Shown piece after piece: positions 1 to 64,000 of a stretch of 64,000 nucleotides of DNA. Every line of letters begins with the position of its first letter. Position 1 is the stretch's first letter. A program made the position numbers and the translations under genes. The DNA is from an uncultured Bdellovibrionales bacterium (GTDB taxonomy: Bacteria; Patescibacteriota; Minisyncoccia; Moranbacterales; UBA9337). Location: contig CAZSCV010000003.1 in the NCBI GenBank assembly GCA_964605525.1, positions 4,227-68,226 on the forward strand, in the 5' to 3' direction. Below the pieces are notes generated by a model. It saw only the letters and a list, made by a program, of their open reading frames with translations, was not told the origin of the DNA and searched no databases.

Positions 1-1503
1 TCATTCAAAAAAGAAGGAATTGATTTGGGAGGCATCATTTGGGACATTATGCTGGCAAAATACGTGCTTGAACCGGGAGGCAAGATTGAATTTGAAAGAA
101 TGGTTTTGGAAGAATTGGGAGAAGAAATTCAAAAAGAAGAAAAGAAACAGCTCACATTGGGAATTGAGAGCGATGATGAGATTGTCAAAAAAAATTGTCA
201 GAAAGCGGACTATATTTTCAAGATCAAAAATATTTTGGAAAGAAAAATGAAAGAAGTTTGCGCCACGCAAGACGGAAAATATAACCTGCAGTATGTTTTT
301 GAGAAAGTGGAGATGCCGTTGGTGGAAATTTTAGCCCGGATGGAACTTTCCGGAGTGAAAGTTGATACTTTCATTTTGAAGGGAATTTCGGAAAAAATCG
401 GAGATAGAATTTCCAATCTGGAAAAAAACATATATCAGCTTTCCGGAAAAGAATTTAATATCAATTCTCCTTCCCAGCTTTCAGAAATACTTTTTGAGCA
501 TTTGAAACTTCCGACAGTGGATATTAAGAAAACCAAAACAAAATATTCCACTGCTGCCAGCGAATTGGAAAAACTCAAGGACGAGCATAAAATAATTGCC
601 AAAATTGAAGAATATCGCGAGATTTTCAAACTCAAAACAACTTATTTGGATACTTTGCCGAAAATGGTGGATGGAAATTCACATCTCCATACAACTTATA
701 ATCAAGCGGTGGCGGCGACCGGACGGCTTTCTTCGGAAAATCCGAATCTGCAAAATATTCCGATTCGAACAGATTTGGGAAAATTGATGCGCGTTGCTTT
801 TTCTGCTGAAGACGGATATGTTTTTGTGAGCGCGGATTACTCGCAAATAGATTTGCGGGTGATGGCGCATATGTCAGGCGATAAAAAAATGATTGAGGCT
901 TTTTGGGCGCGCCAAGATATCCACCAGGCAACGGCGGCGGAAATTAACAAGGTATCTCCATCGCAAGTGACAGAAAAGATGCGACGAAATGCCAAAGCGC
1001 TTAATTTCGGAATTATATACGGTATGGGAACTTTTGGATTTTCGCAGTCAGCGGGAATTTCCCGAGAGGAAGCACGAAAATTTATCAGTGCGTATATGGA
1101 AAAATTTTCCGATGTGGCAAAATTCATCAAACAAACAAAGGAGCAAGCCAAGAAGGATGGATTTGTCCAGACGGAAATTGGCCGCCGCCGATACTTGCCG
1201 GAAATAAATTCGCCGAACTTCCAAGTCCAATCCGGCGCGGAACGAATGGCGATCAATATGCCGATCCAAGGCTTGGCGGCGGATATCATGAAACTGGCGA
1301 TGATAGCGGTTTATACTGAATACGGAAACAATCCCGATGTGAAAATGATACTTCAGATTCATGATGAAATTATCTTGGAAGTGCGGCAGGACTTAGCCGA
1401 GGCTGTTTCCAAAAAGATTAAAGAAATTATGGAAGGAGTATACAAACTAAAAGTCCCTTTAGTGGTGGATGTGAAAATCGGGGAAAATTGGGGGGAGCTT
1501 TGA
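1..1503 (+). CDS. polA: DNA polymerase I, polymerase domain; 5' end lies upstream of the window
   Basis: The reading frame is open from base 1. Family A polymerase motifs are present (RRRYLPEINS, QGLAADIMK, HDEIILEV). It ends at TGA 1501-1503. Confidence 0.9.
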   Translation, partial: SFKKEGIDLGGIIWDIMLAKYVLEPGGKIEFERMVLEELGEEIQKEEKKQLTLGIESDDEIVKKNCQKADYIFKIKNILERKMKEVCATQDGKYNLQYVFEKVEMPLVEILARMELSGVKVDTFILKGISEKIGDRISNLEKNIYQLSGKEFNINSPSQLSEILFEHLKLPTVDIKKTKTKYSTAASELEKLKDEHKIIAKIEEYREIFKLKTTYLDTLPKMVDGNSHLHTTYNQAVAATGRLSSENPNLQNIPIRTDLGKLMRVAFSAEDGYVFVSADYSQIDLRVMAHMSGDKKMIEAFWARQDIHQATAAEINKVSPSQVTEKMRRNAKALNFGIIYGMGTFGFSQSAGISREEARKFISAYMEKFSDVAKFIKQTKEQAKKDGFVQTEIGRRRYLPEINSPNFQVQSGAERMAINMPIQGLAADIMKLAMIAVYTEYGNNPDVKMILQIHDEIILEVRQDLAEAVSKKIKEIMEGVYKLKVPLVVDVKIGENWGEL

Positions 1504-1519
1504 GCCATGGAATGCAACT

Positions 1520-2965
1520 GTGAATATGAATTCAAAAAAAACAATTGAGCATCTATTTTATGCGATAATATTTTTGCTTCCCTGGCAAGGGGTTTGGATT
1601 TGGCGCGAGCCTTTTGTGGGCGGTTTCAAGTGGGAATACGGCACCATTGGAATATATGGGATTGATTTTCTTATATTGCTCTTTTTGATATTAAGTTCGG
1701 TGAATTATTTGAGAGTTTTTAATTTCTCCGCCCAAGGCGGACCAGCCCTGGGCTGGCAATTTCTCCGCCCAAGGCGAATCAGCCTCTGGCTGACAAAATT
1801 CAAAATTCAAAATTATAATTACGTCTTACGTCTTACGTCTTACGTCTTAGTCGCTTGGTCTTTTCTCTCCATTATCTGGTCTTCGGATAAAATTTTAGCC
1901 GGTTATTTTTCTTTCAAATTGTTATTGGCTGTTGGCTTGTTTTGGGTGGTGCGGAGGATGAATATAAATTGGAGAAAGTTAGTTTTTGTCTTGATGCTTA
2001 CCGGAGCGTTGCAAGGCGCGCTGGCAACCGGACAGTTTTTGGCGCAAAATGATTTTTCCAGCACGCTTTTGGGAACGAGCCAGCACGTTGTTTCAGCTGG
2101 CGGAACATCGGTGATTGAAACGCCGGGTGGAAGATGGCTCCGGGCATACGGAACGTTTCCGCATCCGAATGTATTGGGAGGATATCTTACTGTGATTCTA
2201 TTACTCATTATTTTTCAAGATACAAGACACCCCGAAAATATTCGCCACAGAGCAGGCAAGACACAAGAAACAAGCAATTTTAAATTTTTAATTTTAAAAT
2301 TAAGAAATTGGAAATTGTTTAGAAATTCGAAATTAGAAATTAGAAATTCAGAATACGTCTTACGTCTTACGTCTTACGTTTTAATCTTTTCCGGACTGGT
2401 TGTTTCTTTTTCCCGCAGTGCTTGGCTGGTTTTCGCTATCGGATTTATTTTGTTGTTTATCTTTAAAAAAGATAAACGAAGAGAATTGGGCAAATTAGTT
2501 TTTGTTTTTTCTGTCATTGCGCTTGTTTGGATCGGTGTTTTCTCTCCTTTGTTTTTTTCCCGCATCGCCGGAGAAGAAAGATTGGAAAAAAAATCTTTCG
2601 ATGACCGGAGCGCGTATGTTTTGCAATCGAAAGAAATCATAAAAGAAAATTTTTGGCTGGGAACGGGAGCTGGAAATTATACGAAAGCAGTGGCGGATAA
2701 AAATCCACAAAAACCAATCTGGCAAATTCAGCCGGTGCATAATGTCTTTCTGCTTGTCTGGTCAGAATTGGGGGCTATTGGCTTGGTTTTGCTTATCGCA
2801 TTCTTATTTTTATGGGCAATTGGGCTATTTTTAACAAATAAATATTTACCACTGCTCATCGTTCCTTGCTTATTGTTTTTTGTTTTCGATCACTGGCTTT
2901 GGACATCACATTTCGGCTTGTTGTTTTTATTTTTAATTTTAGCATTAATACTCAAAAAGAAATGA
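1520..2965 (+). CDS. O-antigen ligase / Wzy_C-family polytopic membrane protein carrying two in-frame repeat insertions
   Basis: It has multiple TM segments and a Wzy_C-like core (SRSAWLVFAIGFILL ... GTGAGNY ... HNVFLLVWSELG). The inserted repeats are translated as SAQGGPALGWQFLRPRRISLWL and, twice, as YVLRLTSYVL. Confidence 0.6.
   Translation: MNMNSKKTIEHLFYAIIFLLPWQGVWIWREPFVGGFKWEYGTIGIYGIDFLILLFLILSSVNYLRVFNFSAQGGPALGWQFLRPRRISLWLTKFKIQNYNYVLRLTSYVLVAWSFLSIIWSSDKILAGYFSFKLLLAVGLFWVVRRMNINWRKLVFVLMLTGALQGALATGQFLAQNDFSSTLLGTSQHVVSAGGTSVIETPGGRWLRAYGTFPHPNVLGGYLTVILLLIIFQDTRHPENIRHRAGKTQETSNFKFLILKLRNWKLFRNSKLEIRNSEYVLRLTSYVLIFSGLVVSFSRSAWLVFAIGFILLFIFKKDKRRELGKLVFVFSVIALVWIGVFSPLFFSRIAGEERLEKKSFDDRSAYVLQSKEIIKENFWLGTGAGNYTKAVADKNPQKPIWQIQPVHNVFLLVWSELGAIGLVLLIAFLFLWAIGLFLTNKYLPLLIVPCLLFFVFDHWLWTSHFGLLFLFLILALILKKK
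1721..1849. repeat. in-frame composite insertion: two palindromic cores, (CAAAATT)3 and (ACGTCTT)4
   Basis: Cores at 1728-1756 and a degenerate one at 1765-1792; the heptamer array is at 1821-1848. Confidence 0.8.
2281..2378. repeat. in-frame AT-rich heptamer repeats (GAAATTn) followed by (ACGTCTT)3
   Basis: It has the same 7-mer array as 1821-1848 and encodes the same YVLRLTSYVL peptide. Confidence 0.75.
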
Positions 2966-3288
2966 AAGAAAAACTATTGAAAATTATTCCTAATTTAATC
3001 CCGATTACTCTAATGGTCGGACTTATTCCAATTATTGCCAATGATTATGTCTTGCTTCTAGCATACGTGTTTGTAATTTCGATCTCCTTTTGGATAAAAT
3101 ATGAAAAACGCGAGTATGTTTATTTTTCTTTTGGGTTGGTGATAATGGTTTTTTCCGAATGGATTTTTGTGAGTACGGGAGTGGAAACTTTCACTCGAAA
3201 TAGTTTACTGGGAGTAATGCCGATTTGGCTGCCGGTTCTTTGGGCATATGCTTTTGTGGCAATGAAAAGAGCAGTTGTGATTTTGTGA
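2962..3288 (+). CDS. small hydrophobic membrane protein
   Basis: Its ATG overlaps the stop codon of the upstream gene (ATGA). Three to four predicted TM helices. Confidence 0.4.
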   Translation: MKEKLLKIIPNLIPITLMVGLIPIIANDYVLLLAYVFVISISFWIKYEKREYVYFSFGLVIMVFSEWIFVSTGVETFTRNSLLGVMPIWLPVLWAYAFVAMKRAVVIL

Positions 3289-3338
3289 GAAATCATTATA
3301 CTGAATGCATAAAATAGTTAAAAGTAGTTCGTAAATGT

Positions 3339-4298
3339 ATGCCGGAATTGCCTGAAGTGCAAACGATTGTTGACGATTTAAACAGGAAGATAAAAGGCGA
3401 CACGATCGTTGGTTTTTGGAGTGATTGGCCGAAAGCCATAAAAGGCGTGAATTTTAAAAAATTCGAAGCGGAAATAAACGGCAAAAAAATTCTCAAAGCC
3501 TGGCGGATTGGAAAGAATATGTTCGTGGATTTGTCCGGAGGAAAAACGATTTATATCCATTTGAAAATGACGGGACACCTGCTTGTGAAGACACGGGAAA
3601 ATTTCCAATTTCCAATTTCTCCGCCCAAGGCGGACCAGCCTTGGGCTGGTAATTTTCAAACAAATCCCAATGACAAAATTTCAAATTTAGAAAAAAATAA
3701 AAATTATTTTGATGACAGGGTTAATCAATATATACATCATATCTGGAAACTAAAATCTGGAAAAACTTTGGAATTTTCGGATATGAGAAAGTTTGCCAAG
3801 ATTGTTTTGGTTGATACGGACAAGGTTATGGAATTGCCGGAAATCAAAAAACTGGGGGTGGACGCGATGAGCGCGGATTTTACTTTGGAAAAATTTGAAG
3901 AAATATTGGAAAAAAGAAAAAACAAGAAAATCGGGCTGGTTTTAATGGAGCAGGAATTGATTGCCGGAATCGGAAATATTTATCGTAGCGAGATTCTTTT
4001 TGACGCAGGAATACATCCTGAACGGTTAGTGAAAGATTTAAAAAAAGCGGAAACAGAAACATTGTACAATTCTATCTTGAAAGTTCTCAAAAAAGCCGTC
4101 AAAATGCGGGGAACTTCCGATAGTGATTATCGCGACACGGACGGCGCGCCGGGAAGCTTCGGAAAGGTTTTGAAAGTTTACCGAAAAAAAGGCGAAAAAT
4201 GCTCGTGTGTGCGAGATGGAAAAAAATGTGGTACAATTATTGAAAGAATAATAATGGGGCAAAGGAGTGTGTTTTTTTGCCAGAAATGCCAGAAATAA
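3339..4298 (+). CDS. mutM: formamidopyrimidine-DNA glycosylase with an in-frame palindromic insertion
   Basis: N-terminal MPELPEV, an H2TH region and a C-terminal zinc finger (CSCVRDGKKC...CQKC). The insert is translated as FQFPISPPKADQPWAGNFQTNPNDKISNLEKNKNYFD. Confidence 0.85.
   Translation: MPELPEVQTIVDDLNRKIKGDTIVGFWSDWPKAIKGVNFKKFEAEINGKKILKAWRIGKNMFVDLSGGKTIYIHLKMTGHLLVKTRENFQFPISPPKADQPWAGNFQTNPNDKISNLEKNKNYFDDRVNQYIHHIWKLKSGKTLEFSDMRKFAKIVLVDTDKVMELPEIKKLGVDAMSADFTLEKFEEILEKRKNKKIGLVLMEQELIAGIGNIYRSEILFDAGIHPERLVKDLKKAETETLYNSILKVLKKAVKMRGTSDSDYRDTDGAPGSFGKVLKVYRKKGEKCSCVRDGKKCGTIIERIIMGQRSVFFCQKCQK
3596..3700. repeat. in-frame palindromic element with (TTCCAAT)n and AAATTTC flanks inside mutM
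   Basis: Core CCGCCCAAGGCGGACCAGCCTTGGGCTGG at about 3621-3649. Confidence 0.8.
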
Positions 4299-4301
4299 AT
4301 T

Positions 4302-5516
4302 TTGAGTGTAAATTTTAATAATAAAAGAAAATCAATGAGTAATAAAAACAAGGCGGTAATTGCGATTGTCGTAATAATCATTGCCGGAATGGCGGTGTAT
4401 TTTTTTGGTAATCGCGATGCAAGAAGAAGCAAGAATGCCAAGCCGATCAGCATTGAAAGTAATAGCGAAGCTTCCAGTCAATCTATTCAAAACACCGGTC
4501 CGGTAAGTCCGATTACGGGATTATCCTGTGACAACTGGAACCGCCGTCCGGTTGCAGTGATGCAGCCTGCCGATATCCAAGCTCGTCCGGCTGCCGGCTT
4601 TTCCGAGGCGGATATGGTCTTTGAGATGCCAGCCTATACATCCAGCAATACAAGATTGATGGGAGTGTATATTTGCAATTTACCCAAAGATATTGGAGCG
4701 ATACGAAGTTCTCGTCATGATTATATCGCCCTTGCGAAAGGATTGGATGCTTACTTTATTCATTGGGGAGGATCGCATTTTGCTTTGGATCTTTTAAAGG
4801 AAAATGTTATTGATCATATGGACTGCCTTGCATATGAAGGATCATATTGCAGCAGATGGGACTGGCAAAATGATCCGGTTATGCGTATGGAAGATTCCGG
4901 GCATGTTACTAGTGAATCTATTGTGAAAGCAATGAAAGATTTGAACATAAGGACCGAGGGAAATTTTGTCGGATATCCTCATCAAGCTGAGGCTCCGGAA
5001 GACCAGCGTCCAAATGGCGGACATTTGAGAGTAGCTTTTGCCGGAATATATGCGGTTGAATATGATTATGATAAAGCAACTAACACATATTTGCGTACCT
5101 GGGGAAATGTCGAGGATACCGATAGAAACAATAAACAAAGATTAGCGCCGAAAAACGTCGCAGTTTTGTTTGCCTCATCAGAACAAATTGTTAATACAAA
5201 AGATTATGCCGGTCTTGGACTGAGAAATCCATGGGAAAATGTGGAAGCGGTTAAAAATACCGGAGATGAGAGTATAAGTGGAAGATACAATAACGTTCAA
5301 ATAGGTGATCCATGGTACGACGAAACTGATTCCGGAGAAGCGCATTATTATTTCAACGGAAAAGAATACTTGGGAACTTGGAAAAAAGACCGATCTAAAA
5401 TCGACAGCAAATTGTTTTTTTATGATCAATCCGGAAAGGAAATTCAATTTGTTCCCGGTCAGGTTTGGGTTGAAATTCTCGAGCCTGGACAAGTATTAAG
5501 ATGGCAACAGTCGTAA
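4302..5516 (+). CDS. DUF3048 (YerB-like) membrane-anchored protein
   Basis: N-terminal TM helix. PVAVMQPADIQARPAAGFSEADMVFEMPAY matches the DUF3048 N-terminal domain. Confidence 0.55.
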   Translation: MSVNFNNKRKSMSNKNKAVIAIVVIIIAGMAVYFFGNRDARRSKNAKPISIESNSEASSQSIQNTGPVSPITGLSCDNWNRRPVAVMQPADIQARPAAGFSEADMVFEMPAYTSSNTRLMGVYICNLPKDIGAIRSSRHDYIALAKGLDAYFIHWGGSHFALDLLKENVIDHMDCLAYEGSYCSRWDWQNDPVMRMEDSGHVTSESIVKAMKDLNIRTEGNFVGYPHQAEAPEDQRPNGGHLRVAFAGIYAVEYDYDKATNTYLRTWGNVEDTDRNNKQRLAPKNVAVLFASSEQIVNTKDYAGLGLRNPWENVEAVKNTGDESISGRYNNVQIGDPWYDETDSGEAHYYFNGKEYLGTWKKDRSKIDSKLFFYDQSGKEIQFVPGQVWVEILEPGQVLRWQQS

Positions 5517-5534
5517 AAACATAATTTTTATTCG

Positions 5535-6488
5535 ATGATTTTGTTTCTTTACGGCAATGATGACTTTCGTTCAAGTGAAAAGTTGGCCGAAATAAAAAAT
5601 GAATTCTTGGAAAAAGACAGCCTCGGCGCGGGCCTGGCTGTTTTTGATTTTGAAGAAGGGGCAAAGGAAAGCGATGTGGCTGATGTGCTTTCATCCGGTG
5701 GACTTTTCAGTTCGAAAAAATTGATAATTGTAAAAAATATCTTGGTTGATGGAAAAACAGATGAGCAGACGAATATATTGGAAATATTGGATAAAAAAGG
5801 CTCTATTGGAAATGATGAAGATTTGGTTCTTGTTTTTTGGGCAAAAGGAATGCCCAGAAAAAACGGAAAACTTTTCAAATTTATTTCTTCAATTGGAAAA
5901 AGTGAGATATTTGAAAAACTTTCAGGAGTTGCTTTGGAAAAATGGATATTTGGGAAAGTGGAAAAAATGGGAGGAAAAATTTCCGCAAAAGCTGTTGGAA
6001 AATTGATAGCATATGCCGGAGATGATCTTTTTCAGATGAATAATGAAATCAAAAAACTGGCGTGCTACAGCCGGGAAATCAATGAAAAAGATGTTGATTT
6101 GCTGGTAAAGGCAAAAACTCAGGCGAATATATTTGAAACCGTAGAAGCGCTCAGTGCGGGAAACAAGAAATTAGCTCTTGATCTCTTACACCAGCAATTG
6201 GAAAAAGGGGACGATCCTTTTTATATTTTTTCTATGTATGTATACCAATTCCGCAATTTGCTAAAAATTGCAGGACTGTATTTTTCGGGACTCAGCAATG
6301 AATATGCGATTGCCAAAGAAACAAAGCTGCATCCTTTTGTCGTGAAAAAAGGATTGGCGCAAGTGAGGACGATGGATATTAAAAAGATAAAAAACATCTA
6401 TCGCAATTTGGCGGAAATTGATTTGAAAGTAAAAACCGGAAAAATGGACATCATCTTGGCGCTGGATAAATTCGTGGTTGAAATATAG
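5535..6488 (+). CDS. holA: DNA polymerase III delta subunit
   Basis: Correct size and an N-terminal MILFLYGNDDF-type delta fold, with LFQMNNEIKKL and C-terminal helical domain motifs. Confidence 0.75.
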   Translation: MILFLYGNDDFRSSEKLAEIKNEFLEKDSLGAGLAVFDFEEGAKESDVADVLSSGGLFSSKKLIIVKNILVDGKTDEQTNILEILDKKGSIGNDEDLVLVFWAKGMPRKNGKLFKFISSIGKSEIFEKLSGVALEKWIFGKVEKMGGKISAKAVGKLIAYAGDDLFQMNNEIKKLACYSREINEKDVDLLVKAKTQANIFETVEALSAGNKKLALDLLHQQLEKGDDPFYIFSMYVYQFRNLLKIAGLYFSGLSNEYAIAKETKLHPFVVKKGLAQVRTMDIKKIKNIYRNLAEIDLKVKTGKMDIILALDKFVVEI

Positions 6489-6545
6489 AAAAATAAATCA
6501 TTTTTCTGCCTACTTTCAGTTTCTTTATTTTAAAAAAGATAATAA

Positions 6546-6579
6546 AAAAACAGACTTTCTTGTGAGGCCTGTTTTTTTA
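6546..6579. terminator. probable bidirectional terminator between holA and rpsT
   Basis: Imperfect hairpin AACAGAC...GCCTGTT followed by T7. Confidence 0.4.
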
Positions 6580-6586
6580 TTTGAAG

Positions 6587-6859
6587 TTATTTTTTTCCAG
6601 CTAACTCTTTGACCGCTTTGTTGAGTCTTGATTTGTATCTGGCGGCTGTGTTTTTGACAAGTGTCTTTTTCTGCACGGCCTTATCAAGGGATTTGATGGA
6701 TTTTTTTAGCCATTCTTGCGCTTTTTCGATATTTTTTTCAGTGATTGCATCGCGGGTTTTCTTGATAGCGCTTCGGAAAACTCCTTTTACTATTTTGTTG
6801 CGGGCGGTTTTTTTGTCCGTCACACGCATATATTTTTTTGCAGATTTTTTGATTGGCAT
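6587..6859 (-). CDS. rpsT: 30S ribosomal protein S20
   Basis: MPIKKSAKKYMRVTDKKTARNK... is a typical S20 sequence; 90 aa and basic. Confidence 0.9.
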   Translation of the reverse strand: MPIKKSAKKYMRVTDKKTARNKIVKGVFRSAIKKTRDAITEKNIEKAQEWLKKSIKSLDKAVQKKTLVKNTAARYKSRLNKAVKELAGKK

Positions 6860-6996
6860 ATATAAAACATTAAAACAAATTAATCATTAAAATATAAAAA
6901 CAATAGAGCGATTTAATTTACTGTTTTTATAACTTAATGCTTTAATGATGTTATCACAGGCTGGATTTTTTAGCAAGAGTGTAGTATTCTTGGGAT

Positions 6997-7566
6997 ATGA
7001 TTGCGAAATTGAGGGGAAAAATTGAATATTTGCGGGGAAATTATGCGGTTGTTGATGTGGGCGGAGTCGGATACAAAGTTTTTGTAACTGATTATGTTTT
7101 CGGCAAGCTGGCATCAATGAAAGAAGTGAATCTGTTTATTCATACGCATGTCCGTGAAGATGAGATGTCATTGTATGGTTTTTTAGTTTTGGATGAATTG
7201 GAGATGTTTGAGCTTTTGATTTCTATTTCCGGAATCGGACCCAAGGCGGCGAAGGGAATTTTGTCTATTGCCGATCCGAAGACTATCCGCACGGCAATTC
7301 TTAATAACGATTCTTCAATTCTCACGAAAGTTTCCGGAGTGGGGAAGAAGACTGCTGAGAGGGTTATTTTGGAACTCAAGAATAAAGTGGCGGATATGCC
7401 GGATGCGGACAAGAAAGAAGTTGTGGCGGACGGCGATACTCTGGAAGCGCTGGTGGCGATGGGATATTCGATTGCGGAAGCGCGCGAGGCTCTCAAATCA
7501 ATCCCGATGGATATTTCTGATGTTGGAGAAAGAATAAAATTTGCCTTAAGAAATATTGGGAGGTAG
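6997..7566 (+). CDS. ruvA: Holliday junction DNA helicase RuvA
   Basis: MIAKLRGKI...VVDVGGVGYKV, HhH motifs (ISGIGPKAAKGIL, VSGVGKKTAERV) and a C-terminal domain. Confidence 0.9.
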   Translation: MIAKLRGKIEYLRGNYAVVDVGGVGYKVFVTDYVFGKLASMKEVNLFIHTHVREDEMSLYGFLVLDELEMFELLISISGIGPKAAKGILSIADPKTIRTAILNNDSSILTKVSGVGKKTAERVILELKNKVADMPDADKKEVVADGDTLEALVAMGYSIAEAREALKSIPMDISDVGERIKFALRNIGR

Positions 7567-7644
7567 TTTTTGTGGGGAATCCAGAAATATAATTTTTTAT
7601 AAAAAATTATATTTCTGGATTTTGGCGCATGAGATGAATTTTTA

Positions 7645-8736
7645 GTGTTTATGGAAGAAATAAAAAATATGGATTTTTTGCAGTCGGAAGATTGGCGAAA
7701 GTTTCAAGAAAGCGTCGGGCGCAGAACTTTCAAAATTTCTTCCGGAGATTTCAATGCCAGCATAATCGAACATAAATTGCCGATAGCCGGCAATTATTTT
7801 TACGCGCCGCGAGGTTTTGTCATTCCCGCGGAGGCGGGAATCCAGGATGCTGGTTGTAAGCTTCTAATCAAAGATATTTTTAATTTGGCAAAAAAAGAAA
7901 AAGTAAATTGGATAAGATTTGATGCGGAAAATAAAGATGTTTTAAAAACAATGGAAGAATGCGGATTAAAAGTTGAAAAGGCGCCGCATGATATGCAACC
8001 GCGGCAGACTCTTGTAATTGATATTTCAAAGCCGGAAGAAAAATTGCTGGAGGAAATGAAAAGCAAGACACGATACAACATAAGATTATCTGAAAAACGC
8101 GGGGTTAGAATTTTCAATTTTCAATTTTTCCGCCCAAGGCGGACCAGCCTTGGGCTGGCAATTTTAAAACAATTTTCAAATTCTAATGATAAAATTTTAA
8201 ATAAAGAAAATAAAGAAAAATTCAATACTTATGCTAATGAGTTTTTGCGGTTAGTGAGGATTACATCGAAACGGCAGGGGATCACTTCTCATCCGGATGA
8301 ATATTATCGAAAAATGCTTGAAATTCCATGCGTGCAATTGTATGTGGCGGAATTTGACGGAAAAGTTGTGGCGGTGGCGGTCGTTTCTTTTTTTGAGGGA
8401 GTGGCGACATATTTGCACGGAGCGTCAGATGACAGATATAAAAACGTAATGGCGCCGTTTGCGCTCCATTGGAAAATAATAAAAGACGCAAGGGAAAAAG
8501 GGTGCAAAAAGTATGATATGGGAGGAGTTAGCGTTAATTTTCAATCTTCAATTTCCAATGTAAAAAAAGAAAAAATTCAAAATTCTTCAGATTGGGCGGG
8601 GATTACACGGTTTAAATTGGGATTTTCTCCAGAAACAAAACCGACTGAATTTGCAGGAAGCTATGACATCATTATTGATCAAAAAAAATATTTCTTATAT
8701 AAATTTTTGCAGTTTATTAAAGGATTGATGAAATAG
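7645..8736 (+). CDS. FemAB-family peptidoglycan interpeptide-bridge aminoacyltransferase with an in-frame palindromic insertion
   Basis: FemAB-like N and C domains (LHWKIIKDAREKGCKKYDMGG). The insert is translated as FNFQFFRPRRTSLGLAILKQFSNSNDKILNKENKEK. Confidence 0.65.
   Translation: MFMEEIKNMDFLQSEDWRKFQESVGRRTFKISSGDFNASIIEHKLPIAGNYFYAPRGFVIPAEAGIQDAGCKLLIKDIFNLAKKEKVNWIRFDAENKDVLKTMEECGLKVEKAPHDMQPRQTLVIDISKPEEKLLEEMKSKTRYNIRLSEKRGVRIFNFQFFRPRRTSLGLAILKQFSNSNDKILNKENKEKFNTYANEFLRLVRITSKRQGITSHPDEYYRKMLEIPCVQLYVAEFDGKVVAVAVVSFFEGVATYLHGASDDRYKNVMAPFALHWKIIKDAREKGCKKYDMGGVSVNFQSSISNVKKEKIQNSSDWAGITRFKLGFSPETKPTEFAGSYDIIIDQKKYFLYKFLQFIKGLMK
8107..8200. repeat. in-frame palindromic element with (TTTTCAA)n flanks inside the femAB-like gene
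   Basis: Core at about 8130-8158. Confidence 0.8.
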
Positions 8737-8824
8737 TTTGCGGACTTGATTTTTCTCAGTATTCTTGTATGATAAGGGTTAAACAAAGATAAGTTCTTTA
8801 TAAATCTACTCAAAGGAGCTGGCT

Positions 8825-9514
8825 ATGCGAAGAAAACCTGAAATTCTCGCGGCCGATCCCGTGAGAGAAAAAAGAAGACATTGGCAGCAAATAAATATTT
8901 CTGCTTTTGCTAAAAAAATGGGCGCACATCTTATTTTGAATGCAGAAAATTGTTGCGATACCTATCATCAAAATTGTTTTCGAAGAAATGGAGATGAATA
9001 TCGCAAGCACCCAAAAAGAGTTTTGCGATCATATATTTTCTATACAATAGTTAAACACAGGATGATTTTCAATAGTCAAATGGACCAGGAGGGTTCAGGG
9101 GTATTATTGCACGATACTATTGAAGATGTCAGTGATAAAATATTGGAAAATATTAGCAGCGCGTATGGAGCAATAACATTGGATTTCGTTAAAGCTCTTA
9201 CCAGAGGGGAGAAGGAATCGATTATTGGTTTCGTAAAAAGAGTTGTTAAGCGGTCAAATACGACACTTGGAAAACTGTGCGATAGCATTGATAATTCCCT
9301 GGGAATGTTGGAAGAATATTATTCCGATGTTCCATCTGAGGATTTAGAAAGATTGAAAACGTATATGTGTAAAAAAATATTCCCATTGATTGTTGTTGTG
9401 TACAATACCGATATGGGAAACTCAAAATATGCAGCGGCCGTTAAAGAGGCGTTGCATGACCTGATCCTTTGTTATCGAGAGGCTCAGGAGGTTATAAAAA
9501 TGGAGAAAAAATAA
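8825..9514 (+). CDS. hypothetical protein
   Basis: ORF only; no recognisable motif. Confidence 0.4.
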   Translation: MRRKPEILAADPVREKRRHWQQINISAFAKKMGAHLILNAENCCDTYHQNCFRRNGDEYRKHPKRVLRSYIFYTIVKHRMIFNSQMDQEGSGVLLHDTIEDVSDKILENISSAYGAITLDFVKALTRGEKESIIGFVKRVVKRSNTTLGKLCDSIDNSLGMLEEYYSDVPSEDLERLKTYMCKKIFPLIVVVYNTDMGNSKYAAAVKEALHDLILCYREAQEVIKMEKK

Positions 9515-9551
9515 AAGGCTTAAGCAGGATGTCTGCTGAGCCTTTTTTTAT
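9514..9551 (+). terminator. intrinsic terminator
   Basis: AAAAGGCTTAAGCAG-GATGT-CTGCTGAGCCTTTTTTT. Confidence 0.65.
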
Positions 9552-9577
9552 TTTTCCTTTAAGGATATAATGTAAAT

Positions 9578-10855
9578 ATGAAAAAATTGATTCCGCAAAA
9601 ATTAAAAAATTATTATCATTTACTTTGGGCCGTGATTGCAAATTTTTGGTATGGTTTTCCGTCGAAAAAAATCAAAGTCATCGGAGTGACCGGAACTAAT
9701 GGAAAAACCACGACTGTGCAGATGATTGCCAGAATTTTGGAAGAAGCGGGATTTCGGGTGGCGGTCGCTTCGACTATTAATTTCAAATTGAACGGCAAAG
9801 AAAAAGTAAATAAAACAAAATTCACTACTTTGTCGGCTTTTGCGGTGCAAAAATTTATTTTGGATGCGGTTTTGGGACAGCATGATTTTGTCGTGCTGGA
9901 AACCTCATCGCATTCTCTGGATCAATACCGGGTGTGGGGAGTGGAATATGACACGGCAGTAATTACCAATGTGACGCGCGAGCATTTGGATTATCACAAA
10001 ACAATGGAACAGTATCGAAAAGCCAAAAAAATATTATTCGAAAAAGCGAAAAATATTGCGGTGAATCTGGATATGGAAAAACCGGAATATTATTTAGATG
10101 CAAGTGCTGAGAAGAAATATGGCTATAGTATTAAAAACCAAGAATCAAGAATTAAGAATCAATATAATTATAAAATCGTAAAAGCAGAGAATATAAAATT
10201 AAACATAAATAGTTCTCAATTCTCAATTCTCAATTCTCAATTTTTATTGAATTTGCCTGGAATGTTTAATATTGAAAACGCTTTGGCGGCAACTTGCGTC
10301 GGGATGATTTATGATATCAAAGAAGATGTTATTGCGCGGGCTTTGGAAGAAATCAAAGGTGTACCGGGAAGGATGGAAAACATATCCAATGATAAGGGTT
10401 TGAATATTATTGTTGATTATGCGGTAACGCCGGACTCATTGGAAAAATTATATGGATTGATTAGAGAGTCTAAGGATGTTAGAGGCGGGAAAATAATTGC
10501 GGTTTTTGGAAGTTGCGGAGAACGCGATCGAGGGAAGCGTCCGATTATGGGAGAAATTGTTTCACGCACCGCTGACTATGTCATTGTGACTAATGAAGAT
10601 CCGTATGGAGAAGATCCATTGCAGATTATGAACGAATTGGAATCAGGAATTAAAAATCATGAATTAGATAAAACTTATTTTAAAATAATAGATCGCCAAG
10701 AAGCGATAAAAAAAGCCTTGCAAATTGCAAAGCCAGGGGATTTTGTGATCGTGACCGGAAAAGGAGCGGAAGAAATGATGGCAGTGAGCGCTACTGAAAT
10801 AATTCCGTGGAATGACAAGAAGATTATCCAAAAAGTGTTGCAAGAATTAAGGTAA
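9578..10855 (+). CDS. Mur ligase family protein (MurE-like, short N-terminus) with an in-frame heptamer-repeat insertion
   Basis: ATP-binding loop GVTGTNGKTTT and Mur ligase middle and C-terminal domains. The insert (AAGAATCA)n/(TTCTCAA)4 is translated as KNQESRIKNQ...NSSQFSILNSQF. Confidence 0.7.
   Translation: MKKLIPQKLKNYYHLLWAVIANFWYGFPSKKIKVIGVTGTNGKTTTVQMIARILEEAGFRVAVASTINFKLNGKEKVNKTKFTTLSAFAVQKFILDAVLGQHDFVVLETSSHSLDQYRVWGVEYDTAVITNVTREHLDYHKTMEQYRKAKKILFEKAKNIAVNLDMEKPEYYLDASAEKKYGYSIKNQESRIKNQYNYKIVKAENIKLNINSSQFSILNSQFLLNLPGMFNIENALAATCVGMIYDIKEDVIARALEEIKGVPGRMENISNDKGLNIIVDYAVTPDSLEKLYGLIRESKDVRGGKIIAVFGSCGERDRGKRPIMGEIVSRTADYVIVTNEDPYGEDPLQIMNELESGIKNHELDKTYFKIIDRQEAIKKALQIAKPGDFVIVTGKGAEEMMAVSATEIIPWNDKKIIQKVLQELR
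10130..10242. repeat. in-frame heptamer/octamer tandem repeats inside the Mur ligase gene
   Basis: (AAGAATCA)-like units then (TTCTCAA)4 at 10212-10239. Confidence 0.7.
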
Positions 10856-11276
10856 GGAAAAATCCTAGAATTGCTCCAGCTACGACTTCTTCCGGTTTGT
10901 GCCCCATTCTTTCTTTGAGGCGTGGATATTCATTTTCCCCGACTCCAATTTTATCCAGAACCATATTAATATAGCGGCTGTGTTCTCCCATATAAACCCG
11001 CAAACGCGTGGCATCGTCAATAATCAAAATCGCCATAATAAAAGCAATGGCAAATGCTCCGGAATATATTCCGGAAAAAAATCCGACAGATGTTACCAAG
11101 GAAACCATTAAAGCGCTATGAACGCTCGGCATATGTCCGTACGTCATTGCGTGTCCCATGGTATATTTAAAATCTTTTCCATGCTTGAAATAGAATATGA
11201 TGAACTTTAAAATTCTGGCGAAAGCTAATACGATCAAAGGAATAATAAACATTGCATAATTCGAAAAAGTATTCAT
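10824..11276 (-). CDS. divergent PAP2 / DUF212 family membrane protein
   Basis: The PSVHSA motif and TM topology are typical of the YuiD/DUF212 acid-phosphatase-related family. Confidence 0.7.
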   Translation of the reverse strand: MNTFSNYAMFIIPLIVLAFARILKFIIFYFKHGKDFKYTMGHAMTYGHMPSVHSALMVSLVTSVGFFSGIYSGAFAIAFIMAILIIDDATRLRVYMGEHSRYINMVLDKIGVGENEYPRLKERMGHKPEEVVAGAILGFFLTLILATLFG

Positions 11277-11403
11277 TTATTTGACGATTAAGTGATTAGC
11301 CTTTAAATTATACCACAAAAATGGAAGAAAATGGAATTTTTCTTTTTCTGCCAGATAGTATATAATTAAAGCGTAATAAATATAATAAATTAAACATAAT
11401 AAT

Positions 11404-11955
11404 ATGGGAATTGGATTGATTTTGTTAATAGTCGCAGTTGTGGTCGTTGTTTGGGTTATTGGTGTGTATAATGGGCTGATCAGGCTTAAAAATAGAGTAG
11501 ACGAAGCTTGGAGTGATATTGATGTCCAACTCAAGAGGCGTTATGATTTGATTCCGAATTTGATCAATACCGTCAAAGGTTATGCATCGCATGAAAAAGA
11601 ACTTTTGGAAAAAGTGACAGAGGCAAGGACGGCAGCCATGGGAGCGCAAACTCCGGCAGAAAAAGAAGGAGCGGAAAATATGCTTTCCGGAACACTCAAA
11701 TCCCTTTTTGCGGTAGCGGAAAATTATCCGGATCTGAAAGCCAATCAGAATTTTTTGGAGTTGCAACGGGAGCTTTCCGATACTGAAAACAAAATCCAAG
11801 CATCTCGAAGATTTTACAACGGCAATGTCCGCGATTTCAATATCAAAATAGAAGTTTTTCCAAGCAGTATCGTTGCTGGAATGTTGCATTTTTCTAAGCG
11901 TGATTTTTTCGAAGCCGAGGAAAGTGAGAAAGAAAATGTTAAGGTTGAGTTTTAA
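11404..11955 (+). CDS. LemA family protein
   Basis: N-terminal TM helix followed by NGLIRLKNRVDEAWSDIDVQLKRRYDLIPNLINTVKGY, the LemA signature. Confidence 0.8.
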   Translation: MGIGLILLIVAVVVVVWVIGVYNGLIRLKNRVDEAWSDIDVQLKRRYDLIPNLINTVKGYASHEKELLEKVTEARTAAMGAQTPAEKEGAENMLSGTLKSLFAVAENYPDLKANQNFLELQRELSDTENKIQASRRFYNGNVRDFNIKIEVFPSSIVAGMLHFSKRDFFEAEESEKENVKVEF

Positions 11956-11984
11956 TTTTTCAATTAATTAAATTTATATTTGCG

Positions 11985-12644
11985 ATGTTTGGACAGGATA
12001 AGGAAAATGATAAAAATTCTTCATTAAAATGCGACAATACGTGTTTTTTGGTTTTTATTATAGGAATAATTTTTGTTTTTTTCGCAATAGTGGTTTTTTC
12101 TTTGTATCAAATTAAGGAGATGCTCGGAATTCATTTGACTGATGATGTTAAGCATCCAACCGGAATTATTGCCCAAGAGCAAGAAATTGGCGGTGATGAG
12201 TTGTGGGAGTGTTTCCATCAGACCGACAAAAAATTCATGGTGTATTATCCTTCAAGTTGGAAACTTTCAAACAGTCCTGATTATTTGGCGGTTATTCGCA
12301 GGATTAGTGAAGTTAAAACAGAAAAGTATATTCAAGGAATAATGACTGTTTCTGTGTCGATTGATGTTGTTGAAAAAGAGAAAGCAATGTCAATGGCGGA
12401 TTTTGCGGATAAAAATAGAAATGATTCTGATCAATATGATGTTTTTCATTCCTCCGATAATGAAGCGGTTGCGGCAGGAGTATCAATTAATCGGAAAATT
12501 CCATTTGAGTCGCATTGTTTTGACATGGGAAGCGAGGCACTATGTCTTCGGGCGGATTATTATGGAAGCGGAAGCGATTTAGAAAAAGACAAAAATATTT
12601 TTTCGGAAATAGTTTCCCGCGTTGAAATAACAAAAGACGAATAA
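11985..12644 (+). CDS. hypothetical membrane-anchored protein
   Basis: N-terminal TM helix. It abuts htpX and is probably co-transcribed with it. Confidence 0.4.
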   Translation: MFGQDKENDKNSSLKCDNTCFLVFIIGIIFVFFAIVVFSLYQIKEMLGIHLTDDVKHPTGIIAQEQEIGGDELWECFHQTDKKFMVYYPSSWKLSNSPDYLAVIRRISEVKTEKYIQGIMTVSVSIDVVEKEKAMSMADFADKNRNDSDQYDVFHSSDNEAVAAGVSINRKIPFESHCFDMGSEALCLRADYYGSGSDLEKDKNIFSEIVSRVEITKDE

Positions 12645-12645
12645 T

Positions 12646-13536
12646 ATGGCGACACTTTATACTCAAGCCGATAGGAATGTTCGATTGACCTGGATATATA
12701 TCTCCGGGTTTTTGGTGTTTGTGATCGGGGTGGGTTATGTTTTCGCCGGGGCGATGGGGAATAGCACGATTTTGTATGGCGCGGTTATTTTTTCGGTAGT
12801 GATGAGTTTCGGATCATATTGGTGGAGCGACAAAATCGTTTTGGCGATGAGCGAGGCAAAGGAATTGACCCATGACAACAATCGGGAGATATACCATCTG
12901 GTGGAAAATCTCTGCATTACCGCCGGCCTTCCTGTTCCCAAGATTTATATCATCCAAGACAGCGCGCCGAACGCTTTCGCGACCGGGCGCGATCCCAAGC
13001 ACGGGGTTATTTGCCTGACGACCGGGATCGTTGAAAAATTGGAAAAGACCGAATTGGAAGGAGTAATCGCGCATGAACTTTCGCATATCGGGAACCGGGA
13101 TATCCTGCTTTCCACGGTGGTCGTGATTTTGGTAGGCTTCGTTACGCTTTTGGCGGATTGGTTCCGGCACTGGGCGTTTTTTGGCAGACGCGGAAGTGAC
13201 CGTGAAGGTGGTGGTCAATTGCAGATCATTTTGATGGTCGCGGCGATCGTGCTTTCGATTTTGGCTCCGATCGCGGCAGTGCTGATGCAATTGGCGATTT
13301 CTCGAAAAAGGGAATTTTTGGCGGATGCCTCCGCGGCCCTTCTGACGCGTTATCCGGACGGATTGGCACGCGCCTTGGAAAAGATTTCCGCCGACAAAGA
13401 GCCGCTGGAAGCCGCCAACCGGGCTACGGCGCATCTATATATCGCCAATCCTTTTAAAGGAAAGAAAGTTTCCAGCTTATTTCAGACCCATCCATCTATA
13501 GAAGATCGAGTAAAAGCGCTTCGCAATATGAAATAA
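12646..13536 (+). CDS. htpX: M48 family zinc protease HtpX
   Basis: HELSHIGNRD (HExxH), four TM segments and the C-terminal PSIEDRVKAL. Confidence 0.85.
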   Translation: MATLYTQADRNVRLTWIYISGFLVFVIGVGYVFAGAMGNSTILYGAVIFSVVMSFGSYWWSDKIVLAMSEAKELTHDNNREIYHLVENLCITAGLPVPKIYIIQDSAPNAFATGRDPKHGVICLTTGIVEKLEKTELEGVIAHELSHIGNRDILLSTVVVILVGFVTLLADWFRHWAFFGRRGSDREGGGQLQIILMVAAIVLSILAPIAAVLMQLAISRKREFLADASAALLTRYPDGLARALEKISADKEPLEAANRATAHLYIANPFKGKKVSSLFQTHPSIEDRVKALRNMK

Positions 13537-13650
13537 ATTGTTTATGCCTGTCCGCCTTTGGAGGAACTCACCCGCCGATTGAAGAAAGAGTGGCAAAGTT
13601 ACGGGGGATGGAATGAAATAATAATTAGTAAATAATAATTAGTAAAAGGT

Positions 13651-14070
13651 ATGGAAGTTTTTCAACCGGAAAAAAAAGAGAGTCTTTTGGATAAGATAAT
13701 AAGAAATATTTTTAGAGATAGAAATACTTTAGAGCAAAGAGTATCGCAGTCAGTTAGTTATATGAATGAAGGCGGTAGTGCTATGTCGGAATGTGAACTT
13801 GCAAGATATATCATCGGAAAAGATAATTCTGCTATGTTGCCTAAAAAAGATTTTGCAATGCTTAAAGACGAAATAGTAAGAATGGTGAAAAAGGCAAAAG
13901 AAGAAATGGCAAAATCATCCAATGAAAAAAGAAGGCTTTCTATTAATGTCGGAAGAGGAGAAAAAATTGTAACAGATAAAATGAAAAAAGAAGCAAGGAT
14001 AAAAGAGGAAGATGTGGAATTGATAGAAACGGGGTTTGATCCGGAAGAAATCCGAAAAGAACTCAAATAA
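13651..14070 (+). CDS. hypothetical protein
   Basis: ORF only; charged, K/E-rich. Confidence 0.4.
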   Translation: MEVFQPEKKESLLDKIIRNIFRDRNTLEQRVSQSVSYMNEGGSAMSECELARYIIGKDNSAMLPKKDFAMLKDEIVRMVKKAKEEMAKSSNEKRRLSINVGRGEKIVTDKMKKEARIKEEDVELIETGFDPEEIRKELK

Positions 14071-14161
14071 AAAATGTATCCTGGTATAAAAAAATCGCAG
14101 TCGCAAGCGCGCTTCAGTGCCGTGCTTTTTAAATTAAGGCACTTGTAAGTCTTTACAAACT

Positions 14162-14197
14162 CACTCACTTTTATGCAATCGCATAAAAGTGAGTGAG
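14162..14197. repeat. near-perfect palindrome (17-bp stem, AATC loop), copy 1, downstream of the PaaX-like gene
   Basis: CTCACTCACTTTTATGC-AATC-GCATAAAAGTGAGTGAG. Confidence 0.8.
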
Positions 14198-14231
14198 ATA
14201 TGGAGCGAGAAATAAAAGCAGGGATGGTAAG

Positions 14232-14882
14232 TTAGAATAATTTAAAGGATTTTTTCAATTCTTCTTCGTGGAGTATTTTTTCAGCGGTTATTATTTCGAT
14301 ATATTTTTGTACATTGTATAATTCCGCGATAAACAAGATTTCATCCTCGCATTCATAAGGGAAAACCCAGGCGCTTTTTTGCAGTTGTCTGAATTTAAGC
14401 TCTTTTATTTTGTTTCTGAGGGCGTTGCGAGCCTGATCGAATATTTTCGGACGAGATGGGATGTCGAAAATCAAAATTCTCCATTTTCCGTCCCAAGTCT
14501 GTGGTTTTTTGATTTTGAGGTTTTGCAAATAGAAATCCTTGCTCCTCCGCTGCCCTTTATTTGTTAGTTTGACTTGAAATTTTCCGTTCTTTTCTTTGAT
14601 TATTTCGACCAGTTTCCGTTGTTTAAGGTTATTTAAGGCGGAAGTCATTTGTTTTTTTGTGTATTTTTTGTCTGATGTTTCTTTTGATTTTGAATATTTC
14701 TCAAAACTTTTCGCCGCGGAAAATATGTTCGGAGCGGCCGCCGCCACTACCAGCATCGGTCCCATAGCTAATGCCGCCAGCAGGAATTTTCCGGCGGTTG
14801 CCGGCAGGGTATCGGAATATAGGAAATTATCCTTGAATTTTTCTTTGAAAGATTTCGTTTTTTTCTTGTTTTTACTTTTCAT
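14232..14882 (-). CDS. PaaX-like winged-helix transcriptional regulator with an N-terminal hydrophobic segment
   Basis: wHTH (MTSALNNLKQRKLVEII) plus a PaaX_C-like WRILIFDIP...LGF..LQKSAWVFP C-terminus. Confidence 0.5.
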   Translation of the reverse strand: MKSKNKKKTKSFKEKFKDNFLYSDTLPATAGKFLLAALAMGPMLVVAAAAPNIFSAAKSFEKYSKSKETSDKKYTKKQMTSALNNLKQRKLVEIIKEKNGKFQVKLTNKGQRRSKDFYLQNLKIKKPQTWDGKWRILIFDIPSRPKIFDQARNALRNKIKELKFRQLQKSAWVFPYECEDEILFIAELYNVQKYIEIITAEKILHEEELKKSFKLF

Positions 14883-14928
14883 TTTTTAGTAACATGGTCA
14901 TTATATCTATTATTGTATTAATTATACA

Positions 14929-14968
14929 ACTCACTCAATTTTATGCAATCGCATAAATTTGAGTGAGT
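14929..14968. repeat. near-perfect palindrome, copy 2, upstream of the PaaX-like gene promoter region
   Basis: ACTCACTCAATTTTATGC-AATC-GCATAAATTTGAGTGAGT, almost identical to the 14162-14197 copy. Confidence 0.8.
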
Positions 14969-15048
14969 GGTAGATGATTGTCGGAAGAGTTTTTCGGGGA
15001 ATAAAAAAGAAGGACAAGCGCGCTGGATTGTCCTTTTACTTGCGACTT

Positions 15049-15300
15049 TTATTTTTTTATAAAATATTGAATAATAGGTAGAATCATGATTATCAAAATA
15101 GATAATATGAATCCTATAAATCCTACTAGGGCTATTGTCCTTGGTATGTAAAATGTGATCATCTTTTTTCTTTTTGGCAATGAATAGAAAAAAGGATTAT
15201 CTCTTTGTCCGCAGAGAAAAGTCCAAATAATTCCTATTTCAAACAAAACAAATGAATAGGTAAAGACTAAACCTAGTATTGTTTCTATTAACATTAACAC
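15049..15300 (-). CDS. small membrane protein
   Basis: 83 aa with two to three TM helices; ORF only. Confidence 0.35.
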   Translation of the reverse strand: MLMLIETILGLVFTYSFVLFEIGIIWTFLCGQRDNPFFYSLPKRKKMITFYIPRTIALVGFIGFILSILIIMILPIIQYFIKK

Positions 15301-15484
15301 GGCAAACCTCCTTTTTCTTCGTAGTTTATTGGGTTGTTAATGAGCTCGTGAAATTTAATTATAATAATTATTGAAATAAAAGTCAATAAAAAGTGAAAAA
15401 TATTATTTATTAAGTTATAAAAGTGCTTTAAATAAAGCAAAATAAAATGTTGACAAGATATCAACAAAATGCTAAAATACGGAT

Positions 15485-16246
15485 ATGATTCAAGAATTAT
15501 TACAACAATTAAAGTGTTCGGAAAAAGAGATAGAGGTATATCTTTATGTTTTAAGGCAAGGGAAAACCACTCCGGCTCGAATTTCTAAGGGAACGGGAAT
15601 AAATCGATCAACCGTTTACGTTGTGTTGGGAAAGCTTAAAAAGAATGGGTTGGTCGTTGAGGATATCAGTTCTAAAATTCTTTTTTATTCTGTTTCATTA
15701 TCGGAGGCAGTAGAGGATATGTTTTATCGCCAGCAAGAGAAGTTGAATAAAAAGAAAAATATTGCAAGAAAACTAGCGGAAGAGCTGGAAAAATTTCCGC
15801 AGAACAAAAACTATTCAGTTCCGAAAATCAGATTTATCGAGGAAGATGATTTGGAAGATTTTTTATATAAAAATCAGAAAAAATGGAAAGACAGTGCAGA
15901 TTTAAAAGATGGTTGTTGCTGGGGTTTTCAAGATCATAGCTTTGCTGAAAATTATCAAAAATGGATTGATTGGGCATGGAAAAATTATAAAATACAAGTA
16001 AATCTTTTTAGTAATGAATCCAATATTGAAAATAAGTTAAACAATAAATTTGACGAATTAAGAAAGATTAAATTTTGGGGAAAAGATTTGGATTTTACTT
16101 CATCAATGTGGATAATGGGGGATTATTTAGTAATGATAATCACTAAGCAAAAGCCATATTATTTGGTTGAAATAAATGATGCAGTACTTGCTTATAATCT
16201 CAGGGAGATTTTTCGAAAAATGTGGAATGAAGATAAAAAATATTAG
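15485..16246 (+). CDS. TrmB-family HTH transcriptional regulator
   Basis: N-terminal LKCSEKEIEVYLYVLRQGKTTPARISKGTGINRSTVYVVLGKL is the TrmB HTH. Confidence 0.6.
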   Translation: MIQELLQQLKCSEKEIEVYLYVLRQGKTTPARISKGTGINRSTVYVVLGKLKKNGLVVEDISSKILFYSVSLSEAVEDMFYRQQEKLNKKKNIARKLAEELEKFPQNKNYSVPKIRFIEEDDLEDFLYKNQKKWKDSADLKDGCCWGFQDHSFAENYQKWIDWAWKNYKIQVNLFSNESNIENKLNNKFDELRKIKFWGKDLDFTSSMWIMGDYLVMIITKQKPYYLVEINDAVLAYNLREIFRKMWNEDKKY

Positions 16247-16257
16247 CAGGATAATGA

Positions 16258-16740
16258 TTGTTTAATAAAAATATGCAATTTCAAATTCCCAAGGATAATG
16301 ACAAATATCAGTGGACGGCGCATTCGGTGATGAAGATGCGGCAGTATGGGCTGAGCGCCCAGCGGGTTTTGCGCGTGGTGCGCGCTCCGCACAGAAAGGA
16401 AGAAGGAATTGTGAAAAAAACCGTTGCCGTAATGCAACCGGTTTCTTTCAAAACCGACAAAGAGGGAAAACGCACTTGGGGAAGTGAGATTTGGGTGATG
16501 TATCAGCTCCGACGTGGCGTCAAAGCAATGACCAATAACCAATTTCTCCGCCCAAGGCGGACCAGTCTTGGGCTGGCAATTTCCAAACAAACTCAAAATT
16601 CCAAATTAAACATTTTCAATTCCGCGAGTCAGAAAATTCGCATTATAAGTGCTTGGAAATATCCCGGAGTGAGTCCGAAAAATAACCCTGTTCCTGAGGA
16701 TATTTTGCGAGAATTGGAGGAGTTGGATGACGTTGTGTAA
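16258..16740 (+). CDS. hypothetical protein with an in-frame palindromic insertion
   Basis: The insert is translated as FLRPRRTSLGLAISKQTQNSKLNIFN. Confidence 0.4.
   Translation: MFNKNMQFQIPKDNDKYQWTAHSVMKMRQYGLSAQRVLRVVRAPHRKEEGIVKKTVAVMQPVSFKTDKEGKRTWGSEIWVMYQLRRGVKAMTNNQFLRPRRTSLGLAISKQTQNSKLNIFNSASQKIRIISAWKYPGVSPKNNPVPEDILRELEELDDVV
16541..16620. repeat. in-frame palindromic element with CAAAATT-type flanks
   Basis: Core CCGCCCAAGGCGGACCAGTCTTGGGCTGG at about 16549-16577. Confidence 0.8.
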
Positions 16741-16802
16741 TTTTTAGTGATATGATAGAATAAAATAAATTTAGTAATCATATTAAAAAATAAAATAAAT
16801 TT

Positions 16803-17246
16803 ATGGAAGAATTAAAAAATGTGAATAGTGAAGAAGGTCAAAAAGTAGAAGAAAAAGAATCCGGCGCTTCCTTGGAATCTGAAAAAAAAGAACAGACTCA
16901 GTCTGAAAATTCTGTCACTGAATCAGCTCCTGAGCCGAAAAAAGCGGAAAGCAAGGATGTTCAAGAAAACAAAATGATTGCATTGCTTAGTTATATCTCG
17001 ATACTTTTCTTGATACCTCTTTTGGCAAAAAAAGACAGTGTTTTCTGCCAATTCCATGCCAAACAAGGATTGGTTTTGTTTCTTGGTGAACTTGTCGGAT
17101 GGTTGCTGTATCCGTTTTTAGGCTTGGGATTTTTGGTTCATTTGGCTGTTTTGGTTCTGGCAATTATGGGAATTATAAATGTTTTAGGTGGCGAAATGAA
17201 AAAACTTCCTTTGGTAGGAGATTTTGCTGATAAGTTTAATCTATAA
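16803..17246 (+). CDS. DUF4870 family membrane protein
   Basis: IALLSYISILFLIPLLAKKDSVFCQFHAKQGLVLF is the DUF4870 signature. N-terminal E/K-rich tail. Confidence 0.6.
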   Translation: MEELKNVNSEEGQKVEEKESGASLESEKKEQTQSENSVTESAPEPKKAESKDVQENKMIALLSYISILFLIPLLAKKDSVFCQFHAKQGLVLFLGELVGWLLYPFLGLGFLVHLAVLVLAIMGIINVLGGEMKKLPLVGDFADKFNL

Positions 17247-17369
17247 TTCAAATCTTTTTGCAATGTTCGTTCAAGGCAGGCCATCTTTCAAAGTTGCCTG
17301 TTTTGATTTATACTGAAGAAAGTAATAGTTTTTTATTTATTAAAATAAAAAGTAAATAATATAAAAAAT

Positions 17370-18824
17370 ATGACAGTTAGAAATATATCTTGTTTTTGTG
17401 AGAAAAAAACAAAAATAGTCGCTACGATTGGACCAGTTTCGGAAAGCAAGGAAATGCTGGAGAAAATGATAAAAACAGGAATGAATGTTGCCAGGCTTAA
17501 TTTTTCTCACGGAGCGCACCAATGGCACAAAAAAACCATTAATAACATCCGTCAGGTTTCAGATAAATTAGGAGCAAATATTGGCATTATGGCTGATCTG
17601 CAAGGTCCTCGCATCAGAATTGCTACGTCTGGCGATGTGATTGCCAGAAAAGGAAAAGAACTTTTGGTAAGTGATGTCCGTTATCGGAAGAGTGTTTCAA
17701 ATATGTCGGCAGATATTTTTTATTTGGATTATCCGGGGATTATTGATTGTATTAAGGAGGGAGATACAATCATGATTGAAGATGGATTGATAAAATTGGA
17801 AGTTTCCAAAAAAAGTTCGAATTTTCTTCGAACAAGAGTTATTGATGGCGGTGTGATTCGCAATCATAAGGGAGTAAATCTTCCGGATTCTGATTTGAAT
17901 ATTGGAGTTGTGACAAAAAAAGATATTGATGATCTCAAGATGGCATTGGAAAATGATGTGGATTTTGTGGCACTTTCTTTTGTTAGTTGTGCAAAAGACA
18001 TTAACGGACTGAGAAAAAGAATGGAGCGTATTTTGGGGAGAAAAAATGACCTGCCTCAGATTGTAGCAAAGATTGAGCGAAAAGAAGCCATTAATAACCT
18101 AGATGAAATAATTGAAAGTACTGATGTAGTGATGGTGGCACGCGGTGATTTGGGAATTGAAATGGATCAAAGCAAAGTAGTGATATGGCAAAAGGAAATA
18201 ATTAAAAAAAGTTTGAAAAAGGCCAAGCCGGTAATAGTTGCCACGCAAATGCTCAATAGTATGATTGAAAATCCACGTCCGACCAGAGCGGAAGTGAGTG
18301 ATGTTTCCAATGCTGTAATTGACCACGCGGATGCCGTTATGCTTAGCGGAGAATCTGCCAATGGAAAATATCCGGTTGAGAGTGTAAAAATGATGGCGGA
18401 AATTATTCGCAATACCGAAGAATCTCCTTTTGATGACGTGTATAAATATATGGATTTGCATATCAGCAGTGAGTATGCGACAGTGGTTCGCAGCGCTTAT
18501 GAAATTGCCAAAAGTTACAATGTAAAGGCGATTGCAATGATAAGCCTTAGTGGATTTACGGCAAGGCTGGTTTCGCATTTCCGCCCTGATCAAAATATTT
18601 TAGTGGTGACTAATAGAAAAAAAACATTCAATCAATTTTCTTTGGTATGGGGAGTATGCGGTTATCTTTTTGAGGATGATAAAAATTTGGAAGATTTGAT
18701 AGTTAAAATGCTTGATCAAACAAAAAAGGACAAGCGCCTGAAAACAGGGGACAGCGTGGTGGTTATTATCGGTCGGGTTTTAAATGGAGAGAAAATGCGT
18801 TTAGTTGGAATTCGCAAAGCTTGA
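17370..18824 (+). CDS. pyk: pyruvate kinase
   Basis: KTKIVATIGP...NVARLNFSHG, MVARGDLGIE and overall 484-aa PK architecture. Confidence 0.9.
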   Translation: MTVRNISCFCEKKTKIVATIGPVSESKEMLEKMIKTGMNVARLNFSHGAHQWHKKTINNIRQVSDKLGANIGIMADLQGPRIRIATSGDVIARKGKELLVSDVRYRKSVSNMSADIFYLDYPGIIDCIKEGDTIMIEDGLIKLEVSKKSSNFLRTRVIDGGVIRNHKGVNLPDSDLNIGVVTKKDIDDLKMALENDVDFVALSFVSCAKDINGLRKRMERILGRKNDLPQIVAKIERKEAINNLDEIIESTDVVMVARGDLGIEMDQSKVVIWQKEIIKKSLKKAKPVIVATQMLNSMIENPRPTRAEVSDVSNAVIDHADAVMLSGESANGKYPVESVKMMAEIIRNTEESPFDDVYKYMDLHISSEYATVVRSAYEIAKSYNVKAIAMISLSGFTARLVSHFRPDQNILVVTNRKKTFNQFSLVWGVCGYLFEDDKNLEDLIVKMLDQTKKDKRLKTGDSVVVIIGRVLNGEKMRLVGIRKA

Positions 18825-18864
18825 CTTTTGGCTCAAAATAAGTATTATTAGTCTGTTGTTGTTT

Positions 18865-18899
18865 GGAGAGTTCGCATAGCGGTCTAGTGCGCACGCTTG
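18865..18899 (+). pseudogene. orphan 5' half of tRNA-Ser(GGA): an exact 35-nt copy ending at anticodon-loop position 34
   Basis: GGAGAGTTCGCATAGCGGTCTAGTGCGCACGCTTG is identical to nt 1-35 of the intact tRNA at 19313. It is followed immediately by the palindromic element variant. Confidence 0.7.
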
Positions 18900-18900
18900 T

Positions 18901-18930
18901 CCGCCCAAGGCGGATGCGCCCTGGGCGCAG
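18901..18930. repeat. intergenic variant of the GC-rich palindromic element
   Basis: CCGCCCAAGGCGGATGCGCCCTGGGCGCAG shares CCGCCCAAGGCGGA with the intragenic copies. Confidence 0.6.
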
Positions 18931-18942
18931 AAAGCTTATATT

Positions 18943-19227
18943 ATGTATTACGTGTATATTCTATATAGTGAAAAACTTAAAAAGAGATATATTGGATATT
19001 GCAGTGATTTAGGGAGGCGAATAAAAGATCACAATGAAAGAAGGGTAGTTTTTACATCAAGAGGTGTTCCGTGGAAAATAATTTATTATGAGGTTTTTGG
19101 AAGTAAGAGTGATGCACAAAGGGAAGAAAAATTTCTAAAAACAGGAAAAGGCAGGGATAGAATTAAATTTTTATTGGAGGATACGATGAAGAAAATAAAT
19201 GGAAGAATTCTAGGATCATCTGAATAA
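18943..19227 (+). CDS. GIY-YIG nuclease family protein (short, stand-alone)
   Basis: N-terminal YVYILYS...YIGYCSDLGRRIKDHN is the GIY-YIG motif. It is a paralog of the 56123-56413 ORF. Confidence 0.8.
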   Translation: MYYVYILYSEKLKKRYIGYCSDLGRRIKDHNERRVVFTSRGVPWKIIYYEVFGSKSDAQREEKFLKTGKGRDRIKFLLEDTMKKINGRILGSSE

Positions 19228-19312
19228 AAATAGTAAGGCATCCGAAGTCCGCTTTGGGTGGAAAAGTTTCCTGTGCATAGAAAATTAAAATTGTAAAATT
19301 ATTTTATATTTT

Positions 19313-19400
19313 GGAGAGTTCGCATAGCGGTCTAGTGCGCACGCTTGGAAAGCGTGTGTGTCGAAAGGCACCGAGGGTTCAAATCCCTCACTCTCCGCCA
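19313..19400 (+). tRNA. tRNA-Ser(GGA), class II with a long variable arm, CCA encoded
   Basis: Acceptor GGAGAGT/ACTCTCC, anticodon stem CACGC/GCGTG with loop TTGGAAA, variable arm GTGTGTCGAAAGGCACC, T-arm GAGGG-TTCAAAT-CCCTC. Confidence 0.85.
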
Positions 19401-19608
19401 ATTAAATAAAAGAAGCGAGTTATGTGAAAATCGTACAATTGAAGTTTGTGGCTATATACTACGGATGTATAAGCACAGAGGCGCTATTGCTGGAAAGGGA
19501 ACAAAAAACCAGAAAGAAAGTGATAAATAAAAATTTTTTAAGGTTCTCAATAAACTAAAGAAATTGAAAGGATAATTTTTTGGATAATTTTTATAAACAA
19601 AATCCAAT

Positions 19609-20289
19609 ATGAAAGAAGGTTATTTTTTGAAACCAATAGAAAAAAATGAGAAAAAAAAAGAGATTTGGAATGATGCTATTATTCAGATTGATAAAATTAC
19701 TGATAGGCTCGGCAAGCCGATAGATGCAGGGATAAAGGATGCAGTTGTTGCTTTTATTGTAAGCGGATTTCCTGTTAATGGATCATGTGAGGGTCATTTA
19801 GAAGAACGTTTTGGTGAAAAAGTAAAACTTAGACCGTACGTTATGATTGGTTTTGATGAGCCCGAACAAAGATTTGTTAATGAATTAGAAATAAAAAAAC
19901 ATATTGCTAAAAAGTATAATATTAAGAAGGTAGGCGCTTTGGAGGAAAATGATATTGCTCAACAGGAGTACTGGCGTTTTCTTTCAGAAAAAGACATTCC
20001 AGAAACTCCTGAATATTCAGAACATGTAAAAAAGAATGAAAGTTTACAGGAAGAACTGAGAAAAATTTTAGAAGTATTTTATCGAAACAGAGAAATTTCA
20101 AGAGATAGGAGGCTTATTATTGAAGAAATTGGTCCAGCTGGTGATTTTAAATTGACCACTTTAATGGAAAATCCCAAAGAAATACAAGAAAATGAAGTGG
20201 AAAAATATAAAAAACAATCAAGAGAAGAACAGAATGAGATGAAAGATTTTACTCTGTTTTTAAAAGAAAGATTTTTCAATAAAGAATAA
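19609..20289 (+). CDS. hypothetical protein
   Basis: ORF only; acidic/basic-rich. Confidence 0.4.
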   Translation: MKEGYFLKPIEKNEKKKEIWNDAIIQIDKITDRLGKPIDAGIKDAVVAFIVSGFPVNGSCEGHLEERFGEKVKLRPYVMIGFDEPEQRFVNELEIKKHIAKKYNIKKVGALEENDIAQQEYWRFLSEKDIPETPEYSEHVKKNESLQEELRKILEVFYRNREISRDRRLIIEEIGPAGDFKLTTLMENPKEIQENEVEKYKKQSREEQNEMKDFTLFLKERFFNKE

Positions 20290-20297
20290 AAATTATT

Positions 20298-21314
20298 ATG
20301 GAAAAAGGACCAAATTTTAAAATTATTGGCAATGCTTCGGAAAGGGAAAAAGAAAAAATGACGAATGAAGTCAGTAATTCTCTTTTTAGGCATCTAGAAT
20401 CAATGCCGGAAGATAAACGCAAGAGATTGGAAAGAGAAGAATATCAGAAGTCTGAGAAAGAAATTGCAGTTACTGGTTTTGCAAATAGAAAAACTAATCA
20501 ACTTATGCAAGAAGTCGGAGTTATGCCTTACGATATTCCCTTGGAAAATTATCATATTGTTCCATCCGAGCTTTATGCTAACGAATTCGGTGGCGGAGTT
20601 GGAATTTCGTATGCAATGCCACAAGCAGCTGCTTTTAACGCCAAATATTGCAGAAATAATATTGTAGGGTTCGGTTTAAGTGTTTTACATGAAACACTTC
20701 ATCTTAAAGGTCGTTTAGTGATTCGAGCATATGAGGAAGAAGATGGGAAAACGGGAAAGAAACTCTATCGTTCGGGCGTAAGTGTTTTGTCGCCTGAATT
20801 CGAAAAAGATCACGAGCATTTTTTGGGATTGCATGAAGGGATTGTTTCAGAGATAGAAAAAAAATCAGCGAAAGATTTGTTTGGTTTGCCGGAACTTGAA
20901 AAAGAAAAAAAATGGATCGAATCTGACAAAGCAAAAGAACTGAAGAAAAAAATTTCCAATGAGGAAGGGATTTCTGAAGATGATATTATGTGGGTCGATA
21001 TGGAGGGCGGTAACAGTTGGGATATTTATTATACTGAACAAAGAAAAGTGATTGATTATTTGTGCAGTGAGATGTGCAAGCAATTTCCGGAAAAATTTCA
21101 TAACAAAGATGGTGCTTTCAAAATTTTTCTGAAAACACATTTTACGGGCAAGCTTATCGAGATTGCAAAGATTATTGAAGAAACATTCGGGGAGGGAAGT
21201 TTTCGTTTACTTGGCAATATGGATAAAAGCAAAGAAAGTGGAATTTTGCATTTGGAAGCCTTAAAAAAGGCGAGGTTGAGGAAATTGAAAGCAGGCAGTC
21301 CTAATTTATTTTAG
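20298..21314 (+). CDS. hypothetical protein (contains a HETLH motif)
   Basis: ORF directly upstream of dnaG. LSVLHETLHLKG could be a metalloprotease-like HExxH, but this is weak. Confidence 0.4.
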   Translation: MEKGPNFKIIGNASEREKEKMTNEVSNSLFRHLESMPEDKRKRLEREEYQKSEKEIAVTGFANRKTNQLMQEVGVMPYDIPLENYHIVPSELYANEFGGGVGISYAMPQAAAFNAKYCRNNIVGFGLSVLHETLHLKGRLVIRAYEEEDGKTGKKLYRSGVSVLSPEFEKDHEHFLGLHEGIVSEIEKKSAKDLFGLPELEKEKKWIESDKAKELKKKISNEEGISEDDIMWVDMEGGNSWDIYYTEQRKVIDYLCSEMCKQFPEKFHNKDGAFKIFLKTHFTGKLIEIAKIIEETFGEGSFRLLGNMDKSKESGILHLEALKKARLRKLKAGSPNLF

Positions 21315-21320
21315 AAAGTT

Positions 21321-23123
21321 ATGAATTCAAATACTGAAGAAATAAAGGCGCGGATTAATATTGTTGATTTTATTGGAGGATATGTCCGCCTGCAAAAAGC
21401 AGGAAGCAGTTGGAAAGCTTGTTGCCCTTTTCATGGTGAAAAAACTCCTTCATTCGTAGTAAACGATGAAAAGCAATTTTGGCATTGTTTCGGATGTGGA
21501 AAAGGAGGGGATATTTTTACTTTTCTAATGGAAATGGAAGGTTTGGAATTTCGCGAAGCCCTCAAAATTTTGGCGGAAAGAGCCGGTGTTGAAATTTCTC
21601 AATATAACGCGCAAGCAGAGAAGACGAAAAATCGGGGAATGGAAATATTGGAACTCTCGGCCAAATTTTATCAAAAACAGCTTTGGGACGGCTTGGGGAA
21701 AGAAAAAATCCTGAATTATTTGTTCGAAAGGGGACTGCAAGAGAAAACAGTTAATGCTTTTCAATTGGGTTACGCGCCCAACGGATGGAGCAATTTAGCA
21801 GATTTTTTATTAGAGCGGGGATTTTCAATGGAAGAAATTTCACGGACAGGAGTAGTAGTAGAGAAGCAAAACAATGGAACTGTCCGTAAGTATTATGATC
21901 GTTTTCGAGATAGGATCGTGTTTCCTATTACTGATTCAATGGGGAGGATTGTGGGCTTTACGGCGCGTGTCGCTCCAGGAGGAGATGAATCGCAGGCCAA
22001 ATACGTAAATACGCCCGAAACTGATTTTTATCATAAAGGACGGATTCTTTACGGGATTGATAAGGCGAAAAATGCCATAAAAAAAGCAGATCAGGTTATC
22101 TTAGTAGAAGGAAATATGGATGTAATCGCGTCTTTCCAGGCTGGAATAGAAAATGTTATCGCAGTTTCCGGAACAGCGCTTACTCAACAGCAAATAGAAA
22201 TAATCAAGCGGTATACCAAGAATTTATGTTTGTTTTTTGACGCTGATTCGGCCGGAAGGCAAGCGGTTTTCAGGAGTTGCGAGATGGCTTTTGCAAATGA
22301 TTTGAATGTTTCTATTATTATTCCCAAAGAAGGAAAGGATGCGGCGGATGTTGTAAAAAAGAGTCCGGAAGAATTGAAAAAACTGGTGAAGGAGGCTGTT
22401 GGAGCTATGGACTATTTTTTGCAAAATCTTTTTTCCCGGTACGATGTGAATAATATAGCAGAGAAGAAAAAAATCGTTGATGAGGCTGTTTCTCTTATTT
22501 CCAATTTTCCAAAAGAAATCGACAAACAGCATTGGGGGAAAATATTGGCTCAGCGGCTAAATATTGATGAAAAAATAATTTATGATGAAATTTCCAGAAA
22601 AACGAGAGGAAAGAGTCAATATCTAAAAAAAGAAGAAGTGGAGATGAATGAAAAAAAACTTCCCTTTCAGGCGAAAAAGAGAAGTGAAATAATCAGCGAG
22701 AAGATTTTATTTTTGTTTTTAAAAAATGATGAAGTTTGGAGAAAGGCCGAAGAAGAATATCACAATGAAATAGAAATATACTTAGGAGAAAATAATTTTC
22801 TTTCTGATGTTTTGATAATTGGAAAAGAAAATGATTTTAAATTTGACAGGTTTGAATTATCCATAAAAAACGAGGAAATGAGGGAATTTTTGCGGAAATT
22901 AAAATTTTCAGGGGAAGCGGAAACTGAAAGTGAAGAAAAAAGCGGAGAGCAAACATTTGAAAGTGATTGGAAATATTTTCAACAACTCATGGAAGAATTG
23001 AGCAGGGAAAAGAAAAAAGAAAAAATTGATCTTCTAGCGAAGAAAATTGCTGCGGCAGAAAAAAATGGCAGTAAGGAAGAAGTAAAAAGATTAACCCGGG
23101 AATTTTCAGATTTGTTTCGATAA
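21321..23123 (+). CDS. dnaG: DNA primase
   Basis: Zinc ribbon CCPFHGEKTPSF...CFGCG and a TOPRIM domain (VILVEGNMDV). Confidence 0.9.
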   Translation: MNSNTEEIKARINIVDFIGGYVRLQKAGSSWKACCPFHGEKTPSFVVNDEKQFWHCFGCGKGGDIFTFLMEMEGLEFREALKILAERAGVEISQYNAQAEKTKNRGMEILELSAKFYQKQLWDGLGKEKILNYLFERGLQEKTVNAFQLGYAPNGWSNLADFLLERGFSMEEISRTGVVVEKQNNGTVRKYYDRFRDRIVFPITDSMGRIVGFTARVAPGGDESQAKYVNTPETDFYHKGRILYGIDKAKNAIKKADQVILVEGNMDVIASFQAGIENVIAVSGTALTQQQIEIIKRYTKNLCLFFDADSAGRQAVFRSCEMAFANDLNVSIIIPKEGKDAADVVKKSPEELKKLVKEAVGAMDYFLQNLFSRYDVNNIAEKKKIVDEAVSLISNFPKEIDKQHWGKILAQRLNIDEKIIYDEISRKTRGKSQYLKKEEVEMNEKKLPFQAKKRSEIISEKILFLFLKNDEVWRKAEEEYHNEIEIYLGENNFLSDVLIIGKENDFKFDRFELSIKNEEMREFLRKLKFSGEAETESEEKSGEQTFESDWKYFQQLMEELSREKKKEKIDLLAKKIAAAEKNGSKEEVKRLTREFSDLFR

Positions 23124-23211
23124 ATGAATTGAAACATTGTTTTTGCCGGAGAAGTAGTATAAAATTAGCAGTATGATAATTTTTAGCTTTTAAGTATATT
23201 TTAAATAAGCC

Positions 23212-24573
23212 ATGAATAAGCCAACGAAGAAAAAAAACAGTGTAAAAAAGAAGAGCGGGAAGGTAATTGTGCAAAAAAAGAAAAAAACAGCAAAAGGAAA
23301 GCCTGCTGTTAAAAGCGCCAAGAAAAAGAGCGTTAAAAAATCTGCTCAAAAAAAGCAAAGCGGAAAAAAGAGTGCAAAAAATACCTCCAAGAGTAATTTT
23401 TCCCGGAAATCATCCGCGGAAAAAAAAGGATCTTCTTCGGTAAAAAAAACCTCCAAACATAGTTCGTCAAAAGAAAAGAACGCGGATCTTTTGGAAGAGC
23501 TTGTATCCAGGGGCAAGCAAAGAGGGTTCATAACAGAGGATGAAATAATTCATATTATTCCAGAAATAGAAAAGGATTTGGATGATTTGGAGAATTTATA
23601 TGAAAAACTGGAAACTAATGGAATCCGTGTGGTTGGTTCAAATGAAATGATTAAGATGGAGGTGGATGCGACAGCGGAAAATTTCGAAAAGGAAAAAGCC
23701 AGAAAAGAAAAGAACAGACAGGCGATAGAAGAAGGAGAAGCGAATTCATCTGATTCTGTGCAAATGTATCTGAAAGAAATTGGAAGAGTTCCTTTGCTCA
23801 AATCCGAGGATGAAATTCGATTGGCGAAATTGAATGAAAAAGGGGATTTGGCTGCAAAAAAACAGCTTACTGAGGCGAATTTGCGCTTGGTTGTAAGTAT
23901 TGCAAAAAAATATGTCGGACGTTCCCATAATCTCGGGCTTTTGGATTTAATTCAAGAGGGAAATATCGGACTTTTTCGCGCGGTGGAAAAATTCGATTAT
24001 CGCAAGGGATATAAATTTTCTACCTATGCAACTTGGTGGATCAGGCAAGCCATTACTCGCGCATTAGCTGACCAATCAAGGACGATTCGTATTCCTGTGC
24101 ATATGGTGGAAACTATCAATAAATATATTCAAATAACTCGTCGTCTTGTTCAGGAGTTGGGACGCGAACCTTTGGCAGAAGAGATTGCTGCGGAAATGGA
24201 AATGGAAGTGGATAAAATCAGACATATTCAAAAAATTTCCCAAGAAACCGTTTCCCTTGAAACATCGGTCGGAGATAGTGATGATGAAAGTGTGCTGGGA
24301 GATTTTATTGAGGATACTGAAACTATTATGCCCCATCAGGCAGCATCAAGAAAATTACTCACAAGCCATGTAATTGAAGTGCTTAGCGAACTTACGCCCA
24401 GGGAGCAGAAAATTCTTAAGATCCGTTTTGGACTGGAAGATGGAGTGACTCATACATTGGAAGAAGTGGGGCAGGAATTTGGAGTAACCCGGGAACGCAT
24501 CCGCCAAATTGAAGCCAAAGCTTTGGAAAAAATTCGAGATCATAAAGGAATAAGCAAATTGAAAGATTACTAG
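23212..24573 (+). CDS. rpoD: RNA polymerase sigma-70 factor RpoD with a lysine-rich N-terminal extension
   Basis: Region 2 ([13 protein letters not shown]), region 3 and region 4 ([23 protein letters not shown]). The first roughly 100 aa are K/S-rich. Confidence 0.9.
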
Positions 24574-24587
24574 AAAACAGTACAAAA

Positions 24588-24628
24588 AAACAGCCTTTTA
24601 AATTAATACGAAGGCTGTTTTTTTTATT
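24588..24628. terminator. bidirectional intrinsic terminator between rpoD and the HMA-like gene
   Basis: AACAGCCTT-13 nt loop-AAGGCTGTT followed by T8. Confidence 0.7.
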
Positions 24629-24634
24629 TCTAAG

Positions 24635-24898
24635 TTATTTCTTTTCGGATGTTTTTCCAATCATGCAAGAAACATAGGATTGCGCTTTTTTAAGCAAGCT
24701 TTTTGCTTGCCGGCTTTCGGCAGCCGGATAACCTATCTTTTCCAACTTATTTTTTGCTTCATTTAAATTTCCTTCAAAGGAAACCTCTTGATTGGCAATG
24801 TCAACATTTACATTGGAAATTCCGGAACTTTCCAGGGATTTTTTTATTTGCGCCGCGCATCCTGAGCATTTTATATTTACAACTTTTATTGTCTGCAT
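24635..24898 (-). CDS. heavy-metal-associated (HMA/CopZ-like) domain protein
   Basis: IKCSGCAAQIKK resembles the MxCxxC metal-binding loop; about 70-aa ferredoxin-like fold. Confidence 0.5.
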   Translation of the reverse strand: MQTIKVVNIKCSGCAAQIKKSLESSGISNVNVDIANQEVSFEGNLNEAKNKLEKIGYPAAESRQAKSLLKKAQSYVSCMIGKTSEKK

Positions 24899-24943
24899 AT
24901 TTTTAAAATTTATTTATTTATCACACATTTTAACATTAATACC

Positions 24944-25645
24944 TTAATTCCAATAATTTATTTTAATGTCGTCCTCATCGATTGTTACGAATGCGGCGGG
25001 AATGTCCGTCCAGCATCCGCAGTTATAATACTTAATATCCCCATCCTCTCTTTGCATCGCTTTGTGAGTGTGTCCGCAAAAGATATAATCGGCGCGGATA
25101 AGTTTCGCGTATAGCAGCGCCCGCGTGGCGACTTTTTCCGAAAGGCGGAGCCAGCCTTTGCTTTTTTCTTTAATATACCGGCTTACTCTGCGGTCTTGGA
25201 AATCTATTATTTGAATAAAATTGTATATTTGATTTGCCACGATGCTGATAACGGCATTGTCCACTAAGAAATTATCAAATTGATGTCCGTGAATAGCGAA
25301 ATATTTTTTACCTTTATGTTTCCAATGATAGGTTTTATGAACCTTTACTCCTGTAAGTACGGTAAATATTTGTGTTAGTCCGCTATCGTGGTTTCCCTCA
25401 ATCCATACTACTTTTTTGCTTTCTGAAATTTTACTAATCAAGGAAAGGAATTCCCAGTCTTGTTTCCTTAAATGGTTAAAATTGAGATTTTCAAAAATAT
25501 CCCCTAATAAAATGAGTCTTTCAAACTCAATGCTTTTTAGTAATTGAGCAGCTTCTTGGCTACGGCTTACTTTTGATCCCAGGTGAAAATCAGAAACCAG
25601 TAATGTGTGGGTTTTTTTCTTTGGAATTTCTTCTTCCGTGTTCAT
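24944..25645 (-). CDS. calcineurin-like metallophosphoesterase
   Basis: DFHLG, LGDIFE, GNHD and GHTH metallophosphatase motifs. Confidence 0.7.
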   Translation of the reverse strand: MNTEEEIPKKKTHTLLVSDFHLGSKVSRSQEAAQLLKSIEFERLILLGDIFENLNFNHLRKQDWEFLSLISKISESKKVVWIEGNHDSGLTQIFTVLTGVKVHKTYHWKHKGKKYFAIHGHQFDNFLVDNAVISIVANQIYNFIQIIDFQDRRVSRYIKEKSKGWLRLSEKVATRALLYAKLIRADYIFCGHTHKAMQREDGDIKYYNCGCWTDIPAAFVTIDEDDIKINYWN

Positions 25646-25703
25646 ATTTTTTTTATTTAGACTTGCTTATTATTCAAATTATACCATTAAACTGAACTTT
25701 CTT

Positions 25704-27065
25704 TTATTGAAACATTAAATTGTATTTTTCTTTTACTTTTTCAAATTCCGGCATTTTATCTGCACTTAGCGGGTCGCCCTTAGGAAGATTCATTGCGAGC
25801 GGATTAATTGGCGTGCCGTTTAATTTTATTCCATAATCAAGATGCGGACCGGTTGACCAGCCGGTAGAGCCGACATAGCCGATTACTTGCCCTTGGGAAA
25901 CTTGCATTCCGGATTTTATCCCTTTGCCAAAAGAGCTGAGATGTCCGTAATGAGTGGTATATCCATTGGAATGGCGAAGGCGGACGATATTTCCCCAACC
26001 GCCTTCCCAGCCAGCGCTTACAATATCCCCGCGGGCGGTAGCTACGACAGGAGTTCCGGTGGGGGCCGCATAATCGATTTGATAGTGGGCACTGACGGTT
26101 TTTGTAATTGGATTGAGGCGGGCTCCGGTATACCCGGATGTTATTTGACGATAACTGAGCGGAGCGCGCAAAAATTGGCGAACTAGAAAATGTCCTTCGC
26201 TGTCATAATGTCCATCCTCATCTCCATTATCGAAATAATAGCCATAATAATCATTCCCGGTATTGGTGAATTTGGCAGCTAAAACTTTTCCATCCGGAGC
26301 TTGTTTTCCATCTCTGGTTCTTTTTTCATAAATAACCGTGAAGCTGTCTCCTTGTCGTATTTCAGTTGTGAAGTCTATATCAAAAGAAAAAATATCCGCA
26401 ATTTCCAAAATTGTAGCTTCGGAAATTCCAGCATTCATCGCATCGATATAAAGAAAGTTATCAATATTAACGCTGATGTTTTCAGTGGAAACTTCATAGG
26501 GAATGGATTCTTTTTTTACGGAAAATTTTTCTCCTTCCCGGTAAATAACGATCATCGTTTCTGTGTCGTGGTCGTATTCCATTCGTACAGCTTTTTCATC
26601 TGCGTCAAAATAAAAGCGGATATCGCGTCCGATTTTCAAATTGGAAAAGTCATAGGTGTCCATTGCTACTGAAAGAATTTTTTCGGTGTCATTGGCATTA
26701 AATTTTCCATGTTCAGAAAATACTTCAGCCGGAATGTCTCCTTCCGAGATGATGTGGCTGTCGACGCGCTGAGATTTTTTTTCCGGCTGGGTATTTTCCT
26801 TGAGAGCAAGTTCCGGCTCTTTTTCAAGGACAATTTCTTTTGAGGATGAAAATTTGTTAAAAATAAAATAAAAAACAAGCGCAATGATTATCAAATAAAT
26901 GATTTTCAATTTGCGTTTTTTCTTTTCTTCCGGTTCTGTTGATTGGTATATGTTTCTGTTGGTGTATATATCCATCAAATAATCAAAATCATAAGGACTT
27001 AATAAGTAAATACGCAGGAAATTGCTTCTATCGTTCATTTTCCCATTTTTTCCCAAAAGTGGCAA
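25704..27065 (-). CDS. M23 family peptidase, membrane-anchored
   Basis: N-terminal TM helix and a C-terminal LytM domain (HYQIDYAAPTGTPV...GNIVRLRHSNGYTTHYGHL). Confidence 0.8.
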   Translation of the reverse strand: MPLLGKNGKMNDRSNFLRIYLLSPYDFDYLMDIYTNRNIYQSTEPEEKKKRKLKIIYLIIIALVFYFIFNKFSSSKEIVLEKEPELALKENTQPEKKSQRVDSHIISEGDIPAEVFSEHGKFNANDTEKILSVAMDTYDFSNLKIGRDIRFYFDADEKAVRMEYDHDTETMIVIYREGEKFSVKKESIPYEVSTENISVNIDNFLYIDAMNAGISEATILEIADIFSFDIDFTTEIRQGDSFTVIYEKRTRDGKQAPDGKVLAAKFTNTGNDYYGYYFDNGDEDGHYDSEGHFLVRQFLRAPLSYRQITSGYTGARLNPITKTVSAHYQIDYAAPTGTPVVATARGDIVSAGWEGGWGNIVRLRHSNGYTTHYGHLSSFGKGIKSGMQVSQGQVIGYVGSTGWSTGPHLDYGIKLNGTPINPLAMNLPKGDPLSADKMPEFEKVKEKYNLMFQ

Positions 27066-27200
27066 TGCTTGCAGAGGTGAATTCGGGAAAGAGAACGCGA
27101 CCTTGACAAAAGAAACAAGGAGTGATATACTTAATTTTTATGTGGATACTTCTTGCGGTATTTCAGCATAAAACATTTAATTTTTTTATGTTGAAATATT

Positions 27201-28406
27201 ATGTACAACAGAACAAACACGCGTCAGCCGCGCGCTAATAACGGCTGGAAAAAAAGGTCTTCTCGGGGCAATTCCCAGTCTGGAAGAAGAAGATTTGCTG
27301 GTAACAAAATTGACATCAGCCGTTTTATTAATAAAGCGGAAAAAGTAGGGACGGAAGAAGTTTTCAAGCCCCGATATTCTTTCACAGAATTGGAAATTTC
27401 CGATGTTTTGAAGCGATCCATTATCGGTCGCGGATATAAAACACCAACTCCTATTCAAGATAAGGCAATACCGGTTGTTTTGTCCGGAAGGGATGTAATT
27501 GGTTTGGCTAATACCGGAACTGGAAAAACGGCTGCTTTTTTAATTCCAATGATTGACAAAATACTGAAAAATCCGGAAGAAAAAGTTCTCATTGTTGTTC
27601 CAACAAGAGAACTGGCGATTCAAATAAAAGAAGAATTTTCTTTATTTGCAAAAGGGATGAATATTCATTCCGTTGTTGTTGTCGGAGGCGCCAGTATTCA
27701 AAGACAAATTATGGAACTGCGATCAAGGCATAATGTGGTAATTGGAACACCGGGAAGATTGAAAGATTTGATTGACCGAAAGGTGCTTAATTTATCTCGA
27801 GTCGGGAATGTAGTTCTTGATGAAGCTGACCGAATGTTGGATATGGGATTTATTAATGACGTGAAATTGCTTTTGTCGCTGGTGGCAAAGAAAAGGCAGA
27901 TAATGCTCTTTTCTGCGACATTTTCAGCGGAAATTGAGAAATTGGTAAAACAATTTTTGGTAAATCCGGAACGTATTTCTATTGTAACCAGAGAAACATC
28001 CAAACAGATTGATCAAAATATCGTCCGCGTTGCAGGAGGAGAAGACAAGGTTGAAGTTTTGTGTGAAATGCTTGTTCAAACTCACTTTGAAAAAGTGCTG
28101 GTATTTACCCGTACAAAGCATGGAGCGGATAAACTTTGCAGTAAGTTGTATCAAAAAGGATTAAAATCTGAAGCGATTCATGGAAACAAACCGCAAAATA
28201 GGCGTCAGCGAGCACTTAAGATGTTTAAAGATAGTATGATCAATATTCTCGTAGCGACTGATGTTGCTGCCAGAGGATTGGACATTCCGAATGTGAGCCA
28301 CGTGATTAATTTTGATGTTCCGGCGACATATGAAGATTATGTGCACCGAATCGGCCGTACAGGAAGAGCCGATCAGAAAGGAATAGCCCTTACTTTTGTT
28401 GATTGA
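27201..28406 (+). CDS. DEAD-box ATP-dependent RNA helicase
   Basis: Q motif, GTGKT, VLDEADRMLDMGF (DEAD), SAT and HRIGRTGR. Confidence 0.9.
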   Translation: MYNRTNTRQPRANNGWKKRSSRGNSQSGRRRFAGNKIDISRFINKAEKVGTEEVFKPRYSFTELEISDVLKRSIIGRGYKTPTPIQDKAIPVVLSGRDVIGLANTGTGKTAAFLIPMIDKILKNPEEKVLIVVPTRELAIQIKEEFSLFAKGMNIHSVVVVGGASIQRQIMELRSRHNVVIGTPGRLKDLIDRKVLNLSRVGNVVLDEADRMLDMGFINDVKLLLSLVAKKRQIMLFSATFSAEIEKLVKQFLVNPERISIVTRETSKQIDQNIVRVAGGEDKVEVLCEMLVQTHFEKVLVFTRTKHGADKLCSKLYQKGLKSEAIHGNKPQNRRQRALKMFKDSMINILVATDVAARGLDIPNVSHVINFDVPATYEDYVHRIGRTGRADQKGIALTFVD

Positions 28407-28413
28407 AAAACAT

Positions 28414-28440
28414 AAAACGCGCCTGAGGGCGCGTTTTATG
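28414..28440 (+). terminator. intrinsic terminator after the helicase gene
   Basis: AAAACGCGCC-TGAG-GGCGCGTTTT. Confidence 0.75.
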
Positions 28441-28534
28441 TTTGCGGGAAAATAAGAATAAAATAGCATTAAACAGCTAGACTTGTTTTGAAGTTTTGTA
28501 TATAATTAAGGAAAAGAAATAAAAGGGAAGTGAT

Positions 28535-28996
28535 ATGGAAGGAAAACCTATCATAATTTTATTTAAAGAAAACGAGCTTAATATCAGCAAGCTCTATGCT
28601 TTTTACGCGCTTAATATTCCGCAAAAAAAAGATTTTTGGGAAAGACTATCAGAAGAAGAAGTGGCGCATGCCGCTTCTATCAGTGGAAATTATGAAAGCG
28701 GAGATAAAGAGGGAGGAATTATCGAAAATAAGTTTTCCCGCGGAGTAATCAGGTATGTTATGGATTTTGTGATTGAACAAATAGAAAAGGCAAAGAATGA
28801 AAAAATATCGCATCAAGACGCGCTGCTTACGGCATTGCGCATCGAACGGTCGATGCTGGAGAAAAAATGCTTCGATATATTTGCGCCGGCATCCGAAACA
28901 CTAAAGAATGTTTTGCGAAAGTTGAATGATGAAACTGAGCAACATGTGGAGATTCTGATAAAAGAATTGAAAAAGAATAAAGTAATTTTCAAGTAA
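28535..28996 (+). CDS. hypothetical protein
   Basis: ORF only. Confidence 0.4.
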   Translation: MEGKPIIILFKENELNISKLYAFYALNIPQKKDFWERLSEEEVAHAASISGNYESGDKEGGIIENKFSRGVIRYVMDFVIEQIEKAKNEKISHQDALLTALRIERSMLEKKCFDIFAPASETLKNVLRKLNDETEQHVEILIKELKKNKVIFK

Positions 28997-29078
28997 GCAG
29001 AATCTTTTTTAGTTGAAATTATTCAAATACTTTTGGCGCATATTTGATTGTGGTATGCGCGTATATTTTAATAGAGTT

Positions 29079-29873
29079 ATGGAAAATATTATTGAGGTTA
29101 AAAATTTGGTAAAAAAGTTTGATGATATAACTGCCGTCGACGGTGTTTCTTTTTCTGTGGCGAGGGGAGAAATTTTTGCGTTTCTTGGTCCAAACGGCGC
29201 TGGAAAAACTACTACGATAAAAATGTTTACAACTCTTCTTCAGCCGACAAGCGGCAGTATATTGATCAATGGATTTGATCCTGTAACTAATCCTGACGAT
29301 GTCCGCCGTTCTTTTGGAATAATTTTCCAGGATCCGAGTCTTGATGATGAACTCACTGCTTTTGAAAATTTGGAATTTCACGGCGTTTTGTATGGCGTTC
29401 CTAAAAAAATCCGCCGGGAAAGAATTGGCGAGTTGCTTAAAATAGTAGACCTTGAAAAAAGGCGGAATGATTTGGTAAAAGAATTTTCCGGAGGAATGAA
29501 ACGTCGACTTGAAATTGCCAGAGGGATTTTGCACCATCCGAAAATAATATTTCTTGACGAACCGACATTGGGTCTTGATCCGCAGACGAGGAATTATTTG
29601 TGGGGATATATCAATGATATGAATAAAAAAGAGGGAATAACGGTTTTTTTCAGCACTCATTATATGGAAGAAGCGGATCGTATGTCGGATCGTATTGCTG
29701 TTATTGATAATGGAAAAATAATCGCAGAAGGAACTGCTTCCGATTTGAAAGAAAAAACGAAAACGGAAACATTGGAGGACGCATTCCTTAGTCTTACCGG
29801 CAAGCAAATTCGCGAGGAGGGTGCTAGTAGTGTTGATAAATTAAGAAATATGAGTCGATTATGGAGAAGATGA
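29079..29873 (+). CDS. ABC transporter ATP-binding protein (ABC-2 type exporter)
   Basis: Walker A GPNGAGKTT, signature SGGMKRRL and Walker B IIFLDEPT. Start moved to MENIIEV. Confidence 0.85.
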   Translation: MENIIEVKNLVKKFDDITAVDGVSFSVARGEIFAFLGPNGAGKTTTIKMFTTLLQPTSGSILINGFDPVTNPDDVRRSFGIIFQDPSLDDELTAFENLEFHGVLYGVPKKIRRERIGELLKIVDLEKRRNDLVKEFSGGMKRRLEIARGILHHPKIIFLDEPTLGLDPQTRNYLWGYINDMNKKEGITVFFSTHYMEEADRMSDRIAVIDNGKIIAEGTASDLKEKTKTETLEDAFLSLTGKQIREEGASSVDKLRNMSRLWRR

Positions 29874-30628
29874 CAAATTATTTGAAAATAATATTTATTC
29901 TTTGGTTAAGACAGATTAAAAGATACTACCGTTCGCGCGCCAGGATGATCGGATCTCTTGCTCAGCCGGTGCTTTTTTTGGTGGCTCTTGGATTTGGGTT
30001 CGGACCGATTTACCAGAAAGCGGGTGGCGGAAATTATATTCAGTTTATCGCTCCCGGAATAATTTCGATGAGTATACTTTTTACGGCGATGTTTTCTGGA
30101 ATTGAAGTGATTTATGACCGGCAATTTGGATTTCTCAAGGAAACATTAGTAGCGCCGGTTCCGCGCTGGACAATAATGTTAGGAAGAACTTTCGGAGGAG
30201 CGACGGTTGCGACCTTGCAGGGACTGGTAGTGTTTTTCATTGCTTTATGGGTCGGTTTTCGTCCGGAAAATATATTTTTGGCTCCATTTGCTCTGATATT
30301 TATGATATTGATCGCTTTTTTCTTTACGGCATTTGGAACGGCGATTGCTTCAAAAATGGAGGATATGCAAGCGTTTCCTATTATTATGAACTTTTTGATT
30401 ATGCCTCTTTTCTTTTTGTCCGGCGCGCTATTTCCTCTTAGCGGACTTCCGAAATCGATACAGTTAATTGCTTATGCTAATCCTCTGTCATACGGAGTGG
30501 ATGGAATCAGAGGGATTCTTTCCGGACAAATGCATTTTACTTTCCATGCCGATTTTTTTATACTGTCAATTCTTACTGTTATTGTTTTGGCTGTCGGCAG
30601 TTATCTTTTTTCCAAGATTGAGGTTTGA
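29861..30628 (+). CDS. ABC-2 family transporter permease
   Basis: Six TM segments. It overlaps the ATPase gene end. Confidence 0.75.
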   Translation: MEKMTNYLKIIFILWLRQIKRYYRSRARMIGSLAQPVLFLVALGFGFGPIYQKAGGGNYIQFIAPGIISMSILFTAMFSGIEVIYDRQFGFLKETLVAPVPRWTIMLGRTFGGATVATLQGLVVFFIALWVGFRPENIFLAPFALIFMILIAFFFTAFGTAIASKMEDMQAFPIIMNFLIMPLFFLSGALFPLSGLPKSIQLIAYANPLSYGVDGIRGILSGQMHFTFHADFFILSILTVIVLAVGSYLFSKIEV

Positions 30629-30694
30629 CGCTTGAATATTTTGTAATTTTTTTATTCTGAAGAAGAAAATATGTAATTGGTGTTTGCTGGATTA

Positions 30695-32146
30695 TTATTT
30701 TTCCAAATCCAAAATTTCGTCAATGCGGACTTGCTCGACGAATTCCGGTACGTGGCTCACTAGAATCATTGCGCCCTTGTAGTCATTCAGGGCTTTGGCA
30801 ATAATGGGCAAATGGCGAAAATTGATGTGATTGGTCGGTTCATCCAAAATGAGCAGTCCCGGATGTTGGAGTGTCAGGCGGGCAAAAGCCACCAATCCTT
30901 TTTGCCCTTCAGAGAGCGATCCGATTTTGGCGCCGATAATTTTTTTATCAATAAGAAATCCAGAGGCGATAGAGCGCATCACTTCCTCGTCTTTTTTCTC
31001 CATTACTTCCAAAAGCGAATCGTGGACAGTATCTTCAAAATTGAGCGTCGAGAAATCTTGGCGGTAATATCCAACTTTGATTCCGTCGGCAATTTTGGCG
31101 TTTTTGGATTTTCCTGATGCTAGTGATTCAAGCAGGGTGCTTTTTCCAATTCCGTTGGGTCCGGCAAGCAATAAATGAGTATTTTTCTTGAGAGAAATTT
31201 CTACCTTTTTTTCTGTCGGTTGGTGGTCCTTGATAACTGTGAGCGAGTTGATGCTAAGAATTTCTCCCAGCAGTTCTTCTTGAGCAGGAATATCAAAGTT
31301 TCTAATTGCTTTGTCCTCGCGGCGCACGTCAACCTTGGATTCTTCCATTTCCGCCGCCTTGTCGCGCATTTTTCGTGCGACCAAGCGCATTTTTCCTCCC
31401 TTGTTGGCGAAAAAGTTAGCCTTTTCTTTGTTGGCGATAATTTCTTTTTCATATTGCGCGTTTTTCATTTTTTCTTTTTCGATTCGGTCCGCGATTTCCG
31501 CCACCACAACATAATAATCTCCGAGATATTGCTCTATTTTGTGCGTAAAAATATCCAAATAAAGCACTCCATCCGTGAAAGAATTCAAAAAGTCCGCATC
31601 ATGAGAAATTACGATGCAAGTTTTTCCATAGTTCATTAAAAACTGGGTGAGGTGGGCGATTCCTGCTTTGTCTAAGTTGTTGGTTGGTTCGTCGAGAATT
31701 AGCAAATCCGGATTTTGGATTAGTGCCGATGCCAAGAGAAGCCGCGCTTGCTGTCCGCCAGAAAAACTTTTGATTATTTTTTCGTGCGGGGCTTTTAAAT
31801 TTACCAATTCAAGTACTTTGTCGATTTTTGGAGCGATGCTGTATATTTTTTCGTCGAAACATTTTTCGAAAAATTCTTTAACGGAAAGCTCCATTTGCTC
31901 GCGTGGGATGACTTGTTTGGCGTAGGCGATTTTGAGGCTTGGATCGACATAAATTGAACCGTCATCTGCTTTGAGCGAGCCGGTAATTAAATTGAGGACG
32001 GTGCTTTTTCCGGCTCCATTTTGCCCCATAATTGTCATTTTTGTTCCGGCGCGAAGCGCAAAAGAAGCCTCATCGAGGATTGGTTTGCCGTGCCCATATT
32101 CAAATGAAACCTTGTTAAAACGTATTGCTACATCGTCTTTTGCCAT
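30695..32146 (-). CDS. ABC-F family ATPase (tandem ABC domains, no TMD)
   Basis: Two Walker A sites (GQNGAGKST, GPNGIGKST), two signatures (SGGQQARL, SEGQKG) and an inter-domain linker. Confidence 0.85.
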   Translation of the reverse strand: MAKDDVAIRFNKVSFEYGHGKPILDEASFALRAGTKMTIMGQNGAGKSTVLNLITGSLKADDGSIYVDPSLKIAYAKQVIPREQMELSVKEFFEKCFDEKIYSIAPKIDKVLELVNLKAPHEKIIKSFSGGQQARLLLASALIQNPDLLILDEPTNNLDKAGIAHLTQFLMNYGKTCIVISHDADFLNSFTDGVLYLDIFTHKIEQYLGDYYVVVAEIADRIEKEKMKNAQYEKEIIANKEKANFFANKGGKMRLVARKMRDKAAEMEESKVDVRREDKAIRNFDIPAQEELLGEILSINSLTVIKDHQPTEKKVEISLKKNTHLLLAGPNGIGKSTLLESLASGKSKNAKIADGIKVGYYRQDFSTLNFEDTVHDSLLEVMEKKDEEVMRSIASGFLIDKKIIGAKIGSLSEGQKGLVAFARLTLQHPGLLILDEPTNHINFRHLPIIAKALNDYKGAMILVSHVPEFVEQVRIDEILDLEK

Positions 32147-32229
32147 ATGTTTGATTTTGAAAATTCAATTTACGCGCTTGAATTTCAATAGTACAGTACT
32201 TTTTGTAATTTGAAAAGTGCCAGGTTTAT

Positions 32230-33198
32230 TTATCCCAAAACTATGTTAAAAAGATAGCCGGTAAAGATGATTCCCGTTGCGACTATGCCGGCGAAAATAA
32301 GAATCAATTTTAATTTCATCACTTTTTTGAGAATCAGAAATTCCGGCAGTGAAAGTCCGGTTACTGCCATCATAAAAGCCAGGCTTGTTCCTATCGCCAC
32401 GCCTTTTTCAGTAAGGACGCCAACTAACGGAATGACTCCGGCGGCGTTGGAATAGAGCGGAACACCAATCAGGACAGCTAGCGGTACGGCGTACCATTTG
32501 TCACTTCCGGCGTATTGCATCAAGAAATCAGTCGGTACATAACCATGAATCCACGCGCCGATGCCAATTCCAATTAAAATATATAGCCAAACTTTTTTAA
32601 TAATTCCAATGGTGTAATTTTTGGCATAATCAATTCTTTGTTTCCAATTCAAAGACGGCAATAAGAGTTTTCCATTTTGATTGTTTTTGCAGATGAACTC
32701 CTCCACCAGATTTTCTACTTTCAAATGAGAAATGATAATCCCAGAAGCAATGGCAATGATTAAACCGCTTGCGACATAAAGAGAGGCGATTTTCCATCCA
32801 AACATTCCAAAAAGTAGGACTAGCGCCACTTCGTTGATCATCGGCGAAGCAACGAGAAATGAAAAAGTTGTCCCGAGCGGAACGCCGGCTTCCAAAAAAC
32901 CCAAAAACAATGGAATCGCACTGCAGGTGCAAAATGGAGTAATGATTCCAAGAAGTGAGGCTAAAACATTTCCGACATATTTTTTCTTATGCGAAAGAAT
33001 GTTTTTGATTTTTTCCGGAGGCAGGAATGACCGGATAATCGACACTGTGAAAATTATCACAATCAAAAGCAAGAGAATTTTTATCGTATCGAAAATAAAA
33101 AAGTTAACTGCTGATGCGAGTAGCGTTTCTTTATCAATGTCGAATATTGAATAAGTGATCCAATCGGCGAAAAGTTGGATTAAGTAAAATGTATTCAT
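32230..33198 (-). CDS. DUF318-type permease
   Basis: Polytopic with CTC/ASP-like motifs, in an operon with the thioredoxin-like protein and ArsR. Confidence 0.65.
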   Translation of the reverse strand: MNTFYLIQLFADWITYSIFDIDKETLLASAVNFFIFDTIKILLLLIVIIFTVSIIRSFLPPEKIKNILSHKKKYVGNVLASLLGIITPFCTCSAIPLFLGFLEAGVPLGTTFSFLVASPMINEVALVLLFGMFGWKIASLYVASGLIIAIASGIIISHLKVENLVEEFICKNNQNGKLLLPSLNWKQRIDYAKNYTIGIIKKVWLYILIGIGIGAWIHGYVPTDFLMQYAGSDKWYAVPLAVLIGVPLYSNAAGVIPLVGVLTEKGVAIGTSLAFMMAVTGLSLPEFLILKKVMKLKLILIFAGIVATGIIFTGYLFNIVLG

Positions 33199-33200
33199 TA

Positions 33201-33434
33201 TTATTTTTGGAGAAAAGCTATTATTTCTTTTACTTCTGCCACTCTTCCAAAAACCTTGATTTCTTCATTGATAAGTAGGGCGGGCGTACTCATAACTCCA
33301 TAACTCATAATATCTTGAATTTCAGTTATTTTTTCAATTTCATTCTGTAAGTTTAATTCTTTCAATGCTTGTTTCGTGTTGGCTTCCAATTTTTGGCAAT
33401 TAGGACAGCCGGTGCCCAAAATTTTAATATTCAT
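33201..33434 (-). CDS. thioredoxin-family redox-active disulfide protein
   Basis: 77 aa with a GCPNC active site. Confidence 0.7.
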   Translation of the reverse strand: MNIKILGTGCPNCQKLEANTKQALKELNLQNEIEKITEIQDIMSYGVMSTPALLINEEIKVFGRVAEVKEIIAFLQK

Positions 33435-33438
33435 TTTT

Positions 33439-33747
33439 TTATTTTATTAGTTGATTAAAAATTTTCTGGTATTTCTTGATGGATTTTTTGTTGAGAGAGT
33501 AGCGGATGAAATTTCCTTCGCGTTTTTCAGAAAGTAAATCAATATTTTTGAGTTGTTTGAGATGGTGCGAAACCAGCTTGTCGGATATTCCAATTTCTGG
33601 AACTATTTCACATACGCATTTGGAGCTTTTTCTCAGAACGCAAAGTATTTTCAATCTGTTTGGATCAGAAATAGCGCGAAGAAAAGCGTATGTTTTACTG
33701 ATATTTTCCGCTTCCGCAGAATTTTTGGCGCAACATTCAAATTTCAT
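33439..33747 (-). CDS. ArsR/SmtB family transcriptional regulator
   Basis: AISDPNRLKILCVL...CVCEIV...LVSHHLKQLK HTH with a metal-sensing Cys pair. Confidence 0.8.
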   Translation of the reverse strand: MKFECCAKNSAEAENISKTYAFLRAISDPNRLKILCVLRKSSKCVCEIVPEIGISDKLVSHHLKQLKNIDLLSEKREGNFIRYSLNKKSIKKYQKIFNQLIK

Positions 33748-33852
33748 AAAATTATACTATTCTAATATATATTAGAATAGTATGCCATTTTATTATGCGT
33801 GTCAAGGCAGTATATTTTATTGATTATTTCCTGTCGGAAAAAAAGCGAGATT

Positions 33853-34653
33853 TTATTCAACACTGATCATAATTTTTTTTCCAGTAGTCACATTTCCTCC
33901 ATTCCAATCGTGAAGTGCATTCATCAATACAGATGCCTTGTATATATAGTCCGCTCCTTTTCTGGTTCCTGGATCATTGGTAATGAAATCTCCTGATTTT
34001 GTGTATCCTTTGACAACGAGCATATGATAGATTGGTCCCGGTTGTTTGAAATTCGGATTACCGAGCTGTTGTCCGGCAAAGGGAAGGATTAATACTTTGT
34101 TTTCCGCCAATGCGTTTTGAATGTCTGTGATAGAAGGATTATTGATGATAGCTATATTTTTTAAGTTAAAATATTCTCGGAGAACCATAGCTGTTTCTTC
34201 GATAGTGGTATCTTGATAAAATCCAAGTTTTTCCATTTCGAATTTTTGGAGTGCTTTTAATTTTTTGTCAGCATCTTCCGGATCGGAAATCGTTTGACTT
34301 TTGGCATAGCTGGCTGCCATTAGCATCGATGCTTCTTCGCAGAATTCTTGGTAGGGCATATTCCAGTTTTGATGTGGCGATTGGGATGTAAAAGGAACTT
34401 TCAAGTTTACGTATTCGGGCAGTGTCTGGATATTTTCCAGAGCAGATTCTGAAGATGATGACGGAGGATTTGTGTTTTCGGAAGATTCTGGAGGGGTGTC
34501 TGCCGTTTGCGTTATTTCGGACACTTCGGAAGAAGGAGGGATGGAAATAACGGAAGAAGTGGAGGGCGGATCGTTTTTGAAATCGAAAAAGAACCATCTC
34601 GCTGAAACGAGTATAAAAATAACGAAAATTATGAATAAATATTTTAATTTCAA
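33853..34653 (-). CDS. secreted C39-like peptidase-domain protein
   Basis: N-terminal TM helix, a P/S-rich linker and a C-terminal C39_2-like domain (NLKVPFTSQSPHQNWNMPYQEFCEEAS...YHMLVVKGY). Confidence 0.5.
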   Translation of the reverse strand: MKLKYLFIIFVIFILVSARWFFFDFKNDPPSTSSVISIPPSSEVSEITQTADTPPESSENTNPPSSSSESALENIQTLPEYVNLKVPFTSQSPHQNWNMPYQEFCEEASMLMAASYAKSQTISDPEDADKKLKALQKFEMEKLGFYQDTTIEETAMVLREYFNLKNIAIINNPSITDIQNALAENKVLILPFAGQQLGNPNFKQPGPIYHMLVVKGYTKSGDFITNDPGTRKGADYIYKASVLMNALHDWNGGNVTTGKKIMISVE

Positions 34654-34792
34654 AATAAGATGGCGCTTTTAATAGGTATACTTTATTCTACCACTATATT
34701 TTTTAACGGAAAACCTGTCGTTTTAATGGCTTGACAGTTTAATAGTTTATTGATAAACTATTTAGGTGTCAACTTTTTAATAATATTTTTTT

Positions 34793-35263
34793 ATGAAAAT
34801 AACTAATTCTTTTTCGCCAGCCGAAGCAATGATTTGCCTGTCACATAGACTTGAATTGATTGCTGATAAATATATTTTTAAGCCGATGGGCTTGTCCTCA
34901 ATTAGTGTAAAAATACTGATGTTGTTGAAAAATGGGAGTCAGATGACTGTAAGTGAGTTGATTAAAAAAACTGGAGCGACAAAGTCGAATATGAGTCAGC
35001 GACTGACTTTTCTGGAAAAGGAACAATATATCACCAGGAATTATGCCAGCGACAGTAATGATAAGCGCAAAGTATTAATTAAGCTCACTTTTTCCGGGAA
35101 GAAAAGAATAATTGATTTGAAAAAAAGATTGGAAAAGGCGCAAATTTCTTTTGAAAAAAAATTTACCGCCAAAGAGGTTTCCCAGCATAAGGATTTTATC
35201 AAAAAAATGAATTTGATTCTTGATAATGAAGAAGATAAATTGGAAAAAATATTTAAGTTTTAA
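34793..35263 (+). CDS. MarR family transcriptional regulator
   Basis: wHTH QMTVSELIKKTGATKSNMSQRLTFLEKEQYI. Confidence 0.75.
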   Translation: MKITNSFSPAEAMICLSHRLELIADKYIFKPMGLSSISVKILMLLKNGSQMTVSELIKKTGATKSNMSQRLTFLEKEQYITRNYASDSNDKRKVLIKLTFSGKKRIIDLKKRLEKAQISFEKKFTAKEVSQHKDFIKKMNLILDNEEDKLEKIFKF

Positions 35264-35271
35264 AAAATTAT

Positions 35272-36381
35272 ATGAATAAGAAAAAAATTATCGTATCTAT
35301 ATTCGTGGTCGCAGTTGCTTTTTCTGCGTCTGCAATTTTATCTGGAAAAAAACCGGCATCATCCCAGGATGCGCCCAGGAAGCCTATTGGTATTTTTGTT
35401 CAGTCAGCTGCCGATAGTAAAATAATCGTGCAAAAAAATCAATTTCCGGCAATGTTTGTGGGAGATCAAGAGATTAAAATTACTGCAAAATCCGCCGGAA
35501 CGGTTGTGAGTGCCACAGGCGATATCGGAAGTAGGGTTGCAGTGGGATCGCTGTTGGCGAGAATTGATGATTCCGGATCATTGGCGGTCGGTGAAAAAGG
35601 TTTTCAAAATATTCAAGTTCAGCAATTGCAACTCGTAGCGGAGCAGGCGAAAAAATCCTATGGTCTTGCAAAAGATGAATATGCCCGCTTGAAGGATTCT
35701 AGCAGTGCAAGCAGTGCAGAAAAAGACAGCGCCAAAACTCAAAGAAATATTGCAAAATTGCAGTATGAAAATGCGATACTCGGTCTTAATGGTTCAATTG
35801 ATAGTCGCTTGATTACAAGTCCGATTTCCGGGGTGATTACGAATAAGGCTGTTTCTGTTGGTGATTCTGTTTCTGTTGGACAGCTCATTGCCGTCGTCAG
35901 TAAATCTTCTAATATTAAAGTTCAATTTTATGTCGATCAGGAGCAACGCACTTTGTTGAATTACGGGCAAGAAGTTGTTGCGCTGGACGATGCCAATAAT
36001 TCAATTCCGTTGATAATTCGAAATATTTCAGTTGTGGCGGACCAATCTACAAAACGCTTTTTAATTGAAGCTTATCCTAAGAATCGTGACGCGAAAGGAT
36101 TGTTTTCTGGAACAATTGCAATCGTTGATATTGAAAATATAATAAAACCAAGCATAGACAGTAATTTTATTTTGCCATTGTCCGTAATTAATGTTGGTCA
36201 AAATGAAGATTATATTTTCACGGTTGAAAATAATATTGTTAAAAAAGTCATTGTGGAGATCGTGAAGGTTAATGGGGAAACTGTAGAAATTTCCGCTCAA
36301 ATTTCTCCGGAAACTATGATTATAACAGATGGCAATAAACTCGTGCAGGAAGGGGAGAGTGTAGAAATAAAAAGGCAATAA
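35272..36381 (+). CDS. RND efflux periplasmic adaptor (membrane fusion protein)
   Basis: N-terminal TM helix with lipoyl and beta-barrel domain motifs (SLLARIDD, ITSPISGVI). Confidence 0.7.
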   Translation: MNKKKIIVSIFVVAVAFSASAILSGKKPASSQDAPRKPIGIFVQSAADSKIIVQKNQFPAMFVGDQEIKITAKSAGTVVSATGDIGSRVAVGSLLARIDDSGSLAVGEKGFQNIQVQQLQLVAEQAKKSYGLAKDEYARLKDSSSASSAEKDSAKTQRNIAKLQYENAILGLNGSIDSRLITSPISGVITNKAVSVGDSVSVGQLIAVVSKSSNIKVQFYVDQEQRTLLNYGQEVVALDDANNSIPLIIRNISVVADQSTKRFLIEAYPKNRDAKGLFSGTIAIVDIENIIKPSIDSNFILPLSVINVGQNEDYIFTVENNIVKKVIVEIVKVNGETVEISAQISPETMIITDGNKLVQEGESVEIKRQ

Positions 36382-36391
36382 TAAATAAATT

Positions 36392-39300
36392 ATGGATAAT
36401 CAGAAAAAAAATAGTTTTCAATCGTCAGATTCTGCGTATTTGGAAAAGTTGGAATTCAGGCCTGAACTCAAAAAAACTTGGCTTAATTTTTTTGTTTCAA
36501 ATTTCCGAGTGGTTATTCTTTTGATAATTTTAATTTCCGGCTGGGGGATGTATTCTTTTTTGCAGTTGCCACGCGAGTCGAATCCGGAAGTGAAAATTGC
36601 TACTGCGATTATTAGTGCGTCATATCCCGGAGTGCCTCCTTCTGATATGGAAGAGCTTGTTACGAAGAAAATAGAAACCGCTATTTCTGGTGTAAGCGGA
36701 ATTAATAAAATCACATCCACTTCAGCAAATTCATCTTCAACCGTAGTGGTTGAATTTGATGCTGATCAAAATATCGACGAAGCAATTAGAAGATTGAGAG
36801 ATAAACTTCCGGCAATTAGAAATGATATTCCTGAGGATGCATCAGATCCGCAAGTAATGGAAATTTCACTGGACGACACCCCGATTGTAACTTTTGCTCT
36901 TGTTGGTCCGTATGATGGATTTACATTAAGAACATATGGAGAAAAAATTCAAGATGAATTGGAAAAAATTCCCGGAATCAGGGAAGTGAACATTTCCGGA
37001 GGAGATCAATCAGAGTTTGAAGTTGCTTATGATCCGCAAAAATTGGCACTTTATAATATTTCTGTTGAGCGGTCAAATCAAGAAATTTCCGCGGCAAATC
37101 ACGCGATTCCTGCTGGAAATTTTGAAGGGTCGGAATTCAATAATCCTGTTCGAGCTGATGGTCGATTTTATACCGCCAAGGATTTGGGTGAAATTCCGAT
37201 TTTTCATACCGAACAAGGAGCGGTGGTTTTCTTGAAAGATATTGCAGATGTTTCTGAGAAATCTATCGAGAAGACTATTTATTCACGTTTTTCTCTTGAT
37301 GGAAAAAAACCTCAAAATGCTATTACGCTGCAAGTTGTTAAGAGAACAGGCGGTTCAATTATTGAAACAGTAGACAGTGCGCAGAAAAAAATAGATCAAA
37401 TGATTAAAACTTTTCCGGCCGGAATTACATATGACGACACAATTAATCAGGCGGAGAATATCGGGAAAGATTTCAATCAACTGACTCACGACTTTTTATT
37501 AACGTTGTCTTTAGTGGTGGGAATTTTGTTTCTTGTTGTGGGATTAAAAGAAGCACTCGTGGCGGGAATTGCAATTCCGTTGGTTTTTTTCGTGACTTTC
37601 GGTGTGATGCAGGCAACGGGAACTTCTCTTAATTTTCTTTCGATTTTTGCATTGCTTCTTTCATTGGGTCTTCTGGTAGACGATGCTATTGTGGTGGTTT
37701 CTGCCACTAAGCAATATATGAAAACCGGAAAATTCACGCCGGAAGAAGCTGTTTTGCTGGTTCTTAATGATTTTAAAGTGGTTTTGGTTTCAACGACACT
37801 TGCCACTGTTTGGGCATTTTTACCTCTTTTAATGGCATCGGGAATAATAGGACAGTTTATCAAATCAATTCCTATTACCGTTTCTGTGACATTAATTTCA
37901 TCCCTTTTGATTGCTCTTGTTGTTAATCATCCTTTGGCGGCAGTACTTGAAAGGGTTAGGATGACAAAGAAATTATTTTGGCTTGTTTTTACTCTTGTTT
38001 TGGGATTGGGATTGTTAATAGTAGCGCGCCATTCGATTGGAGGATATGTATTCGCAGTATTTTTATTTGGTATTATAGTCCGGATGATTTTTTGGTATTT
38101 TAACAAGGGGGAAAATATTTTGCGGAAAAATGCAATTTTAGTTGAAAGAGAATGGGAGGATGATGAAAATATTAAACGGAAATTACTCTCTCAAGGAAAT
38201 CGGGAAGAGGCAACTTTTTTTGGAAAAATTATTCACGGAGTTATTCATTTTGATCGCGTTCTTCCAGTTTATGAAAAATATTTAAGAATGATTACGATGT
38301 CGCGAAAACGTAGGATTATCACCTTGCTTTCAGCAGTTATTCTTTTCCTTTTCGCAATAGCATTGCCAATTACCGGAGTTGTGAAAACTGAATTTTTTCC
38401 TGTATCGGATGGGGATGCTTTGTATTTGAGCATACGCGGACCGGTTGGTTTGAATTTAGATCAAACGGATGCAATTACTCAAGAAGTGGAAAAAAGATTG
38501 TTAAAAACTCCTGATATTGTGAATTTTTCTACAATCGTAGGTAATCCAGGATCAACTTCGAAAATCGGAGAAGGAGGATTGAATAATTCTAATACTGCCT
38601 CGATCACGATTAAACTCACAGATCCGGAAGATCGCAATATTAAGGCATATAATATTGCCGATGAAATTCGTCAATCTCTTGCTGATATTCAAGATGCGAC
38701 AATTACAGTTTCTACTCCTTCCGGCGGTCCTCCTTCCGGTAAAGCTTTTCAGGCACAAATAAGCGGAGAAAATTTGCAGACGCTGGATAAGATAGCTAAT
38801 GATTTAAAGCCACTAGTCGATTCTATTTCAGGAACAGTTAATTCGGATATTTCTCTTAAAGATGCACCGGCAGAATATACATTTATTCTTGATAGTGCAA
38901 AAATGGAATTGTATGATCTTAATACTGGCATTGTCGGATCTACTTTGCGTACGGCGATTTCAGGAACATCTGTGACAACAGTTATTCGTGAAAATAAAGA
39001 TGTAGAAGTGATCGCACGCTTTGCCAAGGATAAAATTCCAACTCTGGATGCTATCAGAAATTTGCAAATTTTGAATGCAAAAAATCAACCAGTTTTCATT
39101 AAGAATGTCGCGACCGTAAAATTAACTCCGTCAGTTGGTTCAATTTCACGCATCAATCAAAAACGGACAGTTTTATTGACGGCGGATGTGAGCGGAACCG
39201 CGAGTTCAACTGAAGTTGTTAAGGAATTTCAAAAAAAGATTGCAGAAGATTATTCGTTGCCGGAAGGATATGAAATAAGTTATGGAGGGGAAAATGAACA

Positions 39301-39802
39301 AAATACGGAATCCGTGCTTTCAATTATTCGCGCTATGGTTATTGCTATGATTTTGATTGTTTCAACGCTTGTGATTCAATTCAATTCATTTAAGAAGGCG
39401 ATTATTGTGCTCGTCACGCTTCCGTTGGCTCTTATTGGTGTTTTCTTTGGTATGGCTCTTTTGAAAGTGAATTTGAGTTTTCCCGGGCTTATTGGAATTC
39501 TTGCACTTTTCGGAATCGTAGTTAAAAATGCCATTATTTTGATTGATAAGATTAATCTTAATATTAAATCGGGAATTCCTTTTGATGAATCTGTCATTGA
39601 TGCGGGAAAATCCAGGCTCGAGGCGATTTTCATTACTTCAATCGTAACTATTGCTGGTATTATTCCAATCACGCTTTCCAATGAAACATGGACGGCTCTC
39701 GGTAGCGCTGTGATTTTCGGACTTTCCATATCATCATTCTTCACGCTGTTTATTGTCCCGACATTATATATGACATTTATCGATAAAAAAGAACGGTTTT
39801 AA
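36392..39802 (+). CDS. RND superfamily efflux pump (AcrB/HAE1-like)
   Basis: 1136 aa, 12-TM topology with two large periplasmic loops and conserved TM4/TM10 regions. Confidence 0.9.
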   Translation: MDNQKKNSFQSSDSAYLEKLEFRPELKKTWLNFFVSNFRVVILLIILISGWGMYSFLQLPRESNPEVKIATAIISASYPGVPPSDMEELVTKKIETAISGVSGINKITSTSANSSSTVVVEFDADQNIDEAIRRLRDKLPAIRNDIPEDASDPQVMEISLDDTPIVTFALVGPYDGFTLRTYGEKIQDELEKIPGIREVNISGGDQSEFEVAYDPQKLALYNISVERSNQEISAANHAIPAGNFEGSEFNNPVRADGRFYTAKDLGEIPIFHTEQGAVVFLKDIADVSEKSIEKTIYSRFSLDGKKPQNAITLQVVKRTGGSIIETVDSAQKKIDQMIKTFPAGITYDDTINQAENIGKDFNQLTHDFLLTLSLVVGILFLVVGLKEALVAGIAIPLVFFVTFGVMQATGTSLNFLSIFALLLSLGLLVDDAIVVVSATKQYMKTGKFTPEEAVLLVLNDFKVVLVSTTLATVWAFLPLLMASGIIGQFIKSIPITVSVTLISSLLIALVVNHPLAAVLERVRMTKKLFWLVFTLVLGLGLLIVARHSIGGYVFAVFLFGIIVRMIFWYFNKGENILRKNAILVEREWEDDENIKRKLLSQGNREEATFFGKIIHGVIHFDRVLPVYEKYLRMITMSRKRRIITLLSAVILFLFAIALPITGVVKTEFFPVSDGDALYLSIRGPVGLNLDQTDAITQEVEKRLLKTPDIVNFSTIVGNPGSTSKIGEGGLNNSNTASITIKLTDPEDRNIKAYNIADEIRQSLADIQDATITVSTPSGGPPSGKAFQAQISGENLQTLDKIANDLKPLVDSISGTVNSDISLKDAPAEYTFILDSAKMELYDLNTGIVGSTLRTAISGTSVTTVIRENKDVEVIARFAKDKIPTLDAIRNLQILNAKNQPVFIKNVATVKLTPSVGSISRINQKRTVLLTADVSGTASSTEVVKEFQKKIAEDYSLPEGYEISYGGENEQNTESVLSIIRAMVIAMILIVSTLVIQFNSFKKAIIVLVTLPLALIGVFFGMALLKVNLSFPGLIGILALFGIVVKNAIILIDKINLNIKSGIPFDESVIDAGKSRLEAIFITSIVTIAGIIPITLSNETWTALGSAVIFGLSISSFFTLFIVPTLYMTFIDKKERF

Positions 39803-39888
39803 TATCCAAACTGGTAGATGTATATCCGCCGAAGTATGCTATAATGGCAACACTCAAATAAAATTGAAATTACAATAAAAAAATAAAA

Positions 39889-42800
39889 ATGATTAAAATT
39901 AAGGATAGATTTTTAATCCTCATATTCCTGATGGTTGCTTGTGGATTAATATTCGGAACGAAAGCGAGTGCTGAAGTTAAAATACTGTCGGACTCACGTC
40001 ATGCCTACACTACTATTGTCAGCACTATAAATATGTTGCTTGGCGTTGGGCATGTTGGTACGGATGTGATAGTTCACAGTACTAATATGGGTACCTTGGG
40101 ACCATTTTCCACATCTTCTTCTATCGCCCTTAATTCATCCACGAATTATTATAATGAATCTGGAAATTTGGTGCCTTCGCAAGCCCCTTATCAACTGTTT
40201 ACAACTTCAGCAACAAACTATATTGGAGACACTGCTTCAGAATATGACTTATCGATTTCTAATGATTTGGCTCATAATTATGCTTATAGTGCGGCACTAC
40301 CGCAAAGTACTTTTCCCCCGATATTTCATATGGCTCCAGGAAGGGAGGGTGGTACTACGGGTTATGGAGTTGAGTGGAGATTGGATTGCACTGTGTTTAG
40401 TTGCAGTTCATTGTCCGGAATAACAGCTGCCAATGCCGGATTAATGGCATCCCTTCGTTATCTTCATCCTACTTGGAATTGGTTTGATGTGAAAGCGGCA
40501 TTGCGTCAGACTGGTACAAACTGGAACACTGGTTATGATCGCAATGCTTTTGGATTCGGACAAATTGATTATCACGAAGCTGATATTTTGGAAGATGATC
40601 AAATATTTTTGCAACCTCCGGTAGCAAAAATAGATACTGTATATACACAGTCTATAAGATTTCAGCTTTATCCTTTCAAACAAACACGCAGAGTCAAAGA
40701 TGTATTATTTCAATTTTCTTCAGCTCCGTCTTTTTATGGAGATGAATTGACGCTTGCTGAGTTAGAGATGTTGGGTGGCACTAAAATTACGGAATATTCT
40801 GGCGATGTTTCCCGAATGATTCAACCTTTGGATATTGCAGTAGTGAATGCTTATTTTGTTTGGTTGACGGCTGATAATATTGATGATGATTTGGCGAATT
40901 TTTCTCGCATTGATACTTATGGAATTTTAGGACCTTTGAGTCAATCTTCGGTGCGGATTGGAGGTGCATTTTCGGAAATTTCGGATGCAAACAGTGTAAC
41001 TGATGTTTTGGTGGACGAACAAAATGGAAAAATATATACCGTTGAGCGAACAGTAGATGGTAATGGTAGTATCGTTCGTATGGATGAAGGAGTGGATGGT
41101 TCTGTGTTTGGTGCCAATCCTTCAGATTTTTCGCAAATCGTATTAAGAACTCCTTCTCAAGCGGTACTGGATAGCATTAATAATAAGGTATATATTACCG
41201 ATTCTGGTAATAGTCGAATTGTTAGTGTGAATAGTGGTACGGGTGGCACGGTTTTTGGTGAAAATTGGGAATCTTTCGGTTCGGAGGGTTCTGGAGATGG
41301 TCAAGTTAGTTATCCTTTCGGAATTTCCGTAGACGGTGCTAATAATCGGTTATATGTTGCGGATGTTAATAATAGCCGAATTGTCAGTATGGATAGCGGT
41401 ACGGGTGGCACGGTTTTTGGTGAAAACTGGGAATCTTTTGGCTCAGAGGGTTCTGGAATTAATCAATTCTTGTATGCTTCTGGAATTTTTGTTGATAGTG
41501 CTAATAGTAAGGTTTATGTGAGTGATTATGGTAATAATCGCATTGTCAGTGTGGATAGTGGAGAAGGTGCTACTACATTAGGAGGAAACTGGAATGAATT
41601 TGGTACATATGGTTCAGGGGTTGGACAATTTGATATTCCAGATGGAATATATGTAGATACTTTCAATAATAAGATATATGTTTCTGATTTTTTTAATACT
41701 CGCATTGTTAGTATGGATAGTGGCGGCGGTGGCACTACGATGGGGAGTAATTGGAAGGAATTTGGTGATTCCGGCGTAGGAGCGGGTCAATTTTTGGCAC
41801 CTAGCGGTATTTTTTCTGATAGGGTTAATAATAAATTGTATATTGTTGATTCTTCATCTAACCGTGTGGTAAAAATTGACAGTGGTGAAGGGGGCACTGT
41901 CTTGGGTGGTAATTGGCAAGTTTTTGGAAGTTCAGGATCGGGAAGTGAACAGTTCAACAGTCCATTTTATATTTTCGGTGATAATGTCAATAATAGAATT
42001 TATGTCGGTGATTCAGGTAATGATCGTATTGTTGGAATAGATTCCGGAGAGGGTGGTACTGTGCTGGGAGAAAATTACGCATCAATTCCAATTGCGCCAT
42101 TTGGAGTGTCTAATCAAGTCGCATTGGACAATGAAAATAATAAATTGTATGTGGCTGATAGCGGAAATGATAATATTATGAAGATAGATAGTGGAGGAGG
42201 AGAAACTACCTTGGGCAATGTATTGGAGACATTCGGTGAGCATGGTTCACCAGAAGAAGGATTGTTTTTAGAACCTGATGGTATCGTGGCAGATAGTGTT
42301 AGTAATCGGTTATATGTTGCTGATTCCGGACATGATCGTATTATCAGTATGGATAGCGGAGAAAGCGGGACCGTTCTTGGAGAGAATTTGCAATTATTTG
42401 GCGTGCTTGGATCGGGAGTAGGACAATTTAATAATCCTACTGGAATTGCTGTGGATAATTCGAACGATAAAATATATATAGTCGATAATAGTAACCATCG
42501 CATCGTCAGTATGGATAATGGAGAAAATGGAACTGTTTTAGGTGAAAATTGGCAATCTTTCGGATCACTTGGATCAGGATCTGATCAATTTCGATTTCCG
42601 GAAGACATATTCTTTAGCGATGACAAACTATATGTAGCCGATACTGATAATAATCGCATCGTTATCATTGATAGTGGCAGTGATTTCACGAGTTTCGGTG
42701 CTAATTTCAATTCTTTTGGTGTATATGGTGATGGAAGTAGTGAAGGACAATTTAATAATCCGACTAGCGTTTCTGTGGATGCGCAAAAAAAAATTATCTA

Positions 42801-44997
42801 TGTTGTTGATTCAGGTAATGGACGTATTGTGCAGATTATTCCTCCAATTATGATTATTGGTCAGAGCCAGAATGATTATACATTGCAAAACCAGGTTATC
42901 GATTGTTCGGCGGATGAGGAAGTGGGAGTTTATGTTCAGTCGGGATTAGAAGGGACGAATTTTAATAATGTGACTTTTCTTAATTGCGGTATTAGCGCTA
43001 TATTACTCAGAAGTGAACTTTCTCAATCTAATAATTTATTGTTTGTCAATAATGCAAGTGCGGTTCAAGATGAGGTTGGTGGGTATACTTGCACCAATTG
43101 TTTTGATGACTCGGAGGATGGCGAATCTAATGTTCTTGCTTCAGGACAGCCTGATTGGAATTCTCCAGCCATAGACACTGGTATTACTGTTGTAGGAAGG
43201 GATGTTGATTATGCCGGAAATTCTATTTATGGCACTCCCGATATCGGAGCCTATGAATACCAACCGCCATATGAAATGGGAACGGACGAAGTGGATATTT
43301 CCGCCAATGTTCGGATTTATGGGGATGGGAAATTTCGAAACACTGAAACGGCCAGTGGAATTACGGCTAGCCTTTCTATTATTCCGCAGGGAAGCGGGAC
43401 AGAGAAATGGCTGGATATTACCAAGGCTGATGACGAAGAAGCGATTATTTGGGAAGCTAACCGCAAAAAATGGAAAGAATCTTCCACTACTCTCGGAGAA
43501 AATAGTACACTTCATACAATTGAAGATTTAACTGCGGGAAAATCATACACTCTTGCTATTGATGGTTCGTTAGTAAGCGAAGATCCGATGACTGGAAATA
43601 TTACCAGCTCTGATTGTATTGATAGTGCCTGCGTTGCTGATGATACTGGAGAAATCACCTTTAATTATATAGGAGGTTATTCCGATCACACATTTGAATT
43701 GACAGATAATGTTGCTCCAGTGATTACTGTTACTTCTCCCGTATCAGGAAGCGCTGTTTCGGCTGATGATACTATAACTTTCACCGATTCCGAAACCACT
43801 GATCCGGAGTGTTCCATAGACAATTCCAATTGGGTCAATTGCGTTAGTACTGTAACCAGTTTTTCCGACCTCACCAACTGGGATGACATCGCAGAAAGTG
43901 ATACCTTCACTTTGTATATGCGAGATACGGATGCTTCCAGTAATACCGGAACAACAAATGTTTCCAATCTCACCAAAGCCGACACCCAAGCCCCGGTGCG
44001 CTCGGAAGGTTTGCCTAGCAGTGAATTATCTTCCGGCACAACTTCCACAACATTAAGCCTCACTACCAGCGAAACAGCCACTTGTAAATATTCCAACACC
44101 CCCGGTACCGCTTATGCCGATATGACCGAATTATTTACAACGGAAGATGGCATTATTCATACCAAAGATATTTCCAATCTTTCCGATGGTAGTTCATACA
44201 GCTATTATGTGAGATGTCAGGATTTATCCGAAAATGCTAACGACACCGATTATCTTATTAGTTTTTCAGTAGCCAGTCCGCAAGATGTCGAAGAAGATAC
44301 TGATGAAGAAAAGGATCTTGATATTCATGGTGTTAAGGCGGAATCTACGGAAAATTCTATTACAATAACCTGGAAAACCGACCATAACACCAAATCAAGT
44401 ATTCGATATGGAGTAGATAGGAATCTCAAGGAAAAGAAAAAGGACAATAGTAAAGAGAAAAAACATAAAATCGTTATTGATGGATTGCAGTCAAATGTAA
44501 AATATTATTTCCGCATAAAAGCCACGGATAGCAACGACAATGAAGATTCAAGTAAAATTCATTCAATAATGACTAAAGCTACTCAAATTTCAATTACAAA
44601 TCAAAGTCAGGATGAAAATACAAGCCAGTCTTCAGCAGAGAACACGAATGAGTCAGTATATTCCGATAATTCAACTCCCAATATCTGCTCATACACAATC
44701 CAATCCGGCGACACTCTTTGGTCAATTGCCAAACAAGTCTATGGCGATGCTACTCAATACCAAAAAATCATTGAGAAAAACCAAGACAAATATCCCGATA
44801 TTGAAACAAAATTATCCATTGGGCAGGAATTATCTTTCGGTTGCGAAAACGATGATTCGAAAAATGACATAGAAAAGAATCTGGAATTAAGTGTGCCTAA
44901 TAACAATATTGAACCGCAACCCCAAATTAAAACAGAACCTAAGAATAATTCTTCTGAAAAAGTATTCAAGTGGTGGAATCCGTTTAGCTGGTTTTGA
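39889..44997 (+). CDS. giant secreted surface protein: N-terminal subtilase-like remnant, about 12 NHL repeats, Ig/FN3-like region and a C-terminal LysM domain
   Basis: Signal peptide. The repeated unit is N.(K/R)(I/L)YV(A/S)DSGN.RIV..DSG.GGT..G; a FN3-like block (ITITWKTD...YYFRIKATD); LysM (YTIQSGDTLWSIAKQVYGD...). Confidence 0.8.
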   Translation: MIKIKDRFLILIFLMVACGLIFGTKASAEVKILSDSRHAYTTIVSTINMLLGVGHVGTDVIVHSTNMGTLGPFSTSSSIALNSSTNYYNESGNLVPSQAPYQLFTTSATNYIGDTASEYDLSISNDLAHNYAYSAALPQSTFPPIFHMAPGREGGTTGYGVEWRLDCTVFSCSSLSGITAANAGLMASLRYLHPTWNWFDVKAALRQTGTNWNTGYDRNAFGFGQIDYHEADILEDDQIFLQPPVAKIDTVYTQSIRFQLYPFKQTRRVKDVLFQFSSAPSFYGDELTLAELEMLGGTKITEYSGDVSRMIQPLDIAVVNAYFVWLTADNIDDDLANFSRIDTYGILGPLSQSSVRIGGAFSEISDANSVTDVLVDEQNGKIYTVERTVDGNGSIVRMDEGVDGSVFGANPSDFSQIVLRTPSQAVLDSINNKVYITDSGNSRIVSVNSGTGGTVFGENWESFGSEGSGDGQVSYPFGISVDGANNRLYVADVNNSRIVSMDSGTGGTVFGENWESFGSEGSGINQFLYASGIFVDSANSKVYVSDYGNNRIVSVDSGEGATTLGGNWNEFGTYGSGVGQFDIPDGIYVDTFNNKIYVSDFFNTRIVSMDSGGGGTTMGSNWKEFGDSGVGAGQFLAPSGIFSDRVNNKLYIVDSSSNRVVKIDSGEGGTVLGGNWQVFGSSGSGSEQFNSPFYIFGDNVNNRIYVGDSGNDRIVGIDSGEGGTVLGENYASIPIAPFGVSNQVALDNENNKLYVADSGNDNIMKIDSGGGETTLGNVLETFGEHGSPEEGLFLEPDGIVADSVSNRLYVADSGHDRIISMDSGESGTVLGENLQLFGVLGSGVGQFNNPTGIAVDNSNDKIYIVDNSNHRIVSMDNGENGTVLGENWQSFGSLGSGSDQFRFPEDIFFSDDKLYVADTDNNRIVIIDSGSDFTSFGANFNSFGVYGDGSSEGQFNNPTSVSVDAQKKIIYVVDSGNGRIVQIIPPIMIIGQSQNDYTLQNQVIDCSADEEVGVYVQSGLEGTNFNNVTFLNCGISAILLRSELSQSNNLLFVNNASAVQDEVGGYTCTNCFDDSEDGESNVLASGQPDWNSPAIDTGITVVGRDVDYAGNSIYGTPDIGAYEYQPPYEMGTDEVDISANVRIYGDGKFRNTETASGITASLSIIPQGSGTEKWLDITKADDEEAIIWEANRKKWKESSTTLGENSTLHTIEDLTAGKSYTLAIDGSLVSEDPMTGNITSSDCIDSACVADDTGEITFNYIGGYSDHTFELTDNVAPVITVTSPVSGSAVSADDTITFTDSETTDPECSIDNSNWVNCVSTVTSFSDLTNWDDIAESDTFTLYMRDTDASSNTGTTNVSNLTKADTQAPVRSEGLPSSELSSGTTSTTLSLTTSETATCKYSNTPGTAYADMTELFTTEDGIIHTKDISNLSDGSSYSYYVRCQDLSENANDTDYLISFSVASPQDVEEDTDEEKDLDIHGVKAESTENSITITWKTDHNTKSSIRYGVDRNLKEKKKDNSKEKKHKIVIDGLQSNVKYYFRIKATDSNDNEDSSKIHSIMTKATQISITNQSQDENTSQSSAENTNESVYSDNSTPNICSYTIQSGDTLWSIAKQVYGDATQYQKIIEKNQDKYPDIETKLSIGQELSFGCENDDSKNDIEKNLELSVPNNNIEPQPQIKTEPKNNSSEKVFKWWNPFSWF

Positions 44998-45064
44998 TTT
45001 TTCTGATTTTTTTTAAATTAGAAAAATCTATGCAATGGAGTGATAATGTGATATACTGCACAAT

Positions 45065-45334
45065 ATGGAAACAGTGATGAAAGCAGACATTTTCTTTTTT
45101 ATTTCTTCTGTCGCGTCAATAATTTTGGCAGTGTTGTTTTCTGTTTTCTTGTTTTATCTCATTAAGGCGGGCAAGAATTTTTATTTGATTTCGGAAAAAT
45201 TACTGATTCATTTCAAAGCATCGGAAGAATTTGTCGCTGAAGTAAAAGAAAGGCTTGAGGCGAATCTGATTTTCCGCTTGTTTTTTCCTCCGGCACGGAA
45301 AAGGAGTTCTGGTAAGAAAAAAGAGGAAAAATAA
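45065..45334 (+). CDS. hypothetical small membrane protein
   Basis: ORF with one TM helix. Confidence 0.3.
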   Translation: METVMKADIFFFISSVASIILAVLFSVFLFYLIKAGKNFYLISEKLLIHFKASEEFVAEVKERLEANLIFRLFFPPARKRSSGKKKEEK

Positions 45335-45368
45335 AATAACAAAATAATAATTTTTTAAAATAAAAAAT

Positions 45369-45773
45369 ATGCAAAAGAAAAAGAGTGATTTGAAAGTGGC
45401 AGGATTGGCAGTGATTGGCGCAAGTTTGGCCGCTATCGCGGCGACAGCCTATTTCCTTTTTGGGCCAAAAGGAAAAAAACACAGACAACAAGCGAAATCA
45501 TGGGCTATCAAAATGAAAGGGGAGGTTATTGAGAAATTTGAAAAGGCGCGCGAAATTACCGAACCGGTTTATCAAGAGATTATTGATACCGTGGCAAGTG
45601 AATACAAAAAAGGAAAAAAAGCGAGTCAGCCGGAAATTGAAGCGTTGGCAGTTGATCTTAAAAAACACTGGAAGTCGATGAGCAAGTTGGCATCTTCCGC
45701 TAAGCAGAAAATATCCAAAGATGCTTCACGAGTGGCCAAAACAATCAAGAAAACAGTCAACAAGGAAAAATAA
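45369..45773 (+). CDS. hypothetical membrane-anchored protein
   Basis: N-terminal TM helix followed by a K/E-rich helical segment. Confidence 0.4.
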   Translation: MQKKKSDLKVAGLAVIGASLAAIAATAYFLFGPKGKKHRQQAKSWAIKMKGEVIEKFEKAREITEPVYQEIIDTVASEYKKGKKASQPEIEALAVDLKKHWKSMSKLASSAKQKISKDASRVAKTIKKTVNKEK

Positions 45774-45796
45774 TTCAAAAGGCAATAGATAAAAAT

Positions 45797-46024
45797 ATGT
45801 ATAATTTTAATCCGCTTATTCATTTGTTTGCTCCGGTTTTTCCACTGCTTTTATTGTGGAGCATTTTTTGGAAAGGCTTGGCGCTTTGGCATTCAGGAAG
45901 AAGAGGGCAGGAGTGGTGGTTCGCGATTCTTCTGGTTGTAAATACGATTGGAATCTTGGAAATCATCTATCTTTTCTCTATCATCAAACTGAAACCGGCA
46001 GAGCTTTTCAGTAAGAAAATATAA
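45797..46024 (+). CDS. hypothetical small membrane protein
   Basis: Two TM helices. Confidence 0.3.
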   Translation: MYNFNPLIHLFAPVFPLLLLWSIFWKGLALWHSGRRGQEWWFAILLVVNTIGILEIIYLFSIIKLKPAELFSKKI

Positions 46025-46138
46025 AAAAAACAATTTCACGGGCAAAAAAATACGCAAAATTTGCGTATTTTTTGTTGCTTTGAAGTCTGAAAAAAACAGA
46101 AAACCCACCAGAATGGAGGGTTCTCCATTGGCGGGCTG

Positions 46139-46612
46139 TTATTTAATGGGATACAAAAGATTATCTTTTGGTGTGCCAATATAGACATGATGATTGGGAA
46201 CATCTTTATTAACGAGTGCTCCTGCACCAATGATGGCTCCTTTGCCAATCTTTATGCCTGGCATAATAATGCTACCGGCTCCGATCCATGCTCCGTCTTC
46301 GATAATAATTCTTTTGAAGACGTCTTTATGGCTTATGCCATTATCTTTTGAAAAATCATGGGTAACGCCCGGGATGCAGCAGTTCATGGCAATTTGAACA
46401 TCGCTCCCGATGATGGCATTTTCAATATAGGTGCCAGCGTTGATGTCGCTACCTTCACCAATTACAGATTTTTTTATTGAGATTCTCTCAAGAATCAGGC
46501 AGTTATCCCCGATGACAGAGTCATGAATCGTACAAAACTCACAAACGCGAGTGCCACTACCTATTTTTGAATTTAAAATTCGAGCCGTTTCATCTATTAG
46601 TTTTTTGCTCAT
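46139..46612 (-). CDS. hexapeptide-repeat (LbH) acyl/acetyltransferase
   Basis: Successive [LIV]G.....[IV] hexapeptide repeats throughout. Confidence 0.7.
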   Translation of the reverse strand: MSKKLIDETARILNSKIGSGTRVCEFCTIHDSVIGDNCLILERISIKKSVIGEGSDINAGTYIENAIIGSDVQIAMNCCIPGVTHDFSKDNGISHKDVFKRIIIEDGAWIGAGSIIMPGIKIGKGAIIGAGALVNKDVPNHHVYIGTPKDNLLYPIK

Positions 46613-46812
46613 AAGATATCTCCTTTTCTCTTAGGATTAGTGATAAAAAGTGATAGTTGATAAATATTCTTTTGTTAAAAAACTGATTAGGTAGTATATA
46701 AAAATATCAGACCTGTGTCAATTTTTTCTAGTCTCGATTTTTCTAAATCACTAATATCGGAATTTAAGAGAATTTTTTGCTTTTTGGAATAAATTCAAAT
46801 TTTGTGTTTTTT

Positions 46813-47115
46813 TTAATTCCATATCAAAAGAAATTCGCATCCTTCGGAACCTGCCTTGAGAAAATGCTTGGAACCTTTTTCATTTATAAGCAGATCTCCT
46901 TTTTGATACGTTTGATTTTCATCAGACATACTTCCTTTTAAAATATAGTTATATCTTGTGTCTGTGTGATTATGCAATGGAATTTTCTTATTCGGCTTAA
47001 TTTTTAAAATGGAAAAATTCAATCCATTTTTATTCGTAACACATTGTTTTTCAAAAACATCTTTCTGTATTTCTTCCCATTTAATGGTTGTTGTTTTTAC
47101 ATATTTGTCACTCAT
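46813..47115 (-). CDS. cupin domain protein
   Basis: PLHNHTD...H cupin motifs 1 and 2. Confidence 0.5.
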   Translation of the reverse strand: MSDKYVKTTTIKWEEIQKDVFEKQCVTNKNGLNFSILKIKPNKKIPLHNHTDTRYNYILKGSMSDENQTYQKGDLLINEKGSKHFLKAGSEGCEFLLIWN

Positions 47116-47238
47116 TTTTTTGTAAATTTATTTATTACTCGCTTACCATACTACGATTTAATCATAAAAACAAGACTAGAAATAAAAGGGGTCAAAATAA
47201 AAGGGGTCAAGCACCTTTTTTGTTAAATAGATCGCAAG

Positions 47239-47799
47239 TTAAAATATAAATGGAATCAGCGTCTTAACCTTATTTTTATATTCAAGATAGTCTGGAAAGT
47301 AGTTTATTAATATCCTTTCTTCTTTCTGAGCTTTATAATAAGCACCGAAGAAAAATGCAATGAAGAATATTAGCCAGCCTAATGTATCAACATACAAAAC
47401 AATTCCCAAGACCATTAAAATCAAACCGCTATAGATCGGATGGCGAACATAGGCGTATGGCCCGCTAGTGATAAGTTTATGATTTTCTTTTATAACAATA
47501 TTTGCGCTCCAATTTTTACCTAGATTTATACGAGCCCAAAGCATTACAAGCAAACCCGCGAATGTGACAACGTCAGCGACAATATAAGTTGTCCCCGTTT
47601 TTGACCACAAACTAATTGTCAAAAAATCAATATTTTTTTGTAGATAAATAAATAAAACTATAGTCGCATAGAAAATAATGCGCAAAATCCATCCTCCGGA
47701 TTTCCTGGCCACTCGCTTTGCAGAAAAAGCAGTTGCTACCCAAATGATAGCCATAACCAAAAAGCAAGTGATAATAAACAATGAATAAAAATTTATCAT
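47239..47799 (-). CDS. isoprenylcysteine carboxyl methyltransferase (ICMT/PEMT) family membrane protein
   Basis: LITSGPYAYVRHPIYSGLIL signature with multiple TM helices. Confidence 0.7.
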   Translation of the reverse strand: MINFYSLFIITCFLVMAIIWVATAFSAKRVARKSGGWILRIIFYATIVLFIYLQKNIDFLTISLWSKTGTTYIVADVVTFAGLLVMLWARINLGKNWSANIVIKENHKLITSGPYAYVRHPIYSGLILMVLGIVLYVDTLGWLIFFIAFFFGAYYKAQKEERILINYFPDYLEYKNKVKTLIPFIF

Positions 47800-47880
47800 A
47801 TGTTGATTATATCACAAGTTGAATTCTGTTAAGGTGCTAAATAAAAACTTATGTAGTATTAAAACCTAATTTTCTCTGCG

Positions 47881-47912
47881 TAATTTACAAAAGCCGCCCT
47901 CATTAATGAGGG
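47881..47912. terminator. bidirectional hairpin terminator
   Basis: AAAGCCGCCCTCA-TTAA-TGAGGGCGGCTTT. Confidence 0.7.
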
Positions 47913-47936
47913 CGGCTTTGTTATTTTAAGTCAGTC

Positions 47937-48317
47937 CTATCCCTCTACTTCAACCTGAAAACCGCCGTAAGCCATCCGTTTCATATTAAAAGGCGCGGAC
48001 ATATCTTTGTTTTCTTCCATCTTCTTGCTCATTTCTTCCATCACTTTAGCATTGACCTCATTTCGATGTTTTTTGGATTTAAAGACTATGAAAGAAAACC
48101 AAATCGTATCCTCACTCGTTGCCTCAGTCATTTCAGGAAATGCACGTGCTTTTTCACCACCCATTTCTTGTGCAGCAAGGTCATCACCTTTGCATTCATA
48201 GTATTCAAGCGCGCCATACTTTATCCACATATCGCGACCGTCTTGGGCCATTTTCTTGTATTCCTCAACTTTGTCTTTTGGAACTACAAGCACAAATCCG
48301 TCTACATATTTTTCCAT
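47937..48317 (-). CDS. DUF1428 family protein
   Basis: MEKYVDGFVLVVPKDKVEEYKKMA...WFSFIVFKSKKHRNEVN matches the YbaA/DUF1428 pattern. Confidence 0.6.
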   Translation of the reverse strand: MEKYVDGFVLVVPKDKVEEYKKMAQDGRDMWIKYGALEYYECKGDDLAAQEMGGEKARAFPEMTEATSEDTIWFSFIVFKSKKHRNEVNAKVMEEMSKKMEENKDMSAPFNMKRMAYGGFQVEVEG

Positions 48318-48599
48318 AATTTATTCACCACCTTTCTAGTATCTATTTTCGCTATTATTATACTATTTACCAAAATCAATCGCAATGCATATTTATTTGA
48401 AATAGTAGTGAAACAAATTAGACCTAGTCGAAGATAGATATTGATTTTTATTATGATAAGTTTTATTTAGATCAAACAAGGCAATTAAAGATTATCCTCG
48501 ATTGCTTTTATCACTTGTTGGATAATTTATCAAATATTGCAATAATTATAAAACGAGAATAGTATTTATATAAATATTAAATATAAAAATCCAATACTT

Positions 48600-49673
48600 A
48601 TGGGCAAGAATAATACTGTTAAAAAACGTATCGCCGTGATTTTTGGCGGGCGATCGGGCGAACATGAGGTGTCCTTGAAATCAGCTCATCAGGTAATAAA
48701 TGCTCTTGATAAGAATAAATACGAAATTATTCCTGTGGCGATAACCAAAGTCGGTTATTGGCTGGTCGGGGAAGGGGAAAAGGGACGGAAATATTTGGAG
48801 GATAATTTAGAAAAGGCTGATCATGAGGGTGGAGTAGAGAGTGGCGACATATCGGAATGTTGTAGTAAATTTCCGGAAAAATTCCCATCGGTTGATTTAG
48901 TATTGCCAATTATGCATGGCACATTCGGAGAAGATGGAAAATTGCAAGGAATGCTTGAGATGTTGGGACTGCCATATGTTTTTTCCGGAGTTTTGGCGAG
49001 CTCCCTGGCGATGAATAAAAGGAAAACTAAAATTATTGCAAAAGCTTCTGGTCTTAAAATCGCGAAAGACGTCATAGTTATTAGGGGTAAAAAATTTAAT
49101 GCGGAGAAAATCATTGCCAAATTAAATTTTCCAATTGTCATCAAGCCGAGTGAGTTAGGTTCATCGGTCGGAACTAGTTTGGCTAACTCCAAAGAAGAAT
49201 TGGAAAATGGAATTGAAGAAGCTTTTAAATATGGAGATGAAATTCTGCTCGAACAGTTCATAAAAGGACGCGAACTGACAGTGGCGGTGATGGGAGATAA
49301 ATCTCCAAAAGCTCTTCCTGTCATTGAAATTATTCCGAAAATTTCTGGCTGGTTTGATTATCGCGCTAAATATGAAGCAGGCGGTTCGCAGGAAGTTTGT
49401 CCGGCTGAAATTTCAGAAGAAATTCGAAAAAAAGTTCAACGCTATGCTGTCAAAGTTTTCAAAGCGGTGGGATGCCTTGATCTTGCCCGGGCAGATTTTA
49501 TTTGGAGCGTCGAAGATGGCAAATTATATTTTCTCGAAATCAATACTATCCCCGGCATGACCGCCACAAGCCTCGCCCCGCAAGCAGCAGCCGCCGCCGG
49601 AATGGAGTTTTCGGTTTTTTTGGACAAATTAATTGAGGGAGCAATAAAAAGAAACAAAAAAATACAGGGCTAA
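48600..49673 (+). CDS. ddl: D-alanine--D-alanine ligase
   Basis: KKRIAVIFGGRSGEHEVSLKSA with ATP-grasp motifs (PNSLGLM... on the opposite strand aside) and C-terminal EINTIPGMT. Confidence 0.9.
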   Translation: MGKNNTVKKRIAVIFGGRSGEHEVSLKSAHQVINALDKNKYEIIPVAITKVGYWLVGEGEKGRKYLEDNLEKADHEGGVESGDISECCSKFPEKFPSVDLVLPIMHGTFGEDGKLQGMLEMLGLPYVFSGVLASSLAMNKRKTKIIAKASGLKIAKDVIVIRGKKFNAEKIIAKLNFPIVIKPSELGSSVGTSLANSKEELENGIEEAFKYGDEILLEQFIKGRELTVAVMGDKSPKALPVIEIIPKISGWFDYRAKYEAGGSQEVCPAEISEEIRKKVQRYAVKVFKAVGCLDLARADFIWSVEDGKLYFLEINTIPGMTATSLAPQAAAAAGMEFSVFLDKLIEGAIKRNKKIQG

Positions 49674-49941
49674 CCCTGTATTTTTTAAAATGCTCCGAAG
49701 CCTGGAAGAAGTCAGAACCTATTTCAAAAAACAAGAAGTGAACAATTGCCACAGTGACGGATTGGGTTAATTAACCTCGAGCAGCCTAATTGCCACTTGT
49801 TTGGCCGTGTGTCGAATGATTGAAGAGTGATGGCGGAATTGCCCAGTATTGAAGAATTTGTAGAACCTTACGCAAAATTTAAGAGCCCTGCCAGTCGTTC
49901 GACCAGCAGGGCTCATAATACGTTCATGTACTTTTTTCAGG

Positions 49942-50661
49942 TTACTGTTCCATGGTGGCACACAGGCGCGCCCAGTTTTTCTTCACCTCGAGTTCGAGAC
50001 GACCTGCTTCGATGTCAGCGACAACTGCGGGGTCATCCTGCTCGTATTCCAGATACGCTTCACGAATGGAGGCGATGACGGGCAGACCCTTGTAAGTCGT
50101 GTCGTAAATCGGAGATCGGTTGAATGCTCCGACGAGGAGCACGATGTTTACCCCGGTCACAGCGATTTCCGCCAGGGTATTATCGGTATTCTGGAAGTTG
50201 TTGTAAACGTCTTCCGCGATCGCGACACGTTCGCCCTGTTCAAAATCGAACTGCGAGAGGTCCCAACTGTATTCTTGTTTCTTGCCAACCTCGGTCGGTT
50301 TCGGTTTCTTGTCCGCATATGCGAACCGCTTACCAGCAACGAGCGCAAGCATCTGACCGAATGTCCGACCACCTTGCGGGATTCCGCAGATAGTATCGAA
50401 CGAGTCGAGTAAGTCCTGATCGCAGAGTTTCTGATATGCCGCCTCGGCAAACGCCTCAACAGCTTTCGGATGGACTTCAATCCTCCGAAAGTTGAAGTAG
50501 ATGTCTCCGACGAGGTTTCGTCCCTTGGCGTCTTTTCCCGCATAGACGACCAAAGGTCCCTTACGTTGAGAGCCGACTTTCGGACAAACATATACAGCGC
50601 CGCAGCGCTTTCCAAGCTCCAGAAGGTCTTCTCCTGGATACGGAACAATAAAATTCGACAT
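49942..50661 (-). CDS. orotate-phosphoribosyltransferase-like protein with a degenerate PRPP loop, in a GC-rich island
   Basis: Type I PRTase architecture (GIPQGGRTFGQMLAL ... GERVAIAEDVYNNFQNT in place of VxxDVxTTGGS). Local GC is about 50% against about 33% in the flanks. Confidence 0.5.
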   Translation of the reverse strand: MSNFIVPYPGEDLLELGKRCGAVYVCPKVGSQRKGPLVVYAGKDAKGRNLVGDIYFNFRRIEVHPKAVEAFAEAAYQKLCDQDLLDSFDTICGIPQGGRTFGQMLALVAGKRFAYADKKPKPTEVGKKQEYSWDLSQFDFEQGERVAIAEDVYNNFQNTDNTLAEIAVTGVNIVLLVGAFNRSPIYDTTYKGLPVIASIREAYLEYEQDDPAVVADIEAGRLELEVKKNWARLCATMEQ

Positions 50662-50870
50662 TTTCTTCCTCCTTTTCGGTTATACTTCACTCAAAAAAAC
50701 TTCACCCCTTGCCAATAATCCTCCTTTCGAGAAATTTGATAACTAACTTATATATAAATTTTTATTCTTTTTTCAAGGTTCAAAAACTGCCTAAAAAAGC
50801 AGTTCCTTATAATAACAGGTATTCATATTTATGCAATATAAGGGGGCTTTAAATTCTTGAATTTATTTTT

Positions 50871-50927
50871 AAAGCAAAATTTTCGAACCGATATAATAGC
50901 GCAAAAGAGCCTTAGTAAGGCTCTTTT
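50871..50927. repeat. diverged copy a of the same repeat, beside the PRTase-like GC island
   Basis: TTCGAACCGATATAATAGCGCAAAAGAGCCTTAGTAAGGCTCTTTTGGAATG. Confidence 0.6.
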
Positions 50928-50984
50928 GGAATGATGCCATGAAGTCCGGAGGCAGGCAGGGTCACTTTGGGAAAATAAATAGTC

Positions 50985-51371
50985 CTAATCTAGTTGGTTT
51001 ATCTGTATTAGATTTCCACAGGTGTCATTAAACACCGCAATCGTTGATCCCGTCACTTTTGTTGGCTCCATGGTAAAGGATACGCCCAATTCCTTCAATT
51101 TTTCATATTCTTTTTGGATATCATCGACAAAAAATGCCGTAGCTGGTATGTTTTGTTCAAAAATAGCTTTCTGATATATTTTGGCGGCAGGATTTTCGTT
51201 GGGTTCGAGAAGAAGCTCGGTCCCATCCGGCTGTTCGGGAGAAACAACGGTTAGCCACCTATATTCTCCAGCAGACACGTCATTTTTTTTCACAAAACCT
51301 AAAACTTCCGTATAGAACTCCAGCGCTTTTGTCTGGTTGTCTACAAACACGCTGGTCACTTTGATTTTCAT
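50985..51371 (-). CDS. VOC (glyoxalase/bleomycin-resistance) family protein
   Basis: KALEFYTEVLGF at the N-terminus and a paired beta-alpha-beta-beta-beta module. Confidence 0.75.
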   Translation of the reverse strand: MKIKVTSVFVDNQTKALEFYTEVLGFVKKNDVSAGEYRWLTVVSPEQPDGTELLLEPNENPAAKIYQKAIFEQNIPATAFFVDDIQKEYEKLKELGVSFTMEPTKVTGSTIAVFNDTCGNLIQINQLD

Positions 51372-51401
51372 AAGATTAATGCGTTATTTGAATTATTTTA
51401 T

Positions 51402-51674
51402 TTATTCCCCATCATAGGCTTTTTGCAATTCCACCATGTTTATTTTCTTCATTTTAAGCACGGCTCCCATGACTCTTTCAGTTTTGTCTTGATCTCGAAG
51501 CATTTTTTCGATAGTATCCGGAACAATTTGCCAAGAAAGACCGAAGCGATCTTCTAAATTTATTACAAAAACCCACACGAATAATTGCATATTTTTAGGT
51601 ATCCTTAATCCTGATAAGGAAACATTAATGGAAAAACCGAAAAAGACCACGGGTATTGCCAATGATATTTGCAA
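51402..51674 (-). pseudogene. 3' remnant of a PhnB-like VOC family gene
   Basis: Only the C-terminal roughly 50 aa (DRFGLSWQIVPD...AVLKMKKINMVELQKAYDG) match the PhnB family C-terminus. The N-terminal part of the ORF is unrelated. Confidence 0.4.
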
Positions 51675-51876
51675 GGATTTAAAAAGTGGATTGGCTCAAA
51701 AGCCGATATAATGCTTTGTCTTTATTATGTGGAGGTTGGCATGAAATACACCTATACTTACGGCGATATCAATGAACCTTTTTGTGCCCGCATGAATAAA
51801 GGGGGTCAGGTACCTTTTTTGTTTTAGTGCATAGCAAGGATGATCCCCAACTAATCTTATCAACGAACTCCGCAAA

Positions 51877-52689
51877 TCATTTACTGCTAAAATTTGTCAG
51901 AATAACGACTTCTTTCTCATGGATATGTCCATCTTTTTCGTGTCTTTTGACAAAAAACTTCCTTGCACTTTCTTTGATTTCATCCGACATATCATGCAGA
52001 TGCCGCATGCCTATCCACTCCAAGACCAGATTGCCGTTTTTATTAAGGATATTGCCTCTTGTCAAAACACCGGAAAATATCGTATCAAATTTTTTGACTT
52101 TGATCCTATGTGCGCTAAGCCCGCTCAGTAACGAATCAATTTCATTCCTTGATGACCCATATTGATCGTCGGTTATTTTTTTAAGCCCGCCCAAAAAAGA
52201 ATTTGCGTCATTCACCACGAAAACTGCGACTCCATCCCTTTTAAGCATTTTTCTTATCTTATCCAGATATGAGTTATTTCTAAAGGTATAGATACTATGG
52301 ATAAGAAAAATGATGTCATATTTGCTCTGGGTGGAAAATTTTTCGAAAGTACTCTTTTTTGTGACAATGGGATACTTTTTCTTGGCCGATTCCCCAATGC
52401 AGTTTTTTATAAATTCTTCTGAAGGCTCCACCAGATCAGCTTCGGCAATTATTTCTTTTTGTTTGAATAAATCAAGAAGATGCCTAAGTCGCTTGCCATC
52501 ACCGCCACCGACATCCAATATCTTTAGTTCTTTTTTATTTCTAATTTCAGGATAGACAATATCAAAAACACTAAGAATCAATGAATCTTTTTTGCCATAA
52601 AGTATGTTTTTGAATTCGTTGTATTTACGGGCTCCTTCCGAGGAATTCAAATAATCCAAGTACTGTTTCTTTACATCTTTCATAAACAA
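51877..52689 (-). CDS. class I SAM-dependent methyltransferase
   Basis: Motif I LDVGGGDGKRL plus motif II/III spacing. Confidence 0.7.
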   Translation of the reverse strand: MFMKDVKKQYLDYLNSSEGARKYNEFKNILYGKKDSLILSVFDIVYPEIRNKKELKILDVGGGDGKRLRHLLDLFKQKEIIAEADLVEPSEEFIKNCIGESAKKKYPIVTKKSTFEKFSTQSKYDIIFLIHSIYTFRNNSYLDKIRKMLKRDGVAVFVVNDANSFLGGLKKITDDQYGSSRNEIDSLLSGLSAHRIKVKKFDTIFSGVLTRGNILNKNGNLVLEWIGMRHLHDMSDEIKESARKFFVKRHEKDGHIHEKEVVILTNFSSK

Positions 52690-52717
52690 AGTCTAATACT
52701 TTATTGTGCCCTTGTCT

Positions 52718-52786
52718 AATGTTTGAGCCTGTTTTATAGCAAAAAAGAGCCTTCCTTTGGCTCTTTTGAGATTTGCTCCGCGAGCT
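52718..52786. repeat. copy b of a roughly 65-bp hairpin-containing direct repeat, 5' of the pyrF-like gene
   Basis: AATGTTTGAGCCTGTTTTATAGCAAAAAAGAGCCTTCCTTTGGCTCTTTTGAGATTTGCTCCGC. Confidence 0.75.
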
Positions 52787-52945
52787 CAAATCTATTCGAA
52801 CCTATTCCAATAGTTAAGCACGCCTGGATTAGAAAATATTCGAACTTTACAGATTAAGTCTCATATACTTGCTTTTTATGTCTAAACCTGTACAATCTAT
52901 GCAGGTAGAAATGGGAGTTAGGCATGGGGCTTAACTCTTCAGTTA

Positions 52946-53698
52946 TTGCACAATCTCAATCAGGGAGGCATTATGGACTCAGGGAGAACGATTTGGGCAG
53001 CATTGGACACAGACAAGAGAAAGGCTCTACAGATCGCAAAAACCATTGCTTCACATCCGGCAATTTTCGGCTTCAAAGTCAACCGTTTGATCGATCAGGA
53101 GGTTTTCCGTAAAGACGGCGAACCGGCCTTGTTCGAAGAGCTGGCACAGCATGGTCTTCCGATCTGGGTTGATCTGAAACTGTTCGACATCCCCAGGACT
53201 GTCGTCGAAAGGCTCATGCCGTATATCCAATCAGGATACGTTCAGTTCATCACTGTTATGGCCAAGGGCGAGGTCGACATGATGGCTGACGGTGTTGCTG
53301 CGATGGGCGACAAAGGAAACATCATCGCCGTCACCGAACTGACATCATTTTCCGAAGAACAAGTTCACCTCGGGAGTGGTCATCCCTCAAAGGCATCCGT
53401 AATCAATCTGGCTCGCATCTCTGTACTGGCTGGAGTACGTTATATGGTCTGTTCCTCTCAGGAACTGGGGGTGTTGAAAAGTCGGAGGGAATTGGTTTCC
53501 CTTCGCAAGTTCGTTCCGGGGATAACTCCCGACTGGAAAAAGGGAGAAAACCAGCCGGGTCAGAAACGAGTCGGTAGTCCTGCCTTTGCTCTCAGCGGAG
53601 GTGCAGACAAAATCGTCATCGGCGGAGCGATCGTCAACGATGCTGATCCCCTGGGAGCAGTCGAAAAGACGGCTCAGGAAATTGAAGCCATCGACTGA
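52946..53698 (+). CDS. orotidine-5'-phosphate decarboxylase family protein (PyrF-like), GC-rich
   Basis: ALDTD, FKVN, VDLKLFDIPRTV (DxKxxDIP) and C-terminal GADKIVIGGAIVNDADP. The true start may be M at 52973. Confidence 0.65.
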   Translation: MHNLNQGGIMDSGRTIWAALDTDKRKALQIAKTIASHPAIFGFKVNRLIDQEVFRKDGEPALFEELAQHGLPIWVDLKLFDIPRTVVERLMPYIQSGYVQFITVMAKGEVDMMADGVAAMGDKGNIIAVTELTSFSEEQVHLGSGHPSKASVINLARISVLAGVRYMVCSSQELGVLKSRRELVSLRKFVPGITPDWKKGENQPGQKRVGSPAFALSGGADKIVIGGAIVNDADPLGAVEKTAQEIEAID

Positions 53699-53725
53699 AA
53701 TCACAATCACTATTTGTCATCAAGA

Positions 53726-53767
53726 AGCCGAAAGTTCGCAGTGCGAACCGTAGGCTTTTTTATTTTT
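53726..53767 (+). terminator. intrinsic terminator after the pyrF-like gene
   Basis: AAGCC..GTTCGCAGTGCGAAC..GGCTT followed by T6. Confidence 0.65.
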
Positions 53768-53792
53768 TGTAAAATAAAAGAGTTAATGCAAT

Positions 53793-53861
53793 CAATGTTC
53801 GAACCTGTTTTATAGCACAAAAAGAGCCTTCATTTGGCTCTTTTGAGATTTGCTCTGCTGA
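53793..53861. repeat. copy c of the roughly 65-bp direct repeat, 3' of the pyrF-like gene
   Basis: AATGTTCGAACCTGTTTTATAGCACAAAAAGAGCCTTCATTTGGCTCTTTTGAGATTTGCTCTGC. Confidence 0.75.
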
Positions 53862-54003
53862 ATTGTTGTATTCAGAACTGAAATCGCTCAAATTAGCCGG
53901 GGATTTGAACTTGTTTTTGAAAACTTTTGCACTCCAATAAAAAAAACGACCCGCTCTATATAAGCAACGGGTCGCACATCTTGAATCTACTTGCTGAACA
54001 CTG

Positions 54004-54528
54004 TCAGCTCAGGAAGTCCACGCCAGCCTTCCTCTCTTCATCGTTTTCGTAAGCGTTGTGGGCCAGTCCGACGATAACATCGGCTATCATACCGGAAATC
54101 ATCTTGTCGAACCAGGGTTGAACGCCGGAACATGTCACGACGATACCCCGCCTTTTGACGCCGCCCCAGTAAGGTGTGTCATCTGAGAACAGCAGATGCG
54201 GAATAGGCATTGTGCGGTCATCGTTCCTGTCGGTCCAAAGCTGAAGCGCCTTGCACCGAGCAATGTTATCATAGGGATGTTCCCAACCCTCTTCTTTGCC
54301 GAGACTGTGCTCATAAAGAGACACAGCCTGAAGCGGATAGTTGGGCCAGTCAGGATAGTCGGCCTCGCGGTCGTCCTTCATGCCGGGCACCAGTATGACA
54401 ATGTGGCACTGCACCCGCTTGAGTAAGGGACGAAGTAGCGACGAATCTCCCATGACTGCGCCAAGAACTGCCTCGACTGCTTTACGTGCATCTTCCTCGG
54501 TGAGATACTTTGGTGTAATCAACTTCAT
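54004..54528 (-). CDS. hypothetical protein (GC-rich island, no recognisable family)
   Basis: 174-aa ORF at about 52% GC with strong codon periodicity. Confidence 0.45.
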   Translation of the reverse strand: MKLITPKYLTEEDARKAVEAVLGAVMGDSSLLRPLLKRVQCHIVILVPGMKDDREADYPDWPNYPLQAVSLYEHSLGKEEGWEHPYDNIARCKALQLWTDRNDDRTMPIPHLLFSDDTPYWGGVKRRGIVVTCSGVQPWFDKMISGMIADVIVGLAHNAYENDEERKAGVDFLS

Positions 54529-54546
54529 GTGTTCCTCCTTTGTCGG

Positions 54547-55908
54547 TTATTTCATTGCTTCGAGGATGCTTTCCTCGGTTTCTTTCTTTTCGGCTTGATG
54601 AACTGCATCCTCAGCATCTCTCTTTTCCCTTTCTGCAATCAGTTCGCGAACTTTTTCTACGAGTTCCTGGTCATCCGCGAACTCCTCAAGCATCTGGCCT
54701 GCCGCACGCCTCGTCTCCGCATCGTATACATGGAATCTTCCATATTCTTCCACATTTTTGATGACGGCGTATCTGGCGATTTTGTGCCGAAGCTCTTTAA
54801 AGGAGTCTGCGGACAAAAGCTCGAAGAAGTTGATAACATTGAAGGCATCGATCAGATGTTTGTTTGACTGAAGATTATCCACGAGGAACTGCACCTGCTC
54901 AATGAAGAACTTCTTGGAGTAGTGTAGGCCGTAGAACTGCATCTGAATGAAACTGGAATAGCAGCGCAGAGCGTCTTCATGCTCTTCTCTGGGCTTTGCT
55001 TTTCCTTCGATCTCGGCACGCACTATATCTCGCATCTTCCCGTCGGCCAACCTTTTCCATTTCTCATTGATGTCGTCGGAGTACATGAGGTTCCGGAAAG
55101 GATTGTATCCTGAAGCAAAATCCATATTCCAGAACGTTGAGATGTCATTAAGGGAATACAGCGGAAATATTTTTTCTGCCTGCTCAGCAGGAAGCTTTGC
55201 AAGCAGTTTCAGGATGCAGTGGTTGTAGAAGTGCAGCGCATCATGATATTTGTCGGGTATCGACATGTACACCATAATACCACCGCCACCTTCGGCAACA
55301 TTCCTCGGCCGATCGCAATGCATCGGACTCAGCGCAGTTACAAACTGTGTGATAAGCTCCGATACGTAACTCAGTAGATCGGGAGTCAGCTTGTCGAGGA
55401 TGTCTGACCTGTGATAAAACTTGCCAATATCTCCTTTCCAGTAAAGCGGGTTCACTGCAGCCGAAGGCACCATTAGCAGAAACAGTGCCCGCTTCTTGAA
55501 ACTATCGTTCACCTGCTGGGAAAGAAGATCGAGCAAGTCCCTTACTTCTCTGGACTTGAAGTCGACCCATTTTTTCCATTTCATATCTTCTTCCGTGGGA
55601 AACCACTTGCTTCTAAGTCTCTTGAGTAAAAACATCAGTCTTTCCATGATTTCTTCCTCCTGTGCTGTTTGCTCGTCAGACGGCTTCCAATGCCGTCCTT
55701 TTTTGGCTCTCCATCCCTGTCTCTTTTCCCGAAGCTCGTAAAGAAAGACGACTTCTCCAGGTTCCGGGTGCCCATGCTCCTGCCACACATTACGCTCCAA
55801 AGAGAACGTAACCGAGCCAGTGAACACCTGTGTGGTCGCAATGGCATACGGCCCGTGCGGTCCCACTGGAACAACTTTTTCAACTATGGCTTTTATGCCT
55901 TTTTCCAC
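54547..55908 (-). CDS. hypothetical 453-aa protein (GC-rich island, no recognisable family)
   Basis: Long ORF at about 50% GC. An N-terminal small beta-rich segment (VVPVGPHGPYAIATTQVFTGSVTF) is followed by a helical domain. Confidence 0.5.
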   Translation of the reverse strand: MEKGIKAIVEKVVPVGPHGPYAIATTQVFTGSVTFSLERNVWQEHGHPEPGEVVFLYELREKRQGWRAKKGRHWKPSDEQTAQEEEIMERLMFLLKRLRSKWFPTEEDMKWKKWVDFKSREVRDLLDLLSQQVNDSFKKRALFLLMVPSAAVNPLYWKGDIGKFYHRSDILDKLTPDLLSYVSELITQFVTALSPMHCDRPRNVAEGGGGIMVYMSIPDKYHDALHFYNHCILKLLAKLPAEQAEKIFPLYSLNDISTFWNMDFASGYNPFRNLMYSDDINEKWKRLADGKMRDIVRAEIEGKAKPREEHEDALRCYSSFIQMQFYGLHYSKKFFIEQVQFLVDNLQSNKHLIDAFNVINFFELLSADSFKELRHKIARYAVIKNVEEYGRFHVYDAETRRAAGQMLEEFADDQELVEKVRELIAEREKRDAEDAVHQAEKKETEESILEAMK

Positions 55909-56059
55909 GCTTTTCTCACCTCCTTTCGCATTGAGTTTTTAAAGGTCAACTGACGATAAATAATAATATGAACTAGTGCAAAAGTCAAGGGGCTGTAGAG
56001 TTACCCGAATTCAAACCCCAAAGCCCCTTTTTCCGGTGAGTGTGAATATTTGTGTTAAA

Positions 56060-56092
56060 AACAATTAAAAAACCCTCCAAACAGAGAGGGTC
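56060..56092 (-). terminator. intrinsic terminator downstream of the minus-strand GIY-YIG gene
   Basis: The reverse strand reads GACCCTCTCTGTTTGGAGGGT followed by T6. Confidence 0.6.
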
Positions 56093-56122
56093 ATTTTACC
56101 AAAGAATTTCTGATCATTTGTT

Positions 56123-56413
56123 TCAAACTGCTTTTTCCTTTGCTGGTTTTGAAGTATTTTCTTTAAAATAATGTCGCAGTTGTTTTTTGAGATATGTTCG
56201 ACCGGAACCACCCTTGAGAAATTTTTCTCGTCCGACCGCATCAGCTTTATTGAGATATGCTTCGTAATAAATTAATTTCCAATTTTTCTTCAAAGAAGTT
56301 GTTCTGCATCCATATCCTCTTTGATGATCATTAACTCTGGTTTTCAAATCATTAGTATATCCAATATACCAAGAATTATCATTTTGACACTCTAATAAAT
56401 AGGCGTAATACAT
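56123..56413 (-). CDS. GIY-YIG nuclease family protein (short, stand-alone)
   Basis: MYYAYLLECQ...WYIGYTNDLKTRVNDHQ. It is a paralog of 18943-19227. Confidence 0.8.
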   Translation of the reverse strand: MYYAYLLECQNDNSWYIGYTNDLKTRVNDHQRGYGCRTTSLKKNWKLIYYEAYLNKADAVGREKFLKGGSGRTYLKKQLRHYFKENTSKPAKEKAV

Positions 56414-56566
56414 GATTTTAAATTAGTGAATTATGTTTTAATTATACAGTAAAAAAAGACCTGTCGCGCCACGAAAAATGGCTTCGCCATCTCGTGGCCA
56501 CGAAAAACTTACAAAAAAGGTGGAGTTATATAGTTTTGTAAAATATGGCGGCGCCACGAGATGAAA

Positions 56567-56598
56567 AAAAGACTATCCCGTCAGGGTAGTCTTTTTTG
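56567..56598 (-). terminator. hairpin terminator immediately 3' of the split tRNA
   Basis: AAAGACTA-TCCCGTCAGGG-TAGTCTTTTTT. Confidence 0.6.
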
Positions 56599-56648
56599 AG
56601 TTTTTCGTGGCTCCGACGGTAGGATTCGAACCTACGACCAAGTGATTA

Positions 56649-57211
56649 CACTCTTGGCAAGTGGACTATATCATTCTCTCATAATTTTATAACAATGAGA
56701 GATTGGGCGCTTTTTGGAAGATTATTGTTGGGACTCACTTCCTAGTCTCTACACCTTTCCCGAGAATTAAAACCCGTCGGGACTTGGCTCGGTATTAGAG
56801 TGGCTCTCCTTCACCGAATTCACCCAATTTTTCGATCAGAGTCACCTCTGAAAGCTGCCTAGCATGGACTTCTATGTGACAATTACTGCATAATAAAATG
56901 CATTTGTCTAACTCAGATTTTACTCGATCCCATGACCGAGTATATCCTTTCTCTGAGACACCGAAATCTTTTGCTGCAGGTTCCAAATGATGAAAAGCAA
57001 GAGCGTTTTCACATTTGTTGTATCCGCATATTTGACAAGCACCTCCTTTATATTGGAGAGATTTCTTCTTGATATCCTTTCTTCTTTTATCAACAAAAAA
57101 TTTGCTTTTGCATTGCGGACTACAGAACCTGCGCCGTGGTTTTACATTTTTTGTACAAATTTTCCAAGCACATTTCATATGCTATATTATACAAAAATAT
57201 AAGCCAAATTG
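56649..57211 (-). mobile_element. candidate self-splicing (group I-like) intron or invasive insertion in tRNA-Asn, carrying an HNH endonuclease ORF
   Basis: The 5' exon ends in U and the insertion ends in G. TTGGC near the 5' end is complementary to GCCAA near the 3' end. There is an internal 8-bp hairpin (TCTCTCAT...ATGAGAGA) and a same-strand ORF. Confidence 0.45.
56795..57178 (-). CDS. HNH endonuclease
   Basis: CxxC...CQICGYNKC...AFHHLEP...CSNCH gives the HNH zinc-finger nuclease motifs; 127 aa. Confidence 0.8.
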   Translation of the reverse strand: MKCAWKICTKNVKPRRRFCSPQCKSKFFVDKRRKDIKKKSLQYKGGACQICGYNKCENALAFHHLEPAAKDFGVSEKGYTRSWDRVKSELDKCILLCSNCHIEVHARQLSEVTLIEKLGEFGEGEPL

Positions 57212-57526
57212 ACAGTCACCTGCGCTACCACTGCGCCACGTCGGAATATATTCTATTTTTAAACGACACAATCCCATTATATAGAAAAAGAAAAATAAAT
57301 CAAGGGTTTGTATTGGAAAAGCGTATCGTGGATAATTCTTGATATTTTTTGAAACAAAATAAATATCCAAGCAGTAATAATAAAAAGCAATGGATTAATG
57401 GGTGATGTTTTGCAAATAATTTGTTTTTTATATATAAAATCTTAACTTTCGGCTGTAATTCAGCCGACGGAAAATAAGCAATCTGACAAATTTCAATATA
57501 TTTTAATCATTAATTCACACAAAAAT

Positions 57527-57928
57527 ATGAAAAACAGAGTAGTGCATTTTGAAATTCAGGCCGACAACGTGGAGCGCGCCAAGAATTTCTATGAAAAAGC
57601 TTTCGGATGGAAAATTGAAAAATATGAAAGCAAAGAGAAGATGGAAATGCCGATGGATTATTGGATGGTTATGACGGGCGAAAAAGGAACACCTGGAATT
57701 GACGGAGGAATGTACCAGCGTCCGAAAGATGACAAGATTTATACCTATGATTGCACGATTGAAGTTGAAGACATCGACAAGGCGGTGGAGGCGGTCAAAT
57801 CCGGCGGAGGAACGATTACTCGTGAGAAAAGCGAGCTCGCCGGAGTGGGCTGGTTTGCCAGCGCCAAAGATCCGGAAGGCAACCGTTTTGCCTTGATGCA
57901 ACCGGTTGGATGGAAGATGGAAGGATAG
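57527..57928 (+). CDS. VOC (glyoxalase) family protein
   Basis: VVHFEIQADNVERAKNFYEKAFGW with a paired module. Confidence 0.75.
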   Translation: MKNRVVHFEIQADNVERAKNFYEKAFGWKIEKYESKEKMEMPMDYWMVMTGEKGTPGIDGGMYQRPKDDKIYTYDCTIEVEDIDKAVEAVKSGGGTITREKSELAGVGWFASAKDPEGNRFALMQPVGWKMEG

Positions 57929-57973
57929 TTTATTGAAGATGTTGAGCAGGATATAAAACAAAAAGACGACTTA

Positions 57974-58618
57974 CTACGAGTTGTTCTTTTTGTTTCTTCG
58001 GTGGAAAATTATTATCGGAACTATTATAATCATTCCGATAATGAAAGCGAAAATCTGAAAACGGATAGGGACGGCGCCTAGATATGCCAGTGCAGCGGTA
58101 GCGGGGATGACTCCGAGAAATGTGGTGGCAAGATATATTTTCCAATGAATATCAGTAAAGAGTCCCAAAGCGTAGCTGAGAATGTCAACCGGAGTCACAA
58201 TACGCAAAAAAATCAAATACCAAAAAAGATTTTTTTCCGGAATATATTTGTAATGTTCTTTGACTTTATCCAGGGAAATAAATTTTTTCACGATGTCTGC
58301 TCCATATTTTCTGGCAATCCAAAACGCTAGCATTGATCCGAGCGTCCAGCCGAAAACGCTAATGATGATAGTCCAGAATATTCCCCACAAACTCACCGAA
58401 AGGGGAATGAGCGGAATGCTAGTAAATGGAGCAATGACAATTGCCAGGACAATGGCAAGAATATAGAAAAAAATTCCCAGCAGGTCATAGCCCATTATCA
58501 GTTCGCGGATGGCTTCGGTATATTGCTGGGTCAAAAAAGCGGACAACACAAAAATTCCGGCGATAATGAGAAGAGGGAAAAGTTCTTTTATTAAATTTTT
58601 TCCAGGCATATTTTTCAT
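57974..58618 (-). CDS. TVP38/TMEM64 (DedA-related) family membrane protein
   Basis: PFTSIPLIPLS...GWTLGSMLAFWIARKYG is the SNARE-associated-domain signature. Confidence 0.75.
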   Translation of the reverse strand: MKNMPGKNLIKELFPLLIIAGIFVLSAFLTQQYTEAIRELIMGYDLLGIFFYILAIVLAIVIAPFTSIPLIPLSVSLWGIFWTIIISVFGWTLGSMLAFWIARKYGADIVKKFISLDKVKEHYKYIPEKNLFWYLIFLRIVTPVDILSYALGLFTDIHWKIYLATTFLGVIPATAALAYLGAVPIRFQIFAFIIGMIIIVPIIIFHRRNKKNNS

Positions 58619-58711
58619 GGCTTCAGAATAGCATCATTGAGAGTTTGAGGAAAGCCACCCCGATGAAATATTTGTCACAATTATTCGTACTACAAAACAT
58701 TAAGGGCGCGG

Positions 58712-58990
58712 TTGTCTAATTATTTAATTTGTTTAAAATGTATGTGGAGTTATTATCACATGGGAGGTTTGGGGTTCGGGTTGGGCTGGATTTTTCAATT
58801 GGTTTTTTGGGTGCTGGTAATTTGGTTGATTCTGGTTTTGGTAAATCATTTTTCCAAAAAATCAGGAAGTCGTTGTTGTGGAATGGGAGAAAGCAAAGAG
58901 AACGAAGCGCTTCAAATTTTGAAAAACCGTTATGCCAAAGGAGAAATCAAAAAAGAAGAATTTGAACAGATGAAAAAAGACTTGCAATAG
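58712..58990 (+). CDS. SHOCT-domain small membrane protein
   Basis: TM helix plus C-terminal LQILKNRYAKGEIKKEEFEQMKKDL. Confidence 0.5.
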   Translation: MSNYLICLKCMWSYYHMGGLGFGLGWIFQLVFWVLVIWLILVLVNHFSKKSGSRCCGMGESKENEALQILKNRYAKGEIKKEEFEQMKKDLQ

Positions 58991-59079
58991 TTTTTTTGAA
59001 AAAGCTTTCGCTTGTGTTAAACTGTTCATATAATCGATTTTTTTAGATAAAGTTTGCAATAAAAATTAAGCTAAAAAAT

Positions 59080-59583
59080 ATGTCAAAAACACAAGAAAAT
59101 TTGAGAGCGGCATTTGCTGGTGAGTCTCAGGCTAATCGAAAATATTTGGCTTTTGCCAAGGTGGCGGAAAAAGAAGGAAAAGCGAATTTGGCAAAATTGT
59201 TTCGGGCGGTAGCGGAAGGGGAAACGGTTCATGCTCTCAATCATTTGAATGTTTTGGGCGATGTAAAAGATAGCGCGCAAAACTTGAAAGCGGCAATTGC
59301 CGGAGAGACATATGAAATTGAGGAAATGTACCCCGAGTTTATTTCTGAAGCTGTGGAAGAAGAAAATGCTTTGGCAGAAATGAGTTTTGATAAGGCTAAT
59401 GAGGTGGAGAAGAAGCATCAAGAAATATATTCGCAGGCATTGGAAAAAATTGAAGCCGGAGCGGATATTGATGAAAAGAAATACTTTGTTTGCGGAGTTT
59501 GCGGATATCTATCAGAAAACGAAGCGCCGGAAGTTTGTTCTGTTTGCAATGCGCCAAAAGAGAGGTTTTCCGAAATTGTCTGA
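59080..59583 (+). CDS. rubrerythrin
   Basis: Ferritin-like diiron E..H motifs and a C-terminal rubredoxin-like CGVCGY...CSVC. Confidence 0.85.
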   Translation: MSKTQENLRAAFAGESQANRKYLAFAKVAEKEGKANLAKLFRAVAEGETVHALNHLNVLGDVKDSAQNLKAAIAGETYEIEEMYPEFISEAVEEENALAEMSFDKANEVEKKHQEIYSQALEKIEAGADIDEKKYFVCGVCGYLSENEAPEVCSVCNAPKERFSEIV

Positions 59584-59681
59584 AGCGAAAATGAAAAACA
59601 GCATAATATTAAAAAATGCTGTTTTTTTATTTTTTAGCGCGTGGTATACTGGGAGTATAAAAAGAGAAATTTAAAATAAAA

Positions 59682-60086
59682 ATGAACACAAAAAAAGGTT
59701 TGGTTTTTTTCATGGAAGATGATGGAGTGATTCGAAAAAAATATACGGAGTTTCTGGAGAAGAACGGATTTGTTGTCAAGGAATCTTGCAATGGAAAAGA
59801 AGGATGTTGTTGCTTGAAAGCGGCGCAAAAATCCACTGTTTTTCCGGAAGTTATCATAATGGATTTAATAATGCCAAAAATGGATGCTATTGATGTTTTG
59901 GAAAGAATAAAAAAACATGAAGGGTGCAATAAAATTCCAGTGATTGTTATGAGTGAATCTGAAAGCCGGGAAGATAGAATGCAAATTTTGAGTATGGGAG
60001 CTGATGAATTTTTGTTAAAATCGGAACTCACGCCGGAAATATTGATGGACGCGATAAAGAAAGTCACCACCTCCGTCGTAGAATAA
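59682..60086 (+). CDS. response regulator receiver (CheY-like, single domain)
   Basis: IMDLIMPKMDAIDVL phospho-Asp region, conserved T/K and 134 aa. Confidence 0.7.
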   Translation: MNTKKGLVFFMEDDGVIRKKYTEFLEKNGFVVKESCNGKEGCCCLKAAQKSTVFPEVIIMDLIMPKMDAIDVLERIKKHEGCNKIPVIVMSESESREDRMQILSMGADEFLLKSELTPEILMDAIKKVTTSVVE

Positions 60087-60100
60087 AGCAGGCGAATAAT

Positions 60101-60841
60101 ATGAAAAAAATATTGGCAATAATTATCTTTTTTATTTTCTTGATCGGAGTGAATTCTTGGGTTTGGTCGAATTTGAAAAAAAATGAAATCAAATCCGCAA
60201 ATAGTAATATTGTTTCTATTTCAGATATTCAATCAAATACAAGTAATGGCAATAACAATGTTGATGACGCTACTGATACGTCACAGGAAGGCGATCCGCT
60301 TGTTGATTGGGCGCCTGCCGATAGTCAGAATTCGGATTACAATCCGCCTCTTTTGCATATCGATATTTCCAAGAAACCTTTCGGAATTTTGATAAGCCCG
60401 GAAAATTCTCCGGTTTCTCCTGAAAAATTTTCCGGGTATCACACTGGAACTGATTTTGAAATCGCTGCGGAAGATTTGGATAAGGACGTTTCCGTTTTTG
60501 CGGTTTGTTCCGGGGATGTGGAAAGCGTGAAAATAATCAGCGGGTACGGCGGGGTGATGGTGCAAAAATGCACTTTGAATAATGAGGATATCAGAGTGCT
60601 TTACGGGCATATTAATATTGATAAGATTTCCATCAAAGAGGGCGAATACTTGCCAAGCGGCAAAGAATTTGCTATTCTAGCAGACAATGTGAGCGAGCTT
60701 TCCGGAGGAGAAAGGAAGCATTTGCATTTGGGAATTTGGAAAGGAACAAAGATTGACGTGCGAGGATATGTGCAAGATGAAAGTGAACTTTCCGAGTGGA
60801 TTGATTTCGGTTTGATTGTGGATTTGAATAATATTGAGTGA
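60101..60841 (+). CDS. M23 family peptidase, membrane-anchored
   Basis: N-terminal TM helix with YHTGTDF and HLHLG zinc-ligand motifs. Confidence 0.65.
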   Translation: MKKILAIIIFFIFLIGVNSWVWSNLKKNEIKSANSNIVSISDIQSNTSNGNNNVDDATDTSQEGDPLVDWAPADSQNSDYNPPLLHIDISKKPFGILISPENSPVSPEKFSGYHTGTDFEIAAEDLDKDVSVFAVCSGDVESVKIISGYGGVMVQKCTLNNEDIRVLYGHINIDKISIKEGEYLPSGKEFAILADNVSELSGGERKHLHLGIWKGTKIDVRGYVQDESELSEWIDFGLIVDLNNIE

Positions 60842-60944
60842 TGTTTGCTTTCCTGATGATTCAAGAAAAATATTTTACTATATTTTTTTTCTTGAATTTT
60901 AATTGTTTGTATATTAATAATAAATTTGTAAATTTTGTAAGTCT

Positions 60945-61916
60945 ATGTTGATTGATGATGTGACAATTGAAACGGAAGCGGGAAATGGAGGCGATGGATC
61001 CGTTGCTTTTAATAAGAACATGCTCAGTCTTGGTCCGACCGGAGGAGATGGCGGAAAAGGAGGGGATGTTTTTTTGGAGGGTGTGGCGAATATCGGAGCG
61101 CTGAAAGTTTATCGGAATCAAAAGGTATTTCATGCTGAGGATGGAAAAAGAGGAGGGCAACAGAGAAAGATTGGAAGAAACGGAGAGAATTTATATTTGA
61201 AAGTTCCGGTAGGCACGGTGATTCATTTTGCCAATGGAACGATCCGGGATGTTTTTTATGTCGGAGAAAAAGTTTTGGTGGCAAAAGGAGGAGAAGGCGG
61301 AAGGGGAAATTTTTCTTTTCGTTCATCAAGAAATACCAGTCCAAAAGAATCTACTCCGGGAACGAAGGGTAAGAAAAATAAATTGCGCTTGGAGCTAAAA
61401 TTGATTGCTGATGTGGGATTTGTCGGACTTCCAAATGCCGGAAAATCGAGCCTTATCAATGAACTCACTAATGCGAACAGTCGAGTGGGGAATTATAATT
61501 TTACCACTTTGGAACCGAGCTTGGGAGCATATTATGATTTGATTTTGGCGGATATTCCGGGACTTATTGAAGGGGCATCAGAAGGAAAAGGCTTGGGACA
61601 CAAATTCCTCCGCCATATTGAACGCACAAGAATTATTTTTCATTTTGTTTCCTGCGAGTCTGATGATGTGGCAAGGGATTATGAAACAATCAGAAAAGAA
61701 TTGGAAGCGCATAATCCAGAACTCATTGAAAAAGATGAATATTTATTTCTCAGCAAGAGTGATTTGCTCCCGGAAAAAGAGTTGGCAAAAAAGATGAAAG
61801 TTTTGCAAAAAATAAACCCGGAAGCGATTGCCATTTCCATTATCGATGAAAACAGTTTGCAAAAAGTGAAAAATATTTTAGCGCAGGTCGCCGAGAAAAG
61901 GAAAATGGTAGAATAA
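60945..61916 (+). CDS. obg: GTPase Obg
   Basis: Glycine-rich Obg fold (GGDGGKGGDV) with G1 GLPNAGKSSL and G3 DIPG motifs. Confidence 0.9.
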   Translation: MLIDDVTIETEAGNGGDGSVAFNKNMLSLGPTGGDGGKGGDVFLEGVANIGALKVYRNQKVFHAEDGKRGGQQRKIGRNGENLYLKVPVGTVIHFANGTIRDVFYVGEKVLVAKGGEGGRGNFSFRSSRNTSPKESTPGTKGKKNKLRLELKLIADVGFVGLPNAGKSSLINELTNANSRVGNYNFTTLEPSLGAYYDLILADIPGLIEGASEGKGLGHKFLRHIERTRIIFHFVSCESDDVARDYETIRKELEAHNPELIEKDEYLFLSKSDLLPEKELAKKMKVLQKINPEAIAISIIDENSLQKVKNILAQVAEKRKMVE

Positions 61917-62051
61917 AAGCATATATTTTTTTAGGTAATATTTAAATTGACCAAGTGTATCCTGGTCAATTTTTTGAATGAATGTAAATTGTCTTGCATG
62001 AAAATAAAGAGGTGATATAATAAAGATGCTATATCACTAAAATAAAAAAAT

Positions 62052-62861
62052 ATGAAAAATAATATTTTCGAAGAAATAAAGAAGGTTAATGAAAATGGAG
62101 TTGAATATTGGGAGGGCAGAGAGTTAATGCCCTTACTTGGTTATAATAGATGGGAAAATTTTGAAAAAGTTATTAAAAAGGCAATTGTGGCTTGCGAAGG
62201 ATCCGGACAAGAAAAAGATGACCATTTTCGTGATGCTACGAAAATGGTTGAAATTGGCTCAAGTACTGTCCGGCAGGTGAGAGATTGGAAGTTGGATCGT
62301 TACGCATGTTACCTGATTGCGCAAAATGGAGATTCGAAAAAACAGGAAATTGCTTTAGCGCAAACATATTTCGCAATTCAGACCAGAAAACAAGAAGAGT
62401 TTGATCAGCTATTGGAGGATAAAAAGAGATTGGATTTGCGGGGTGAAATTAAAAAGCATAATGTATCATTGGCAGAAGCGGCAGGAAATGCTGGCGTGGT
62501 TAACTATGGAAAGTTTCAAAATTTCGGATATAAGGGTTTGTATGGCGGGTTGGATGCAAATGATATTCATAAAAAGAAAAAATTGAAAAAAACACAAAAA
62601 ATTCTTGACCATATGGGAAGTGAGGAACTGGCAGCGAATTTGTTCCGCGCCACTCAAGCGGATGCGAAATTGCGAAGGGATAAAATAAAAGGCGAAGAAC
62701 GTGCGAATGTGACCCATTTCGCAGTTGGACAAAAGGTACGAAAGACAATTGAAGATCTTGGTGGAACAATGCCAGAAGAATTGCCAAGTACCGACGGAAT
62801 TTGCAACTCAAAAAAGAGGATTGGGAATGATGAGAAGAAAAATAAAATTTTAGAAAAATAA
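62052..62861 (+). CDS. dinD: DNA damage-inducible protein D (DinD-like)
   Basis: YWEGRELMPLLGYNRWENFEKVIKKAIVACEGSGQ parallels the E. coli DinD N-terminal region. Confidence 0.65.
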   Translation: MKNNIFEEIKKVNENGVEYWEGRELMPLLGYNRWENFEKVIKKAIVACEGSGQEKDDHFRDATKMVEIGSSTVRQVRDWKLDRYACYLIAQNGDSKKQEIALAQTYFAIQTRKQEEFDQLLEDKKRLDLRGEIKKHNVSLAEAAGNAGVVNYGKFQNFGYKGLYGGLDANDIHKKKKLKKTQKILDHMGSEELAANLFRATQADAKLRRDKIKGEERANVTHFAVGQKVRKTIEDLGGTMPEELPSTDGICNSKKRIGNDEKKNKILEK

Positions 62862-62870
62862 TTTTTTTTC

Positions 62871-62942
62871 ACATCCTGTGATGTCCGTCACAGGATGTGT
62901 TGGACTGAAATTGAAAAAGGTACCTTTGGAGGTACCTTTTTT
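62871..62942 (+). terminator. tandem pair of perfect hairpins after dinD
   Basis: ACATCCTGTGA-TGTCCG-TCACAGGATGT then AAAAAGGTACC-TTTGGA-GGTACCTTTTTT. Confidence 0.7.
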
Positions 62943-63003
62943 GTTTGTGAACATACCTTTGAACATAGCATAGTATGTTCATCAGGATCGAACGGGTTGA
63001 TAT

Positions 63004-63357
63004 TTATTTCACTTTTCGAAAGACAACTTTGTAAACCGGTTCATATTCGTTTTCATATTCGTCGGTGATGGAGATGGGTTTTCCTTCGGCAACACTGGCG
63101 ATGGCGATGTCGCTAATCATTTCATTGAGTTTGTCAATTTCAAGCTTGAGATCTTCCATTCTTTGCCAGCGCATACCCATCTTTTGTTGAACAATCGCTT
63201 CAAGTTGTTTTTTCTTTTCACGAAGCTCCGTAGCCTTGTCGACAATCACTTCATAATCATCGGCTTGAGCGAGCATATCCTTGTATTCTTCGCGGATGTC
63301 TTTTTGTTCCTTTTTTATTTCTTTCACCTTGTTGAATATTTCTTGGATGTCTTGCAT
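63004..63357 (-). CDS. hypothetical coiled-coil protein
   Basis: ORF only; heptad-rich. Confidence 0.4.
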   Translation of the reverse strand: MQDIQEIFNKVKEIKKEQKDIREEYKDMLAQADDYEVIVDKATELREKKKQLEAIVQQKMGMRWQRMEDLKLEIDKLNEMISDIAIASVAEGKPISITDEYENEYEPVYKVVFRKVK

Positions 63358-63502
63358 AATGTTTATTTTTTTAATTATTTTTTTTATGAAACAACAAAAT
63401 CAATTGTAGCACAAGAAAACAAAAACTGAAAATTTGCTACAAGAGAGTAAAGAAGATATGATTAAACAAGTGCCAATTTGAATATAAGAAGTTGCCAAAT
63501 TT

Positions 63503-63970
63503 ATGCAAAAAATCACAATTCTTGCCGTGGGAAAAATAAAAGAAAAATATTTTAAGGAGGCTTGCCAGGAATATCTCAAAAGGATTGGTCCGTATGCTCG
63601 AGTTGAAATGGAAGAAATTGGCACAGAGTCTTTTTTTGGCGATGGCGACAAGGAAAAAGCTAAGGAAAAAGAGGGCGGAAGGATTTTGAAATTTTTAGAC
63701 AGGAATGATGATTGTCAGATTTTTCTTTTGGAGGAAAATGGAAATGAGATGGACTCGGTTTCTTTTTCAAGAAAAATGGAAAAAATTCAAAATCCTATTA
63801 TTTTCGTGATTGCCGGAGCGCTCGGGTTTTCTGATGAAGTGAAGAAAAGAGGATTTGGAAAACTTTCTCTCTCACAAATGACATTTCCGCATGAATTGGC
63901 GAGGCTTGTTTTGTTGGAACAAGTATATCGCGCCACCACAATTTGCAAAGGAAAAAAGTACCATTATTAG
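63503..63970 (+). CDS. rlmH: 23S rRNA (pseudouridine1915-N3)-methyltransferase RlmH
   Basis: SPOUT fold with MQKITILAVGKIKEKYFKEACQEYLKRIGPY and a C-terminal GGALGFS-like motif. Confidence 0.85.
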   Translation: MQKITILAVGKIKEKYFKEACQEYLKRIGPYARVEMEEIGTESFFGDGDKEKAKEKEGGRILKFLDRNDDCQIFLLEENGNEMDSVSFSRKMEKIQNPIIFVIAGALGFSDEVKKRGFGKLSLSQMTFPHELARLVLLEQVYRATTICKGKKYHY

Positions 63971-64000
63971 TGTTGAATATGGTATAATTCAATTATTAAA

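Follow-up and report, generated by a model that had tools for sequence, protein, structure and literature searches.

Introduction

Genomic islands use tRNA genes as integration targets, and pieces of tDNA remain at the island ends (PMC4383910). Asn tDNAs are recognised hot spots, Klebsiella pneumoniae being one example (PMC4891358). Decayed elements that have kept their att sites accrete in tandem; the cis-mobilizable elements (CIMEs) of the Streptococcus ICESt1/ICESt3 family are reviewed in PMC5704250. Introns at position 35/36 of Patescibacteria tRNA-Asn, which standard tools miss, have also been described (PMC13011429).

The locus analysed here lies in a 64-kb stretch of DNA, called the window in this text, which holds, at 49.7–56.6 kb, a four-cassette array behind a tRNA-Asn gene. 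A preliminary description had reported a repeat in three copies (a, b, and c) near GC-rich genes. Its observation was partly confirmed and its interpretation partly supported. Related loci are given L numbers.

The Split tRNA-Asn Gene

The upstream end of the array is a split tRNA-Asn gene, whose orientation is common to all units.

56610–57245, minus strand: tRNA-Asn(GTT) gene, split by a 563-nt intron (sequence read, and ARAGORN on the joined exons)
57212–57245, minus strand: tRNA-Asn(GTT) exon 1, ending in ...GGTGACTGT at anticodon-loop position 35
56649–57211, minus strand: intron of 563 nt at tRNA-Asn position 35/36, carrying an HNH endonuclease ORF (56795–57178)
56610–56648, minus strand: tRNA-Asn exon 2, TAATCACTTGGTCGTAGGTTCGAATCCTACCGTCGGAGC (sequence read)
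56565–56597, minus strand: hairpin directly behind the live tRNA-Asn, head of cassette 1, terminator-like in a simple scan

The exons, joined in silico, gave a 74-nt tRNA-Asn(gtt) cloverleaf in ARAGORN. The intron looks group I-like from its sequence: the last base is U in the 5′ exon and G in the intron, and a GATATAGTCC motif is present. Its ORF matched PHROG HNH endonuclease families (E = 9e-27), and the intron itself showed no match to Rfam even at E ≤ 1. The exon junction, CTGT followed by TAA, was found in the window, in L020/L029, and in L005. Both the ARAGORN and the Rfam scans missed the intact split gene. Because the intron hides the anchor tRNA from such standard scans, island finders based on tRNA annotation will miss hot spots of this kind. 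The hairpin behind the gene is unlike the hairpin of copies a, b, and c. The split gene had escaped the preliminary description, as had a decayed tRNA-Asn 3′ half beside copy b and a fourth, partial unit.

Cassettes and Their Cargo

On the minus strand, the order is tRNA-Asn, cassettes 1, 2, 3, and 4, a last relic, and the chromosome.

53852–56609, minus strand: cassette 1 (ORFs, Pfam, GC), with a small GIY-YIG gene (56123–56413), an unknown 453-aa gene (54547–55908), an unknown 174-aa gene (54004–54528) with its own terminator, and tail fragment c at the end
52775–53851: cassette 2 (pyrF-like), 1077 bp, limits from blastn against L026 and a five-way alignment, with head c, the pyrF terminator (about 53727–53752), an OMP-decarboxylase-like gene (52973–53698, plus strand), and a tail (52775–52818)
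50933–52774, minus strand: cassette 3 (ORFs, Pfam, GC 0.372), with head b, a SAM-methyltransferase-like gene (51877–52689), a small ORF, a glyoxalase-family gene (50985–51371), and the degenerate tail a
49692–50877, beyond head a, minus strand: cassette 4, with an orotate-PRTase-like gene (49942–50661) and tail fragment d

The cassettes measure 1.1–2.8 kb and hold one to three genes each. Three of the four have a GC content of 0.45–0.47 against 0.38 for the window, and cassette 3 is host-like. The OMP-decarboxylase-like gene matched Pfam OMPdecase at 3e-26, and its matches to the NCBIfam pyrF models stayed under the cut-offs. It is oriented opposite to the other cargo, and besides its own terminator hairpin the cassette contains its promoter and a conserved 5′ leader. 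The promoter-like TTGCTT-N16-TACAAT was seen by eye and was not among the calls of the simple scan. The orotate-PRTase-like gene (GC 0.525) gave weak PRTase/pyrE matches in Pfam and NCBIfam. Four independent assemblies are identical over the window sequence, so an assembly chimera is unlikely as the origin of this arrangement.

The Three Repeat Copies

The reported repeat is real. Its copies lie on one strand at 50878–50928 (a), 52718–52782 (b), and 53795–53859 (c), and the plus-strand pattern AAAAGAGCC-N7-GGCTCTTTT matched only at 50903, 52743, and 53820, with 0.01 matches expected from shuffles. A profile built from the three copies found no further full copy in the 64-kb window, and all three are confined to 3 kb, at a single locus and in a single orientation. 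The conserved cassette head makes up most of the 65 bp. The heads listed below were read from the sequence, the profile, and the alignment.

53795–53851, minus strand: copy c without its tRNA-end bases, head of the pyrF cassette; spacer AAATCTC, hairpin 53820–53844, then GTGCTAT-AAAACA-GGTTCGAAC-ATT
52718–52774, minus strand: copy b without its tRNA-end bases, head of cassette 3; spacer, hairpin 52743–52767, then TTGCTAT-AAAACA-GGCTCAAAC-ATT
50878–50932, minus strand: copy a, head of cassette 4; hairpin 50903–50927, then GCGCTAT-TATATC-GGTTCGAAA-ATT

On the minus strand, each copy runs from the terminal bases of a decayed tRNA-Asn 3′ end through a spacer of 7 nt and a hairpin of 9 bp to GTGCTAT-N6-GGTTCGAAC-ATT. 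Copies b and c were identical in 59 of 66 aligned columns (89%, reported as about 90%). They form direct repeats 1077 bp apart, close to the reported 1.1 kb, around the OMP-decarboxylase-like gene and its terminator. Copy a was about 75% identical to either and adjoins the PRTase-like gene, in line with its earlier description as a diverged copy; its 5′ flank is closer to the copies in L002, L017, and L023 than to b or c.

Several details of the preliminary description required correction. The hairpin formula AAAAGAGCCTT-N4-AAGGCTCTTTT fitted copy a only, and there with N3; b and c have a 9-bp stem, AAAAGAGCC/GGCTCTTTT, with a 7-nt loop. The GAGATTTGCTC said to follow the hairpin was found in b and c and not in a, and the TTCGAACC said to precede it was found in a and c, while b has TTTGAGCC. 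The claim that the repeats mark off GC-rich genes held at copy a, between the PRTase-like (GC 0.525) and glyoxalase (0.408) genes, and at copy b, between the methyltransferase (0.355) and pyrF (0.518) genes; it failed at copy c, which has a GC-rich gene on either side. The divergent setting of copy b was confirmed, with the methyltransferase on the minus strand, its start codon 29 nt from the copy end, and pyrF on the plus strand.

The copies might instead belong to a common family of intrinsic terminators, possibly bidirectional, whose nearness to GC-rich genes is incidental. The hairpin has an A-run ahead and a T-run behind (its 4–5 T's are part of the stem) and a folding energy of −14 to −16 kcal/mol, and copy a lies 58 nt past the glyoxalase stop codon. 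The same stem also occurs as a lone terminator-like hairpin in unrelated bacteria, among them Alistipes, Chryseobacterium, and Oscillospiraceae. Against this, a common family is poorly matched by three copies in 64 kb, and conserved sequence extends beyond the hairpin by about 25 nt and 15 nt on its two sides. No obvious transcript ends at b or c. Copy b follows no gene, and copy c lies between genes that each have their own terminator. The a/b/c hairpin was absent from the terminator-like calls of the simple scan. The true homologues found outside the window all abut a tRNA-Asn gene or fragment, and the check for a genome-wide terminator family thus went against it. We rejected the generic-terminator reading, which copy count, extended conservation, placement, and tRNA-Asn linkage make very improbable.

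tRNA-Derived Tails and a Fourth Relic

Each of the four units opens with a tRNA-like 3′ end; polarity is identical in a, b, c, and d, and the fragments lie on the minus strand, like the tRNA.

53852 to about 53911, minus strand: tail fragment c, ending in GCAGAGC (aligned, nhmmer)
52775–52818, minus strand: tail fragment b, a decayed tRNA-Asn 3′ half reading CTTAACTATTGGAATAGGTTCGAATAGATTTGAGCTCGCGGAGC
About 50933–50974, minus strand: tail fragment a, degenerate (nhmmer, weak)
49692–49724, minus strand: tail fragment d, AAATAGGTTCTGACTTCTTCCAGGCTTCGGAGC, part of a fourth, partial unit (nhmmer 49729–49681, E = 1e-4)
49657–49686, minus strand: hairpin d, AAAAAATACAGGG-TTAG-CCCTGTATTTTTT, behind the last tRNA-like fragment

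Tail fragment b spans the tRNA from the anticodon loop to the discriminator base and has 35 of 51 positions in common with a real tRNA-Asn 3′ half, a score reached by 0 of 2000 shuffles. Its acceptor strand, TCGCGGA, is that of the tRNA-Asn genes in L001, L002, L023, and L039; the window's own gene has CGTCGGA. Homologues of this tail were carried by the pyrF cassettes of L026, L037, and L039. A c-like tail was found behind another gene in L021 (83% over 155 nt), and the L026 tail was 80% identical to fragment d. Fragment a is too decayed to be identified as tRNA-derived on its own. In the fourth relic (49657–49724), the hairpin differs from that of a, b, and c; the array ends with it, and a convergent D-Ala-D-Ala ligase gene lies opposite.

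Related Loci and the Empty Site

At 83% DNA identity, the pyrF-like cassette was also found in three other metagenomic contexts, where its neighbours differ. L026 matched window positions 53855–52794 at 83% over 1070 nt, from the hairpin through the tRNA half, with both neighbours different; in L037 and L038 the cassette is again discrete among other neighbours. Head c is contiguous with pyrF in L026 (83% identity) and L037. In L039 the cassette lies directly behind an intact tRNA-Asn, downstream of dnaG-rpoD, between direct repeats that start at CGCGGAGCC. Its head there is different (TTGCAC...), and heads and cargo are therefore not rigidly linked.

L021, a contig of a near-identical strain, has a methyltransferase flank 97.4% identical to the window and one unit with a c-like tail, and it is the empty site for the pyrF cassette. 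The single repeat without a cassette, which the preliminary description had proposed to look for, thus exists. Together with the recurrence of the cassette elsewhere and the restriction of the repeat to one locus, it supports the suggested recombination or attachment role in cassette acquisition. The L021 unit is a mosaic, with a c-like base in the loop and a b-like 3′ part; this mosaic also fits a crossover inside the hairpin.

In L015 the same hairpin and block lie directly behind an intact tRNA-Asn, and in L020/L029 directly behind its 3′ exon. The earlier remark that a terminator has no obvious role here was not supported, since the hairpin is a module found directly behind intact tRNA-Asn genes in relatives (L015, L020). 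In other relatives an intact tRNA-Asn lies 1–2 kb upstream of the hairpin and block, and the interval holds cargo. Of these, L002 has a Fic gene, and L023 has a Y1 (IS200-like) transposase, followed by two units around one Fic gene.

The array of mostly single-gene cassettes and the L023 transposase could suggest MITE-like or REP-like miniature elements, or attC sites of an integron-like platform. In full units, the hairpin lies between palindromic GGTTCGAAC boxes that are readable as short terminal inverted repeats. Box 1, however, is the T-loop of the tRNA fragment, and the L023 transposase is flanked by its own, different hairpins, GTCGAGGACGGTCCTCGAC. The MITE reading, which the preliminary description had offered, was rejected: no terminal inverted repeats, target-site duplications, or dispersed copies were found, and the three copies sit at one locus in an orientation fixed relative to the tRNA. 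The attC reading was rejected as well, since the GGTTCGAAC boxes are unlike the RYYYAAC/GTTRRRY consensus, no such boxes, long imperfect palindrome, or IntI-type integrase match were found, the arms outside the 9-bp stem have no complementarity, a tRNA-Asn stands at the array head, and the cassettes carry their own promoters and terminators in both orientations. We regard this family of explanations as scarcely credible.

Search for a Recombinase

The preliminary description had called for a search for a cognate recombinase on the contig. No tyrosine or serine recombinase gene was found among the window ORFs tested (Pfam and precomputed annotations) or in the fetched parts of the related loci, no transfer genes were found at the array, and about 20 loci yielded no integrase-bearing element related to it. 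The recombinase enzyme is therefore hypothetical.

This result bears on a further explanation, in which the anatomy is the same and no site-specific enzyme acts. The conserved tRNA-Asn ends and hairpin modules would then be portable patches of homology, and strains would gain, lose, and exchange cassettes by taking up DNA, with subsequent RecA-type homologous recombination and unequal crossing-over between adjacent units. No recombinase turned up in the window or in any fetched locus, the window repeats are long enough (66 columns at 89%), and those of L039 comprise about 35 nt of near-identical and about 50 nt of diverged sequence. The L021 unit combines a c-like loop with a b-like 3′ side, and heads and tails seem to reassort, with another head on the L039 pyrF cassette and a c-like tail after a different gene in L021. 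On the other side, the two cassette ends in L026 and L037 have only GGAGC(A) in common, which is too short for homologous recombination, although their boundaries coincide to the nucleotide with those in the window. The exchange is thereby located at the 3′ end of the tRNA, and long homology seems not to be required. A tRNA half carried by the cassette and resembling the target is, moreover, the classical attP signature, and all units have one polarity relative to the tRNA. We consider exchange through homology patches possible, if unlikely.

Proposed Mechanism

The reading that we favour, and hold to be probable, is that small, integrase-less cassettes have accreted in tandem at the tRNA-Asn 3′ end and that the repeats are the junctions of this array. 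Each cassette consists of a head (7-nt spacer, 9-bp hairpin, GTGCTAT-N6-GGTTCGAAC-ATT), cargo of one to three genes in either orientation with their own promoters and terminators, and a tail formed by a decayed tRNA-Asn 3′ half ending in GGAGC. The 65-bp repeat therefore joins the last 7–9 nt of one tail to the conserved head that opens the following cassette, and copies c, b, and a are the heads of cassettes 2, 3, and 4. The sequences establish the anatomy of the array, its origin from a tRNA, the differences in cassette content between strains, and the occurrence of one cassette in several settings; the circular intermediate, the trans-acting recombinase, the precise crossover, and the terminator activity of the hairpin are inferences.

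In a circularised cassette, the joined tail and head would present a tRNA-Asn 3′ half followed by a terminator, the layout of the chromosomal target. Recombination at or beside GGAGC, by a hypothetical site-specific enzyme acting in trans, would place the cassette either behind the tRNA or at any of the tail/head junctions formed before. The crossover would thus fall at the edge of the repeat and not in the hairpin. The arriving head would supply a hairpin that may end transcription behind the tRNA or relic, the arriving tail would come to lie ahead of the previous head, and the present order may be the product of repeated rounds of insertion.

The tRNA-like tail stays with the cassette and the tRNA is not regenerated, which is unlike the textbook arrangement. 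Similar repeats of 72 nt (window) and about 85 nt (L039) would suffice for ordinary homologous recombination. Among the metagenome hits, the search pattern itself imposed the conservation of the hairpin stem.

A bolder version of the accretion reading, which we find doubtful, is that Moranbacteria/Parcubacteria-type Patescibacteria have an integron-like, tRNA-Asn-anchored system. The tRNA-half-like tail and the hairpin/GGTTCGAAC head of about 55 nt would serve as a portable attachment site, shuffled at tail/head junctions by a recombinase encoded elsewhere or by an unrecognised host enzyme. Housekeeping-type genes (pyrE-like, pyrF-like) would then move between lineages as single-gene modules.

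Single metabolic or toxin-type genes (pyrF-like, PRTase-like, Fic, methyltransferase) are swapped at one hot spot, with no visible integrase, in an ultra-small, host-dependent bacterium. A tRNA-Asn 3′ end, then a hairpin, then GGTTCGAAC can serve as a search signature for arrays in other Patescibacteria. A dedicated trans-acting recombinase, if it exists, would make this a new cassette-exchange system; otherwise, the array would be an ordinary tRNA-linked variable region in an unusual host.

Comparison with Known Systems

With tRNA-linked islands of the Islander type (PMC4383910), the array shares the anchor, an intact tRNA-Asn, same-orientation partial copies of the tRNA 3′ end at the cassette ends, atypical base composition, and strain-variable content with an empty site in a relative. 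It differs in that no integrase was found in or near it and in that its units are 1.1–2.8 kb with one to three genes, compared with roughly 10–100 kb. Its tRNA-like piece is decayed, travels as the cassette tail, and does not regenerate the tRNA; the crossover probably lies at the extreme 3′ end (GGAGC), and the anchor tRNA is split by a group I-type intron.

As in CIMEs and tandem accretion, att-like sites lie at both ends, a tail/head junction bounding each of the four cassettes. Integration and transfer genes were not found, units are stacked head-to-tail at one target, and new arrivals would insert at an existing att site. CIMEs, however, are decayed ICEs/IMEs in Firmicutes, and their integrase-bearing kin occur within the array or elsewhere in the species; a parent element of that kind was not seen here, and the host genome is that of a Patescibacteria (Parcubacteria/Moranbacteria-like). 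In the literature searched, we found no earlier description of the conserved head module of about 55 nt.

The Dehalococcoides ssrA islands (PMC3146451) likewise belong to a reduced genome, where they are arranged in tandem at a single small-RNA gene; they carry varied cargo and are a major source of strain-level diversity. About half of them have a syntenic integration module by the integration site, and they measure about 12 kb, whereas no integration module was found in the window and its cassettes are about ten times smaller.

Integron arrays, too, line up cassettes that mostly hold a single gene; a recombination-site-like element closes each cassette, and the recombinase, if any, acts in trans. 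The window has no IntI, attI, or Pc; its junction is tRNA-derived and not an attC palindrome, and its cassettes have their own promoters and terminators in both orientations, unlike the promoterless, one-orientation cassettes of integrons.

The window intron resembles the Patescibacteria tRNA-Asn group I introns (PMC13011429) in its 35/36 site and in the failure of tools to find the tRNA. The array is a small variant of the familiar tRNA-linked genomic island.

Organisation of the repeat array

The three hairpin-containing repeats that a preliminary description had placed beside the PRTase-like gene (copy a) and on either side of the pyrF-like gene (copies b and c) (copy a, 50878-50928; copy b, 52718-52782; copy c, 53795-53859) were found at those places, all as plus-strand matches. 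The pattern AAAAGAGCC-N7-GGCTCTTTT had three matches (positions 50903, 52743, and 53820), against a shuffled mean of 0.01, and a profile built from copies a, b, and c gave no additional full copy across the 64-kb window. Copies b and c were identical in 59/66 aligned columns, and copy a reached about 75% with either. The similar stretch has a length of 72 nt. Parts of the preliminary description were imprecise: b and c have a 9-bp stem and a 7-nt loop, GAGATTTGCTC comes after b and c only, and copy b is preceded by TTTGAGCC instead of TTCGAACC.

Read on the minus strand, each copy shows tRNA-like 3' end bases (GCGGAGC in copy b, GCAGAGC in copy c), a 7-nt spacer, the hairpin, and GTGCTAT-N6-GGTTCGAAC-ATT. 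We call the whole element the unit, its part from the spacer onwards the head, and the decayed tRNA-Asn 3' piece that closes a cassette the tail. Every unit has the same orientation as a tRNA-Asn gene at the start of the array.

Features of the array in minus-strand order
57245->56610, minus: tRNA-Asn
56597->56565, minus: terminator, sequence unlike the copies' hairpin
Within 56413->54004, minus: GIY-YIG gene, unknown 453-aa gene, unknown 174-aa gene (cassette 1)
Tail c, minus-strand end TTCAGCAGAGC
Head c
52973-53698: pyrF-like gene, inverted (cassette 2)
52818->52775, minus: tail b, tRNA half CTTAACTATTGGAATAGGTTCGAATAGATTTGAGCTCGCGGAGC; last bases GAGCTCGCGGAGC at 52787->52775
Head b
Within 52689->50985, minus: methyltransferase, small ORF, glyoxalase (cassette 3)
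Degenerate tail a
Head a
50661->49942, minus: PRTase-like gene (cassette 4)
49724->49692, minus: tail d, AAATAGGTTCTGACTTCTTCCAGGCTTCGGAGC
49686->49657, minus: different hairpin
D-Ala-D-Ala ligase gene, convergent

Tail b matched a real tRNA-Asn 3' half at 35/51 positions, and 0/2000 shuffles were as good. The GC content of cassettes 1 to 4 was 0.452, 0.470, 0.372, and 0.455, respectively (window 0.382). The 174-aa and 453-aa proteins, considered as candidate recombinases or defence proteins, had no match in Pfam, NCBIfam, PADLOC, or PHROGs.

The anchor tRNA-Asn and its intron

ARAGORN with the intron and pseudogene options on detected no tRNA near the repeats. In the whole window, ARAGORN and Rfam reported one tRNA, a tRNA-Ser, which was also the only Rfam match at gathering thresholds. 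The split tRNA-Asn was spotted by eye and confirmed via in-silico splicing. On the minus strand, 56610-57245 contains two tRNA-Asn(GTT) halves with a 563-nt insert between anticodon-loop positions 35/36 (between CTGT and TAA); after splicing, ARAGORN folded the halves into a cloverleaf of 74 nt, tRNA-Asn(gtt). The insert follows U, ends in G, contains GATATAGTCC, and is group I-like. Its ORF (56795-57178) encodes a 127-aa HNH endonuclease (PHROG E = 9e-27). Group I introns at exactly 35/36 in Patescibacteria tRNA-Asn, overlooked by standard tools, were recently described (PMC13011429), and the same split was seen in related loci L020/L029 and L005. Rfam did not recognise the 563-nt intron and gave zero matches at E <= 1 over 50.5-57.6 kb; the unit and the intron therefore belong to no known RNA family.

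Several other features were observed around this gene. Inverted copies GCCACGAAAAAC / GTTTTTCGTGGC lie on either side of the terminator behind tRNA-Asn (56468-56612), one of them abutting the tRNA 3' end, and a second pair nearby reads GCGCCACGA.../...TCGTGGC. Each window tRNA gene has a small neighbour that encodes GIY-YIG only: 94 aa at 18943-19227 (tRNA-Ser at 19313) and 96 aa at 56123-56413 (tRNA-Asn). Related loci L002, L023, L029, and L039 share the gene order dnaG-rpoD-tRNA-Asn. The window departs from it: dnaG (21321-23123) and rpoD (23212-24573) occupy the plus strand, and the minus-strand tRNA-Asn is 32.7 kb away, a layout that looks like an inversion of the stretch between them (24574-57300); both junctions were spanned by independent contigs (L031, L034). 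Behind tRNA-Asn, L023 carries an IS200-like Y1 transposase (3660-4420, 220 aa) with hairpins GTCGAGGACGGTCCTCGAC on either side, a layout that resembles REP-associated transposases. In L002 (~5100-5130) and L039 (~7740-7765), too, tRNA-Asn is followed by hairpins resembling these.

Homologues of the unit in other genomes

The hairpin scan of species-representative genome contigs returned mostly unrelated terminators of other phyla, and the only true relatives in this hairpin-only search were L001 and L002. L002 (Candidatus Moranbacteria) shares the flanks besides the hairpin, 1.25 kb downstream of its tRNA-Asn gene. In two Saccharibacteria matches the same stem is directly behind tRNA-Asn; L005 and L009 have the hairpin behind tRNA-Asn in common, but not the flanks. 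In L005 (Saccharibacteria, ~4923-5936), an intron likewise begins after the CTGT of the tRNA-Asn 5' exon, and the same AAAAGAGCC hairpin lies ~1 kb downstream. The tRNA-Asn/hairpin pairing thus reaches beyond Moranbacteria.

The metagenome scan used the hairpin plus a mandatory ATAGC flank and returned 17 loci, ~12 of them true homologues. What borders the hairpin in each true homologue is tRNA-Asn sequence: the complete gene in L015, the 3' exon in L020/L029, and otherwise a fragment whose last bases are GGAGC(C). Conservation of the stem and ATAGC is not evidence here, because the search pattern fixed both; it placed no constraint on the conserved GGAGC, spacer, and N6-GGTTCGAAC-ATT. Viral contigs scanned for the unit gave no match. 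An extra GTTCGAACC-like palindromic box was seen 25-35 nt past the GGTTCGAAC box in several relatives (L002 6396-6440; L015 ~246-290; L020 ~1163-1200; L023 4521-4560 and 5864-5900) and has no clear counterpart in the window copies.

Three other readings of the conserved block were dropped. A plus-strand mini-ORF MFEP[IV]L*, ending in ATAG before the hairpin, was prompted by two synonymous b/c differences, but its start codon is not preserved in copy a, L014, L017, or L021. A sigma-70 promoter within the block has neither conserved spacing nor a conserved -35 element; the good Fic promoter of L002 and L023 is situated past the block, on its downstream side. Against long-range pairing of the two GGTTCGAAC boxes, or an extended attC-like palindrome, the pairing fails to hold in b or c and the arms beside the stem are non-complementary.

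Evidence for movement of the cassettes

The pyrF cassette was found in several contexts. L026 matched window 53855-52794 with 83% identity over 1070 nt, a match spanning hairpin c, pyrF, and the tRNA half, with another tail and gene upstream and another hairpin and a Fic gene downstream. L037 and L038 (93% protein identity) have the cassette between still other neighbours. In L039, a Moranbacteria genome, it is directly behind an intact tRNA-Asn after dnaG-rpoD, and the tRNA end with ~35 nt downstream (CGCGGAGCC TTGCACTTTTTTATTTTGGG) recurs past the cassette's tRNA half. The segment common to a five-way alignment comprises the terminator, coding sequence, promoter with leader, and tRNA half. 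The tRNA halves of pyrF cassettes have the derived changes GGAATAGGTTCGAAT and GATTTGAGCT in common; the halves therefore travel with pyrF and have no fresh origin. In L026 and L037, GGAGC(A) is the sole sequence common to both cassette ends, which locates the exchange at the 3' end of the tRNA.

An empty site, as envisaged in the preliminary description, was found in L021, which has a single unit and lacks the pyrF cassette. Its identity to the window is 97.4% over block b and the beginning of the methyltransferase gene. Past the single unit come a c-like tail, 83% identical over 155 nt, and an upstream gene other than that of the window. This comparison points to insertion at an internal junction. 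Ordinary homologous recombination between conserved modules would account for the mosaic L021 unit too, and for the reassorted heads, cargo, and tails. Since no recombinase family was detected in any window ORF tested or in the examined parts of related loci, homologous recombination stays a serious rival.

The array design recurs in L023 with different cargo, in the order tRNA-Asn, Y1 transposase, unit, a single Fic gene, unit. The cargo most often seen behind a unit is a Fic gene. The ~75-nt 5' leader of the pyrF-like gene (52900-52972; CTATGCAGGTA...GGGGCTTAAC...CAGGGAGGCATTATG) is about as conserved as the coding sequence over five loci (window, L026, L037, L039, L040) and had no Rfam match. 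Contigs from Parcubacteria group bacterium Athens0714_25 (GCA_007376775.1) and from three other assemblies matched the window at 100% identity. In the GenBank MAG contig L010 (GCA_007376775.1 VMGV01000006.1), the sole difference is a 62-bp deletion (53052-53113) within the pyrF-like gene, which shifts the frame and leaves a 196-aa product. L012, a contig of another assembly, stops exactly at 53051; either strain heterogeneity or an assembly artefact would explain this.

The PRTase-like protein (49942-50661) is 77-90% identical among distant Patescibacteria classes (L043, L044, L045). Elsewhere its gene is paired with an adjacent OMP-decarboxylase gene, and in L043 a truncated tRNA-Val and an intact one flank the pair, beside a large serine recombinase. 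The window has its PRTase-like and OMP-decarboxylase-like genes in separate cassettes ~2.3 kb apart. In self-matches, the 1702-aa gene (39889-44997) showed internal 433-nt repeats (41178-41766; 73% identity, 162 nt out of register).

Proposed mechanism and comparison with known systems

Tandem accretion of small, integrase-less elements at the tRNA-Asn 3' end is the simplest reading of the locus, and one we consider fairly probable as a whole. Each element would carry an attachment site mimicking its target, with the tRNA-Asn 3' half as the tail and a tRNA-type trailer plus terminator as the head. Exchange near GGAGC would place an element behind the tRNA or at any older tail/head junction.

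This account fits two established pictures: tDNA fragments mark the ends of islands located at tRNA genes (PMC4383910), and elements lacking an integrase pile up via accretion (PMC5704250). Asn tDNAs are hot spots elsewhere (PMC4891358), and the ssrA islands of Dehalococcoides offer a parallel in a reduced genome (PMC3146451). The locus behaves as a hot spot for tRNA-linked islands, with accretion of the CIME type. Unlike tRNA-linked islands, it yielded no integrase among the ORFs tested. All defining features of integron attC sites are absent, as are those of MITEs, whose ends the preliminary description had offered as one option. Compared with the described cases, the cassettes are only 1.1-2.8 kb, and no integration module was found in ~20 loci. 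The array further differs in that the cassette carries a decayed tRNA half, the conserved head module is common to several Patescibacteria lineages, and the anchor tRNA is hidden by an intron.

Follow-up and report, generated by a model that had tools for sequence, protein, structure and literature searches.

A tRNA-Asn(GUU) gene divided between anticodon positions 35 and 36 by a probable mobile group I intron with an HNH endonuclease gene in its P1 loop

The stretch of DNA analysed here (the window, 64,000 nucleotides), which belongs to a bacterium of the candidate phyla radiation, carries on its minus strand a tRNA-Asn(GUU) gene in two pieces. The 5′ exon (57245-57212, 34 nt, TCCGACGTGGCGCAGTGGTAGCGCAGGTGACTGT) covers tRNA positions 1-35 and ends in CTGT, that is, in C32, U33, G34 and U35, whereas the 3′ exon (56648-56608, 41 nt, TAATCACTTGGTCGTAGGTTCGAATCCTACCGTCGGAGCCA) covers positions 36-76, begins with TAA (U36, A37 and A38), has G73 as discriminator and finishes with an encoded CCA (56610-56608). 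ARAGORN recognizes the joined exons as a tRNA-Asn(gtt) of 75 bases with a standard cloverleaf, an acceptor stem TCCGACG/CGTCGGA, a discriminator G, the anticodon loop CTGTTAA and the T-loop TTCGAAT; the 75-nt tRNA-Asn that an earlier note on this DNA had assembled from the two minus-strand segments is thus correct to the base. An insert of 563 nt (57211-56649, minus strand) separates anticodon positions 35 and 36. The junction CUGU/UAA is unique, in agreement with the 35/36 position given in that note, and, C being its first and G its last nucleotide, the intron has no boundary that can slide. The last nucleotide of the 5′ exon is U35 and the last nucleotide of the intron is G 56649, so that the terminal U and G previously read at these two boundaries are both present.

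Signals expected of an independent gene flank the tRNA. A candidate sigma-70 promoter (57276-57303, minus strand; TTGATT, 16-nt spacer, TATAAT), a pattern match only, with a score of 10/12 in a consensus scan, ends 30 nt upstream of tRNA position 1. On the other side, a terminator scan and the sequence itself place a terminator hairpin between A and T runs, usable in both directions (56565-56597, minus strand), which begins 11 nt past the CCA. The tRNA-Asn and its intron were both missed by default ARAGORN and by a whole-window Rfam scan with gathering thresholds and default filters. The sole tRNA reported by these standard tools in the 64-kb window is a tRNA-Ser(GGA) on the plus strand (19313-19400).

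A pattern scan with one genome per species returned 256 loci encoding a relative of the HNH protein of the insert, and the best 80 of these 256 were fetched. In 76 of these best 80 loci, the HNH homologue lies within a tRNA-Asn(GUU) split at 35/36 with the same CUGU/...G/UAA boundaries; the anticodon stems vary among hosts and remain complementary. The recurrence of the same split in 76/80 related loci excludes chance as its origin. The other four loci (L009, L045, L067 and L075) gave no intron-containing tRNA call. Could the boundaries differ, so that the gene encodes another tRNA? ARAGORN, when allowed to search for introns, located the split tRNA at exactly c[56608,57245] with a wrong boundary and called it Gly(tcc) i(33,548), and for many relatives it proposed a Thr(tgt) with an intron at 33/34. 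We consider this alternative to have practically no chance of being right: the Asn solution alone combines, in all 76 loci, a tRNA length of 75 nt, a loop of 7 nt, U as the nucleotide preceding the intron and G as the final intron nucleotide, the two-base shift is a documented artefact of the tool, and the 35/36 junction has been sequenced in spliced products (PMC13011429). The ARAGORN boundary calls (Gly(tcc) for the window; Thr, Asp, Tyr, His or Ser for relatives) were dropped after all U...G boundary pairs had been enumerated, which led to Asn 35/36. The apparent presence of the family in Tyr, His and Asp tRNAs within the 80 loci was an artefact of the same calls.

The insert (56649-57211, minus strand; first nucleotide C, last nucleotide omega-G 56649) is identified as a group I intron by a match to the Rfam model, by covariation of its core and by homology to an intron spliced in vitro, and its earlier description as a candidate of this class is thereby upheld. 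The search with the Intron_gpI covariance model (RF00028), already suggested in the earlier note, recovered the ribozyme core at 59.6 bits against a gathering threshold of 50 (E = 2.3e-14), over the full model (1-253) and positions 56877-56643 of the minus strand, a match obtained only with region 56400-57500 searched alone. To evaluate the helices, the 3′ 260 nt of 69 distinct related introns were aligned with MAFFT. The helices laid out on the window sequence were paired in 83.3% of the cells of this alignment, as compared with 34.5-39.1% when partners were slid by 1-3 columns, and the covariation score was 0.479 as compared with 0.074-0.111 in the slid controls; none of 500 shuffles (0/500) attained the observed pairing or covariation values.

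Compensatory changes were found in P2, P3, P4, P6, P6a, P8 and P9.0 (all minus strand, as are the coordinates that follow). P2 (56837-56850) is the hairpin CAGAG-GUGA-CUCUG, whose loop is of the GNRA type; 97.9% of its cells are paired and 5/5 pairs covary. P3 (56828-56821 with 56709-56702) is paired in 85% of cells, P4 (56816-56812 with 56794-56790) in 96%, P6 (56788-56786 with 56755-56753) in 98% and P6a (56782-56777 with 56763-56758) in 92%. In the P8 hairpin (CUCUCAU ... AUGAGAG, 56676-56701), 6/7 pairs are changed on both sides and the outer pairs are well supported, while P9.0 (CAC/GUG, 56663-56661 with 56651-56649), which includes the omega-G, is paired in 100% of cells with 2/3 pairs covarying. 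P7, where group I introns as a rule bind guanosine, is formed by GACUA (56747-56743) and UAGUC (56668-56664), which sit inside the conserved motifs GAUAUAGUCC and AGAGACUA; its 5/5 pairs are invariant in the 69 sequences. P5 (56807-56804 with 56800-56797) and the P7.1 hairpin (56742-56716, between P7 and P3′) were laid out on the window sequence; both vary in length and are poorly aligned by MAFFT.

One or more hairpins between P7 and P3′ are a feature of subgroup IA, of which the window intron is a candidate member. The window has one (56742-56716) and most relatives have two, in a region where the MAFFT alignment is poor. By host group, two are present in most Patescibacteria copies and one in the window clade, in the Nitrospira copies and in L050, and six loci with Omnitrophota or Planctomycetia titles (L026, L027, L041, L052, L056 and L074) have nothing between P7 and P3′ (alignment columns 316-396), being devoid of both P7.1 and P7.2. 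Since the number of these hairpins differs among host groups, the peripheral architecture of the intron family varies by host lineage.

The remaining helix, P1, leads to the gene carried by the intron. Its 5′ strand would be the exon sequence C32-U35 (57212-57215, minus strand), paired with an internal guide GCAG (56858-56855), with a U35-G wobble pair at the splice site. This assignment follows from alignments with the validated intron, which has the guide in the same place, and with the intron of a Saccharicenans (Aminicenantes) genome, whose tRNA-Asn (in L012:2029-2797) contains an ORF-less intron of 251 nt at 35/36; in both of these, GCAGC comes after a P1 loop that is short. When the window intron is aligned with that of L012, its ORF body falls between the first few intron nucleotides and GCAGC. 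This placement of the ORF and the complementarity of GCAG to C32-U35 indicate that GCAG is the guide, that P1 is a long-range pairing and that the HNH gene lies in the P1 loop, which is about 350 nt long in the window. GCAGC is at least 90% conserved among the 69 introns and is always immediately upstream of P2; by eye, UUAC precedes GCAG in many relatives. P1 comprises only 4 bp in the window, where A31 faces C, as compared with 6 bp in the validated intron. A P10 pairing, sought by eye, amounts to at most one U-G pair in the window and nothing consistent among the relatives. GCAU and GUA, two candidates for the guide in the 33 nt that precede the ATG, were ruled out, as the alignment with the ORF-less relative puts the guide downstream of the ORF body.

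The P1 loop contains a gene for a predicted HNH homing endonuclease of 127 aa (57178-56795, minus strand), and the HNH ORF of this size noticed earlier on the strand of the tRNA is indeed there. The protein matches PHROG 2255, ‘HNH endonuclease’ (E = 9e-27); the Pfam HNH family PF01844 gave 17 bits, under its cut-off of 21.4, an NCBIfam search returned nothing useful, and a search of solved structures produced weak matches only, namely McrA and a group II maturase (endonuclease domain). The motifs CxxC, HH, N and CxxCH, which comprise the catalytic residues and the zinc-binding cysteine pairs, are all present: seven positions (C48, C51, H63, H64, C97, C100, H101) do not vary among 35 homologues, and conservation of N99 is at least 90%. 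More than 400 homologues of the protein were found, and an identical 127-aa protein is in the database under ‘Parcubacteria group bacterium Athens0714_25’. The HNH motif stops at about residue 105 and the guide lies downstream of this domain. From about residue 106, the last 20 or so codons (ARQLSEVTLIEKLGEFGEGEPL) coincide with ribozyme sequence, namely the guide, P2, P3, P4 and P5, and the stop codon (56797-56795) falls partly within the 3′ strand of P5 (56800-56797). The frame continues in several homologues to ...KGVETR, which is translated AAGGUGUAGAGACUAGG. Folding of the ribozyme could be hindered by the long P1 loop, or by translation of the ORF tail through P1 to P5.

The HNH gene probably has its own promoter within the intron and a leaderless mRNA, to judge from the sequence preceding its ATG. 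A candidate internal promoter (57186-57215, minus strand; CTGTCA, 18-nt spacer, TATAAT; 10/12 in the consensus scan) has its TATAAT (57191-57186) at a distance of 7 nt from the HNH start codon, and its CTGTCA, which resembles a -35 box, extends across the splice junction; before this ATG, a Shine-Dalgarno motif is absent. A perfect TATAAT occurs 6-10 nt before the start codon in 28/75 related introns, often as TGGTATAAT or TGCTATAAT.

The two ends of the intron are themselves complementary. TTGGC (57207-57203) and GCCAA (56658-56654), already pointed out in the earlier note, are part of a covarying helix specific to the window clade, formed by UUUGGC (intron nucleotides 4-9; 57203-57208, minus strand) and GCCAAG in the loop closed by P9.0 (56653-56658, minus strand). 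Both strands change together in 9/10 clade members, the exception being L083, with compensatory pairs such as ACUAAUU/AAUUAGU, GCUAACU/AGUUAGC, GGCUAAA/UUUAGCC, UUUGACUUG/CGAGUCAAG and others. The window clade has no P9 hairpin, whereas other members of the family have a P9 with a GNRA loop at this place. This covarying helix of 6-9 bp could tether the splice sites across the P1 loop of about 350 nt.

Introns of this kind were recently described by Nakagawa et al. (mSystems, 2026; PMC13011429; bioRxiv July 2025), who reported subgroup IA introns at 35/36 of tRNA-Asn and of tRNA-Asp in Patescibacteria, four of the tRNA-Asn introns carrying HNH genes. In their work, the tRNA-Asn intron of GCA_016700035.1 and a tRNA-Asp intron spliced precisely at 35/36 in vitro, the product was sequenced, and an omega-G-to-C mutant was blocked. 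The same study notes that ARAGORN mis-calls such introns (as Thr 33/34 and others) and gives 33/34, 34/35 and 36/37 as the usual sites of bacterial tRNA introns. Of the usual sites listed in the earlier note, 33/34 and 34/35 therefore stand, and 37/38, at which no intron is known, has to be replaced by 36/37 (PMC13011429). The 35/36 position was rightly called unusual there with regard to the classical literature, and has since been published as a hallmark of Patescibacteria.

Sequence and structure establish that the window intron belongs to this Patescibacteria tRNA-Asn 35/36 family: its ribozyme (56860-56649) and the GCA_016700035.1 intron (Table S3 of PMC13011429) are identical at 127/198 positions (64%) and have the same guide and common motifs (GGCAGC at the guide, GGGUGAAUU, AGCCAAG, AGAGACUAG, AGCGCCC and GAUAGUCC). 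The P7.1 loop, GUGAG(U)CCCAACAAUAAU, is nearly identical in the two. Host phylum, tRNA, insertion site, the U before the intron and the G at its end are likewise as in the published introns. The differences are that the P1 loop of the GCA_016700035.1 intron has 5 nt where the window has the HNH ORF, that the window clade has the end-joining helix in place of P9, and that the window copy comes from a draft genome, outside the published set of complete genomes.

Better-known group I introns resemble that of the window in some respects only. The introns of Azoarcus tRNA-Ile(CAU) and cyanobacterial tRNA-Leu(UAA) are self-splicing members of subgroup IC3 without P7.1/P7.2 and usually without an ORF. 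They too interrupt the anticodon loop of a bacterial tRNA, but at 36/37 and 34/35, respectively; their core motifs (GCCAAG, AAGGUGUAGAGACUAG, GAUAUAGUC) are similar to those of the window family, and the GNRA loops on P2 and P9 of most relatives of the window intron are a further likeness. The phage T4 td, nrdB and sunY introns belong to subgroup IA and have a homing-endonuclease gene in a peripheral loop with its own intron promoter. The window intron shares with them the peripheral position of the endonuclease gene, the internal promoter (here a candidate) and an ORF that adjoins the core. In contrast, the T4 introns interrupt protein-coding genes and not a tRNA, their ORFs are in P6 or P9 loops and not in L1, and their endonucleases are of the GIY-YIG type (I-TevI, I-TevII) or defective HNH-like (I-TevIII) and not HNH.

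Taken together, we put at roughly 90% the probability that a mobile group I intron here interrupts, between U35 and U36, a tRNA-Asn(GUU) gene that stands alone and has a promoter-like site and a terminator of its own. The splicing chemistry of the window copy, as we infer it, would begin with the pairing of exon nucleotides C32-U35 to the guide GCAG (56858-56855) in the precursor, forming P1 with the U35-G wobble at the splice site. Folding of the core (P3-P8) would follow, and an external guanosine bound in P7 would attack after U35. Next, the guanosine site would be taken by the terminal G 56649, which P9.0 holds, and the freed 3′-OH of U35 would attack after G 56649, ligating CUGU to UAA to give the mature tRNA-Asn.

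One could instead imagine a dead tRNA-Asn gene containing a decayed, non-splicing mobile element, the cell using another tRNA-Asn copy. The short P1, the absence of P9 and a near-identical copy (L001) without the 29-nt P7.1 hairpin would fit with decay, and the scope of the tRNA search was the 64-kb window of the genome. Nevertheless, we hold this to be very unlikely, since both exons are intact and canonical, every core motif and helix is present with the RF00028 threshold passed, the HNH ORF is uninterrupted and retains the invariant residues, and promoter and terminator signals are in place. Moreover, 76 species genomes share the arrangement and its helices covary, a signature of selection for splicing, and the published survey finds intron-less duplicates with the same anticodon to be rare (PMC13011429).

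An intron that splices but needs a protein helper in the window clade, such as the HNH protein in the role of a maturase or a chaperone of the host, appears rather improbable as well. It would account for a P1 of just 4 bp with a loop of about 350 nt and for the lack of the P9 GNRA tetraloop contact, in place of which there is the end-joining helix. However, the covariation of this helix looks like a compensation achieved by RNA only and the core is otherwise complete; in addition, we know of no maturase activity in the HNH family of the window, which also counts against a helper. In favour of one, the in vitro tests that have been described concern only GCA_016700035.1 and GCA_001029755.1, and the GCA_016700035.1 intron is ORF-less and of 234 nt (PMC13011429).

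Group I introns at 35/36 of tRNA-Asn are an already described kind, validated in vitro in close relatives. Since earlier publications have both raised and tested the points concerning annotation and biology, the window locus confirms a known phenomenon and does not constitute a discovery. As default ARAGORN and the whole-window Rfam scan miss the gene, the genome that carries it seems to be without a tRNA-Asn; a tRNA-Asn missed in this way lowers completeness estimates of genomes of the candidate phyla radiation. If this gene is the sole tRNA-Asn, an essential tRNA of a streamlined genome would depend on RNA self-splicing. The locus adds hypotheses on the folding and spread of endonuclease-bearing tRNA introns, raised by the ORF in L1, the candidate internal promoter, the end helix, an identical copy in a diverged species and the HNH copies beyond Patescibacteria. 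Three features of the HNH-bearing clade of the window go beyond the published work, and we lean slightly towards the view that all three hold: the replacement of P9 by the end helix, an HNH gene with its own -10 box and a leaderless mRNA, and an element still moving between species with HNH copies in Nitrospira and Omnitrophota.

The HNH enzyme presumably cuts intron-less tRNA-Asn genes, and repair would then copy the intron into them (homing). An indirect sign of mobility is found in L001, another Moraniibacteriota species, which has zero substitutions relative to the window from 57250 to 56610, over 636 nt. The flanking genes are 79-88% identical, and divergence resumes directly outside the tRNA. 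An identical tRNA and intron in a diverged species suggests recent transfer or homing. The sole difference within the tRNA and intron is a 29-nt indel that removes P7.1 (window 56716-56745; L001:2930-2940), attributable either to the recent loss of the hairpin from an element that was itself transferred recently or to an artefact of assembly; given this copy without P7.1, some intron copies may be decaying.

HNH-bearing 35/36 IA introns were published in Patescibacteria only (PMC13011429), whereas here HNH-bearing 35/36 introns were also found, by record title, in Nitrospira/Nitrospiraceae and Omnitrophota. Among the best 80 loci, 11 have Nitrospira/Nitrospiraceae titles and 5 Omnitrophota titles, with a few in Aminicenantes, Planctomycetia and Bacteroidota; these host counts rest on record titles, and some titles, ‘uncultured Gammaproteobacteria’ or ‘Bdellovibrionales’, look unreliable. 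One locus with such an unreliable-looking title (L002) is 89% identical to the window over the tRNA and intron. The GC content of the intron generally tracks that of the host (about 0.55 in Nitrospira loci, for example), which suggests long residence. In the Saccharicenans locus, a free-standing HNH homologue (L012, ATG 2505 to stop 2797) lies about 150 nt downstream of the ORF-less intron and outside it, an arrangement that resembles the phage free-standing endonucleases mobilizing ORF-less introns.

The surroundings of the tRNA-Asn gene in the window also deserve description. Just past its 3′ end, the segment 54001-56000 has a G+C content of 48.8%, as compared with about 37% in the rest of the window, and contains two minus-strand ORFs of 453 aa (55908-54547) and 174 aa (54528-54004), neither of which had a match in a Pfam search. 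Comparison of L001 with the window gave no similarity downstream of the tRNA. The segment may be foreign DNA inserted beside the tRNA; no second copy of the tRNA 3′ end, of the kind that would form an island boundary repeat, is present in the 64-kb window. Directly downstream of the tRNA-Asn terminator lies a gene of 96 aa for a GIY-YIG protein (56123-56413, minus strand; Pfam PF01541, E = 4e-15), and in another locus (L082:492-743) an 83-aa GIY-YIG gene abuts the 5′ end of a homologous intron-containing tRNA-Asn. This association may be a coincidence, such genes being common in these genomes. Finally, between the tRNA terminator and the GIY-YIG gene of the window (56470-56560, minus strand), there are three copies of a TCGTGGC motif (CTCGTGGCGC, TTCGTGGCCA and TTCGTGGCGC).
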